Shown here one piece after another: positions 1 through 64,000 of a stretch of DNA of 64,000 bases (the stretch's first letter is position 1; every line of letters starts with the position of its first letter). A program made the translations under genes and the position numbers. The notes beneath the pieces were generated by a model. That model did not search any database and was not told the origin of the DNA. It was given only the letters and a program-made list of their open reading frames with translations. The stretch is taken from the NCBI GenBank assembly GCA_038087875.1, contig CM075995.1, positions 7,194,001 through 7,258,000 of the forward strand, given 5' to 3'. Origin of the DNA: Malacoraja senta (Eukaryota).

Positions 1-1367
1 TGTAAATTGTGTTGTGTCTTGGTTCTTTTCTTGTTGTATGACTGCAGAAACAGAATTTCGTTTGAACTTCATTTGAGGTCCAAATGATAATAAACGGTAT
101 TGTATTGTACTAGGGCCTTGTACAACTGCAGAAGGACCTCTTTGCTACAATACTCAACTCCTCTTGTTATGAAGGCCAACATGCCATTCGCTTTCTTCAC
201 TGCCTGCTGTACCTGCATGCTTACTTTCAGTGACTGATGAACAAGGACCCCCAGATCCCGTTGTTCCTCCACTTTTCCCAACGAGAGATTATAGTAATGT
301 TACTATCAAAGTAATGTTACTTTGAATCCCTTCATCTAAATCATTGACTGATGAATTAATTAATAGATGCCTAAAATTAATCAATTTATAGAACATAGAA
401 CAATGCAGAATGTGGAAACAAGGAACTGCAGATTAGTTTAGTTTATTGTCACGTGTACCGAGGTACAGTGAAAAGCTTTTGTTGCGTGCTATCCTGTCAG
501 CGGAAATACAATACTGATTACAATCGAGCCGTCCACCGTGTACAGATACATGATGAGGGAATGACGTTTACTGCAAGGCAAAGCCAGCAAAGTCCGATCA
601 AGGATAGTCCGTGGGTCACCAATGTGGTAGATAGTAGTTCAGGACCGCTCTCTGGTTGCGGTAGGATGGTTCAGTTGCCTGATAACAGCTGGGAAGAAAC
701 TGGTTGTGCTTTGTAATTTAAAAAAAGTTACAAAGTGCTGGAGTAACTCGGTGGGTCAGGCACCGGTTGCAGCCTGAAGAAAGGTCCCGATCCAAAACGT
801 CATCTATCCATGTTCTCCAAGGATGTTGCCTGACCCGCAGTGTGACTCCAGCGCCTGTGCCTTTTATCTTTTCATCGGTCAGTACAGCACAGGAACAGGC
901 CCTTCGGCCCACAATCTCCATGCAGACATTATGCCAAGGTAATTTAATCTCCTCTGCCTGCAAGTGATCCATATCCCTCCATTCCCTGCATATCCATGTG
1001 CCTATCCAAACGCCTCTTAAACGACACTATTGTATCTGCCATCACCACCACCCCTGGCAGTGTTCCAGGCACTCACCACCCTCTGTGTAAAAAAAAAAAT
1101 GCCCCACATATCTCTTTTAAATATTGCCACTCTCACCTAAAGTTATATCCTTTAGCCTTTGTCATTTCCATCCAAAGGTTCTGATTCTCTACCCTATCTA
1201 TACCTCTCATAATCTTCGATACTTCTTTCTCTCAGGTCTTCGCTTCAGCGTCCAATGCTCCAGATGAAACAATCCAAGTTTATTCGACCTCTTCTTGTAG
1301 CTTAAAAATCTCTAATCCAGGCCTCATCCAGTTTCCCTCCCCTCCCCCCCCCCCCCCCCCGACTCTC

Positions 1368-1402
1368 AGTCTGAAGAAGGGTCTCGACCCGAAACGTCAC
1401 CC
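1368..1402 (+). ncRNA. Putative minimal hammerhead ribozyme core
   Basis: CTGAAGA-A-GGGTC(TC)GACCC-GAAACGTC is intact; stem I is only ~2 bp (GT/AC). Confidence 0.5.
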
Positions 1403-1508
1403 ATTCTTTCTCTCCAGAGATGCTGCCTGTCCCGCTGAGTTACTCCAGCTTTTTGTGACTAAATTAAATGAAAATCCATAACACCGTCTGTTCATTCTCT
1501 CCAGAAAG

Positions 1509-1792
1509 GTGGCACGGTGGCGCAGCGGTAGACTTGCTGCTTTACAGAGCCTGAGACCCGGGTTCGATCCCGACTACGGGCGCTGTCTGTACGGAGTTTG
1601 TACGCTCTCCCCGTGACCTGCGAGGGATTTCTTCGGGAGTTTTGGTTTTACTCCCACACTCCAAAGACGTGCAGGTTTATTTGGCTAATATGTTCGGTGT
1701 AAGTGTAAGTTGTCCCGAGTGTGTGTAGGATAGCGTGTGTGTGTCGACACGGACTCGATGGGCAGAAGGGCCTGTTTCCGTACCGTATCTCT
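1509..1792 (+). mobile_element. V-SINE
   Basis: A/B boxes, V-domain and tail. An oppositely oriented copy follows at 1889-2165. Confidence 0.85.
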
Positions 1793-1888
1793 AGCTTTTT
1801 GTGTCTATCTGTTTCTCTTCTCCACAGATGCTGCCTGACCCGCTGAGTTACTCCAGCATTTTGTGTCTATCATGTTGGTAAATCACCG

Positions 1889-2165
1889 GTTTAGTTTAGA
1901 GATACAGCGCGGAAACTGGCCCTTCGGCCCACCGAGTCCGCACCGACCAGCGATCCCCGCACTGTCCTGCACACACTAGGGACAATTTACAATTTTGCTA
2001 AGCAAATAGGCTACAAGCCTTTGGAGTGTGGGAGGAAACCGGAGCACCCGGAGAAAACCCACGCAGGTCAGGGGGCAAACGTACAAACTCCGTACAAACA
2101 GCACCTATAGTCGGGATGGATCCCGGATCTCGGGCGCTGAAAGACTCTACCGCTGCGCCACTGTG
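1889..2165 (-). mobile_element. V-SINE
   Basis: Reverse complement of the SINE, with a (TTTAG)n tail. Confidence 0.85.
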
Positions 2166-2935
2166 CGTGCCTCTCCAAACCTCCACATCCTCTCTGCATT
2201 GGGGCGACCAGGACTGCACACAATAGTCCAAATGCAGCCTAACCAAAGTTCAATACTGTGTAAGAAGCAACTGCAGATGCTGGGTTAAACCGAAGATGGA
2301 CACGAAAAAGCTGGTGTCACTCAGCGGGACAGGCAGCATCTCTGGAGAGAAGGAATGGGTGACGTTTCGGGTCGAGATCCTTCTTCAGAGACGTCACCCA
2401 TTCCTTCTCTCCAGAGATGCTGCCTGTCCCGCTGAGATACTCCAGCATTTTGTGTCTATCCAAAGTTTTAATACTGCTGTATTATTATAATTTAAAATCG
2501 TGGCTCTGTCTGAAATCTATTTTGAATCTACCTCTTGCAGCTCTCGGCAATCTCCTTATGCCCTTCCATTCCCTTTCCTTTCCAATACCTAATCCGCTTT
2601 TAGATCAGTATTATTTTCCGAGAATGCTCCCAGGAATGAGTGGGTTAACATATGATGAGCGTTTGTCGGCACTGGGCCTGTACTCGCTGGAGTTTAGAAG
2701 GATGAGGTGGGGACCTCATTGAAACTTACCGAGTAGTGAAAGGCTTGGATAGAGTGGATGTGGAGAGGATGTTTCCACTGGTGGGAGAATCTAGGACCAG
2801 AGGTCACAGCCTCAGAATGAAAGGATGTACCTTTAGAAAGGAGATGAGGAGGAATTTCTTTAGTCAGAGGGTGGTGAGTCTGTGGAATTCTTTGCCACAG
2901 AAGGCTGTGGAGGCCACGTCAATGGATATTTTTAA

Positions 2936-3420
2936 GTCGAGTCACATTTATTTATATAGCACATTAAAAAAACAACTCTCGTTAGCCAAAGTGCTTTACA
3001 TTTGTTATAAGAATAGTATAAACAGACAAACGACATACATATATACATGTAGCCCTCGCTCAGAGGACGTCAAGAAAGGCTTGGGAGTACAGATAAGTTT
3101 TTAGTCTTGACTTAAAGGAGTCGATGGAGGGGGCAGTTCTGATGGGAAGAGGGATGCCGTTCCACAGTCTAGAGCTGCAACCGCAAAGGCGCGGTCGCCC
3201 CTGAGCTTATGCCTAGACCGCCGGACATTCAGCAACCCCAAGTCGGCCGATCTGAGGGACCTGGAGGTAGAGTGGTGGGTGAGAAGACTTTTAACGTAGG
3301 TGGGGGCAAGCCCATTGAGGGCTTTGTAGACATAGAGGAGGATCTTGAAATGTATACGGAACCGCACAGGGAGCCAGTGGAGAGAGGCCAGGATCTGGGT
3401 GATGTGGTCCCTTTTTCGGG
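2936..3420 (-). mobile_element. L2-clade LINE 3' end inserted in a CR1
   Basis: RFRIHFKILLYVYKALNGLAP...RSLRSADLGLL...GDRAFAVAA is an L2 ORF2 C-terminal signature. The 3'UTR ends in AATAAA plus a GACT-type tail. Confidence 0.8.
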
Positions 3421-3985
3421 TAGAGATAGATAGATATTTGATTAGTTAGTACGGGTGTCAGAGGTTATGGGGAGAAGGCTGGTGGTTAGGAGGGGGAGAT
3501 AGATCAGCCATGGTTGAATGGCGGAGTAGACTTGATGGGCCGAATGGACTAATTCTGCTCCTCCAACTTGTGAACTTATCAGCTCATTGCATTGCGAAGG
3601 TGAATTGCTCTTATCATATTAGTTTAACAGGAGAAGTAATCATTGTATTATATAAAATGATCAGTCACTAAGCTGCACAATGGAAAAATGCTGAGCTTTA
3701 TTTGTACGTGGCGTTCACATTTAATTGGCATCTGCCCATTTAAATATTTGAATAACAGGTTTTAAAATTATATTCATGTTTGTCAAAGCAAAGGGCAGGC
3801 ACGGTGGCGCAGTTGGTAGAGTTGCTGCCTCACAGTGCCAGAGACCCGGGTTCGGTCCTGACTACGGGTGCTGTCTGTACAGCGTTTGTGCGTTCTCCCC
3901 GTGACCTGCGTGGGTTTTCTACGGTTTCCACCCACACTCCAAAGACGTGCCAGTTTGTAGGTTAATTGGTAAAGATTTGTAAATT

Positions 3986-4530
3986 GTGTGCAGTTTTGGT
4001 CCCCTAATTTGAGGAAGGACATTCTTGCTATTGAGGGAGTGCAGCGTAGGTTTACAAGGTTAATTCCCGGGGTGGCGGGACTGTCATATGCTGAGAGAAT
4101 GGAGCAGCTGGGCTTGTACACCCTGGAGTTTAGAAGGATGAGAGGGAATCTCATTGAAACATATAAGATTGTTAAGGGCTTATGCACGCTAGAGGCAGGA
4201 AACGTGTTCCCGATGTTGGGGGAGTCCAGAACCAGGGGCCACAGTTTAAGAATAAGGGGTAAGCCATTTAGAACGGAGACGAGGAAACACTTTTTCTCAC
4301 AGAGAGTGGTGAGTCTGTGGAATTCTCTGCCTCAGAGGGCGGTGGAGGCAGGTTCTCTGGATGCTTTCAAGAGAGAGCTAGATAGGGCTCTTAAAAATAG
4401 CGGAGTCAGAGGTATATGGGGAGAATGCAGGAACGGGGTACTGATTGGGGATGATCAGCCATGATCACATTGAATGGAGGTGCTGGCTCGAAGGGCCAAA
4501 TGGCCTACTCCTGCACCTATTGTCTATTGT
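3986..4530 (+). mobile_element. CR1 LINE 3' fragment (CTATTGT-tail subfamily) inserted in a V-SINE
   Basis: ORF 3988-4464 has CR1 C-terminal motifs and a (CTATTGT)n tail. SINE halves lie at ~3793-3985 and ~4532-4615. Confidence 0.88.
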
Positions 4531-6884
4531 CCAGCGTGTGTGCAGGGATCGCTGGTCGATGCGGACCTGGTGGACCGAAGGGCCTGTTTCAGCTCTGTAT
4601 CTCTGAGCTAAACTGAGCTTTGTGTCTGAGACTCCCCAGTGTTCATGCGTTCAGAAGGTACATGTGGCTCACAGCGTGTGTAAACCCACTTTATTTTCAC
4701 TCTGCATTCGGAGGGATCTCACGTTTAGTTTTGTTTAGAGATACAGCGCGGAAACAGGTCCTTCGGCCCACCGAGTCTGCACCGACCAGTGATCCCCGCA
4801 CGCTAACACTTCTTCCTCTTGTGGAGTCCACACACAAGACTAGGAGTTGTTCGGCCAGAGCTGAACACACTTCTCAGCATCTGCATACAATGGTGTCTGT
4901 CTTGTCGCTCCTTGTGCCTGGCGGTGGTGGTGGAAACAGGACCGCGACGTGAACGCTCTTTCCTTGACCCCGCACTAACACCACCCTACGCACACTAGGG
5001 ACAATTTACATTTACACCAAGCCAATTAACCTACCAACCTGGAGCGTGGGAGGAAACTGAAGATCTCGCGAGAAAACCCACGCGGGTCACGGGGAGAAGG
5101 TGCAATCTCTGCACCGACAGGCACCCATAGTCAGGATGGAACCCGGGTCTCCGGCGCTGTGAGGCAGCAACTCTACCGCTGCGCCACCGTGCCATTGACG
5201 TTGGGTAACTTAATCCTGTGCTTTGCCAATATTGAGATGTTGCACTTTCTGGGAACAAAAATAGCCTTTGAGTTAAAAGGTTGTGGGTGATCCTGTTGGA
5301 CCTAATCCTTTGGCTGGTATTCCTAAAAGTGAGTGTCCATTGTATAAGAGGCCATGTCGGGCCTGAAGTAATGGAGAATTTCCTTGCATGCTTATCAATA
5401 GACGATAGGTACAGGAGTAGGCTATTTGGCCCTTCTAGCCAGCACCGCCATTCAATGTGATCATGGCGTTATCATTAGTTTAGCTTGGTTTGGAGATACA
5501 GCGCGGAAACAGGCCCTTCGGCCCACCCGAGTCCACGCCAACCAACGATCTCACATACACTAGTTCATAAGTGATAGGGGCAGAATCAGGCCATTCGGCC
5601 CATCAAGTCTACTCCACCATTCAATCATGGCTGATCTATCTCTCCCTCTTGACCCCATTCTCCTGCCTTCTCCCCACTAACCCCTGACGCCCGTACCAAT
5701 CGAGAATCTATCTACCTCTGCCTTTAAAATATCCATCGACTAGGCCTCCACATCCTTCTGTGGCAAAGAATTCCACAGATTCACCAACCTCATCTTCCTA
5801 AAGGAATGTCCTTTAATTCTGAGGCTTTTCACTATTTGGTCAATTTCAATGAGGATTCCCCCCCCCGCCCCCATCCTTCTAATCTCCAGCGAGCCCATTG
5901 CCGTCAAATACTCATCACACGTTAACCCAACACTAGTTCTATCCTACGCACTCGGAACAATTTGCAGAAGCCATTTCTGAATTTGCAGCCGATTTACAGA
6001 AGCCAAACCTACAAACCCTGCACGTCTTTGGGGTATGAGGGTGAAACTGAAGCACCAGTCAGGGTGCCAGGCGGTATGAGTTGTTCTCCCCGTGACCTGC
6101 GTGGGTTTTCTCCGAGATCTTCGGGTTCCTCCCACACTCCAAAGAGGTGCAGGTATGCAGGTTAATTGGCTGGATGCATGTGCAAATTGTCCCTCGGGTA
6201 GTGTTGGTGTGCGGGGATCGCTGGTCGGCGCAGACTCGGTGGGTCGAATGGGTTCACAAGTTTAATTCCCGGGATGGCGGGACTGTCATATGCTGAGAGG
6301 ATGGAGCGGCTGGGCTTGTACACTCTGGGGTTTAGAAGGATGAGAGGGAATCTTATCGAAACATATACGATTATTAAGGGTTTGGACACGCTAGAGGCAG
6401 GAAACATGTTCCCGATGTTGGGGGAGTCCAGAACCAGGGGCCACAGTTTAAGAATAAGGGGTAAGCCATTTAGAACGTAGATAAGGATTCAAGATTCAAG
6501 AGAGTTTATTGTCATGTGTCCCTGATAGGACAATGAAATTCCTGCTTTGCTTCAGCACAACAGAACATAGTCGGCATAAATACAGAACAGATCAGTGTGT
6601 CCATACACCAAAGGAAACACTTTTTCACACAATGAGTTGTGAGTCTGTGGAATTTTCTGCCTCAGAGGGCGGTGGAGGCCGGTTCTCTGGATACTTTCAA
6701 GAAGGAGCTAGATAGGGCTCTTAAAGATAACGGAGTCTGGGGATATGGGAAGAAGGCAGGAACGGGGTACTGATTGTGGATGATCAGCCATGATCACATT
6801 GAATGGCGTTGCTGGCTCAAAGGGCCGAATGGCCTAATCCTGCACCTATTGCCTATTGTTTCCGCGTTGTACCTCTAAACTAAG

Positions 6885-6991
6885 CTAACGTTGTACTTTA
6901 TTTATTTTAACGCAGGTTCCCGAGACGTCTCTTCATCTGAAGCGTACTCTGGTATTGTGGGGAGGGGTCGACCCGTCGCCTTGCGTCACCG
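6885..6991 (+). promoter_or_regulatory. Branch point, splice acceptor and 5'UTR part of the SLC7 exon
   Basis: CTAAC (6885-6889), a T-rich tract, then CGCAG|G (AG at 6914-6915). The exon probably starts at 6916, implying upstream non-coding exon(s). Confidence 0.7.
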
Positions 6992-7436
6992 ATGGAGGCC
7001 GAGTCTAAGACTGCCGCCCCTGAGGCCGTGCGGCTGAAGAAGGACATCTCCCTGCTGCACGGGGTGTGCCTGATCGTGGGCAACATGATCGGATCCGGGA
7101 TCTTTGTCTCCCCCAAGGGCGTGCTGAGGTTCACCGGCTCCTACGGCCTGTCCCTGATCATCTGGGCGGTGGGAGGAATATTCTCCGTCATTGGGGCGCT
7201 GTGTTACGCCGAGCTGGGGACCACCATCAAGAAGTCCGGGGCCAGCTACTCCTACATCTTGGCGTCGTTCGGGGGCTTCCTGGCCTTCCTGCGCCTCTGG
7301 ACGTCCATGCTCATCGTGGAGCCGGCCTGCCAAGCCGTCATCGCCATCACCTTTGCCAACTACCTCATCCAGCCCTTCTTCCCTTCCTGCGAGCCGCCAT
7401 ATAGCGCCGTGCGGCTTCTGGCTGCCTTCTGTATAG
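6992..7436 (+). CDS. SLC7A7: First coding exon of a y+L amino acid transporter light chain (SLC7/LAT family; y+LAT1-like), N-terminus through TM3 to the start of TM4
   Basis: Translation [31 protein letters not shown]...[18 protein letters not shown]...[10 protein letters not shown]...FPSCEPPY...RLLAAFCI has the LAT TM1 GSG motif and the Cys for the heavy-chain disulfide (C133, 7388-7390). [17 protein letters not shown] and FLAF..LWTS fit SLC7A7 better than SLC7A6. There is an in-frame stop upstream (TGA 6938-6940) and a phase-1 donor G|GTGAGA at 7436/7437. The symbol is less certain than the family. Confidence 0.88.
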
Positions 7437-7464
7437 GTGAGATAGATACATAGACAATAGTAAG

Positions 7465-7861
7465 CAAAGATCCGACAGCGGAGCAAGATAGACCACTCCT
7501 GCTAAATGCAATGGGCTGACGTGTAGTGCGGAACATGGGCCTTTTTTTCATCCATTTCCGTAACCCGACCCGACCCGACTCGCAGTGTAATCAACGTTGC
7601 GGGGGAACAGTTTGTGATAATAAATTAAAATTCTGAAAATGAGGAGAAGATTTTTACCAAATAACTTTTATTTATACGCGGATGTTTCCGTAACCGGCTT
7701 CCGTCTCCGCACTAGTCATCTTTGCTCCGCTGTGATGGGATCTTTGGTGCGGAGACGGAAGCCGGTTACGGAATGGGGCCGAAAATTACCTATGAATCTG
7801 CCCATGACCGTACTACGTCTTTTTCGTCGAGTGGTCTATCTTGCTCGCTATAGGATCTTTG
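7465..7861. mobile_element. hAT-type MITE (non-autonomous DNA transposon)
   Basis: ~33-bp TIRs CAAAGATCC..AGCG(G)AGCAAGATAGACCACTC (7465-7498 / 7829-7861) and a perfect 8-bp TSD ATAGTAAG (7457-7464, 7862-7869). Confidence 0.85.
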
Positions 7862-7869
7862 ATAGTAAG

Positions 7870-8277
7870 TAAGTAAGTAAGTTTATTGGCCAAGTATTCA
7901 CATACAAGGAATTTGCCTTGGTGCTCCGCCCACAAGTAACAACATGACATACAGTGACAGTTACGAATGACTCAGAAAACACTAAACATTAATAATAATA
8001 AAACATTAATGATAAAACACCATTGATCAAGCATGTGAACCAACAAAATACCAGATCAAAGGGAGGCTACAGATTTTTGGCTGTTGAGTAGAGCAACTAC
8101 TCGTGGATAAAAACAGTTTTTATGTCTGGCTGTGGCAGCTTTGACAGTCCGGAGTCGCCTTCCACAGGGAAGTGATTCGAAGAGTTTGTGGCCAGGGTGA
8201 GAGGGGTCAGAGATGATCTTGCCCGCTCTCTTCCTGGCCCTTGCAGTGTACAGTTCATCAATGGAGGGAAGGTTGCA
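7870..8277 (-). mobile_element. Rex1/Babar-like 3' fragment
   Basis: NLPSIDELY...KIISDPSHPGHKLFESLP.GRRLR...KN.FYP, with a (CTTA)n tail. Confidence 0.8.
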
Positions 8278-9827
8278 GACAGTAGGTGCAGGAGTAGGCC
8301 ATTCGGCCCTTTGAGCCAGCACCGCCATTCAATGTGTTCGTGGCTGAAATCAGTATCCCGTTCCTGCTTTTTCCCCATATCCCTTGATTCCTTTAGTCCT
8401 AAGAGCTAAATCTAACTCTCTCTTGAATACATCCAGTGAATTGACCCTCGACTGCCTTCTGTGGCAGAGAATTCCACCGATTCAATAGACAATAGGTGCA
8501 GTAGGCCATTCGGCCCTTCAAGCCAGCACCGCCATTCAATGTGATCATACCCGATCATCCACAATCAGTACCCCGTTCCTGCCTTCTCCCCATATCCCCC
8601 GACTCCGCTATCTTTAAGAGCCCTATCTAGCTCTCTCTTGGAAAGTATCCAGAGAACCGGCCTCCACCGCGCTCTGAGGCAGAGAATTCCACAGTCTCAC
8701 AACTCTCTGGCTGAAAACGTTTTTCCTCATCTCCGTCCTAAATGGCTTATCCCTTATTAAACTACCGCTTAAATAACAGTTCAACTGCAGGCGAAGTGTG
8801 CAGGAAATAACTGCAGAGGCTGGTCTAAACTGAAGATAGGCACAAGGTGCTGGAGTAACTCAGCGGGCCAGAGAGCATCTCCGGGGAAAAGGAATAGTTG
8901 ACGTTCGGGTCGAGACCCTTCTTCAGACTGAGAGTCAGGGGAGAGGGAAATGAGGGATATCGAGGGTGATGCAGCGAGATATAGAACAAATGTACCAAAG
9001 ATAGACACATAGTCCTGGAGTAACTCAGCAGGCCAGGCAGCATCTCTGGCTGCCTACTGTACAGGTGAGGGAGAGAAACACTGGCCCGTACACTGTGCTA
9101 AGCGCTCAACTCCATAGTTATAGCCAGAATGCTGGTTGGATTGAGGGGTGAGATTCCCTTATCATGTATCCACACAGTAAATGGCTCGATTGTAATCGTG
9201 TCTTGTCTCCCCACTGCGACGGAAGCTTTTCACTGTACTTTGGTACACGTGGCAGCTTTGACAGTCCGGAGTCGCCTTCCACAGGGAAGTGATTCGAAGA
9301 GTTTGTGGCCAGGATGAGAGGGGTCAGAGATGATCTTGCCCGCTCGCTTCCTGGCCCTTGCAGTGTACAGTTCATCAATGGAGGGAAGGTTGCAGACAGT
9401 AGGTGCAGGAGTAGGCCATTCGGCCCTTTGAGCCAGCACCGCCATTCAATGTGTTCATGGCTGATCATCCAAAATCAGTAAACTCAACTAAACTCAACTG
9501 ATCAAAAGGAAACTGCAGATGCAGGTTTACACCAAAGATAGACACAAAGTGCTGGAGTAACTCAGCGGGTCAGGCAGCACACCTGGAGAAACTGGTTATG
9601 TGACGATTCGGGCCAGAATCACTCCTTCGAGGGTGTGATATTCATGTTAGACAATAGACAATAGGTGCAGGAGCAGGCCATTCGGCCCTTCGAGCCAGCA
9701 CCGCCATTCAATGTGATCATGGCTGATCATTCCCAATCAGTACCCCGTTCCTGCCTTCTCCCCATATCCCCTGACTCCGCTGTTTTTAAGAGCCCTATCT
9801 AGCTCTCTCTTGAGAACCTGCCTCCAC

Positions 9828-12800
9828 ATCTCAAGATGGCGGCGCACACAGTTGCAGCAGCTCAATGTTCTCCCGGTCGGTGCTTCGTGTCTTTGTGTGC
9901 GCGTTGTCTGTTGTCCTGTGTACTTGCTGTCGGGCGGACAACGTCTACGGCCAGCATGATCTCCTTAGGATTGGAGCTGGTCGCGAGCGGAGTGTGACAG
10001 CCGAGTTTGTCCGTTCACACAAGATCCCGGTGGACATAGCGAGGAGCCCCGGCTCTCCGTGGATCACCATCCCAGCGGGGAGGAGGCGAAGGTGGCGCAG
10101 AGAGCGCTAGCCAGGCTGCGGAGGCAGCCACTCAAACCACCGCTTCCCAGCCTGTTTCTCACCAACGCCAGATCCCTCGCTAACAAGATGGATGAACTGA
10201 GGCTACAAACTGCAGCTAACAACGCCGTGAAGGACAGCTTCATTCTGTTGATCACGGAGACATGGCTTCGTTCACTCATTCCGGACTCTGCTATCGAGCT
10301 GGCAGGCTACACCGCACAGCGTCATGACAGGACAAGAGACTCTGGTAAGAGCAGAGGAGGAGGAGGGCTCTGTGTGTACGTGAACAACAACTGGTGTACT
10401 AACACAGTGATTGTAGACAGTCACTGCTCCCCGGACCTGGAGTATGTGACTGTTAAATGCAGGCCCATTTATCTCCCTAGAGAGTTTACTGTCGTCATGA
10501 TAACTGTGATATACATACCACCGGATGCTAATGCGAACTCGGCTATCGGACAATTGTATGGTAGCACTAGCAGCCATCAGAGCACATATCCTGACGCTGT
10601 TCACATCATAGCAGGGGACTTTAATCACGCGGACTTGAAGGCAATGCCCCCCAAATTCTATCAGCATGTTAAATGTGCTACAAGAGGAGCTAACACATTG
10701 GACAAGGTCTACTCCAACATCAAGCTGGGCTACAGGGCTAGACCACTACCACACCTGGGCCAGTCTGACCATATGTCCCTGCTTTTAATTCCTGCATATG
10801 CCCCCCCCTCAGGGAAAACTGCTCCTACCATCACAAAGACCATCACAACTTGGCCTGATGGTGCCTCTCAGCAGCTGCAGGACTGCTTCGACAGGACCAA
10901 CTGGGATGTGTTTGAACACCAGGACCTGGAGGTGTTCACAGACAGTGTACTATGTTACATTAAAAACTGCATGGACACTGTCACAGTGGACAAACGCATC
11001 CGGGTCTACCCCAACCAGAAGCCCTGGATGACCCGGGAGGTCCAGCGGCTGTTAAAAGAGAGGAACACCGTTTTTAGGTCTGGCGATAGGGCTTTATACA
11101 GCACGGCCCGAGCTAACCTGAAGAGAGGCATCAGAGAGGCCAAATCAGACTACAGGCGGAGGATAGAGGACCACCTGGACAGTAACAACAGCAGGCAGGT
11201 GTGGCAGGGGATCCAGTATCTCACCAACTACAAGACCAACCTTGGAGCTGCTGAAGGTGACGCCTCGTTGGCAGAGGAGCTGAACCTCTTCTTTGCTCGC
11301 TTTGAAGTGGAGCCACCAGAGACAGCCATATCACACCACATGGCCAACAGCAGCTTATCCCTCAAAATAGAGGAGCATGAGGTGAGGCGCACGCTGCGGG
11401 CCATCAATCCGAGGAAGGCTGCTGGACCCGACGGCGTTTCTGGACGCGTGCTGAAGGACTGCGCAGACCAGCTGGCTGGAGTCTTTACGAGGATTTTCAA
11501 CCAGTCTCTGGCCCAGTCCACTGTCCCATCCTGTCTGAAGTCCTCCACCATAGTCCCCTTGCCCCAAAAAACCCACATTTCCAGCCTCAACGACTACCGG
11601 CCAGTCGCACTCACACCAGTGGTGATGAAGTGCTTTTATAAAACTGGTCCGGGGTCACATCAAATCACTCCTGCCCCGAAGCTTTGACCCCCACCAGTTT
11701 GCGTATAGAGCGAATAGATCCACAGAGGATGCTGTAGCCACAGCCCTCCATGCTGCACTGTCCCACCTGGAGCAGCGGGGGAGCTACGTGCGGATGCTCT
11801 TTGTGGACTACAGCTCTGCTTTTAACACCATCCTTCCCCACAAACTGGTGGACAAACTGGGGGACCTGGGACTTCCACACTCCACCTGCATGTGGATAAA
11901 GAGCTTCCTGTCGGGTCGCAGTCAGAGAGTCCGAGTGGGCCGTCACACATCCACGGCCCTCAGCCTCAGTACCGGCTCTCCACAGGGCTGCGTGCTGAGC
12001 CCCCTGCTTTACACCATCTACACATATGACTGCACCCCCGCCCACCACAGTAACACCATTGTCAAATTCGCGGATGACACCACGGTGGTGGGGCTCATCT
12101 CTGGGGGGGGATGAGTACGCCTACAGGGATGAGGTGGAGCAGCTGACAGGGTGGTGTGGAGAGAATAACCTGCTCCTCAACACCTCAAAGACCAAGGAGC
12201 TCATAATAGATTACAGGAAGAAGAAAACGGACATTACACCACTAATCATCGATGGGGACTGTGTGGAAAGGGTGGCGGATTTCCGCTTCCTGGGAATCCA
12301 CATTGAGGAGGACCTGACTTGGAGCGTGAACACCTCTGCGCTGCTGAAAAAAGTCCAGCAGAGACTGTACTTCCTGAGGGTGCTCGGGAAGAACAACATC
12401 ACCCAGAGACTGCTGCTATCCTTTTATCGATGCTCAATTGAGAGCATCTTAACATACTGTGTATGCGTGTGGTACACCAGCTGCACAGCGGCTAAGAGGA
12501 AAGCGCTCCAGAGGGCTATTGACAATGCCCAGAAGATTATCGGCTGCCCTCTCCTCACCTTGGAGGACCTACACAGTTCCCACTGTCTCAAAAAATCCCA
12601 GAACATCATAAAGGACATTTTCCACCCCGGACACTCCCTGTTTGAACTGTTGCCGTCAGGCAGACGGTACAGAGCAATGAGGACAAGGACAAACAGACTC
12701 AAAAACAGTTTTTATCCCACAGCAATAACTACACGTAATGTAGCCACCAAATGAGTACAGGTGTGCTACACACCAAAGGGACTGGGAAATCGACAGAAGA

Positions 12801-12921
12801 ATGTGTTTTTTTTCATGTTATTTATTTTAGTTGTTTATTTTAGACTGGTGCACTGACTGGTTGGCATTTTTAATTTCGTTGCACATGTTGACATGTTATA
12901 ATGACAAATAAAGTATTCATT
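9828..12921 (+). mobile_element. Near-full-length Rex1/Babar-clade non-LTR retrotransposon (APE endonuclease + reverse transcriptase), frameshifted
   Basis: ORFs 10059-11687, 11788-12114 and 12026-12754 carry NARSL..K, ITETWL, IAGDFNH, SDH (APE) and KAAGPDG, DYSSAFNT, PQGCVLSP, KFADD (RT). It ends in AATAAA plus an ATTC tail. A 7-bp TSD CCTCCAC lies at 9821-9827 and 12922-12928 within a minus-strand CR1. Confidence 0.92.
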
Positions 12922-14879
12922 CCTCCACCGCCCTCTGAGGCAGAGAATTCCACAGACTCACCGCTCTCTGTGAGAAAAAGTGTTTCCTCGTCTCCGTTCT
13001 AAATGGCTTACTCCTTATTCTTAAACTGTGTGTGGCCCCTGGTTCTGGACTCCCCCAACATCGGGAACATGTTTCCTGCCTCTAGCGTGTCCAAGCCCTT
13101 AACAATCTTATATGTTTCAATGAGATACCCTCTCATCCTTCTAAACTCCAGAGTGTACAAGCCCATTTGAAATGTTGAAAGCTTAGATTGGACAGCCCTA
13201 GAAAAGGAACATGGCTAGCCATCGCATATTGATTGCAGTTGGAGTCTTGGAGTGATACAGCGTGGAAACAGGCCCTTCGGCCCAACTTGCCCACAGCAGC
13301 CAACATGCCCCAGCTCCACTAGGCCCACCTGCCTGCGTTTGGTCCATAAACCTGTCCCATCCATCTACCTGTTCAAATGTTTCTTAGACGTTCTGATAGT
13401 CCCTGCCTCAACTACCTCCTCTGGCAGCTCGTTCCATACACCCACCAATCTTTGCGTGAAAAAGTTACCCCTCCGGTTTCTATTAAATCTCCATCTTAAA
13501 ACTCTGTCCTCTGGTTCTTGATTCCCCTACTCGAGGCAAGAGACTCTCTATGTGTTAACCTGATCTATTTATCTCATGGTGTTGTCCACCTCTATAGGAT
13601 CACACCTCATCCTCCTGCGCTCCAAGGAGTAGAGTCCTAGCCCGCTCAACCTCTCCCTAGAGCTCATGCCCTCGAGTCCTGGCAACATCCTCGTAAAATT
13701 ATTTATTTAGAGAGGAAGGAAAAACATTATTATGATTATAATGAGCGCCCACAGCATCGTTTCCTCTGGGGTTTGGTACGTCTTGAGGGCTCCGTATCTT
13801 AATGCTCCTAAAGGCTCCTTATCTCCATACGAGAATGATCCCAGGAATGAGTGGGTTAACCTATGAAGAGCGTTTGACAGCACTGGGCTTGTACTCGCTG
13901 GGGTTTAGAAGAATGAGGGGGGGGACGACCTCATTGAAACATACAGAATAGTGAAAGGCCTGGATAGAGCGGACGTGGAGAGGATGTTTCCACCAGCGGG
14001 AGAGTCCAGGACCAGAGGGCACAGCCTCAGAATAAAAGGGCGTTTCTTTAGAAAGGAGATCTTACGTTCATGAGTCATAGGAGCAGAATTAGGCCATTCG
14101 GCCCATCGAGTCTACTCCGCCATTCAATCATGGCTGGTCTATCTCTCCCTCCTAACCCCATTGTCCTGACTTCCCCCCGTAACCCCTGACACCCGCACTA
14201 ATCAACCTTGGTCATCATGGATGAGTTTGCCATGTTTCTGTGCTGTATCGCAGTGTGACTCTGTCAGAGAAATATCATGTTGAGCATGATTAATCCCACC
14301 AATCATTAACTCATCCCATTAAAAAGCAAGAAGCCCTGGCAATTAACAAAAACTGAACATTTCTGGAAATAATCTGTCCGTAACCATAAATCCTGCAAAA
14401 GGAGAAGTCAAGTCAGGTTTATTCGTCACATACACATACGAGATGTGCAGTGAAACGGAAAAGTGGCAATGCTCGCGGGCTGTGCAAAAAACAAACAAAC
14501 TACAAACAGAATGGAACAGAATCACATATTCACATGTTTGTGGGAGGGAGGGAAGAAAAAGGAAAAAAAACTGCGATTTTAAAAAGATACCACACAACAG
14601 TAAACTGGTTCAGTAAAGTTAGTCCCTGGAGAGATAGGAGTTTACAGTCCGAATGGCCTCTGGGAAGAAACTCCTTCTCAACCTCTCCGTTCACACAGCG
14701 TGGCAACGGAGGCGTTTGCCTGACCGTAGCAGCTGGAACAGAAAGCAAGTTCGCTGTGTTTAAATCTCGTTATTAGTATCGGTTTATTATTATCACGTGT
14801 ACTTCAAGTAACTTTAAAGTGAGGGGGGCAAAGTTTAAAGTGTGGGGGTAGGTTTTTTTTTTGCGAAGAGGGTCGGGAG

Positions 14880-15160
14880 CAGCTGGGACAGGCTGCTGGG
14901 ACGGGCTGCTGGAAGGAGCTGCTGGAACGCGTTGCTGGTTTGAGCTGCTGGAACGCGTTGCTGGAACGCATTGCTGGTTTGAGCTGCTGGTTTGAGCTGC
15001 TGGAAGGAGCTGCTGGAACGCGTTGCTGGTTTGAGCTGCTGGAAGGAGCTGCTGGAACGCGTTGCTGGTTTGAGCTGCTGGGACGGGCTGCTGGTTCTAG
15101 CTGCTGGGACGGGCTGCTGGTTCTAGCTGCTGGAACGGGCTGCTGGAACGTACTGCTGGG
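14880..15160. repeat. GCTGCTGG-based minisatellite (~39-bp units) inside a CR1 fragment
   Basis: Repeats of GCTGCTGGAACGCGTTGCTGGTTTGAGCTGCTGGAAGGA. Confidence 0.85.
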
Positions 15161-15535
15161 GATGGTGGAGGCAGATGCATCTGTGGCATTGAACAGACTT
15201 TTTGGATAGGCATATGGATATGCAGGGAATGTAGACACAAAGTGTTTAGTTTAGAGATACGGTCCCTTTAGTCTAGAGATACAGGGAAACAGGCCCTTCG
15301 GCCCATCGAGTCCGCACTGACCAGCGATCCCCGCACACTAACACTGCCCTACACACACTAGGGACAATTTGCACATTTACACCAAGCCAATTAATCTACA
15401 AACCTGTACGTCTTTGGAGTGTGGGAGGAAACCGAAGATCTCGGAGAAAACCCACGCATGTCTCGGGGAGAAGGTGCAAACTCCGTGCAGGCAGCACCCG
15501 TAGTCGGGATCGAACCGGGGTCTCTGGCGCTGTAA

Positions 15536-16274
15536 CTTTACGGGGGAACTTTAACTTTTCTATGTGGGGGAGGGGGGTAGGGTAAGGGGGAAACTGCTTC
15601 CCAGTCGCTTCCTGGCGGGGACGTAACTATTTCTCCAAGCCGCAGCCTACCACCTGGATTGTAGCGGCCTTTCCTGCCGGGGACCGGGAACCGGACCAGA
15701 GCTGCAGCAGCGGCGGAGCAGCGCTGGATTCACCGCGGAGCGGGCGATGCCGACCTGGATCGCCGCTTGGAGCTCGTGGAGCTGCGGTTTGAGAGAGCTT
15801 CCAGCGCGACCGGCGCTGAACAACATCACGGAGTCCTGGGGCCCTTTGCCGAGGGCCGCCAGCGCTGCATCTCCGCATCTCCGCCCGGCGCGGCCTGCGG
15901 ACTTTGGGAGCCGTGGACTCCGGTAGGAGGGGGCCGACTCTGATGTCCAAGCCGCTGAGGAGGTCCCCCAGCCTCGACGTCGGACTTACATCAGCCCGGC
16001 GAGCGGGTCTGAACATCGGGCCGCCCGTAGCGGCGACTGCGGTGGGCTCGGGGAGGCCCCGACCACGGGTGAACAGTGGGGAACATTAGAGGAAGAGGAC
16101 TGACTTTGGTGCCTTCCCTCACAGTGGGAAAATTTGATTCTGCTGTGTGGGGATATTTTTATGTTGAACTCTATCATATGTTGTGTTCTTATTTTTGATT
16201 GTATGGCTGTATGGTAATCACACATTTCACTGTGCCATCTGGCACATGTGACAAATAAAATGTATCTTGAATCT
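15536..16274 (+). mobile_element. GC/CpG-rich non-autonomous retroposon with a Rex-like 3' tail, inserted in a V-SINE
   Basis: No convincing ORF. It ends GTGACAAATAAA...(TCTTGA)n, has TGTAA on both flanks, and the SINE resumes at ~16280. Confidence 0.62.
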
Positions 16275-16387
16275 TGTAAACGCAGTGAGGCAGCAACCCT
16301 GGCTTTGAGCCACCGTGCCGCCCCAGTGCTGGAGTTACTCAGCGGGTCAGGCAGCCTCTCTGGAGAAAAAGGACGGGTGACTTTTCG

Positions 16388-16423
16388 GGGTCTGAAGAAG
16401 GGTCCCGACCCGAAACGTCACCC
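16388..16423 (+). ncRNA. Putative minimal type I hammerhead ribozyme (Penelope-associated)
   Basis: GGGT-CTGAAGA-A-GGGTC(CC)GACCC-GAA-ACGT-C^ACCC: stem I GGGT/ACCC, stem II GGGTC/GACCC, palindromic ACGT stem III, and a GUC cleavage triplet. Confidence 0.6.
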
Positions 16424-17048
16424 ATCCTTTTCCTCCAGAGACGCCGCCTGACCCGCTGAGTTACTCCAGCACTTTGTGTCTATCTTTGGTATAAACCGGC
16501 ATCTGCAGTTCTTTGCAAGGAATATGGGTTACGTGGATCATATCCCGATGTTGGGGGAGTCCAGAACCAGGGGCCACACAGTTTAAGAATAAGGAGTAAG
16601 CCATTTAGAACGGAGACGAGGAAACACTTTTTCTCACAGAGAGTGGTGAGTCTGTGGAATTCTCTGCCTCAGAGGGCGGTGGAGGGAGGTTCTCTGGATG
16701 CTTTTTAAGAGAGAGCTAGATAGGGTTCTTAAAGATAGCGGAGTCAGGGTATATGGGGAGAAGGCAGGAACGGGGTAGTGATTGGGGATGATCAGCCATG
16801 ATCACATTGAATGGCGGTGCTGGCTCGAAGGGCCAAATGGCCTACTCCTGCACCTATTGTCTATTGTCTATTATCTATATCCGGCACAGGCTTTGTGGGC
16901 TGAAGGGCTGAACTTGCTCTGTACTATTTTATGTTCTACAGTGACAACATTTTTGCGTTGCATGTGATCCAGGCAAATCATGCTTTGTGGCGTAGAGGAT
17001 AAAGTACTCGGGGTGCAGAATGCCTTGTCACAGCTACAGAGAATAGAG

Positions 17049-17330
17049 TGGCACGGTGGCGCAGCGGTAGAGTTGCTGCCTTGCAGCGCCAGACACCCGG
17101 GTTCCATCCTGACCACGGGTGCTGTCTGTACGTTCTCCCCGTGACCCGTGTGGGCTTTCTCCTGGTGCGCCAGTTTCCTCCCACACTCCAAGGACACACA
17201 AGTTTTTAGGTTCATTGGCTTTGCTAATGATTGTAAATTGTCCCCAGTGTGTGTAGGATAGCGCGAGTACTGGGGGGATCGCTGGCGGGGCGGGTGGGCC
17301 GAAGGGCCTGTTTTCCCCCTCTGTATCTCT
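17049..17330 (+). mobile_element. V-SINE
   Basis: A/B boxes, V-domain and tail. Confidence 0.82.
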
Positions 17331-18292
17331 AAATGAAACGGGGGGAAAACCCGAAGAAAGTGCGGATTATAAAAATGCGCATGGGCTGGAAGATGGTGGG
17401 TTGGAGGAATGGGAATTCATCCTCGGTGTCTGCTCAAGAGTTTGATAATGGTGGTGGTGGGGGGGGGGGGGGGGGGGCGGTAGCTGTTATCGAATCTGAA
17501 GGTCAAATGTGAAAACTAGTAAATGTTCTAAGTGCAGGTAATCTGATCAGAGTGGTCATGATCTGGAACTCAGTGTCCTGAATGTTGTTGATGGCTTGCT
17601 TAGCCACAGCTTTCAAAAAGGAATCAGATAGGCACTCAGAGCGATGGAGTCATACAGCCTGGAAGCAGGCCCTTCGGCCCAACTTGCCCACACCAGCCAA
17701 CATGTCCCGTCTAAACCAGTCCCAAAGCTTTTCACTGTACCTCTCCTAAATGGCCTCTCCGTATTAAGTTGATCTCTAGATATTTTTGAGCTGTTGATGG
17801 TTAATACGGGGCGCAGCGGTAGAGTTGCTGCCTCACAGCACCAGGGACCCGGGTCCCATCCCGACTACGGGTGCTGCTTGCACGGAGTTTGCACGTTCTC
17901 CCCGTGACCTGCGGCAGTTTTTCCCCGGGATCTCCGGTTTCTTCCCGCACTTCAAAGACGTGCCGGTTTGTAGGCTGATTGGCTTGGTAAAAAAATTGCT
18001 GTGTGTGTGTGGTATTTTTTTTTTTTCCCCCATCTACATACTTGTGCAAATTTCTTTCAAATGGCACCATTTATAATATGGTGGAGGGGTGCTGGGTGGG
18101 AGATTAGGCCATTGAGTCCTGACAACATCCTGACAATAATATAACGATAAATTGATTCATTTCCATAGCGGACTGCAAAGAGTGACTGTTGTTGAGATTG
18201 TTGCATTAGGGGCTTGCACTGTCTAGATGGGCTAAATGGCCTCTCCGTGTGAACATAGTTCCTCCACACTAGAGTTGTGGCTGGTTGATCAG

Positions 18293-18577
18293 GACGGCAC
18301 GCTGGCGCAGCGGTAGAGTTGCTGCCTCACAGCGCCAGAGTCCCGGGTTCGATCCCGACTACGGGCGCTGTCTGTACGGAGTTTGGACAGTCCTCCCCCG
18401 TGACCTGCGTGGGTTTTCTCCGGTTTCCTCCCACACTCCTAAAACGTACAGGTTTGTCGGTTCATTGGCTTCGGTGCAGTTGTAAATTGTCCCTAGTGTG
18501 TGTAGGATCGTGCTAGCGTGCGCGGATCGCTGGTCGGCGCGGACTCGGTGGGCCGTAGGGCCTGTTTCCGCGCTGTA
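18293..18577 (+). mobile_element. V-SINE
   Basis: A/B boxes, V-domain and tail. Confidence 0.82.
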
Positions 18578-19479
18578 ACTATAACCGGTGAGTTTGTGTG
18601 TGGGGAGCTATTTAACATCTGTAGCTGTGGAACCAGTGACATTATATCGAGCCTGCTGTCGGAATGTGCGGCATTCATGCCTAATTACCGCTCAGTTCCT
18701 GGCGAGGTCAGCTATTTTTTGACTTGTGATTGCTTTCGCTTGGGAAGGGCAGGGCATGTGGTTTTCTGTGGGTTGACTTAATTATGTCTTGGTTTAATCT
18801 TGGTTTGAGACGTGATGTCTCATGAGGTGAACAAAAGTAATTGGCATTCTTCATTTCGTGCAGAAGCAGAGGCAAGACGTTCATAAGTGACAGGAACAGA
18901 ATTAGGCCGTTTGGCCCATCAAGTCCAATGTAGCTGGGACATGTTGGCCCATGTGGGCAAGTTGGGCCGAAGGGCCTGTTTCCACACTGAATCATTCGAT
19001 GACTCTATAAGCCTACTCCGCCATTCAACCCTGGCTGATCTATCTTTCCCCTCAACCCCATTCTCCTGCCTTCTCCCCATAACCCCAGACACCCGTACTA
19101 ATCAAGAAGCTATCTATCTCCGCCTTAAAAATATCCACTGACTTGGCCTCCACAGCTTTCAGTGGCAATGAATTCCACAGATTCACCACCCTCTGACTAA
19201 AGAAATTCCTCCTCATCTCCTTCCTAAAGGAATGTGCTTTAATTCTGAGGCTTTGACCTCTGGTCCTAGACTTTCCCACTAGTGGAAACATCCTCTCCAC
19301 ATCCACTCTATCCAGGCCCTTCACTATTCGGTCAGTTTCAATGAGGTTCCCCCTCATTCTTCTAAACTCCAGCAAGTGCAGGCCCAGTGCCGACAAACGC
19401 TCATCAAATTGGTTCAGCTTAATTATTGTTTAGATGTTAGTGTCTCACAACCTCTAAACTCCCATCTTTTAGTTTTTTT

Positions 19480-19790
19480 TTTAGTTTAGTTTATAGATAT
19501 GGCTCGGAAACAGGCCCTTTGGCCCATCGAGTCCACAGCGACCAGTGATCACCTCGTACACTTGCACTATCCCAATCACACTTAGGAGAATTTACATTTA
19601 ATCATCCTCCAAACCTGTATGTCTTTGGAGCGCGGGAGGAAACTGGCCGATCACGGGGAAAACCCACGCAGGTCACGGGGAGAACGTCCAAACTCCGTAC
19701 AGACAGCACCCGTAGTCGGGATCCAACCCGGGTCTCTGGCGCTGCAAGCGCTGTAAGGCAGCAACTCTACCGCTGCGCCACCGTGCCCGC
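19480..19790 (-). mobile_element. V-SINE
   Basis: Reverse complement, full length. Confidence 0.82.
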
Positions 19791-20270
19791 CCAGTTGAGA
19801 GGAAAAGATAGATCAGCCACGATTGAATGGACTGGACGGGCCGAATGGCCCCGATTCTTGCTCCTGGAACGCACGAACATGAGTAGGAAGGGTCTCGACC
19901 CGTAACGTCACCCATTCCTTCTCTCCATGGATGCTGCCTGTCCCGCTGAGTTGCTCCAGTGTTTTGTGCCAATCTTGTGAACCGTTCTCTGGATACATGG
20001 AGGAGTTTGAAGGAATACATTCCCTGACTGTTGTGGAAATGGACACTGGGAGACAGTCAGCAGTTCATTGGGGCAACTGGTCAGGTTAAATTCATGCATC
20101 AGCACCGATTATAAATAAAATGGTTCTCTGTTACTCAGTAGGACTCTGTTTTGGAGAGCAGTCAATTTGTTTGCATTGAATTGATGGCCGAGCATGGGTG
20201 GGGAGGGGGAGAGATGGGGGAGGGAAGCAACATCCCTTTCATAAATTTATATGTCATAGCAGCAGAATTA

Positions 20271-20595
20271 AAGTCCCCCTGTCCCACAGTACGAGTTCAT
20301 TCCAAGAGCTCTCCCGAGTTTGCCCTGATTCGAACTCGGAGATTTACGGTAATGGCCGCTCGACGGTACTCGGGGCTCTCGTGGACATTTTTCGTCATGT
20401 TGAAAAATCTTCACGAGTCTTCCCGAGCTTACCTGCCGTTAGCGAGTCTTCCCGAGTACCTGCCGTTAGCGCTAAGAGACGTCCCCCGAGCTCCGACGTA
20501 CCCGCTACGTTCATTCTCCGTGCTGACCACGAGTTTGATTTTTTTTAAACTCGGGAGAGCTCTTGGAATGAACTCGTACTGTGGGACAAGGGCTT
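20271..20595. mobile_element. PIF/Harbinger-type MITE
   Basis: ~45-bp TIRs (TGTCCCACAGTACGAGTTCATTCCAAGAGCTCTCCCGAGTT). A TTA TSD (20268-20270, 20596-20598) splits the CR1 3' sequence GAATTA|GGCCATTC. Confidence 0.8.
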
Positions 20596-22492
20596 TTAGG
20601 CCATTCGGCCCATCAAGGCTCCTCCGCCATTCAATCACGGCTGATCTATCTTTCCCTCTCAACCCCATTCTCCTGCCTTCTCCCCATAACCCCTGACACC
20701 CGTACTAATCAAGAATCTATCTATCTCTGCCTTAAAAATATTAATTGATTTGGCCTCCGTGGCCTTCTGTGGCAATGAATTCCACAGATTCACCACCCTC
20801 TGACTAAAGGAATTCATCCTCATCTCCTTCCTAAAGGTACGTCCTTTAATCCTGGGATTAGAATGACCTCTAGTCCTAGGCTCTCCCACAAGTGGAAACA
20901 TCCTGTCCACATCCACTCTCATCCAGGCCCCAAAGCCTAACATTAGTTAGTTTTGGCCAGTTGGTATGTATGTTTTTATTGTTCTAAATCTATGCTCTGT
21001 TTTTATGCAGCTCATCTATCATAAACCTTTCTTACTTTATAAAAGAGTCATGAAGTGACAGAGTCATATATATAAGTTTATTGGCCAAGTATTCACATAC
21101 AAGGATTTTGCCTTGGTGCTCCCACCTACAAGTTTCAACATGACATACAGTGACAGCTAGGAATGACACATAAAACATTAAACATTATAGCATGGAAACA
21201 GGCCCTTCGGCCCACTAGACCAAGATGCCCATCTACGCTAGTCCCACCTGCCGCGTTTGGCCCATATCCCTCTAAACCTTCCTTTAGACGTTAGAGATAC
21301 ATGGGTCGCCATAAGTTGCGCCTTGTATGTCGGAAGTGGAGGAGAAAGTGGGTATACGTGGAACTAGTGTGAACGGGTGGGTGATCGATGGTCGGCGCGG
21401 ACTCGGTGGGCTGAGGGGCCTGTTTCCACGCTGCATCTCGAAACTCGAAAGACAAGACCCTTAAAAGCGTTGATATGCGGAGGGATCTTGGCGTCCAAGT
21501 TCATTTCATAGCTCACTAAAGGTGGCAACACAACCAGATGTGAATGAATGAATGAATGAATAAGTTTATTGGCCAAGTATTCACATTACAAGGAAATTGC
21601 CTTGGTGCTCCGCCCACACGACAACATGACATACAGTAAAGAAGGCGTATGGTATGCTTGCTGTGGAATTCTCTGCCACAGAAGGCATGGAGGCCAATTC
21701 ACTGGATATTTTCAAGAGTTGGATTTAGCTCTTCGGGCTTATGGGATCAAAGGATATGGGGAGAAAGCAGGAGCGGGGTACTGATTGTGGATAGATAGAT
21801 AGATAGATAAATACTTTATTAATCCCTTTCTCAGGGAAATTCAGAGCCAGCAGCGGTACAAGAACACACAATACACAATAAACATTTAACACAAACATCT
21901 ACCGCAGCATCATCACTGGTGGAAGGCACAACATTTGGCCAGTCCTCCACCTATTTTCTATGTTCTACTGCTGGAGGCATTGAATATAAGTCAGGAAGCC
22001 ATGATGCAGCTCTATAGGATTATGGTTAGGCCGCATTTGGAGTATGCGTGCAGTTCTGTGTGCTCCACTACACAAGAGATATGGAGGCATTGGAGAGGGT
22101 GCAGACGAGCGTTATACACAATAGACAATAGGTGCAGGAGCAGGCCATTCGGCCCTTCGAGCCAGCACCGCCATTCAATGTGATCATGGCTGATCGTCCC
22201 CAATCAGTACCCCGTTCCTGCCTTCTCCCCAAACCCCTGACTCCGCTATCTTTAAGAGCCCTATCTAGCTCTCTCTTGAAAGATTCCAGAGAACCGATTG
22301 TCTATTATCTATTGCCAGAGGTTATGGGGAGAAGGCATGAGAATGGGGTTAAGAGAGAGCGAGAGATAGATTAGCCATGATTGAATGGCGGAGTAGAATG
22401 GCCCATTCTGCTCCTATCACTAATGACCTTATGAAGTGAAATTACTTGGACTAAACATTGACAACGCCACGCCACTGGGAGTGAACCACTTA

Positions 22493-22696
22493 AGGGCCTG
22501 TCCCACTTGGGCGCCATTGCGCGACGTCATTTACGCGTCGTGACGCGCGCATGGCGTGCATTACGCGCGCACGGTGCGTGGTGACGTAGGCAGTGCTGGG
22601 CGGTCGCGCGCGGCGCCCCAGGATTTTGGGGATTCACAAAATCTTCGCGCGCCACCCTGCGTGACGCGCAAATGACGCCCAAGTGGGACAGGCCCT
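22493..22696. mobile_element. PIF/Harbinger-type MITE, extremely CpG-rich
   Basis: TIRs AGGGCCTGTCCCACTTGGGCG / CGCCCAAGTGGGACAGGCCCT, flanked by TTA and TTG. Confidence 0.78.
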
Positions 22697-24967
22697 TTGC
22701 TGTCTGTCCTGCACAGTGGAGGGTGAATGTGCTAATCTGTCAGGCATTTCCAGTCTGCCGGTTGGAGAGGCTGAGGTTTCCACATTGGCTCAGCTGCTGG
22801 ACGGATGCCCGTGGACTGCTTCTGGGCAAACATTCCCCTCCGCATCAACAAACGGCAGCGCAGAGCTGCACTTGCTGCCTCGCGGCTCCAGAGAACCCCG
22901 GGTGTTGTCTGTGGCCTTGTGAGTTTGTACCTTCTCCCCGTGACCTGCGTGGGTTTTCCCCGGGTGCGCCGGTTTTTTTCCTCGCACACCCAATGACGTG
23001 CGTGTTTCTGTAAATTGTTTCCGGTGTGTCGTAAGGCCATGACAAATAGACTACGGAGAAGAATTAGGCCATTCGGCCCATCAATTCTACTCCGCCGTTC
23101 AATCATGGCTGATCTATCTCTACCTCCTAACCCCATTCTCCTGCCTTCTCCCCACAACATAGAAACATAGACAATAGGTGCAGGAGTAGGCCATTCGGCC
23201 CCTTCGAGCCAGCACCGCCTTTCAATGCGATCATGGCTGATCATCCCCAATCAGTACCCCGTTCCTGCCTTCCTCCCCATGTCCCTTGATTCCTTTAGCC
23301 CCAAGAGCTTTTTCCAACTCTCTCTTAAATACTTCCAGTGAATTGGCCTCCACTGCCTTCTGTGGCAGAGAATTCCACAGATTCACAACTCTCTGGCTGA
23401 AACAGTTTTTCCTCATCTCAGTCCTAAATAGCCGACTCCTTATTCTTAAACTGTGACCCCTAGTTCTGGACTCCCCCAACATCAGGACCATTTCTCCTGC
23501 ATCTAGCCTGTCCAATCCCATAAGAATTTTATATGTTTAAATTTTTTTTATCCACATACCTGTCCATATGACACTTAAATGTGCTGATGGTACCATGTTC
23601 CCGACACCCCTACAATACAATACAATACCATTTATTGTCATTTGAACCTCAAATGAGGTTCAAACGAAATTTGGTTTCTGCAGTCGTACAAACAAGTAAA
23701 AAGAACCAAGACACAACACAATTTACACAAACATCCATCACAGTGAATCTCCTCCTCGCTGTGATGGAAGGCAAAGACTTATCTCTCCCCTGCACTCCCC
23801 ATTCTCCTCCCGATGTCAGAGTCAGAGCCCTGACACCCGTACTAATCAAGAATCTATCTATCTCTGACTTGGCCTCCACAGCCTTCTGTGACCAAGAATT
23901 CCACAGATTCACCCCCCTCTGACTAAAGAAATTCTTTCTCACCTCCTTCCTAAACGGACAACCTTGGTGTGTTTTCCCGCTGTATATCTATACTAGAATG
24001 GAGGAGGAGGCATTTACAACAGTGGTATTTAAGAGGTTTTTGGATGGGTGCATGACTATGCATTGAAATGTGGGATCATGTCCAAACCGATGATATTAGT
24101 TCATCTTAGATGTGGGCTGCAGGGGCTGTTCCTCTAGTGCACTGTTCCATGTGTTTTTAATACCTCGTGCACAAGATCATAAGAGGAATAGATCGGGTGG
24201 TGGCACAGAGTCACTTGCCCAGAGTCGGGGAATCGAGAACCAGAGGGCATAGGTTTAATGTGAAGGGGAAGGATTTTGTAGAAATCTGAGGGGTAACATT
24301 TCCCACACAAAGGGTGGTGGGTGCATGGAACGAGCTGCCGGAGGAGGTAGTTGAGGCAGGGATTATCGCAACGTTTAAGAAGCAATTAGACACTCCCCAG
24401 AGATGCTGCCTGTCCCGCTGAGTTACTCCAGCTCTTCGGTACATGGATAGGACAGGTTTAGCGGGGTTTGGGCCAAACGCAGGCAGGTGGTGGACATGTT
24501 GGCCGGTGTGGGCAAGTCGGGCCGAAGGGCCTGTATCCACTCTCTATGACTCCATGGCTCTATGACTAATTAACCGGCTAACCTGCACCTCTTTGGGATG
24601 TTAAGAGGGAAACCAGGTCACCCGGAGAAAACCCACGCGGTCCCAGGGAGAACGTACAAACGTACAAGACAGCACCCGAGGTCAGGATCGAACCTGGGTC
24701 TCTGACGCTGTGAGGCAGCAGCTCTACCAGCTGCGCCACCGTGCCGCCTTAATTAATAAAACAGCCAGCACCTCTTTGGCATGTGGGAGGAAACCTGAGC
24801 CACCGAAGGAAATCCATATCGTTAGAGGGAGACCATTTACTGTATTTTTAAACGTGGAATCGTTTCTTTGGGCATGTATTAATTTTGCTCAACGGGTTTA
24901 AAGTGACACTTCAGGTTATTGAGAATCTCTTGGTGGAAAGGATTGCTCTTTAAGGATTTAGTAGACA

Positions 24968-26667
24968 CAGTGCCCTCCATAATGTTTGGGACAAAAGACC
25001 CATCATTTATTTATTAGCCTCTGTACTCCACAATTTGAGATTTGCAATAGAAAAAAAATCACATGTGGTTAAAGTGCACGTTGTCAGATTTTAATAAAGG
25101 CCATTTTTATACATTTTGGTTTCACCATGTAGAAATTAAAGCAGTGTTTATACATAGTCCCCCCCCCCCCTCCGCCGTTTCAGGGCACCATAATGTTTGG
25201 GACACAGCAATGTCATGTAAATGAAAGTAGTCATGTTTAGTTTTTTTTTGCATATCCTTCGCATGCAATGACTGCTTGAAGTCTGCGATTCATGGACATC
25301 ACCAGTTGCCGGGTGTCTTCTCTGGTGATCCTCTGCCAGGCCTGTATTGCAACCATCTTTAGCTTATGCTTGTTTTGGGGGGCTAGTCCCCTTCAGTTTT
25401 CTCTTCAGCATATAAAAGCAGGCATGAGATTTCTCCGCGGATTTTGAAATTCGGTTAAAAAAAAAATCTAACTCTCCACTATAAATGGCTTTCCACGATT
25501 TTAGCGGAAAGCGTGTACGTGGGGTGCGAGCCGACTGTCTTTGCGTGCGCATCTCTACAGCAAGCGCTCAGCATATGTGGAGTAGCGGTTTTCTTCTGTC
25601 CCTTAGGCCTGCGTACTGGTGTTGGGGCGGGGAGCACAGAGTTACATACGCGTACACAACGCTCACACTGTACGTACGGCCCTGGTACGTACGTGCGCTC
25701 TCCATCCAACCAGACTCTGCGGAGCTGACAGTACAAAATGTATAAGCGTGTATACGTATGTTCAATATGACTTAAGTGTAAACAAGCCAGGAGTTGGTGC
25801 CATTTTAAGATATGATTATCACAAATTTCTGAGTAAATTAAGAAGTGACAAGCAAATAAAATGTGTTATATTAAGGTACAATTTAAAAAAAATTACAGTA
25901 TAAATTGGGTTCAGATTGGGTGATTGGCCACTCAAGAATTGACCATTTTTTAGCTTTGAAAAACTCCTTTGTTGCTTTAGCAGTAGGTTTTGGATCATTG
26001 TCTTGCTGTAAAATGAACCGCTGGCCAATGAGTTTGGAGGCATTTGTTTGAACTTGAGCAGATAGGATGTATCTATACACTTCAGAATTCATTATGCTAC
26101 TACCATCAGTATTTGTATCATCATGAAGATAAGTGAGCCAGTACCTTCAGCAGCCATACATGCCCAGCCATAACACCCCCACACCGTGTTTCACAGATGA
26201 GGTGGTATGTTTTGGATCTTGGGCAGTTCCTTCTCTCCTCCATATTTTGCTCGTGCCATCACTCTGATATGTTAATCTTCGTCTCATCTGTCCACAAGAC
26301 CTTTTTCCAGAACTGTGGTTGCTCTTTTAAGTACTTCTTGGCAAACTGTAACCGGGCCATCCTATTTTTGCAGCTAACCAGTAGTTTGCATCTTTCAGTG
26401 TAGCCTCTGTATTTCTGTTCATGAAGTCTTCTGCAGACAGTGGTCATTGACAAATCCACACCTGACTCCTGAAGAGTGTTTCTGATCAGTCGGACATGTG
26501 TTTGGGGATTTTTCTTTGTTATAGAGAGAATTCTTCTGTCATCAGCTGTGGAGGTCTTCTTGGCCTGCCAGTCCCTTTGCGATTAATAAGCTCACCAGTG
26601 CTCTCTTCTTCTTAATGATGTTCCAAACCAGTTGGTTTTGGTAAAGCCTAAGGTTTGGCTGATGTCT
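24968..26667 (-). mobile_element. Tc1-family DNA transposon (IR/DR type) with decayed DD34E transposase; other end lost in the gap
   Basis: The terminus is CAGTG, with direct repeats CCATAATGTTTGGGACA at 24977-24993 and 25188-25204. Minus-strand translation shows KVLWTDETKIN, QQDNDPK, EWP, NLNPI and MLKRKLKG. Several frameshifts and an internal insertion are present. Confidence 0.92.
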
Positions 26668-26867
26668 NNNNNNNNNNNNNNNNNNNNNNNNNNNNNNNNN
26701 NNNNNNNNNNNNNNNNNNNNNNNNNNNNNNNNNNNNNNNNNNNNNNNNNNNNNNNNNNNNNNNNNNNNNNNNNNNNNNNNNNNNNNNNNNNNNNNNNNNN
26801 NNNNNNNNNNNNNNNNNNNNNNNNNNNNNNNNNNNNNNNNNNNNNNNNNNNNNNNNNNNNNNNNNNN
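26668..26867. other. Assembly gap (200 N)
   Basis: Run of N; the fixed length suggests a scaffolding gap of unknown true size. Confidence 0.98.
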
Positions 26868-27129
26868 CCTCTGACGACTTAAACCGATCTCCAGACTTGC
26901 AGCTCAGGGCGATTTGCGTTCTCCCAATAGATCAGAAACGCAGGTTTAAGAAGTCAGGGTGGTGCATGGTGGAAACATAGATATATAGACAATAGGTGCA
27001 GGAGTAGGACATTCGGCCCTTCGAGCCAGCACCGCCATTCAATATGATCATGGCTGATCATCCAAAATCAGTACCCCATTCCTGCTTTCTCCCCATATCC
27101 CTTGATTCTGTTAGCACTAAGAGCTATAT

Positions 27130-27710
27130 CAAGAGTCAAGGGTGTTTTATTGTCATATGTCCCGGACGGGGCAATGAAATTCTTACTTGCTGCAGCACAA
27201 CAGAATAAGTGAATATGTAAACATTGTATATAATGGGGAAAAAAAGAAAAAGCTCAATAAATAACAAATATAGTACAAATAACAAATAATAATATAGTCT
27301 TTTGTAGTTCAGAGCTCAGAGCTTATACGATGTTGTGTTTAATAGCCTGATGGCTGAGGGGAAGTAGCTATTCCTGAACCTGGACGTTACAGTCTTCAGG
27401 CTCCTGTACCTTCCTGATGGCAGAGGTGAGATGAGTGTGTGGCCTGGATGGTGTGGGTCCTTGATGATTTTGGCTGCCTTTTTGAGGCAGCGATTGCGAT
27501 AGATCCCTTCGACGGTGGGGAGGTCAGAGCCGGTGATGGACTGGGCAGTGGTCACAACTTTTTGTAGTCTCTTTCGCTCCTGGACGTTCAAGTTGCCGAA
27601 CCAGGCCACGATGCGACCAGTCAGAATGCTCTCTACCGTACACCTGTAGAAGTTTAGGAGAATCCTCTTCGACGTGCCGAATCTCCGTAATCTTCTCAGG
27701 AAGTAGAGTC
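27130..27710 (-). mobile_element. Rex1/Babar-like 3' fragment
   Basis: AWFGN...KRLQKVV..AQSITG...IIKDPHHPGH...FRNSYFPSAIRLLN. Confidence 0.8.
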
Positions 27711-28974
27711 ACTCTCTCTTGAAAACATCAGTAGAGTTGCGGCCTCACGGCGCCTGAGACACAGGTTCGATCCTGACCACAGGTGCGGTTTGTATGGAGT
27801 TTGACGTTTTTTTCTCCGGGTGCTTCTGTTTCCTCCCACACTCCGAAGACGTAGAGGTTTGGAGGTTACTTGGCTTGGTGTAACTGTAACTTTGTCCCTA
27901 GTGTGTGTAGGGTAGCACTAATGTGCGGGTATCGCTGGTCGGTGCGGACTCGGTGGGCCGGGGGGCCTGTTGCCGTGCAGTATCTCTAAACTAAATTAAA
28001 ACTAAACTAATATCTAACTGGCATCAATCCCATTTTAAAATGACGTTTCTCTGGTTTGAATTATCCATTGGAAGGCAAACTCATTCCTTGCATAGCCTGT
28101 TAATTCCTGCCATTATTGTAAATAGTATAATTTAGTTTAGAGATATAGCCCGGAAACAGGCCCTTAGGCCCACCGAGTCCACGGCGACTATCGATTGGTA
28201 CACCAGCACTATCCTACACACCAGAGAAAATTTTACAATTTTAATGAAGCCAATTAATAGACAGACAATAGACAATAGGTGCAGGAGTAGGCCATTCGGC
28301 CCTTCGAGCCAGCACCACCATTCAATGTGATCATGGCTGATCATCCCCAATCAGTACCCCGTTCCTGCCTTCTCCCCATATCCCCTGGCTCCGCTATCTT
28401 TAAGAGCCCTATCTAGCTCTCTCTTGAAAGCATCCAGAGAACCTGCCTCCACCGCCCTCTGAGGCAGAGAATTCCACAGACTCACCACTCTCTGTGAGAA
28501 AAAGTGTTTCCTCGTCTCCGTTCTAAATGGCTTACCCCTTATTCTTAAACTGTGGCCCCTGGTTCTGGACTCCCCCAACGTCGGGAACGTGTTTCCTGCC
28601 TCTAGCGTGTCCAAGCCCTTAACCATCTTAACCTACACACCTGTACGTCTTGGGAATGTGGGAGCAACCGGAGCACCCGGAGAAAACCCACGCGGTCACG
28701 GGGAGAATATATGTTCACTGCCACTACCTCATTGGTGACCCTCGGACTATCATTGATCGGACTTTGCTGGCTTTGACACGCACTAAATATTATTCCCTTA
28801 TCACTGTAAATGGATCAATTGCAATCATGTATTGTCTTTCCGCTGACTGGTTAGCACGCAACAAAAGGCTTTTCACTGTACCTCGGTACAGGTGACGATA
28901 AACTGAAATGAACAGAGGTGCTCCCTGTCCCGCTGAGTTTCTCCAGCATTTTCTGTCGACCTTCCTGGTTTATT

Positions 28975-29625
28975 ATTCAGATTCAGATTCAGATTCAGAT
29001 TCAACTTTATTGTCATTGTGCAGTGTACAGTACAGAGACAACGAAATGCAGTTAGCATCTCCCTAGAAGAGCGACATAAATATGAGCAGTAAATAAATAA
29101 ATCTAATAAATCCTGGTGGGAGGAGTGTCCGGGGGGGGGGGGGGGTGATTGGCAGTGACCGAGGTACAGTGTTGAGTAGTGTAACCGCCGCAGGGAAGAA
29201 GCTGTTCCTGGTCCGGCAACGGAGAGACCTGTAGCGCCTCCCGGATGGTAGGAGGGTAAACAGTCTGTGGTTGGGGTGAGAGCAGTCCTTGGCGATGCTG
29301 AGCGCCCTTCGCAGACAACGCTTGCTTTGGACAGACTCAATGGTGGGGAGTGAGGAACCGGTGATGCGTTGGGCAGTTTTCACCACCCTCTGCAGTGCTT
29401 TCCGGTCGGAGACAGAGCAGTTGCCGTACCATACTGTGATACAGTTGGTAAGGATGCTCTCGATGGTGCAGCGGTAGAAGTTCACCAGAATCCAAGGAGA
29501 CAGATGGACCTTCTTTAGTCTCCTCAGGAAGAAGAGACGCTGGTGAGCCTTCTTGACCAGAGTTGAGGTATTGTTGGTCCAAGAGAGGTCATCGGAGATG
29601 TTGACCCCCCAGGAACCTGAAGCTG
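28975..29625 (-). mobile_element. Rex1/Babar-like 3' fragment
   Basis: NFYRCTIESILTNCITVWYGN...LLPSGRRYRSL..NSFFPAA, with a (CTGAAT)n tail. Confidence 0.82.
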
Positions 29626-30644
29626 GGGGTCAACATTATTGCCTTGCGTGCAGTTATCCGGGTCGACCACACCACAGTCACGTGATTACAATCAATCCAC
29701 GCATGAGCACAAAAGGTCATGGGAAAAGTGAAAGGAAGCAGAGTGAGGTGTGTGGTGTTGCAGCTGCGGAGAAAGTGCAGATAGAAAAAAAGCGCGAGCA
29801 CCTTTAACAAGGTAGGTTGGAAGATCAGGAATACATCCTTAGTGTATGAGGAAATAAAAACACAATGTGCTGGATGGATCAGGGATGTGATGCTGAGGCT
29901 TTATGAGCCTCTGGTCAGACCGCATTTGGAGTATCGCTCCTATCACTTGAACCTATAGGGAGAGAATACGTGACAATCAACTAATCTATCTATTCCCTGC
30001 ATTTCCATGTGCCGATCGAAAAGCCTCTTAAACACCACTATCGTATCTGCCTCCACCACCATTCTTGACAGCGCGTTCCAGGCGCCCACCACCCTCTGTG
30101 TAAAAAAACCTGCCCGCACATCTCCTTTTAGACTTTCTCCTCTCACCGTATAGCCATGCCCTCTAGTGTTGGACATTTTCCACCCTGGGGAAAAGGTTCT
30201 GACTGTTCACAAGTGATAGGAACAGAATTAGGCCATTCGGCCCATCACGTCTACTCCGCCATTGAATCAGAAGAATCAGAATCAGAATCAGATTTGATTC
30301 GCCAAGTGTGTTTTGCAGCATACAAGGAATTTCACTGGCCGGGTCAGTCATACAATTGAAAGCAACAGGCTCAAAAACACATTTAAACATGAACATCCAC
30401 CACAGTGCCTCCTACACATTCCTCACTGTGATGGAAGGCGAAATAAAGTTTGTCCTTCCCTTGTGTTCTTCCTTGGTCGGGGGCCTTGAGCCCCCCCCCC
30501 CCCCCCGTTGACGGGACGCTTGACTCCCGTAGCCGGCGGCGTTCTGGCCCTCCGCATCGAGGCGTTCAAGGCTGATCTATCCCTCCCTCCTAATCCCATT
30601 CTCTTGCTTTCTCCCCATAACCCCTGACACCCGTGCTGATCAAG

Positions 30645-31393
30645 TATCTAGGAAAAGGGGAGATGCAGCGAGACCTGGGTGTCATGGTACACCAGTCACT
30701 GAATGTAGGCATGCAGGTGCAGCAGGCAGTGAAGAAAGCGAATGGTATGTTAGCTTTCATAGCAAGAGGATTTGAGTATAGGAGCAGGGAGGTTCTACTG
30801 CAGTTGTACAGGGTCTTGGTGAGACCACACCTGGAGTATTGCGCACAGTTTTGGTCTCCAAATCTGAGGAAGGACATTATAGCCATAGAGGGAGTACAGA
30901 GAAGGTTCACCAGACTGATTCCTGGGATGTCAGGACTGTCTTATGAAGAAAGACTGGATAGACTTGGTTTATGCTCTCTAGAATTTAGAAGACTGAGGGG
31001 GGATCTTATAGAAACGTACAAAATTCTTAAGGGGTTGGACAGGCTAGATGCAGGAAGATTGCTCCCGATGTTGGGGAAGTCCAGGACAAGGGGTCACAGC
31101 TTAAGGATAAGGGGGAAATCCTTTAAAACCGAGATGAGAAGAACCTTTTTCACACAGAGAGTGGTGAATCTGTGGAACTCTCTGCCACAGAGGGTAGTCG
31201 AGGCCAGTTCATTGGCTATATTTAAGAGGGAGTTAGATGTGGCCCTTGTGGCTAAAGGGATCAGGGGGTATGGAGAGAAGGCAGGTACGGGATACTGAGT
31301 TGGATGATCAGCCATGATCATATTGAATGGCGGTGCAGGCTCGAAGGGCCGAATGGCCTACTCCTGCACCTATTTTCTATGTTTCTATGTTTC
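30645..31393 (+). mobile_element. CR1-clade LINE 3' fragment (subfamily with TTCTATGT tail)
   Basis: Open ORF2 C-terminus RDLGV...KKANGML...LVRPHLEYC...RLRGDLIETYKI...RTRGH...FFTQRVVNLWNSLP; 3'UTR ends in (TTCTATGT)n. Confidence 0.9.
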
Positions 31394-31694
31394 TATCTAT
31401 CTATCTCTGCCCCAAAAATATCTATTGACTTGACCTCCACAGCCTCCTGTGGCAAAGAGTTCTACAGATTCACCAATTCTTCACCCAATCTATTTCTCTC
31501 ATAATTTTATATACTTCTATCGAGTCTCCCCTCAACCTCCAAAGTCCCAGAGAAAACAATCCAAGTCTATCCAACCTCTCCCTGGGGCTGAAACTCTCTA
31601 ATCCAGGCAGCATTCTGGTAAAGCTCTCTGATAAACCTTCTCCAGAGCCCCCACATCTTTCCTGTAACATGGCGACCAGAAATCAGTTTAGTTT

Positions 31695-32310
31695 AAGTAA
31701 GTAAGTAAGTTTATTGGCCAAGTATTCACATACAAGGAATTTGCCTTGGTGCTCCGCCCCCCACAAGTAACAACATGACATACAGTGACAGTTACGAATG
31801 ACTCAGAAAACACTAAACATTAATAATAATCAGACATTAATGATAAAACACCATTGATCAAGCATGTGGACCAACAAAATACCAGATCAAAGGGAGGCTA
31901 CAGATTTTTGGCTGTTGAGTAGAGCAACTACTCGTGGATTAAAAACTGTTTTTATGTCTGGCTGTGGCAGCTTTGACAGTCCGGAGTCGCCTTCCAGAGG
32001 GAAGTGATTCAAAGAGTTTGTGGCCAGGGTGAGAGGGGTCAGAGATGATCTTGCCCGCTCGCTTCCTGGCCCTTGCAGTGTACAGTTCATCAATGGAGGG
32101 AAGGTTGCAGCCAATAACCTTCTCTGCTGATCGGACGATTCGCTGCAGCCTCCAGGTGTCGTGCTTGGTGGCTGAGCCAAACCAGACCATGATGGAGAAG
32201 GTGAGAACAGACTCTACGATGGCCGTGTTGAATTGGACCATCATTGCCTGTGGCAGATTGTGTTTCCTCAGCTGCCGCAGGAAGTACATCCTCTGTTGTG
32301 CCTTTTTGTC
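31695..32310 (-). mobile_element. Rex1/Babar-like 3' fragment (same family as 7870-8277)
   Basis: KKAQQRMYFLRQLRK...SHPGHKLFESLPSGRRLR. Confidence 0.82.
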
Positions 32311-32329
32311 ACGTGTGTAGGATCTACTG

Positions 32330-32548
32330 CAGGGGTTCCCAACCTTTTTCGTCCCGTTTACTCCTGGCAACTTTAATAGCACGTAACAATGCTATTTCAT
32401 TTATTTATGAACAACTAATAATGAACAGATACTGGTATACCAGAACCACACACAGTCAAGTCAACGAGAAAAAATATGTGCAAATCCAGAATCAATAAAT
32501 TTACCCCCTGGGAAGGTGAAATTTACCCCCCTGGATTGGGAACCCTCG
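32330..32548. mobile_element. hAT (Charlie-like) MITE
   Basis: Ends CAGGGGTTCCCAACC and GGATTGGGAACCCTCG, degenerate 8-bp TSD ATCTACTG/ATCTATCG, and subterminal TTTACCCCC repeats. Confidence 0.65.
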
Positions 32549-32657
32549 ATCTATCGAATCCCACGACAGAAAGCAAAGAACACACGACGGTTAGCTGAGC
32601 CAGACACCTTGTGTCACCTTTATTCCCGAAGCCCCTTTTACCTACATTCTCACCAAT

Positions 32658-33425
32658 CAATAGACAATAGACAATAGGCCCTTCGAGCCAGCACCGCCAT
32701 TCAATAGACAATAGACAATAGGTGCAGGAGTAGGCCATTCGGCCCTTCGAGCCAGCACCACCATTCAATAGACAATAGTCAATAGACAATAGGTGCAGTA
32801 GTAGGCCATTCGGCCCTTCGAGCCAGCACCGCCATTCAATGTGATCATGGCTGATCGTCCACAATCAGTACCCCGTTCCTGCCTTCTCCCCATATCCCCC
32901 GACTCCGCTATCTTTAAGTGCCCTATCTAGCTCTCTCTTGAAAGTAACCAGAGAAGCCGCCTCCACCGCCCTCTGAGGCAGAGAATTCCACACACTCACA
33001 ACTCTCTGTGAGAAAACGTGTTTCCTCGTCTCCGTTCTAAATTGCTTACCCCTTATTCTTAAACAGTGGCCCCCTGGTTCTGGACTCCCCCAACATCGGG
33101 AACATGTTTCCTGCCTCCAGCGTGTCCAAGCCCTTAATAATCTTATATGTTTCAATGATATACCCTCTCATCCTTCTAAACTCCAGAGTGTACAAGCCCA
33201 GCTGCTCCATTCTCTCAGCATATGACAGTCCCCGCCATCCCGGGAATTAAACCTGGTGAACCTAGGCTGCACTCCCTCAATAGCAAGAATGTCCTTCCTC
33301 AAATTAGGGGGACGAAAACTGCACACAATACTCCAGGTGTGGTCTCACTAGGGCCCTGTACAATTGCAGAAGGACCTCTTTGCTCCGATATTCGATTCCT
33401 CTTGTTATAAAGGCCAACATGCCAT
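32658..33425 (-). mobile_element. CR1 LINE 3' fragment with stuttered 3' end
   Basis: Reverse-complement CR1 ORF2 end and 3'UTR, with three successive tail blocks. Confidence 0.85.
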
Positions 33426-35160
33426 TAAGAGCTAAATCGAACTCCCTTGTGAATACATCTTAGAACATTTCAGAATCTTAGAACTTTAACAATCTTAGAA
33501 TCTAATCACAATTGGAAGCGGTGCATCGGAAACAACGAGGTCCCGCTTCATTTAACAGGTTGCCTTGCCGAGCTGCAGATAAGGCCAATTAGTGCGTCTG
33601 GCCTTGGAGTTGTTATTGAGCTCTTGTGGCTGGACCTTGTCGTGAGGCTGCTGGTGAGTCGCCAGCGGTAACAGCCTGAATGCAAAACCAACGTGGGCGT
33701 GAAGGCTCCCACACGTGTATCGAGGTACAGTGACTAGCTTTTGCAAACCAGCCAGCGGGAAGACAATGCACGATTACAATCGAGCCATTCGCAGTGTACG
33801 GGCACACGAGAAAGGGAATGACGTTTGCCGCGAGCGAAAGCCAGGAAGGTCCGATCAAAGTAAACCTATGTGTGAGACAAAGGGGTTGAAGAGTTGCCAA
33901 TTGTGAAGCCAGAGGAAGGAATGTGGGTGGAAGGGGAGGGGAGAAATAACTGGGAGTCTAGGTGGGGCAGAGGGGAGAGGGTGCGGTGGTAGATGGGAGG
34001 TCCTTTCAACAATCTGGTAACAAATGGGGCCGGAGGTCATAGCTTCGGAGAGAGCTAGATAGGGCTCTTAAAGATAGCGGAGTCAGGGATATGGGGAGAA
34101 GGCAGGAACGGGGTACTGATTGGGGATGATCAGCCATGATCACATTGAATGGCGGTGCTGGCTCGAAGGGCCGAATGGCCTACTCCTGCACCTATTGTCT
34201 ATTGTCTATTGTAAAGGACGTTCTTTTAGGAAGGAGATGAGGAGGAATTTCTTTAGTCAGAGGGTGGTGAATCTGTGTAATTCTTTGCCACTGAAGGCTG
34301 TGGAGGCCAAGTCAATTGATATAGATAGATTCTTGATTAGTACAATGGATATCTCCAAGTCAATGGAGATAGATAGATTCTTGATTAGTACGGGTGTCAG
34401 GGGTTACGGGGAGAAGGCAGGAGAATGGGGTGAGGTGGGTGAGATAGATCAGCCGTGATTGAACGGCGGAGTAGACATGACGGGCCGAATGGCCTAATTC
34501 TGCTCCTATCACTTATGATCTTATGGGGCGGCACGGTGGTGTAGCGGTAGAGTTGCTGCCTCACAGCGCCAGAAAACCCTGCTGCGATCCTGACTACGGG
34601 TGCTGTCTGCGCGGAGTTTGTACGTTCTCCCCGTGACCTGCGTGGGTTTTCTCCGAGATCTTCGGTTTCCTCCAACGCTCCTAAGACGTGCAGGTTTGTA
34701 GGTTAATTGGCTTCGGTAAAGCCATAAGGTCCGAGGAGGTGGATAGTAGGTTCAGCGGGGCATGCAATACTCCAAATGCAGCCACACCAAAGTCCTATAG
34801 AGCTTTGTGTCGGAAGGAACTGCAGATGCTGGTTTAAATCGAAGGTAGACACAAAATGCTGGAGTAACTCAGCGGGACAGGCTGCATCTCTGGAGAGAAG
34901 GAATGGGTGACGTTTCGGGTCGAGACCAGACTGGTGATTCAGACTTCAGACTCATATAGAGCTTCCATTGATCAACTAATCAAAGCTAATCCAGTGTGAA
35001 ATATTATCTTCAATGGACTTGGTGTTCAGTGTGTTTAATAATTCCATAGATATCAAAGCCGTGAGATGTGTTCAGAATGGGCTGCTGATGAAATGAGAGC
35101 AAGGAATTCATAAGGACCAGACTTTGTAGGGTTTGGGGAACCAGTCGCAAGGATATGAGT

Positions 35161-35643
35161 AGACAATAGACAATAGACAATAGACAATAGGTGCAGGAGC
35201 AGGCCATTTGGCCCTTCGAGCCAGCACCGCCATTCAATGTGATCATGGCTGATCATCCCCAATCAGTACCCCGTTCCTGCCTTCTCCCCATATCCCCTGA
35301 CTCCGCTATCTTTAAGAGCCCTATCTAGCTCTCTCTTGAAAGCATCCAGAGAACCTGCCTCCACCGCCCTCTGAGGCAGAGAATTCCACAGACTCACCAC
35401 TCTGTGAGAAAAACGTGTTTCCTCGTCTCCGTTCTAAATGGCTTACCCCTTATTCTTAAGCTGTGGCCCGTGGTTCTGGACTCCCCCAACATCGGGAACA
35501 TGTTTCCTGCCTCTAGCGTGTCCAAGCCTTAACAATCTTATATGTTTCAATGAGATCCCCTCTCATCCTTCTCAACTCCAGAGTGTACAAGCCCAGTTGC
35601 TCCATTCTCTCAGCATATGACAGTCCCGCCATCCCGGGAATTA
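35161..35643 (-). mobile_element. CR1 LINE 3' fragment
   Basis: (AGACAAT)n tail and CR1 ORF2 C-terminus on the minus strand. Confidence 0.85.
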
Positions 35644-36677
35644 AGTCATACCAATAAAAAATCAACAGAACACACAAAATACATTTTAACATAAACATCC
35701 ACCACAGTACAATAGACAATAGACAATAGGTGCAGGAGTAGGCCATTTGGCCCTTCGAGCCAGCACCGCCATTCAATGTGATCATGGCTGATCATTCACA
35801 ATCAGTATCCCATTCCTGCCTTCTCCCCATATCCCCTGATTCCGCTTTCTTTAAGAGCTCTATCTAACTCTCTCTTGAAAGCATCCACAGAATGGGCCTC
35901 CACTACCCTCTGAGGCAGAGAATTCCACTGATTCACAACCCTCTGCGTGAAATTTTTTTTCCTCATCTTAAAGGCTTACCCCTTCTTCTTAAACTGTGGC
36001 CCCTGGTTATGGACTCCCCCAACATCGGGAACATGTTTCATGCCTCTAGCGTGTCCAAACCCTTAATAATCTTGCCTAATGTGAATTTCCTTCAGTACCT
36101 CCGTCACCCTCGATCCTCTGGCCAGTAGTACATCAGGAGATTGTTGTGTCCAACGGTTCAGATCCAAAGTAGCAAGCGTTTGAATGGAGATGCGGTCAGA
36201 GGGCGGTGAATCTGTGGAATTCATTGCCACAGATGGCTGTGGAGGCCAAGTCAGTGGGAGATTGATAGATTGTACACTCTGGAGTTTAGAAGGATGAGAG
36301 GGAATCTTATTGAAACAGATAAGATTGTTAAGGGTTTGGACACGCTGGAGGCAGGAAACATGTTCCCGATGTTGGGGGAGTCCAGAACCAGGGGCCACAC
36401 AGTTTAAGAATAAGGGGTAAGCCATTTAGAACGGAGACGAGGAAACACTTTTTCAGACTCAGAGAGTTGTGATTCTGTGGAATTCTCTGCCTCAGAGGGC
36501 GGTGGAGGCCGGTTCTCTGGATACTTTCAAGAGAGAGCTAGATAGGGCTCTTAAAGATAGCGGAGTCAGGGGATATGGGGAAAAGGCAGGAACGGGGTAC
36601 TGATTGGGGATGATCAGCCATGATCACATTGAATGGCGGTGCTGGCTCGAAGGGCCGAATGGCCTACTCCTGCATCT

Positions 36678-37097
36678 TTTTTTTAAAATTTATTTATTTA
36701 TTTATTCCGAACAAGTAAAGACATTAAAGACATTGATATTAACAAAATCGAAATTATCAAACAATTGAACATTGCAATCAACATTTACAATTGAGAAGAA
36801 CAAAATCAAGGTTCCAATGTCCAACTCAGAGTCTGTACAAGCTTGAAAAGGAGTGAGAAGAAGAATAACTTATTAAATCTCACCCCTTTTCCCACACTTC
36901 TATCGTATTTAAAAATCAATTCCTTACTAATAATAGTACTGCCCTAGGCAATTTCCCCATAATACATACAGACACTTATATACATTCAACTATTATGTAC
37001 ATACAATCTTCATATTTGAAGTACCCAACATCAGTGAACAATAGTAAACAAGATAAACATCAACAATATTAACAAGATAAACATCAACGATTGTAAA
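36678..37097 (-). mobile_element. AT-rich LINE 3'UTR fragment (L2/Crack-like) inserted into a CR1 tail
   Basis: (TAAA)n/poly(A) tail on the minus strand, a GGGGTGAGATTTAATAAGT..TTCTCACTCC hairpin-like motif, and CATCT on both flanks. Confidence 0.5.
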
Positions 37098-37177
37098 CAT
37101 CTATTATCTATTGTCTATTGTTGTGTAGAAAGGAACTGCAAATGCTGGTTTAAACCGAAGATAGACACAATGGTGTC

Positions 37178-37652
37178 GGAATGAGTGGGTTAACCTATGA
37201 TGAGCGTTTGTCGGCACTGGGCCTGTACTCGCTGGAGTTTAGAAGATTGAGGGGGGACCTCATTGAAATGTACAGAATAGTGAAAGGTTTAGATAGAGTG
37301 GATGCGGAGAGGATGTTTCCACTAGTGGGAGGGTCTAGGACTAGAAATCATAACCTCAGAATTAAAGGACGTTCCTTTAGGATGGAGATGAGGAGAAATT
37401 TCTTTAGTCAGAGGGTGGTGAATCTGTGGAATTCTTTGGCACAGAAGGCTGTGGAGGCCAAGTCAATGGAAATTTTTTCAGGCAGAGATACTGTACATAG
37501 ATTCTTGATTAGTACGGGTGTCAGAGGTTATGGGAAGAAGACAGGAGAATGGGGTTAGGAGGGAGAGATGGATCAGCCATGATTGGATGATGGTGGAGTA
37601 GACTTGATGGGCCGAATCGCCTAATGCTGCTCCCATTCCTTATGACCTTATG
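37178..37652 (+). mobile_element. CR1 LINE 3' fragment (third subfamily, TTATGA-type tail)
   Basis: ORF 37181-37558: MSGLTYDERL...RVVNLWNSL. Confidence 0.85.
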
Positions 37653-38315
37653 ATTGATAGGTTGTGTAGGAAGGAACTGCAGATGCTGGTTTAAACCGAA
37701 GATAGACACAAAATGCCGGTGTAACTCAGCGGGACAAACAGCTTCTCTGGAGAGAAGGAATGGGTAACGTTTCGGGTTGAGATCCGTCTGAAGAAGGGAC
37801 TCGACCCGAAACGTCGCCCATTCCTGCTCTCCAGTGATGCTGCCTGTCCCGCTGAGTTACACCAGCATTTTGTGTCTATCTTCGGAGATTGATAGGTTCT
37901 TGACTAAAGCGCAGGAGGATGAGGGGTGATCTTTCAGAGGTGTATAAAATCATGAGAGGAATAGATCGGGTAGAGTCTCTTGCCCAGAGTAGAGGGAATC
38001 AAGAACCTGAGGAGATAGGTTTAAGGTGAGAGGGGAAAAGATTCAATAGGAACCTGAGGGCTAACTTTTTCACACAAATGGTGGTGGGTGTATGGAATGA
38101 GCTGCCGGAGGAGGTAGTTGAGACTTTGTGCATCTAACTTTGTGTCCTTTTGTGGCCTAATTCTGCTCCTCTGTCTTATGATCCCATGATATTCAGTGTG
38201 GTAAATTCCTTAAAGGAACAGGCATTTGCCCAGCGAAGAGAGCAACTAATCATAATCATACTATATTAGCCAAGTATATTTTGCAACATAACAAGAATTT
38301 CACTTGCCACACAGT

Positions 38316-38794
38316 CAATAGACAATAGACAATAGATGCAGGAGTAGGCCATTTGGCCCTTCGAGCCAGCACCGCCATTCAATGTGATCATGGCTGATCG
38401 TCCACAATATGTACCCCGTTCCTGCCTTCTCCCCATATCCCCTGACTCCGCTATCTTTAAGAGCCCTATCTAGCTCTCTCTTGAAAGCATCCAGAGAACC
38501 GGCCTCCACCGCCCTCTGAGGCAGAGAATTCCACAGACTCACCACTCTCTGTGAGAAAAAGTGTTTCCTCGTCTCCGTTCTAAATGGCTTACCCCTTATT
38601 CTTAAACTGTGTGGCCCCTGGTTCTGGACTCCCCCCAACATCGGGTACACGTTTCCTGCCTCTAGCGTGTCCAAGCCCTTAACAATCTTATATAATTCAA
38701 TGAGAGATCCCCTCTCATCCTTCTAAACTCCAGAGTGTACAAGCCCAGCCGCTCCATTCTCTCAGCATATGACGGTCCCGCCATCCCGGGAATT
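38316..38794 (-). mobile_element. CR1 LINE 3' fragment inserted in a non-autonomous retroposon
   Basis: CR1 motifs; AGTCA occurs on both sides (probable TSD). Confidence 0.82.
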
Positions 38795-39289
38795 AAGTCA
38801 TACCAATACAAAGCAACGGAACACACAAAATACATTTTAACATGAACATCCACCACAGTGACTCCTCCACATTCCTCACTGTGATGGAAGGCAAAAAAAA
38901 AGTTCAACCTCTTCCCTTCTTTGTTCTCCCACGGTCGGGCCTTCCGTTGACGGGGCGATCTTGGCTCCTGCATGGGGTGGGGGGGGGGGGGATCTCAGCT
39001 CCCCCACCCCGGGCGATCTAATGCAATCTCATCTTAATAGTAAACTGAGAATGGTACAAATAGACTTGTAGCTCGCTTTTAATTTCAGTCTCAGTAAACT
39101 GTGTTGCAAGCATATGCTTTGAGTTTGAGTTTAGTTAATTGTCCTGTGTACCGAGGTACAGTGAAATGTTTTTTGTTGCTACTATCTACCTCATTACTAC
39201 TATCTACCTCATTGGTGACCCTCGGACTAACCTTGATCTGGCTTTACCTTGCACCAAACGTTATTCCCTTATCATGCAGTGATGAGGGC

Positions 39290-39885
39290 TCTGCAGTTGT
39301 ATAGGGCTCCGGTGAGACCACATCTGGAGTACTGTGTACAGTTTTGGTCTGCTAACTTGAGGAAGGACATCCTTGTGATTGAGGCAGTGCAGCGTAGGTT
39401 CACGAGATTGATCCCTGGGATGGCGGGACTGTCATATGAGGAAAGATTGAAAAGACTAGGCTTGTATTCACTGGAGTTTAGAAGGATGAGGGGATATCTC
39501 ATAGAAACATATACAATTATAAAAGGACTGGATAAGCTAGATGCAGGAAAAATGTTCCCAATGTTGGGCGAGTCCAGAACCAGGGGCCACAGTCTTAGAA
39601 TAAAGGGGAGGCCATTTAAGACTGAGGTGAGAAAAAACATTTTCACCCAGAGAGTTGTGAATTTGTGGAATTCCCTGCCACAGAGGGCAGTGGAGGCCAA
39701 GTCACTGGATGGATTTAAGAGAGAGTTAGATAGAGCTCTAGGGGCTAGTGGAATCAAGGGATATGGGGAGAAGGCAGGCACGGGTTATTGATTGGGGACG
39801 ATCAGTGATGATCACAGTGAATGGCGGTGCTGGCTCGAAGGGCCGAATGGCCTCCTCCTGCACCTATTTTCTATGTTCTATGTTT
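39290..39885 (+). mobile_element. CR1 LINE 3' fragment
   Basis: ORF 39249-39791 has CR1 ORF2 C-terminal motifs and a TTCTATGT tail. Confidence 0.88.
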
Positions 39886-40019
39886 CGTGTATCTATACAC
39901 TGTAAATGGCTCTGTTGTAATCATGTATTGTCTTTCCGCTGACTGGATAGCACGCAACAAAAGCTTTTCACTGTACCTCGGTACACGTGACAATAAACAA
40001 CACTGTGAACTATCCAACT

Positions 40020-40503
40020 GTCCGCAGTGTACAGATACAGAATAAGGGAATAACATTGAGTGCAAGATAAAGTCCGATCAACGATAGTCCGAGGGTCTCC
40101 AATGAGGTGGATGGTAGCTCAGGACCGCACTCTAGTTGTTGATGGGATGGTTCAGTTGCCTGATAACAGCTGGGAAGAAACTGTCCCTGAATCTGGAGGT
40201 GTGTGTGTTTTCACACTTCTGTACCTCTTCCCGATGGGAGAGGGGAGAAGAGGGAGTGACCGGGGTGAGACTGGTCCTTGATGATGCTGCTGGCCTTGCC
40301 CAGGCAGCGTGAGGTGTAGATGGAGTCGATGGAAGGGAGGTTGGTTTGTGTGATGGTCTGGGCTGCGTCCACAATTCGCTGCAATTTCTTGCGGTCTTGG
40401 ATGGAGCTGTTCCCAAACCGAGCCGTGACGCATCCCGATAAAATGCATTCTGCGGCGCATCTGTAGAAGTTGGTGAGAGTTGTTGGGGACGTGCCGAACT
40501 CCA
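40020..40503 (-). mobile_element. Rex1/Babar-like 3' fragment
   Basis: TNFYRC..E.ILSGC...SHPGHSLFSPLPSG...FRDSFFPAVIRQLN. Confidence 0.78.
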
Positions 40504-41169
40504 CACTGTGAATCTGGTGGAACCACCAGGGATTTGATGCTGACCTGTTTTTGATGTGTCCCACACCATTTGATCATGTTTTCTTTCTGCAGTGGAATTA
40601 AGAGAACTCGTAAGTTCATACGTCAACAGACAATAGACAATAGGTGCAGGAGTAGGCCATTCGGCCCTTCGAGCCAGCAGCGCCATTCAATGTGATCAAG
40701 GCTGATCATCCCCAATCACTACCCCGTTCCTGCCTTCTCCCCATATCCCCTGACTCCGCTATTTTTAAAAGCCCTATTTAGCTCTCTCATGAAAGCATCC
40801 AGAGAACCTGCCTCCACCGCCCTCTGAGGCAGAGAATTCCACAGACTCACCACTCTCTGTGAGAAAACGTGTTTCCTCGTCTCCGTTCTAAATGGCTTAC
40901 TCTTTATTCTTAAACTGTGGCCCCTGGTTCTGGACTCCCCCAACATCGGGAACATGTTTCCTGCCTCTAGCGTGTCCAAGCCCTTAACAATCTTTCAATG
41001 AGATGCCCTCTCATCCTTCTAAACTCCAGAGTGTAAAAGCCCAGCTGCTCCATTCTCTCAGCATATGACAGTCATAGGGGCAGAATTGGGCCATTCGGCC
41101 CTACCCTGCCATTCAAACATGGCTGATCTATCTTTCCCTGCTAACCGCACTAGACTTGGTGACACAGCA

Positions 41170-41442
41170 CGCAAACAGGCCCTTCGGCCCACCGGGTCCG
41201 TGCATACCAACGATCATCCCGTACAGCTACACTAGGGATAGTTTACAATTTTACAGAAGCTCAATGAACCTACAAACCTGCACGTCTTCGGAGTGTGGGA
41301 GGAAACCGGAGCACCCGGAGAAAACCCAGGCAGGTCACGGGGAGAAGGTACAAACTCCGTACAGACAGCACCCGTAGTAGTGATCGAACCCGGGTCTCTG
41401 GCGCTGTGAGGCAGCAACTCTACCGCTGCGCCATTGTGCCAC
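41170..41442 (-). mobile_element. V-SINE
   Basis: Reverse complement, near full length. Confidence 0.8.
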
Positions 41443-41538
41443 CCTGGCTTTGGTATAAACCAGCATCTGCAGTTCCTTGTTATTACATGGAAAGAATAAA
41501 GTTGGATTAGATTGGCCTAGAAAAAAAAGACACAAACT

Positions 41539-41814
41539 GCTGGAGTAACTCAGCGGGTCAGGCAACATCTGTGGAGAACATGGATAGGTGACGTTTCACA
41601 GAGTGCTGGAGTAACTCAGCGGGTCAGGCAGCATCTGTGGAGAACAGGGATAGGTGACGTTTCACAGAGTGCTGGAGTAACTTAGCGGGTCAGGCAGCAT
41701 CCGTGGAGAACATGGATAGGTGACGTTTCACAGAGTGCTGGAGTAACTCAGCGGGTCAGGCAGCATCTGTGGAGAACATGGATAGGTGACGTTTTGGGTC
41801 GGGCCCTTCTTCAG
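41539..41814 (-). repeat. 66-bp tandem array (4 units) of the Penelope-like repeat arm
   Basis: Units start at 41539, 41605, 41671 and 41737; the strand is given relative to the hammerhead-sense orientation. Confidence 0.9.
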
Positions 41815-42072
41815 ATTGATAGATTGAAGAGTGTAGATTGGTATAGGTTGGTAGTTGGCATGGTCTCGGTGGGCCGAAGGGCCTGTTTCCACCCTGTATT
41901 TATCAATGACTCACTGCTTTAGGTCCAGCTTTGGTTAAGTCCGTTTGCAAATAGACCAGGTAACTGAGAGTGAATGATTCACATGCGAGATATTAATGCT
42001 TCCATGGTTTCTTCGTTATCACCTGTACCCGGGTGGAGTGAAATACTTTTTTTGCATTCAGTACAGCAAGAC

Positions 42073-42590
42073 CTAATTTGAGGAAGGACATTCTTACTAT
42101 TGAGGGAGTGCAGCGTAGGTTTGCAAGGTTAATTCCCGGGATGGCGGGACTGTCATATGCTGAGAGACTGGAGCGGCTGGGCTTGTACACTCTGGAGTTT
42201 AGAAAGATGAGAGGGAATCTTATTGAAACATATGATTATTAAGCTAGAGGCAGGAAACATGTTCCCGCTGTTGGGGGAGTCCAGAACCAGGGGCCACACA
42301 GTTTAAGAATAAGGGGTAAGCCATTTAGAACGGAGACGAGGAAACACTTTTTCTCACAGAGAGTTGTGAGTCTGTGGAATTGTCTGCCTCAGAGGGCGGT
42401 GGAGGCCGGTTCTCTGGATACTTTCAAGAGAGAGCTAGATAGGGCTCTTAAAGATAGCAGAGTCAGGGGATATGGGGAGAAGGCAGGAACGGGGTACTGA
42501 TTGGGGATGATCAGCCATGATCACATTGAATGGCGGTGCTGGCTCGAAGGGCCGAATGGCCTACTCCTGCACCTATTGTCTATTGTCTAT
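42073..42590 (+). mobile_element. CR1 LINE 3' fragment
   Basis: Same CTATTGT-tail subfamily as 3986-4530. Confidence 0.85.
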
Positions 42591-45500
42591 GAGAATAACC
42601 GCGTGGGTTTTCTCCGGGTTTTCTCCGGTTTCCTCCCAACACTCTAAAGACGTTCGGGTTTGTAGGTTAATTGGCTTTGGTAAAAATTGTAAATTGTCCC
42701 CAGCGTGTGTAGGATAGTGTTAGTGTGCGGGGATCGCTGGTTGGTGCGGAGTCGATGGGCCGAAGGGCCTGTTTCGGAGCCGTATCTCTAAACAAAACTA
42801 AATTAAACATAGGGTTGATACTGGCAAAGATAGTATAGACATGACATAGAGAGGATAGACAGTGGGACAGAGTGGCATGTTCATAAATTCACAAGTGATA
42901 GGAGCAGAATTAGGCCATTCGGCCCATCAAGTCTACTCCGCCATTCAATCATGGCTGCTCTATCTCTCCCTTCAAATCCCATTCTGCTGCCTTGCCCCCA
43001 TAACCCCTGACACCCGCACTAATCAAGAATCTCTCCGTCTCTGCCTTAAAAATATCCACTGACTTGGCCTCCACAGCCTTCTGTGGCAAAGAATTCCACA
43101 GATTCACCACCCTCTGACCAAAGAAACTCCTCCTCATCTCCTTCCTAAAGGAACGTCCTTTTATTCTGAGGCTGTGGCCACTGGGCCTGGACTCTCCCAC
43201 CAGTGGAACCATCCTCTCCACATCCACTGTATCCAGGCCTTTCACTGTTCGGCATAGAGTGAGTAGAGAGTCAAAAGTCAAGAGTGTTTTATTCTCATTT
43301 GTCCCAGGTAGAACAATCCAATTCCTACTTGCAGCAGCACAGCAGAATATGTAAACACAGTGCACTGGAATCGATCTAATAAACGAGAAAAAAAAGTTCA
43401 GTGTGTGTATATGGACACATACTCACAAATACACATATACACAGATGCATTCCTCATTCGTGTAACCTGCTTGTGGCCATTCTTCCATCTACTGCTGCCT
43501 AATCCCCCGGCCCTCTCTCCCGAGCTCCCTCAATCATGGCTGCTCCCTTTTCACATTCCTCACGGAAACTCACCGAATGGTGAAAGGCCTGGATAGAGTG
43601 GATGTGGAGAGGATGTTTCCACCGGTGGGAGAGTCTAGGACCAGAGGGCACAGCCTCAGAATTAAAGGACCTACCTTTAGAAAGGACTTGAGGAGGAATT
43701 TCTTTGGTCAGAGGGTGGTGAATCTGTGGAATTCTTTGCCACATGAGGCTGTTGAGGCCTAGTCAGTGGATATTTTTAAGGTGGGGTTTGACAGATTTTT
43801 GATTAGTGCGGGTGTCAGGGGTTACGGGGAGAAGGCAGGGGTTGGGAGGGAGAGATAGACAACAGACAATAGGTGCAGGAGTAGGCCATTCGGCCCTTCG
43901 AGCCAGCACCGCCATTCAATGTGATCATGGCTGATCATCCCCAATCAGTACCCCGTTCCTGCCTTCTCCCCATATCCCCTGACTCCGCTATCGTGAAGAG
44001 CCCTCTTGAAAATATCCAGTGAACCGGCCTCCACCGCAGAGAATTCCACACTCACCACTCTCTGTGAGAAAAAGTCTCCGTTCTAAATGGCTTACATCCT
44101 TATTCTTAAACGGTGGCCCCAGATGGATCGGCCATGATTGAGTGGCGGGGTAGACTTGGTGGGCCGAATGGCCTCATTCTGCTCCAAGAACTTATGACCT
44201 AAGTGACATTCCATCGATTCATTCCTCCCTTTCACATGGTGTCAAGAATTCCTTTTTAACATTCACACATGTCCTTTGAACAGAAGGGATCATTGTGTCA
44301 ATGTTGTTTGTGTTGCAAATCCTTAATAGGTTATTTGTCTCTTGTCGGCAGCAGGGAGTGGTCCAACCGGGCAAGCATCCTTCCTTCTAGAATCTTCACC
44401 AATCCTTCCTACTATCCACCTCTTTGATGACGCTCGCACTTTCCTTGATCGGACTTTACGAAAACATTATAAGGTCATAAGTGACAGGAGCAGAATTAGG
44501 CCATTCGGCCCATCAGGTCTACTCCGCCATTCAAACACGGCTGATCTATCTCTCCTCCTAACCCCATTCTCCTGCCTTCAAGTTCAAGTTCAGGTTGGTT
44601 CACATTGATTGCCACATGCACCCATTAAGGTCCAGTGGAATTTGACTTCCCATGCAGCCGAATACTTTAGAACGGAGACGAGGAAACACTTCTTCACCCA
44701 GCGAGTTGTGAATCTGTGGAATTCTCTGCCTCAGAGGGCGGTGGAGGCCGGTTCTCTGGATACTTTCAAGAGAGAGCTAGATTGGGCTCTTTAAAGATAG
44801 CGGAGTCAGGGGATATGGGGAGAAGGCAGGAACAGGGTACTGATTGGGGATGATCAGCCATGATCACATTGAATGGAGGTGCTGGCTCGAAGGGCCGAAT
44901 GGCCTACTCCTGCACCTATTGTCTATTGTCTATTATCATATTTCCAAACTCCAGCGAGTACAGGCCCAGTGCCGACAAACGCTCATCACAGGTTAACCCA
45001 CTCATTCCTGGGATCATTCTCGTGAAACCTCCTCTGGACCCTCTCCAGAGCCGGCACATCCTTCCTCAGATATGGTGCCCAAAACTGCTCGCAAGACTCC
45101 AAATGTGGCCTGACCAGGGCCTTATAGGGCCTCAGCGTTGCGTCGTAAAGTCACCCAATTCCTTCTCTCCAGGGATGCGGCCTGTCCCGCGGAGTTACTC
45201 CGGCCATCTTCTACGCCAATGTAGACTTGGATTTTGACTCCCTTGTTATGAACTCCCAAACTATAAATTGCATGTAATTTGTAGGATTAATAGGGAGAAT
45301 GACTCGAGCTCGGTGATTCATTTTTTAATCATACCGCAGGTGCTGTTGTGACAGTGATCGTAACGCTAAGAATTAAATTATAGTGGGCCGCTGGAGGAGT
45401 AATCTTTCACACGGTGAAGGGTTTAAAATTAGATAGGATTTCCATAGAAACACGAAAGCTACGCTCTCTCTACAGTTTTTGAGGCCTCACCGTCTCTCAC

Positions 45501-45925
45501 TTATATTTATTGAACAAGAGGTTTAGACGTGAAAAAAAACTGCGCACCAATTAACATGGAGTTTTAGGCAATATTAACTTAGGACTTTAAAATGTGACTT
45601 AAAGTTTATAGACTTTAGGCTTTCGATTTTTACGGCCCACCCAGTCTGTACTGACAGACAGCACAGGGAGGGCGGAGTTGCTGCCTCACAGCGCCAGAGA
45701 CCCGGGTTCGATCCTGACTACGGGCGCTGTCTGCACGGAGTTTGCAGGTTCTCCCCGTGACCTGTGCGGGTTTTCTCCGGGATCTCCGGTTTCCGCTCGC
45801 ACTCCAAAGGTCGGTCGGCCAATTGGCCTGGTGTATTTGTAAATCCTCCCTGGTGTGTGTAGGATTGTGTTAGTGTGTAGGGTCGCTGGTCGGTGCCGAC
45901 TCGGTCTCCCCACACCCCCAAGATG

Positions 45926-46545
45926 TATTCATAGCAAAAGGATTTGAGTATAGGAGTTGTATAGGGCCTTGGTGAGACCACGCCTGGAGTATTGCGTCCA
46001 GTTTTGGTCTCCTAATCCTGAGGAAAGACGTTCTTGCCATAGAGGGAGTACAGAGAAGGTTCACCAGACTGATTCCTGGGATGGCAGGACTTTCATATGA
46101 AGAAAGACTGGATAGACTCGGCTTGTACTCGCTAGAATTTAGAAGATTGAGGGGGGGGGATCTTATAGAAACTTACAAAATTCTTAAGGGATTGGACAGG
46201 CTAGATGCAGGAAAGATTGTTCCCGATGTTGGGGAAGTCCAGAACAAGGGGTCACAGTTTAAGGATAAGGGGGAAGTCTTTTAGGACCGGGATGAGAAAA
46301 AAAAATTCACACAAAGAGAGTGGTGAATCTGTGGAATTCTCTGCCACAGAAAGTAGTTGAGGCCGGTTCATTGGCTATATTTAAGAGGGAGTTAAATGTG
46401 GCCCTTGTGGCTAAAGGGATCAGGGGGTATGGAGAGAAGGCAGATACAGGATACTGAGTTGGATGATCAGCCATGATCATATTGAATGGCGGTGCAGGCT
46501 CGAAGGGCCGAATGGCCTACTCCTGCACCTATTGTCTATGTTTCT
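45926..46545 (+). mobile_element. CR1 LINE 3' fragment
   Basis: Close match to the 30645-31393 subfamily, frameshifted. Confidence 0.85.
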
Positions 46546-47862
46546 GTGTACAGTTTTGTAGGTTCATTGCTTCGGTATAATTGTAAACCAGTGTGTGTGG
46601 GATAGCATTAGTGTACGGGGTGATCGCTGGTCGGTGTGGACTTGTTGGGCTGAAGGGCCTGTTCTCGCGTGGTATGTCTCGAGTCTAAAGGCATCCATTT
46701 TAAATATGTCGTATCCATGAACCAGATTTTAGGTATTTCCCACCACAGGTTTAGGTCGACCAGCGATGTAATGCTGAGGCCCTACAAGGCGCTGGGCAGG
46801 CCACATTTGGAGTATTGTGAGCATCTTTGGGGCCTATATCTGAGGAAGGATGTGTTGGCTCTGGAGAGGGTCCAGAGGAGGTTTACGAGAATTGATCCCA
46901 ATGATCCAGGGGAAGAAAGGTGTCGACCCGAAAAAGTGACCCCAGCAGGAGGGAAGAAAGGTCTCGACCCAAAACGTCACCCGTTCCTTCTCTCCATAGA
47001 TGCTGCCTCACCTGCAGAGTTACTCCAGCATTTTTTGTCTACCAGTGATGAGTGGGTTAACACACGATGAGCGTTTGACGGCACTGGGCCTGTACTCGCT
47101 GGAGTTTAGAAGGATGAAGGGTAGGGGGGGGGGGGGAACCTCAATGAAACATACAGAATAGTGAAAGGCCTGGATAGAGTGGATGCGGAGAGGATATTTC
47201 CTCTAGGACCAGAGGCCACAGCCTCAGAATTAAAGGACGTGCCTGTAGAAAGGAGATGAGAAGGAATTTCTTTCGTCAGAGGGCGGTGAATCTGTGGAAT
47301 TCATTGCCACAGACGGCGGTGGAGGCCAAATCAATGGGCGTTTTTAAGGCAGAGATTGATTAGTACCAGTGTCAGGGGTTATGGGAAGAAGGCAGGAGAA
47401 TGGGGTTAGGAGGGAGCGCTATATCAGCCATGATAGAATGGCGGAGTAGACTTGATGGGCCGAATGGCCTAATTCTGCTCCTCTCAGTTCTGAACATGAC
47501 AACTTGCTGTTCGAGTGACCCTGGTCTTGAACTTGTCCGTTCGCATGAAGAAACTGAGCCAGCATTCACTATTAATCATTGTTTACAGCTGCTGACTGAC
47601 GCGTTTGCTTGCCAAAGTCTATCCATTCAGCATTTTACCCTTTTTTGGGCATTTTGGGCCCAATAGGGAGATGGCAGGAGAATGGGGTTTGGAGGGAGAG
47701 ATAGATCAGCCACGATAGAATGGCAGAGCAGCCTCGATGGGCCGAATGGCCTTATTCTGCTCCGATCACTTCTGGAAACAGTCACAATTCCCACGTGGCA
47801 GATGATAACATTATAGATAGATGGTTAAAAGAATGAAAAGTATAAAACTAGATCCCCCTGTG

Positions 47863-48155
47863 GGGCGGCACGGTGGCGCAGCGGTAGAGTTGCTGCCTCA
47901 CAGCGCCAGAGACCCAGGTTCGATCCTGACTACGGGTGCTGTCTGTACGGAGTTTGTACCTTCTCCCTGTGTGACCTGTGTGGGTTTCCTCCAGGTGCTC
48001 CGGTTTCCTCCCACACTCCCAAGACGTGCGGGTTTGTAGGTTAATTGGCTTCGGTAAAATTGTAAGTGTGTGTAGGATAGTGTTAGTGTGCGGGGATCGC
48101 TGGTGGCTCGGACTCGGTGGGCCGAAGGGCCTGTTTCCATGCTGTATCTCTAAAG
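47863..48155 (+). mobile_element. Full-length tRNA-derived V-SINE (HE1-like); representative of roughly 20 full or partial copies in the window
   Basis: A box TGGCGCAGCGG, B box GGTTCGATCC, V-domain (TTCTCCC.GTG...GTGGGTTT..TCCGG...TTTCCTCCCACACTCC), and a CR1-like tail ending TGTATCTCTAAA. Confidence 0.88.
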
Positions 48156-48368
48156 TCCAAAGTCTTAGCTGCAGCTAAATGAAAAGGAGACTTGTTTACA
48201 ACAGGGAAGTAGGCCATTTGGCCTGTAGGTTTCGTGCTGGGATGACCACAGAGAGATGTATAAAATCAGGAGGGGAATAGATCGGGTGGACGCACAGAGT
48301 CTTTTACCCAGAGTAGGGGAATCAAGAACCAGAGAACATAGGTTTAAGGTAAGGGGGGGAAAGAGTTA

Positions 48369-48728
48369 AGGGCCTGTCCCACTGTACCAGGTAATTCAAG
48401 ATTTCTCCCGAGTTCTCCCCTGATTCGAGCTCGTGTAATGTACATAGCGGGTACGTGGGAGTACGTGGATGTCCCGTGGTGGCTCGTACGAGTAACGGTG
48501 GGTACTCGGGAAATCCGGTAAACTCGTGACGTTTTTTTCAACACTGCGAAAAATGTCCACGAGTAAAAAAATACTCGTGATGAAAAAAATGGTCACTTTT
48601 TACTCGTACGAGCCGGCTTCGAGACATCCACGAGCCCCCACGTACCCGCTACGTACATTACGCGAACTTCGAATCAGGGGAGGACTCGGGAGAAGTCTTG
48701 AATTACCTCGCCCAGTGGGACAGGCCCT
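48369..48728. mobile_element. PIF/Harbinger-type MITE with long imperfect inverted arms
   Basis: TIRs AGGGCCTGTCCCACTG / CAGTGGGACAGGCCCT and a TTA TSD (48366-48368, 48729-48731) inside a CR1 fragment. Confidence 0.82.
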
Positions 48729-49087
48729 TTAATAGGAATCTGAGGGGCAACTTTTCAACACAAAGAATGATGGGTATATGGAACGAGCTGCCAGAGGAGG
48801 TAGTTGAGGCAGGCACTATAACCACATTTAACAAACATTTGGACAGGTACATGGATAGGACAGGTGCAGAGAGCCGAATGCAGGTGGGACTAGTGTAGAT
48901 GGGGCATGTTGGTCAGTAGGGAGAAGTCGGGCTGAAGGGCCTGTTTCTCTGCTCCATGGCTCTATGACGGGTCCACTCCGGAAACCTCATCACAAGTCCT
49001 TGATTCTTCTACTCTGGGTAAAAGTCTCTGCTTCGCCCTATCAATGACCCTCATGTTTCTGTACACCTCGACAAGATCACCCCTTAT

Positions 49088-49816
49088 CAATAGACAATAG
49101 ACAATAGGTACAGGAGTAGGCCATTCGGCCCTTCGAGCCCGCACCGCCATTCAATGTGATCATGGCTGATCATCCCCAATCAGTACCCCGTTCCTGCCTT
49201 CTCCCCATATCCCCTGACTCCGCTATTTTTAAGAGCCCTATCTAGCTCTCTCTTGAAAGCATCCAGAGAAACCTGCCTCCACGCGCCTCTGAGGCAGAGA
49301 ATTCCACAGACTCACCACTCTCTGTGAGAAAATTCTTTTTGTGGAATTCCCTGCCACAGAGGGCAGTGGAGGCCAAATCACTGGATGGATTTAAGAGAGA
49401 GTTAGATAGAGCTCTGAGGGTCAGTGGAATCAAGGATATGGGAGAAGGCAGGCACGGGTTATTGATTGGGGACGATCAGCCGTGATCACAATGAATGGCG
49501 GTGCTGGATCGAAGGGCTGATTGGCCTCCTCCTGCACCTATTTTCTATGTTTCTATGTAAAAAGTTCTAAATGGCTTACCCCTTAATCTTAAACTGTGGC
49601 CCCTGGTTCTGAACTTCCCCAACATCGGGAACATGTCTCCTGCCTCTAGCGTGTCCAAACCCTTAACAATCTTATATGTTTCAATAAGATATCCTCTCAT
49701 CCTTCTAAACTCCAGAGAGTACAAGCCCAGCCGCTCTATTCTCTCAGCATATGACAGTCCCGCCATCCCGGGAATTACCCTTGTAAACCTACGCTGCACT
49801 CCCTCAATAGCAAGAA
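49088..49816 (-). mobile_element. Minus-strand CR1 with an opposite-orientation CR1 3' end nested at ~49336-49558
   Basis: The reverse CR1 is interrupted after CTCTGTGAGAAAA and resumes at GTTCTAAATGG. Confidence 0.8.
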
Positions 49817-50007
49817 TATTCCTACTGCGCTCCAAGCAATAAAGTCCTAGCCTGTCCAACCGCTCCCTATAGCTCAGGCCCTCGAGTCCTGGCAACATCC
49901 TCGTAATTCCTCTCTGCACTCTTCGCAGCGTGACAACTTCCGCCCTGCAGCAGGGCGACCAAACTGAACACAGTACCCCAAATATTCCGAAGAGGGGTCC
50001 CAACCTG

Positions 50008-50279
50008 AAACGTCACCTATCCATGTTCTTCTCCACAGATGCTGCCTGACCCGCTGAGTTACTCCAGCACTCTGTGAAACCTCACCTATCCATGTTCTCC
50101 ACAGATGCTGCCTGACCCGCTGAGTTACTCCAGCACTCTGTGAAACGTCACCTATCCACGTTCTCCACAGATGCTGCCTGACCCGCTGAGTTACTCCAGC
50201 ACTCTGTGAAACGTCACCTATCCATGTTCTCCAGAGATGCTGCCTGACCCGCTGAGTACTCCAGCACTCTGTGAAACGT
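50008..50279 (+). repeat. 66-bp tandem array (~4 units), inverted counterpart of 41539-41814
   Basis: Unit GAAACGTCACCTATCCATGTTCTCCACAGATGCTGCCTGACCCGCTGAGTTACTCCAGCACTCTGT. Confidence 0.9.
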
Positions 50280-53200
50280 TCCCGATGTTGGGGGAGTCCA
50301 GAACCAGGGGTCACACAGTTTAAGAATAAGGGGTAGGCCATTTAGGACTGAGATGAGGGAAAACGTTTTCACCCAGAAAGTTGTGAATCTGCGGAATTCG
50401 CTGCCACAGAAGGCAGTGGAGGCCAATTCACTGGATGTTTTCAAGAGAGAGTTAGATTTAGCTCTTAGTGCTACGGAATCAAGGGATATGGGGAAAAAGC
50501 AGGAACGGGGTACTGATTGTGGATGGTGAGCCATGATCATCTTGAATGGCGGTGCTGGCTCGAAGGGCCGAATGGCCTACTCCGGCACCTGTTTTTCTTC
50601 TATGCTTCTGTGTTTCTCTGTTTCCATCTGCAGTTCCTTCCAACACACTGAATGAAGACAGATGTTTCTGCGGTATTTTTGTCTATAGAGCGCGGTGCCA
50701 AACCTTGGTTACCAGACTTACAATGTTCTACACATTGCATGTAAAGACTTGTTGACAACGTATTGGGAAAAGTCTTGAATCTCAGCAGAATGAAGGGGGT
50801 GGGAGGGAGTGAGCTGATCAAAGGTGCAAACAAACGGCTCGTAGAACGTGGTGCTACAAAGCACAAAGCGATCCAGCAGCGTGAAAAGGTGAAAACTGGA
50901 ACAGGAGTGTGTTGAAGGTGTGAAAATGGTGTCCTGGCTGGTGCAAATGGGTGCTTAGAAAACGGACACATCTTAGAATCATAGAAAATAAATGCAGGAG
51001 TAGGCCATTCGGCCCTTCGAGCCAGCACCGCCATTCAATATGATCATGGCTGATCTTCCAAAATCAGTACCCCCCGTTCCTGCTTTCTCCCCAAATCCCT
51101 TGATTCCGTTAGCCCTAAGAGATAAATCTAACATGCCCCATCTACACTAGTCCCACCTGCCTGTAATTGGCCCATATCCTTCTAAACTTATCCTATCCAT
51201 TTGGAACTGGGATGTGGAAAAACCTTTTCACCCAGAGAGTTGTGAATTTGTGGAATTTCTCTGCCTCTGAAAAGCAGTGGAGGCCAATTCACTGGATGCA
51301 TTCAAAAGAGAGTTAGATAGAGCTCAAGGGATATGGGGAGAAGGCAGGAATGGAGTACTGATTGAATATGATCACATTGAATGGCGGTGCTGGCTCGAAG
51401 GGCCGAATGGCCTACTCCTGCACCTATTGTCTATATATCTATGTATGAATCAAGCCCTACTCTGCTTAACCTCTCCCTGTAGCTCAGGCCCTCGAGTCCT
51501 GGCAGTGTCCTCGTAAACATGTTTTCCACAGGTTAGCTTGCCTTTGCAGTCTCTTGACAGGTTGGCTGGTGACCATCAAGAAATAGAATATAGAGCAACA
51601 TAGCACAGGAATCGGCCCTTCGGCCCGCAGTTTCTGTGCCGAACATGATGCCAAGACCAACTCGTATCTGCGGCATCCCCCCTCCCCCCCCATTCCCTGC
51701 TTAAGCTCATTGGTGGTAGGAGCAGAGTTAGGCCATTCAGCCCATCAAGTCTACTCCACCATGCTGAGAGAATGGAGCAGCTGGGCTTGTACACACTGGA
51801 GTTTAGAAGGATGAGAGGGTATCTCATTGAAACATATAAGATTGTTAAGGGCTTGGACACACTTAGAGGCAGGAAATATGTTCCCGATGTTGGGGGAGTC
51901 CAGAACCAAGGGCCATAGTTTAAGAATAAGGGGTAAGCCATTTAGAACGGAGACGAGGAAACACTTTTTCTCGCAGAGAGTGGTGAGTCTGTGGAATTCT
52001 CTGCCTCAGAGGGCGGTGGAGGCAGGTTCTCTGGATGCTTTCAAGAGAGAGCTAGATAGGGCTCTTAAAAATAGCGGAGTCAGGGGATATGGGGAGAAGG
52101 CAGGAACGGGGTACTGATTGGGAATGATCAGTCATGATCACATTGAATGGCGATGCTAGCTCGAAGGGCCGAATGACCTACTCCTGCACCTCATTGTCTA
52201 TTGCCTATTGCCATTCAATCATGGCTGATCTATCTCTCCCTCTCGACCCCATTCTCCTGCCTTCTCCCCCCTATAACCCCTGACACCAGTACTAATCAAG
52301 AATCTATCAATGTCCGCCTTAAAATTCGACTTGGCCTCCACAGCCGTCTGTGGCGATGAATTCCACAGATTCACCGCCCGCTGACTAAAGAAATACATGG
52401 CAGACAAAAAATGCTGGAGAAACTCAGCGGGTGAGGCAGCATCAATGGGAGCGAAGGAATCGGTGGCGTTTCGGGTCGAGACCCTGATGTGGGGGTGGGG
52501 GGCGGGAAGAAGAATCACAGAGGGGGTGCAGTGAGAGAGGAGGTTGTTAAAAATGTCTTCGGAGAGAGGAGGAGAACCTCTTCAAAGAAGGCGTACCTTG
52601 AGGAGATTTCGCGGTGGAGTAGACAAAGTGTTTATACATCCTCGTCTCCTTTCTAAAGATACGGCCTTTAATTCTGAGGCCGTGGCCTCTGCTCCTAGAC
52701 TCTCCCACCAGTGGAGACGTCCTCTCCACATCCACTCTATCCAGGCCTTTAGCTGTCCGTTAAGTTTCAATGAGGTCCCGCCCCCCCCCCCCCCACCCCC
52801 CCCCCCCCCCCTTACTCTGCAGTTTCTTGTTTCCACATGAAGGCAGAACAGGGCTGGTATTTTCGTCACTGATTTCTCCGGGCAAGGTGCAATCACCACC
52901 GCAGTGATACAAATCCACGTGGACCCGAGCCAATCGCCTCAAGGTCACGTCAACGTCAACTCCCAGTCATACCAGGAAGTAACAAAACAATGTTAATCAC
53001 CGCTGAGCGCTTGATTTGTCTGTCTGAGGATTTATCTGCGGTAACACAGACAAAATATTTCTCAGGATGAGGTACGTCGGTTTTAATCTGAGCAGCGGAA
53101 ACATAATGTAAGCCTCCTGTAGGGTCACCAATGGACAGAGAATAGGCGAGCAGACTGGTCGAGTTGAGTTCAGTTTATCGTCACCTGTACCGAGGTACAG

Positions 53201-54519
53201 CGAAAAGCCTTTTGTCGCCTGCTAACCAGCCAGCGGAAAGACAAGACGTGATTACAATCGAGGTTCACCAGGTTAATTCCCGGGATGGCGGGACTGTCAC
53301 ATGCTGAGTGAATGGAGCGGCTGGGCTTGTACACTCTGGAGTTTAGAAGGATGAGAGGGCATCTCGTTGAAACATATAAGATTGTTAAGGGTTTGGACAC
53401 GCTTAGAGGCAGGAAACATGTTCCCGATGTTGGGGGGAGTCCAGAACCAGGGGCCACACAGTTTAAGAATAAGGGGTAGGTCCTTTCGAACGGAGACGAG
53501 GAAACACTTTTTCTCACAGAGAGTGGTGAGTCTGTGGAATTCTCTGCCTCAGAGGGCGGTGGAGGCAGGTTCTCTGGATGCTTTCAAGAGAGAGCTAGAT
53601 AGGGCTCTTAAAGATAGCGGAGTCAGGGGATACGGGGAGAAGGCAGGAACGGGGTACTGATTGGGGATGATCAGCCATGATCACATTGAATCAAAGGGCC
53701 GAATGGCCTACTCCTGCACCTATTGTCTATTGTCTATTGAGCCGTTCACAGTGTGCGGATACATGATGCGTGCTAATGTACATGATGGTTGTTGGTTGGC
53801 GTGGACGCGGTGGGCCGAAGGGCCTGTTTCCGCACTGTATCGCTGAGGCGTAAACATAATGGGAATATCGTTCAGTGCAAGATGAAGTTTAGTAAAGTCT
53901 GATTAAAGATAGTCCGAGGGTCTCCAATGAGGTGGATGGTAGCTCAGGACCGCTCTCTAGTTGTTGGTAGGATGGTTCAGTTGCCTGATAACAGCTGGGA
54001 AGAAACTGTCCCTGAATCTGGAGGTGTGCATTTTCACACTTTTGATGGGAGAGGGGAGAAGAGGGAGTGGCTGGGGTGCGACTGGTCCTCGATAATGCTG
54101 CTGGCCTTGCCGAGGCAGCGTGAGGCAATAGACAATAGACAATAGGTCTATTTGGCCCTTCGAGCCAGCACCGCCATTCAATGTGATCATGGCTGGTCAT
54201 CCCCAATCAGTACCCCGTTCCTGCCTTCTCCCCATATCCCTGACTCTGCTATTTTTAAGAGCCTTATCTAGCTCTCTCTTGAAAGCATCCAGAGAACCGG
54301 CCTCCACCGCCCTCTGAGGCAGAGAATTCCACAGACTCACCACTCTCTGTGAGAAAAAGTGTTTCCTCATCTCCGTTCTAAATGGCTTACTCCTTATTCT
54401 TAAACTGTGGCCCCATCTATGGCGTAGATGGGGTCAAAGGAAGGGAGGTTGGTCTGTGTGATGGTCTGGGCTGCGTCCACAATTCTATCCACATACCTCA
54501 CCATGAAGGCTGCATTGGG

Positions 54520-55043
54520 AGCATTGTGTTCATTTTTGGGCACCACATTATAGGAAAGATATTGTCAAGCTGGAAAAAGGTGCAGAGAAGGATGCTGCCA
54601 GGACACGAGGGACTGAGCTATAGGGAGAGGTTGAGTAGGCTGGGTTCTGTTCCCTGAAGCGCAGGAGGATGAGGGTGTTGTTATAGAGGTGTATAAAATC
54701 ATGAGAGGAATAGGCGCACAGTCTCTTGCCCAGACTAGAGGAATCGAGAGCCAGAGGACATAGGTTTAAGGTGAGGGGAGAAAGATTTAATAAGAACCTG
54801 AGGGGTAACCTTTGCACGCAGAGGGTGGTGGGTGTATGGAACGAGCTGCTGGAGGAGGTAGTGGTTGAGTCAGGTACGATCGCAATGTTTAAGAAACATT
54901 TAGACAGGTACATGGATAGGGCAGGTTCAGGTGGTATATGGGCCAAACGCAGGCAGGTGGGACTAGCGTAGATGGGGAGTGTTGGCCAGTGTGGGCAAGT
55001 TGGGCTGAAGGGCCTGTTTCCACGCTGTATCACTCTATGACTC
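54520..55043 (+). mobile_element. CR1/HER1-like LINE 3' fragment whose tail matches the V-SINE tail
   Basis: RARGHRFKVRG...RVVGVWNEL; it ends GGGCTGAAGGGCCTGTTTCCACGCTGTATC, similar to the SINE 3' ends. Confidence 0.78.
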
Positions 55044-55259
55044 TAATCTTCTCTGCAACCCTTTCCGGGTTGACAACACCAATCCAGCTAGGCGACAGTT
55101 GTGATCGACGCAGAAAGCTGGAGTAACTCAGCGGGACAGGCAGCACCTCTGGAGAGAAGGAATGGGTGACGTTTTGGGTCAGGGACCCTTCCTCAGAGAT
55201 GACGAGATGCCGCCCGCCACGCTGAGTTCCTCCAGCAATTTGTGACCGTCATCAGTGTA

Positions 55260-57400
55260 AAGTCCAGAACCAGGGGCCGCACAGTTTAAGAATAAGGAGT
55301 AAGCCATTTGGAACGGAGACGAGGAAACACTTTTTCACACAGTCTGAAGAAGGGTTTCGGCCCCGAAACGTTGCCTATTTCCTTCGCTCCATAGATGCTG
55401 CTGCACCCGCTGAGTTTCTCCAGCATTTTTGTCTACCTTTTCACACAGAGAGTTGTGAGTCTGTGGAATTCTCTGCCTCAGAGGGCGGCGGAGGCCGGAT
55501 CTCTGGATAACTTACAAGATTCTTAAGGGGTTGGACAGGCTAGATGCAGGAAGATTATTCCCAATGTTGGGGAAGTCCAGAACAAGGGGTCACAGTTTAA
55601 GGATAAAGGGGAAGTCTTTTAGGACCGAGATGAGAAAATCATTTTTCACACAGAGAGTGGTGAATCTGTGGAATTCTCTGCCACAGAAGGTAGTTGAGGC
55701 CAGTTCATTGGCTATATTTAAGAGGGAGTTAGATGTGGCCCTTGTGGCTAAAGGGATCAGGGGGTATGGAGAGAAGGCAGGTACAGGATACTGAGTTGGA
55801 TGATCAGCCATGATCATATTGAATGGCGGTGCAGGCTCGAAGGGCCAAATGGCCTACTCCTGCACCTATTTCTATGTTTCTATGTTTCTATGTTTCTATA
55901 CTTTCAAGAGAGAGCTAGATAGGGCTCGTAAAGATAGCGGAGTCAGGGGATATGGGGAGAAGGCAGGAACGGGGTACTGATTGGGGATGATCGGCCATGA
56001 TCACATTGAATGGCGGTGCTGGCTCGAAGGGCCGAATGGCCTACTGCTGCACCTATTGTCTATTGTCTATTGTCTATTGACCAGCATCTGCAGTTCCTTC
56101 CTGGACAACAGTTGTTCCCGGTGCTTGTGGTGAGGTTCAATGCTGGACCGGGCTTCAAACCCACACACAGCTGACACAAGAGTATTTGCCAGTCAAAAGG
56201 TGAAACTCTATCCCCAATATCCTCAACATGCAAATAGGAATCATGGAGGAACAGAATCCAAAGTTACATTTGGTCCGCGATTGGGTGTCAGAGGTGTGCG
56301 CGTGTCGAGACTGCCTCCAAGAATGGGAGGTTTTGAACAGAGTCAAAGGGATATTTCGGATCCTCTTGCCTGCATATTAATTCTGCATCACATAACAGTC
56401 ATCGAGTGATACAGTGTGGAGGCACACAATAGAGGCATAGAGTGATACTGAGAAGGATGAGAGGATGTCTCATTAAAACATAATAATAATAATAATAGAT
56501 TTTATTTCTATAGCGCTTTTCAGGACTCAAAGTCGCTTATAACATATAAGATTATTAAGGGTTTGGACACGCTAGAGGCAGGAAAAGACTAGGCTTGTAT
56601 TCACTGGAGTTTAGAAGGATGAGGGGGGATCTTATAGAAACGAATAAAATTATAAAAGGACTTGACAAGCTAGATGCAGGAAAAATGTTCCCAATGTTGG
56701 GCGAGTCCAGAACCAGGGGCCACACAGTCTTAGAATAAAGGGGAGGTCATTTAAGACTGAGGTGAGAAAAAACGTTTTCACCCAGAGAGTTGTGAATTTA
56801 TGGAATTCCCTGCCACAGAGGGCAGTGGAGGCCAAGTCACTGGATGGATTTAAGAGAGAGTTAGATAGAGCTCTAGGGGCTAGTGGAGTCAAGGGATATG
56901 GGGAGAAGGTAGGCACGGGTTATTGATTGGGGACGATCAGCCATGATCACAATGAATGGCGGTGCTGGCTCGAAGGGCCGAATGGCCTCCTCCTGCACCT
57001 ATTTTCTATGTTTCTATGTTTCTATGATGTTGGGGGAGTCCAGAACCAGGGGCCACAGTTTAAGAATAAGGGGTAGGCCGTTTAGGACGGAGACGAGGAA
57101 ACACTTTTTCTCACAGAGAGTGGTGAGTCTGTGGAATTCTCTGCCTCAGAGGGTGGTGGAGGCAGGTTCTCTGGATGCTTTCAAGAGAGAGCTAGATAGG
57201 GCTCTTAAAGAAACCGAAGGGCCTGTTTCCTGCCTCTAGCGTGTCCAAACCCTTAATAATCTTATATATTTCAATAAGATCACCTCCAAGAAAGAAGGCA
57301 GGAACGGGGTACTGATTGGGGATGAACAGCCATGATCACATTGAATGGCGGTGCAGGCTTGAAGGGCTGCATGGCCTACTCCTGCACTTAATGTCTATTG
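55260..57400 (+). mobile_element. Cluster of nested CR1 3' fragments plus a Penelope-like repeat
   Basis: Several interleaved CR1 ends (e.g. 55510-55898, 56585-57025), with a non-TE island at ~56110-56400. Confidence 0.75.
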
Positions 57401-59209
57401 AAACAGGCCCTTCAGCCCAACCTGCCCACGCCGGCCAACATGCCCCAGCCTTGCCCACGTTTGGTCCATATCCTTCCAAATGTACCTTTCCAAGTCATCG
57501 CGTGATACAGTGTGGAAACAGGCCCTTTGGCCCAACATGTCCCAGCTAATGTTTCATGTGTCATTCCTAACTGCCACTGTATGTCATGTTGTCACTTGCG
57601 GGCGGAGCACCGAGGCAAATTCCTTGTATGTGAATACTTGGCCAATAAACTTATTCATTCATTCATACATTCACTAGTCCTACCTGCCAGCATTTGGTCC
57701 ATAGCCCTCCAAACCTGTTCTATCCATGTACCTGTCTAACTGCTTCTTAAATGTTGGGGTAGTCCCAGCCTCAACTACCTCCTCTGGCAGCTCGTTCCAT
57801 ACACCCACCACCCTTTGTGTGTGAGCAAAAAGTTACCCCTCAGATTCCTATTAATCCCTCACCTTAAACCTATGTCCTCTGGTCCTCGATTCCCCTACTC
57901 TGGGCAAGAGACTCTGTGCGTCGTCTATTCCTCCCGTGATTTTTGCACACCCCTATAAGATCACCCCCTCGTCCTCCTGCGCTCCAATGGGACAGAGGCC
58001 CAGCCCGCTCAAACCTCTCCCTGCAGCTCAGGCCCTCGAGTCCTGGCAAACCTCCTCGTTGAAAAAGAGTGCCGGAGCTGTGCCTGTGTGAGTCGGCACC
58101 ACCTCCAAGAATGGGGAGGTTTCGAATCGAGTCATCGGGATATTTCGGGTGTTCGAGCTTGCAAATTAATTCTGCATCAGATCCTTTCTAATTTTAGCCC
58201 TCGCCGTGAGCGGCAGGGCCCAGGAGTTGTAAGCTCGTCAGCCTCCATAAAAATCACATTGGAAATATACGGGAAGGAGTTTCCTTGACAAAAGTGTTGG
58301 CAGTGTTAAGCATTTGCACGGGTGAAATGTTCCAAGCCATAGATTATTTTTTTGTAGTGCTACAGTGTCACGGGATCAACCGCCCCGAATTTCCTTCATC
58401 CGTTTTGTTTTTATCTCGAGAGTAGATTTTTTTTTTTTTTGGAGTCCTTGGTGTCGTGAGTTCAAACAGTTAGCGTCGGAAGCCTCAAAGCATCGCCGCC
58501 TGTGTAGATTGAGTGGAACGTCTGTGGACGGGTAAGGTACAGTCCAATGCAGACTTGTGGAGTAATCTTGTCTTAACAATCTAACAGGTTGCAGGGACTA
58601 GCCAGCCACTGGACGCCGCAGTTGTGAATCTGTGGAATTTCTCTGCCACTGAAGGCAGTGGAGGCCAATCCACTGGATGTTTTCAAGAGAGAGTTAGACT
58701 TATCTCTTACGGCTGACGGAATCAAGGGATATGGGACAAAAGGGACAGAAGTTTAGGGGCAACATGAGGGGGGAACTTCTTTACTCAGAGAGTGGTAGCT
58801 GTGTGGAATGAGCTTCCAGTGGAAGTGGCGGAGGCAGGTTCGTTTTTATCATTTAAAAATAAATTGGATAGGTATATGGACGGGAAAGGGATGGAGGGTT
58901 ATGGTCTGAGTGCAGGTAGATGGGGACTAGGTGAGAGGAAGTGTTCGGCACGGACTAGAAGGCCGAGATGGCCTGTTTCCGTGCTGTAATTGTTATATGG
59001 TTATATGGTTATATGGGGAGAAAGCTAGGAAAGGTTACTGATTGTGGATGATCAGGCATGATCATATTGAACGCAGGCTCGAAGGGCCGGATAGCCTACT
59101 CCTGCAGCTATTTTCTATGTTTCTATGTTTCACAGCCTTGATGTAATATTTTTTTAATTCACTGCTCTGATCTTGTGGATAGATGCATCTTATAAGTTTC
59201 ATTATTACA

Positions 59210-59478
59210 TTGCATGCCTTGTTGTCACCTTCCCCCAGCTAACAAATAATCTATTCAACATTTTCCTTGAGCTTAGTCCCCTTTGATCTCTCGTTTTCAC
59301 ACCTTACCCTTCCATATCTCACGTTTCCCTCTACCCTGACTCTCAGTCTGATGAAGGGTCTCGACCTGAAACGTCACCCATTCCTTCTCTCCAGAGATGC
59401 TTCCTGTCCCCGCTGAGTTACTCCAGCATTTTGTGTCCTTCATCGGTGTAAACCAGCATCTGCAGTTCCTTCCTACAC
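59210..59478 (+). mobile_element. Penelope-like element terminal repeat (longest copy here) with hammerhead-like core
   Basis: Pyrimidine-rich leader, CTGATGA-A-GGGTC-TC-GACCT-GAAACGTC (59348-59375), then the GATGC..CC..GCTGAGTTACTCCAGC arm shared by many copies. Confidence 0.65.
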
Positions 59479-59724
59479 ATCCCAACTTAGTCATAGAGTC
59501 ATACAGTGTTGAAACAGGCCCTTCGGCCCAACTTGCCCTCACCGACCAACATGTCCCATCACACATGTCCCACCTGCCTGCGTTTGACCCATATCTCTTT
59601 AAACCTGTCCTATCCATGTACCTGTCTAATTGCTTCTTAAACGTTGCGATAGTCCCTGTCTCAACAACCTCCTCCGGCAGCTCGTTCCATACACCCACCA
59701 CCCTTTGTGTTTAAGAAGTTAGTA

Positions 59725-60232
59725 CAACCTTTAATGCAAGAATAAGTCCAGTAAAGTTCAATTAAAGATAGTCCGAGAGTCTCACATGAGGTAGATAGTA
59801 ATTCAGGACCGCTCTCTGGTTGTGGTAGGACGGTTCAGTTGCCTGATAACAGCTGGGAAGAAACTGTCTCTGAATCTGGAGGTGTGCGTTTTCACAATTC
59901 TGTACCTCTTGCCCGATGGGAGAGGGGAGAAGAGGGAGTGGCCGGGGTGCGACTGGTCCTTGATTATGCTGCTGGCCTTGCCGAGGCAGCGTGAGGTGTA
60001 GATGGAGTCAATGAAAGGGAGGTTGGTTTGTGCGACGGTCTGGGCTGCGTCCACAATTCTCTGCAATTTCTTGCTGGTCTTGGATGGAGCTGTACCCAAA
60101 CCGAGCCGTGACGCATCCCGATAAAATGCTTTCTGCGGCGCATCTGTAGAAGTTGGTGAGAGTTGTCGGGGACGTGCCGAACCTCCTGAGCCGTCTAAGG
60201 AAGTGGAGGCGTTGGTGTGCTTCCTTGGTCAT
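59725..60232 (-). mobile_element. Rex1/Babar-like 3' fragment
   Basis: KEAHQRLHFLRRLRRFG...SHPGHSLFSPLPSGKRYR...FRDSFFPAVIRQLN. Confidence 0.8.
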
Positions 60233-60353
60233 TGTTTCTCAAAAAACAGAGAACCAAGGTGGGGAGGTACGGTGGCGCAGCGGTAGAGTTGCTGCCTCAC
60301 AGCGCGAGAGACCCGGGTTCGATCCTGACCGCGAGTGCTCAGTTTCCTCCCAC

Positions 60354-60772
60354 AAAGATCCTCCTCCATGTCTACAAAGCCCTCAATGGGCTTGCCCCCA
60401 CCTACATAAAAAGTCTTCTCACCCACCACACCACCTCCAGGCCCATCAGATCGGCTGACTTGGGGTTGCTGAATATCCCGCGGTCTAGGCATAAGCTCAG
60501 GGGCGACCGCGCCTTTGCGGTTGCAGCCCCTAGACTGTGGAACAGCATCCCCTTTCCCATCAGAACTGCCCCCTCCATCGACTCCTTTAAGTCAAGACTA
60601 AAGACTTATCTATACTCCCAAGCCTTTTCTTGACGTCCTCTGAGTGAGGGCTACATGTATATATGTATGTAGTTTGTCTGTTTATACTATTCTTATAACA
60701 AATGTAAAGCACTTTGGCCAACGAGAGTTGTTTTTTAAATGTGCTATATAAATAAATGTGACTTGACTTGAC
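60354..60772 (+). mobile_element. L2-clade LINE 3' end (same family as 2936-3420)
   Basis: KILLHVYKALNGLAP...GDRAFAVAAPRLWNSIP...FKSRLKTYL*, followed by AATAAA and a (TGACT)n tail. Confidence 0.82.
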
Positions 60773-60784
60773 ATTCCAAAGACC

Positions 60785-60984
60785 NNNNNNNNNNNNNNNN
60801 NNNNNNNNNNNNNNNNNNNNNNNNNNNNNNNNNNNNNNNNNNNNNNNNNNNNNNNNNNNNNNNNNNNNNNNNNNNNNNNNNNNNNNNNNNNNNNNNNNNN
60901 NNNNNNNNNNNNNNNNNNNNNNNNNNNNNNNNNNNNNNNNNNNNNNNNNNNNNNNNNNNNNNNNNNNNNNNNNNNNNNNNNNNN
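60785..60984. other. Assembly gap (200 N)
   Basis: Run of N. Confidence 0.98.
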
Positions 60985-61494
60985 ATGATCAGCCATGATC
61001 ACATTGAATAGCGGAGCTGGCTCGAAGGGCCAAATGGCCTACTCCTGCACCTATTGTCTATTGTCTATTGTCTATTGTCAAAGTTCGGAAACTTTAGCTA
61101 AGTTCTGATGAAATATTAGCCTGAAACATTAACTCCATTTCTCATTCCATATATGCCGTCTGATATTTTTCTCAGTTCTTTTTCCTGCAATTTTACTCTT
61201 GGTAACTTTTTCCTGTGAAGGCGCCCAAGGTGTTTTCCTGGGTTCAAGTTGCTTCTTCTGTTCGTGCATCACCTGTTATGTAATTGGGGCAATAAATGAT
61301 GCAACAGAATCTAATCAGTTGTAATTAAGTTCAAACAATGAATCAAAAAGGATGTTGCCAGGACTCGAGGTCTTGTGCTAGAGGAAAGGGGTTGAGCAGG
61401 CGAGGACTCTATTCCTGGAGTGTAGGAGGGTGAGGGGTGATCTTATAGAGACGTACAAACGCGTGAGAGGAAAAACATTACAACACACACCAAA

Positions 61495-62072
61495 ATTGCG
61501 TACAGTTTTGGTCTATTGCGTACAGTTTTGGTCTCCTAATCTGAGAAAGACATTCTTGCCATAGAGGGAGTACAGAGAAGGTTCACCAGACTGATTCCTG
61601 GGATGGCAGGACTTTCATATGAAGAAAGACTGGATAGACTCGGCTTGCACTCGCTAGAATTTAGAAGATTGAGGGGGGGGATCTTATAGAAACTTACAAA
61701 ATTCTTAAGGGGTTGGACAGGCTAGATGCAAGAAGATTGTTCCCGATGTTGGGGAAGTCCAGAACAAGGGGTCATAGTTTAAGGGTAAGGGGGAAGTCTT
61801 TAAGGACCGAGATGAGAAAAAAAAATTCCACACAGAGAGTGGTGAATCTGTGGAATTCTCTGACACAGAAAGTAGTTGAGGCCAGTTCATTGGCTATATT
61901 TAAGAGGGAGTTAGATGTGGCCCTTGTGGCTAAAGGGATCAGGGGGTATGGAGAGAAGGCAGGTACAGGATACTGAGTTGGATGATCAGCCATGATCATA
62001 TTGAATGGCGGTGCAGGCTCGAAGGGCCGAATGGCCTACTCCTGCACCTATTTTCTATGTTTCTATGTTTCT
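61495..62072 (+). mobile_element. CR1 LINE 3' fragment
   Basis: Same subfamily as 30645-31393; 20-bp tandem duplication at the 5' junction. Confidence 0.85.
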
Positions 62073-64000
62073 AAAATATCAGAGCCACAGAGTGATGCAG
62101 TGGAGACAGGCCGCTTCACCCCAACTTGCTCACCCCGGCCATCATGCCCCATCTACACTCGTCCCACCTGCCTGCCTTTGGCCCATATCCCTCCAAACCT
62201 GTCTAATTGTCTCGTTTACGTTATGATAGTCCCTGCCACATAAGAGGGGGATCTTATTGAAACATATAAGATTATTAAGGGTTCGGACACGCTAGAGGCA
62301 GGAAACATGTTCCCGATGTTGGGGGAGTCCAGAACCAGGGGCCACAGTTTAAGAATAAGGGGTAGGCCATTTAGAACGGAGGTGTGGAAACACTTTTTCA
62401 CACAAAGAGTTGTGAGTCTGTGGAATTCTCTGCCTCAGAGGGCGGTGGAGGCCGGTTCTCTGGATACTTTCTAGAGAGGGCTTGATAGGACTCTTAAAGA
62501 AAGCGGAGTCAGGGGATATGGGGAGAAGGCAGGAACGGGGTACGGATTGTGGATGATCAGCCATGATCACATTGAATGGCGGTGCTGGCTCGAAGGGCCG
62601 AATGGCCTGCTCCGGAATCCATTGTCTATTGTCTATTGTCTAACTACCTCCTCTGGCAGCTCGTTCCATACACCCACCCTCCTCTATGTAAAAAAGCCGC
62701 CCCTCAGGTTCCTATTAAATCTCTCCTCCCTCACCTCAAACCTATGTCCTCTGGTTCTCGATTCCAATACTCTAGGCAAGAGACTCTGTGCATTTACCCG
62801 ATCTATTCCTCTCATATTCCTCTATAAGATCACCCCTCATCCTCCTGTGCTCCAAGGAATAAATTCCTAGCCTCTGCCTCAGGCCCTCGAGTCCTGGCAA
62901 CATCCATGTAAAACTTCTCCGCACTCTTTCCCAGCTTGGCAACACCTTCCCTTTAACAGGGTACCAAAATGAATCTCAATTGGGAAGAACAGTGGGACAG
63001 TTTTCCAACAGAGAGTGGAGATTGAGAAACTCCTGGTTACAGGACATGAAAATACAAAATGACACTTCCTCATTCAAGAGTAATGCAAAGAAAGTCCTTC
63101 ATTAACATTAGTCAATGCGCACATTTCACCATCCTAAAGGGCCCAGTAACGTTATTGTAATCTGTCGAGTGCTTAACCTTACAAGAGCACAATTGCTGCC
63201 CACAGAGTCACACCGTTGTGGAAACCTTCGGCCCCACACCGGCCAACATGTCCCAGCTATAATAGTCCCACATTTGGCCCACATTTACTCTAGCTCTTCC
63301 TGTCATGGTTCTGTATGCCTCTGCAAAGATCTCCCCTCATCCTCCTGCACTCCAAGGGGATAAGATCCCAGCCTACTCAACCTCTCCCGATAGCTCGGAC
63401 CCTTGAGTCCTGGCGACATCCTCATAAATCTTCTCTTCACCCTTTATGGTTTAATCTTTTCAATGACAAAATCTGAACTCAACACTCTAAATGTGGCCTC
63501 GCCAACGTCTTATACAACTGCAAAATGACCTTCCAACTACTCTACTCAATCAATCAAAAAATAAAAAAAACCTTATTGTCATTCAGAAATACATCAGTAA
63601 ATGCAATTCTAAACGGAATTTCGTTGCATCCGGCTCCCCGCGCAACACAAACATAACAGAAGGATTAAATGGATAAAAAGATAAAATGGATAAAAAGATC
63701 AAATAGATAATGGTGGCGGCACATTACATGGCATTCAAGAGTCTGATGGCTCGGGGGAAGAAGCTGTTGCAAAACCTGGCCATTCTGCTCCTTATACTGT
63801 GATACCTTTTGCCCGAGAGCAGCAGAGTGTACAGTCCATGATGGAGATGTGGAATGGAATGCTATTTATTGTCATTCAAACCTAGGTTTGAACGAAATTT
63901 CATTTACTACAGTTTTTACATTACAAAACCCCCCCCAAAAAACCCAAGACCCACACTTAACACAGTTTACACAAACATCCATCACAGTGAGTCTCCAACA

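Follow-up and report, generated by a model that had tools for sequence, protein, structure and literature searches.

Minimal hammerhead-like motifs in a dispersed skate repeat, probably derived from the terminal repeat of a Penelope-like element

Introduction

A short motif resembling the core of the hammerhead ribozyme recurs along a 64,000-nucleotide stretch of Malacoraja senta DNA (hereafter, the window), and the copy at position 16388 lies downstream of a coding exon of an amino acid transporter gene, on the same strand. This locus raises the question of which element carries the motif, and whether copies of this kind could cut the transcript in which they lie. A preliminary description of the window had proposed a high-copy family of minimal hammerheads borne by a Penelope-like element (PLE) in a chondrichthyan, with several copies able to cleave the host pre-mRNA in cis or, as dimers, in trans. 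The results presented here suggest that the first part of this proposal is probably correct and that the second is very improbable.

Hammerhead-like motifs and the published consensus

We searched the window with the pattern CTGANGA-N5-25-GAAACGT and detected six occurrences; in 100 shuffles, the pattern occurred 0.03 times on average and never more than once. Five lie on the forward strand (1371, 16392, 37788, 55344 and 59348), each where the preliminary description had placed one, and the sixth lies on the reverse strand (2362–2388). Of the three reverse-strand copies described earlier, the one at 2362–2388 proved to have an intact core, while that at 8900–8926 lacks one A of GAAA, and that at 41788–41814 is present but carries G12A and has lost 1 nt from helix II. 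Decayed copies were recovered at all the places named for them, near 774, 19887, 46953–46963 and 49987. A stricter descriptor with pairing checks was passed by four copies and gave no hit in 100 Markov simulations.

The six copies carry the core CUGANGA/GAAA/NUH in type I order, and the window motif fits, at every core position, the metazoan PLE consensus set out in PMC4209133: a U-rich stretch, helix I, CUGANGAH, helix II opening with a G-C pair, and GAAA-N-palindrome-N-UH. This position-by-position match bears out the minimal type I architecture proposed for the motif. The extra A after CUGAAGA (A16399) had been suspected of inactivating the copies; however, PLE minimal hammerheads have a conserved nucleotide that separates position 9 from 10.1 (Cervera and De la Pena 2014, PMC4209133), and the extra A is therefore diagnostic and no defect.

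Across 13 aligned rows, the pair following the extra nucleotide (G16400–C16411 in the 16388 copy) was G-C in ten, G-U in two and unpaired in one, and the palindrome ACGT, which is without a helix III loop, was invariant (13/13). G-to-A decay in this palindrome affected 6–21% of family reads or depth in relatives. Helix II was paired in 92% of cells, its fourth pair being U-A in seven rows and C-G in four. Because the four C-G rows came from one assembly and were found with a pattern fixing the other three pairs, this compensatory change counts as one event. In a pair-shuffle control, the observed pairing was reached in 6 of 500 shuffles and the number of covarying pairs in 333 of 500, which gives modest support to the hammerhead pairing. 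Helix I is 2 bp long (GU/AC) in the family and 0–1 bp in four of nine copies; the published range is 2–6 bp, mostly at least 3. When 15 copies from the window were folded jointly with RNAalifold, the hammerhead was not among the structures obtained, and two-sided change was seen in one of ten predicted pairs.

Viral and metagenome contigs contained no instance of the exact 30-nt pattern, and prokaryote genomes none of a looser motif pattern. With a looser pattern, four contigs (L001–L004) were retrieved from one other assembly; around the motif, they resemble the window over no more than 31–40 nt of the core, and their tails are unrelated. The conservation of the core in these contigs is circular, since the search pattern demanded it; all four have a C-G pair in helix II where the window has U-A, and three of the four have a 3-bp helix I, which the pattern did not demand. 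One of them, from a probably vertebrate assembly, contains the same head-to-head palindrome around a minimal hammerhead as is described below (L001:1046–1248, −126 kcal/mol). A phage-like contig (L005:891–950, reverse strand) carries, beside an ORF start, what looks like a canonical type I hammerhead, in which helix I is 6 bp long and helix III is extended. The Rfam hammerhead models matched neither the window copies nor L001–L005.

The copy at 16388 and its inverted repeat

The core of this copy (16392–16419, forward strand) was located by pattern, consensus and descriptor searches. It comprises C3–A9 (16392–16398), the extra A (16399), helix II (16400–16403/16408–16411), GAAA (16412–16415), the ACGT palindrome (16415–16418) and C17 (16419), with the would-be cut at 16419/16420. 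The forward repeat unit, likely a pseudo-LTR (pLTR) with a long tail, extends over 16390–16514 on the forward strand and begins 2 nt 5′ of C3. Joined to it head-to-head is an inverted, 5′-truncated second copy (16325–16389, reverse strand), which pairs with 16404–16473. The resulting 150-nt inverted repeat (16325–16473) encloses the 16388 copy and is predicted to fold as a single hairpin of −112.8 kcal/mol (z −13.4). No target duplication was detectable at this insertion.

The preliminary description had credited the 16388 copy with a 4-bp stem I. The pairing GGGT/ACCC (16388–16391/16420–16423) does exist, but GGGT is the tip of the inverted arm (16325–16389), which is predicted to sequester the core; the pairing is thus no mark of a better copy. 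Forcing the hammerhead fold at this site is predicted to cost 15.7 kcal/mol, and the predicted probability of the closing pair of helix II was 0.0004 with the core just transcribed and 0.0001 later, over all transcript lengths tested. In these folding models, the 16388 copy is probably an inert transposition product, a head-to-head insertion predicted to bury its own core; since it lies inside an inverted repeat predicted to block folding, the host RNA would probably be left uncut. As a warning, an inversion junction in a genomic copy can create the false appearance of helix I pairing.

Structure of the repeat and its copies in the window

The longest copy (59205–59482, forward strand), which has a pyrimidine-rich upstream part of ~140 nt, an intact core and a long tail, was compared with the window by BLAST. 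This gave 36 pieces at 25 places, and 22 loci after three pieces shorter than 30 nt were dropped. The claim of a high-copy dispersed family in a chondrichthyan, here a batoid, was supported. The core was intact in 6 of the 15 aligned copies that reach it, and G12 was replaced by A, at a CpG, in 4 of the 15. The repeat is ~95 or ~135 bp long, beginning just 5′ of C3 and ending at approximately +87 to +98 or +123 to +134.

Single-armed, 3′-anchored and 5′-truncated copies make up 17 of the 22 loci, and pyrimidine tracts lie upstream of the unit in four copies. One such copy at 1357–1457 (forward strand) has an intact core and a 2-bp helix I; another at 8797–8967 (reverse strand) has a long tail and has lost one A of GAAA. 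The copies at 19887–19983 and 46953–47039 (both forward strand, the latter with G12A) are truncated within the core, that at 34806–34954 (reverse strand) combines a long tail and an interrupted core with a 13-nt flanking duplication, and a second-subfamily copy at 52403–52485 (reverse strand) is without the 5′ half of the core. At 55343–55433 (forward strand), a solo unit of ~91 bp with an intact core ending in GTT and an exact 11-nt duplication (TTTTCACACAG) lies inside another repeat, which we take to be of the CR1 type.

Head-to-head palindromes were found at 5 of the 22 loci, with inverted arms beginning at +5, +17, +20, +46 and +55 and arm lengths unequal within a palindrome. The palindrome at 2257–2456 (reverse strand) has an intact core with a damaged helix II, a tail at one end and a 12-nt flanking duplication, and that at 37660–37885 (forward strand) has an intact but buried core, a tail on the inverted arm and a 14-nt flanking duplication. 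A palindromic copy at 55107–55267 (reverse strand) and a decayed copy with a short inverted arm at 730–852 (forward strand) both carry G12A. The optional tail of ~40 nt was confined to a single arm in all three long palindromes. Flanking target duplications, varying in length from 11 to 14 nt with at most one mismatch, accompanied 4 of 12 insertions, compared with 1.2% of random pairs.

Two loci contain tandem arrays of one subfamily. At 41526–41822 (reverse strand), one hammerhead unit with G12A is followed by 66-bp tandem units, each beginning at the GAAACGTC half of the core, and a second 66-bp array with U4C in the core lies at 49986–50279 (forward strand). The arrays proper, at 41531–41794 (reverse strand) and 50006–50279 (forward strand), are independent and consist of four 66-bp units each. 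In both, a single 5′ core half precedes repeats that start at GAAACGTC, a layout of one enzyme strand with several substrate strands, and both lead cores are mutated (G12A and U4C, respectively).

Published accounts of endonuclease-bearing PLEs (Penelope/Poseidon and Neptune; PMC8557442, PMC3846280, PMC11167929) describe the same structural hallmarks, namely an inverted 5′-truncated 5′ copy, an optional tail of 30–40 bp at one end, target duplications, partial tandems, solo pLTRs and AT-rich targets; the optional tail has been explained by two reverse-transcription start sites (PMC11167929). In contrast to those elements, the unit here is very short and begins at the hammerhead, and no ORF was seen. 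A Pfam search of 149 of the 155 ORFs near the copies gave two sub-cutoff matches, neither of them to RT or GIY-YIG, and protein searches with two repeat translations gave nothing, or two spurious domain-less ORFs. For the Penelope-like origin proposed earlier, the structural hallmarks thus provide support, while the link to an RT/GIY-YIG ORF was not found. The identity of the parent element is therefore drawn from structure, and its clade is not assignable.

Judged from the motif and the structure of its insertions, this high-copy minimal hammerhead family most probably derives from the terminal repeat (pLTR plus optional tail) of an endonuclease-bearing PLE of skates and rays. According to the mechanism that we propose, the PLE protein would nick AT-rich DNA, and reverse transcription would begin at either of two sites, which lie ~95 and 135 nt within the repeat, and would usually halt at or before the first hammerhead bases. 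A second, shorter cDNA would often be joined head-to-head, giving the palindrome, the one-end tail and the target duplication. Cleavage would require two motifs pairing via ACGU, probably with the element's protein, and would therefore be relevant only in the tandem transcript of the parent element, while scattered intronic copies would decay neutrally.

The conservation of the core was compared with that of its flanks. Mismatches amounted to 9/156 in the whole core and 96/840 in the whole tail (p=0.033), a comparison in which the copies were partly chosen by their core, and to 8/90 in the less selection-biased 3′ half of the core, which did not differ from the tail (p=0.60). The core as a whole is therefore somewhat better conserved than the tail, but its 3′ half is not. 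Copies in the window look as if they decay neutrally, while the parent family would keep the motif. A hairpin block in the tail (16458–16473 and all copies), with a 4-bp stem and an 8-nt loop, was conserved like the core (12/285 mismatches, p=0.49 versus the core) and is a candidate protein-binding or priming signal.

The repeat in related genomes

Four public runs from relatives were placed on 59130–59490 at 82% likeness, with the 59205–59482 copy as the reference for the reads. Some break points in relatives are artefacts of private changes in this reference, and the loose ends at 59353 and 59409/10, and in part those at 59437 and 59343, were disregarded, being artefacts of changes specific to the reference or of differences between subfamilies. 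In two of the runs, 190,751 and 174,530 contigs were placed; contigs with unplaced flanks numbered 18,206 and 23,643, suggesting at least ~10^4 loci. Summed contig depth was not taken as a measure of copy number. Scaling six intact cores per 64 kb to a skate genome of 2.2 Gb (PMC10115646) gives ~2×10^5, which is probably an overestimate because the window is repeat-dense. By comparison, the published genome-wide numbers of minimal motifs are ~4,000 in the coelacanth and ~9,000 in Xenopus (PMC4209133), and 126,247 canonical hammerhead motifs are given for the axolotl (PMC7229834).

Among the matches listed, the loose ends with unrelated AT-rich flanks fell at 59345/6 on the 5′ side and, sharply, at 59479/80 on the 3′ side; inversion joints at 59345/6 were present in both DNA and RNA runs, and head-to-tail tandem joints of ~93 bp and 133–136 bp were detected. 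These whole-unit tandem joints were seen only in the relatives' contigs.

In a polyA RNA run of one relative, 14,088 of 7,335,232 reads mapped on the unit, in about equal numbers for both orientations. Of these, 95% extended into dissimilar sequence, and neither read starts nor read ends accumulated at any point, a pattern that fits read-through in host transcripts. As a check for ADAR editing, A>G and T>C changes were counted at 32 of 140 variant places in the RNA, compared with 13 of 77 in that organism's contigs, a margin too narrow to count for or against editing.

The 5′ boundary of the unit

For many copies, the 5′ end falls 1–3 nt ahead of C3. Nine of the 22 loci begin, by eye, within ~4 nt 5′ of C3 (BLAST starts at −1 to −11), and a rough binomial estimate for this clustering in a 3-nt window gave p values of 1e-8 to 5e-12. 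In the relatives, the top boundaries with unrelated flanks lie at −3/−2 (59345/6) and not at 59347, the head-to-tail joints return to 59345–7, and depth in related runs rises ~10-fold into the bin 59338–59350, partly through subfamily divergence. The boundary bases, at 59345–59347 and equivalent positions, resemble an initiator (Inr) and equally a 3′ splice site. In D. virilis, an intron ends just before the hammerhead (PMC4209133) and the Penelope promoter is internal (PMC2377424); Inr-like sequences and an internal promoter have been described for other pLTRs (PMC8557442, PMC3846280, PMC2377424). A putative transcript start is the favoured reading of the boundary at −3/−2, because the boundaries include the A or G of AG. 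Cleavage behind a CUC that immediately precedes the unit on its 5′ side was considered as the source of the boundary and rejected, as the CUC bases cannot pair as helix III with GAAACGU.

Among the points against a PLE pLTR are the sharp 5′ boundary, for which a defined transcript is a better match than truncation at random, the 2-bp helix I, which lies at the lower limit of published lengths, and the somewhat better conservation of the whole core than of the whole tail. An alternative, which we consider unlikely, is a free-standing non-autonomous mini-element, PLE-dependent and SINE- or retrozyme-like, whose 93/135-bp monomers, palindromes and tandems would be copied whole, with a transcript beginning at the initiator-like TCAGT 3 nt before C3 and tandems acting as double hammerheads. 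The shared start near C3, the ends, joints and depth rise in relatives, and the Inr-like sequences and internal promoter of other pLTRs would agree with such an element, as would the solo unit at 55343 with its exact duplication. However, the four copies that extend upstream into pyrimidine tracts indicate that longer templates exist, the depth step is partly divergence, the boundary bases also read as a splice site, 95% of the polyA reads run through the unit, in either orientation and without clustered starts, and the listed tandem joints had no reads in the RNA run.

A more far-reaching and doubtful proposal is that skates and rays carry a 'mini-Penelope' of ~95/135 nt that starts 2–3 nt before the core and is present in 10^4–10^5 copies or more, possibly the densest vertebrate family of hammerhead motifs per Mb; its head-to-head copies would be silenced in dsRNA, while head-to-tail tandems could act as double hammerheads. 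If this were true, the many precise junctions would make PLE 5′-end formation and twin priming directly testable. The abundance and the fixed 5′ boundary would give a rich natural data set on how the inverted ends and tails of PLEs are formed.

Cleavage of the SLC7A6-like transcript

The exon upstream of the 16388 copy (6992–7435, forward strand) encodes residues 1–148 of a y+L amino acid transporter 2-like (SLC7A6-like) protein, and its product shares 92% identity with a stingray protein, 90% with that of an electric ray and 86–88% with shark proteins, which points to a batoid host. No later SLC7A6-like exon was found within the window, and the copies beyond 7435 are therefore inferred to be intronic, the intron being longer than 56 kb. 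This inferred intron contains four intact cores in the sense orientation (16392, 37788, 55344 and 59348) and none in the antisense orientation; the numbers are small, and sense intact copies are not depleted. Thus, the claim that copies are sense to the SLC7 pre-mRNA was correct, but their cleavage in cis or as dimers in trans was not supported: predicted hairpins enclose the cores at 16392 and 37788, and those at 55344 and 59348 have a 2-bp helix I.

That these sense copies cut the pre-mRNA and affect its expression is, from the folding models, very improbable. The excised 36-mer of the 16388 copy alone is predicted to fold as a hammerhead (−9.5 kcal/mol), and family RNA is abundant in the relative's polyA run, both of which would favour cutting. 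On the other hand, in each of the nine copies tested, the MFE fold is predicted to surpass the hammerhead fold in stability by 7–33 kcal/mol. Dimers fare no better: the predicted double hammerhead of the 36-mer (−17.3 kcal/mol) loses to a competing dimer (−28.8 kcal/mol) by 11.5 kcal/mol, and that of the 1371 type is predicted to be 19 kcal/mol less stable than its competing dimer. Read ends did not pile up at the cleavage site in the polyA run of one relative, which is a weak test, since ends produced by cleavage may escape detection in a polyA library made from fragmented RNA. As to published activities, PLE minimal hammerheads are described as inactive as monomers and weak as dimers (PMC4209133), dimer cleavage of PLE hammerhead variants is attributed to Lunse et al. 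in a review (PMC6765202), eight of nine Xenopus dimers were inactive (bioRxiv 10.64898/2026.07.22.740005), and the anole PLE ribozyme is reported to cut only with protein, without RNA-seq ends at the site (PMC11167929). A new layer of host gene regulation is thus unlikely.

Comparison with known elements

By its motif, the family belongs with the PLE minimal hammerheads and, as far as sequence can tell, would work like them. Like the pLTR hammerheads of PMC4209133, it is of type I, with CUGANGA plus one nucleotide, G10.1–C11.1, GAAA-CG-UH without a helix III loop and a U-rich 5′ side, and occurs mostly as dispersed singles with some opposite-strand pairs; most minimal motifs described in that paper are also solo. 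Helix II is 4 bp and helix I 2 bp here, the latter length being given also for Drosophila virilis, Culex and Oikopleura (PMC4209133). No chondrichthyan is among the 56 motifs in Fig. S3 of that paper, whereas the present family is from skates and rays; PLE minimal hammerheads are thereby extended to batoids, which are absent from its alignment.

The family also resembles the non-LTR retrozymes (PMC7229834; bioRxiv 10.64898/2026.07.22.740005), which are likewise non-coding, pLTR-related and found in tandem forms, here as the 93/135-bp joints in relatives. In contrast to retrozymes, the 66-bp arrays of the window repeat only the GAAACGTC (3′) half of the core, tandems of complete hammerheads were not found in the window, and the motif is minimal, without the loop 1–loop 2 architecture of canonical retrozymes (PMC7229834). 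Retrozymes have been reported in one chondrichthyan genome (bioRxiv 10.64898/2026.07.22.740005), and PLEs are described as expanded in whale shark introns (bioRxiv 10.1101/443036). Our search of the literature and its supplements for Penelope and hammerhead ribozymes in sharks, skates and elasmobranchs found no description of the family, which may well be catalogued already, for example in Repbase, Dfam or the supplements of bioRxiv 10.64898/2026.07.22.740005.

The weakest alternative, in which the repeat is a MITE or some hairpin element of another kind, without relation to PLEs and with a coincidental hammerhead likeness, can draw on the long inverted repeats, the target duplications, the missing PLE ORF and the missing Rfam hammerhead match, but is most improbable given the single-armed, 3′-anchored and 5′-truncated majority of loci, the arms of different length within a palindrome, the variable duplications, the finding, in another assembly, of the same core and of paired helix II next to unrelated tails, and the chance expectation of 0.03.

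Other features of the window

The self-repeat fraction of the window is 66%. Two 200-N assembly gaps lie at 26668–26867 and 60785–60984. Further long hairpins at 7685–7774 and 49261–49386 gave sub-threshold miRNA matches; such matches, which are not meaningful, were all that Rfam returned for hairpins. A weak Rfam match to a CPEB3/HDV-like ribozyme (4938–4971, reverse strand) scored 23.5 bits, below the 35-bit threshold. A 13-bp minisatellite of ~22 copies occupies 14877–15159, a fragment of a Tc1-type transposase lies at 26262–26582 (reverse strand), and a near-complete, frameshifted LINE with endonuclease and RT domains extends over 9969–12751 on the forward strand, in the sense orientation of the transporter gene.
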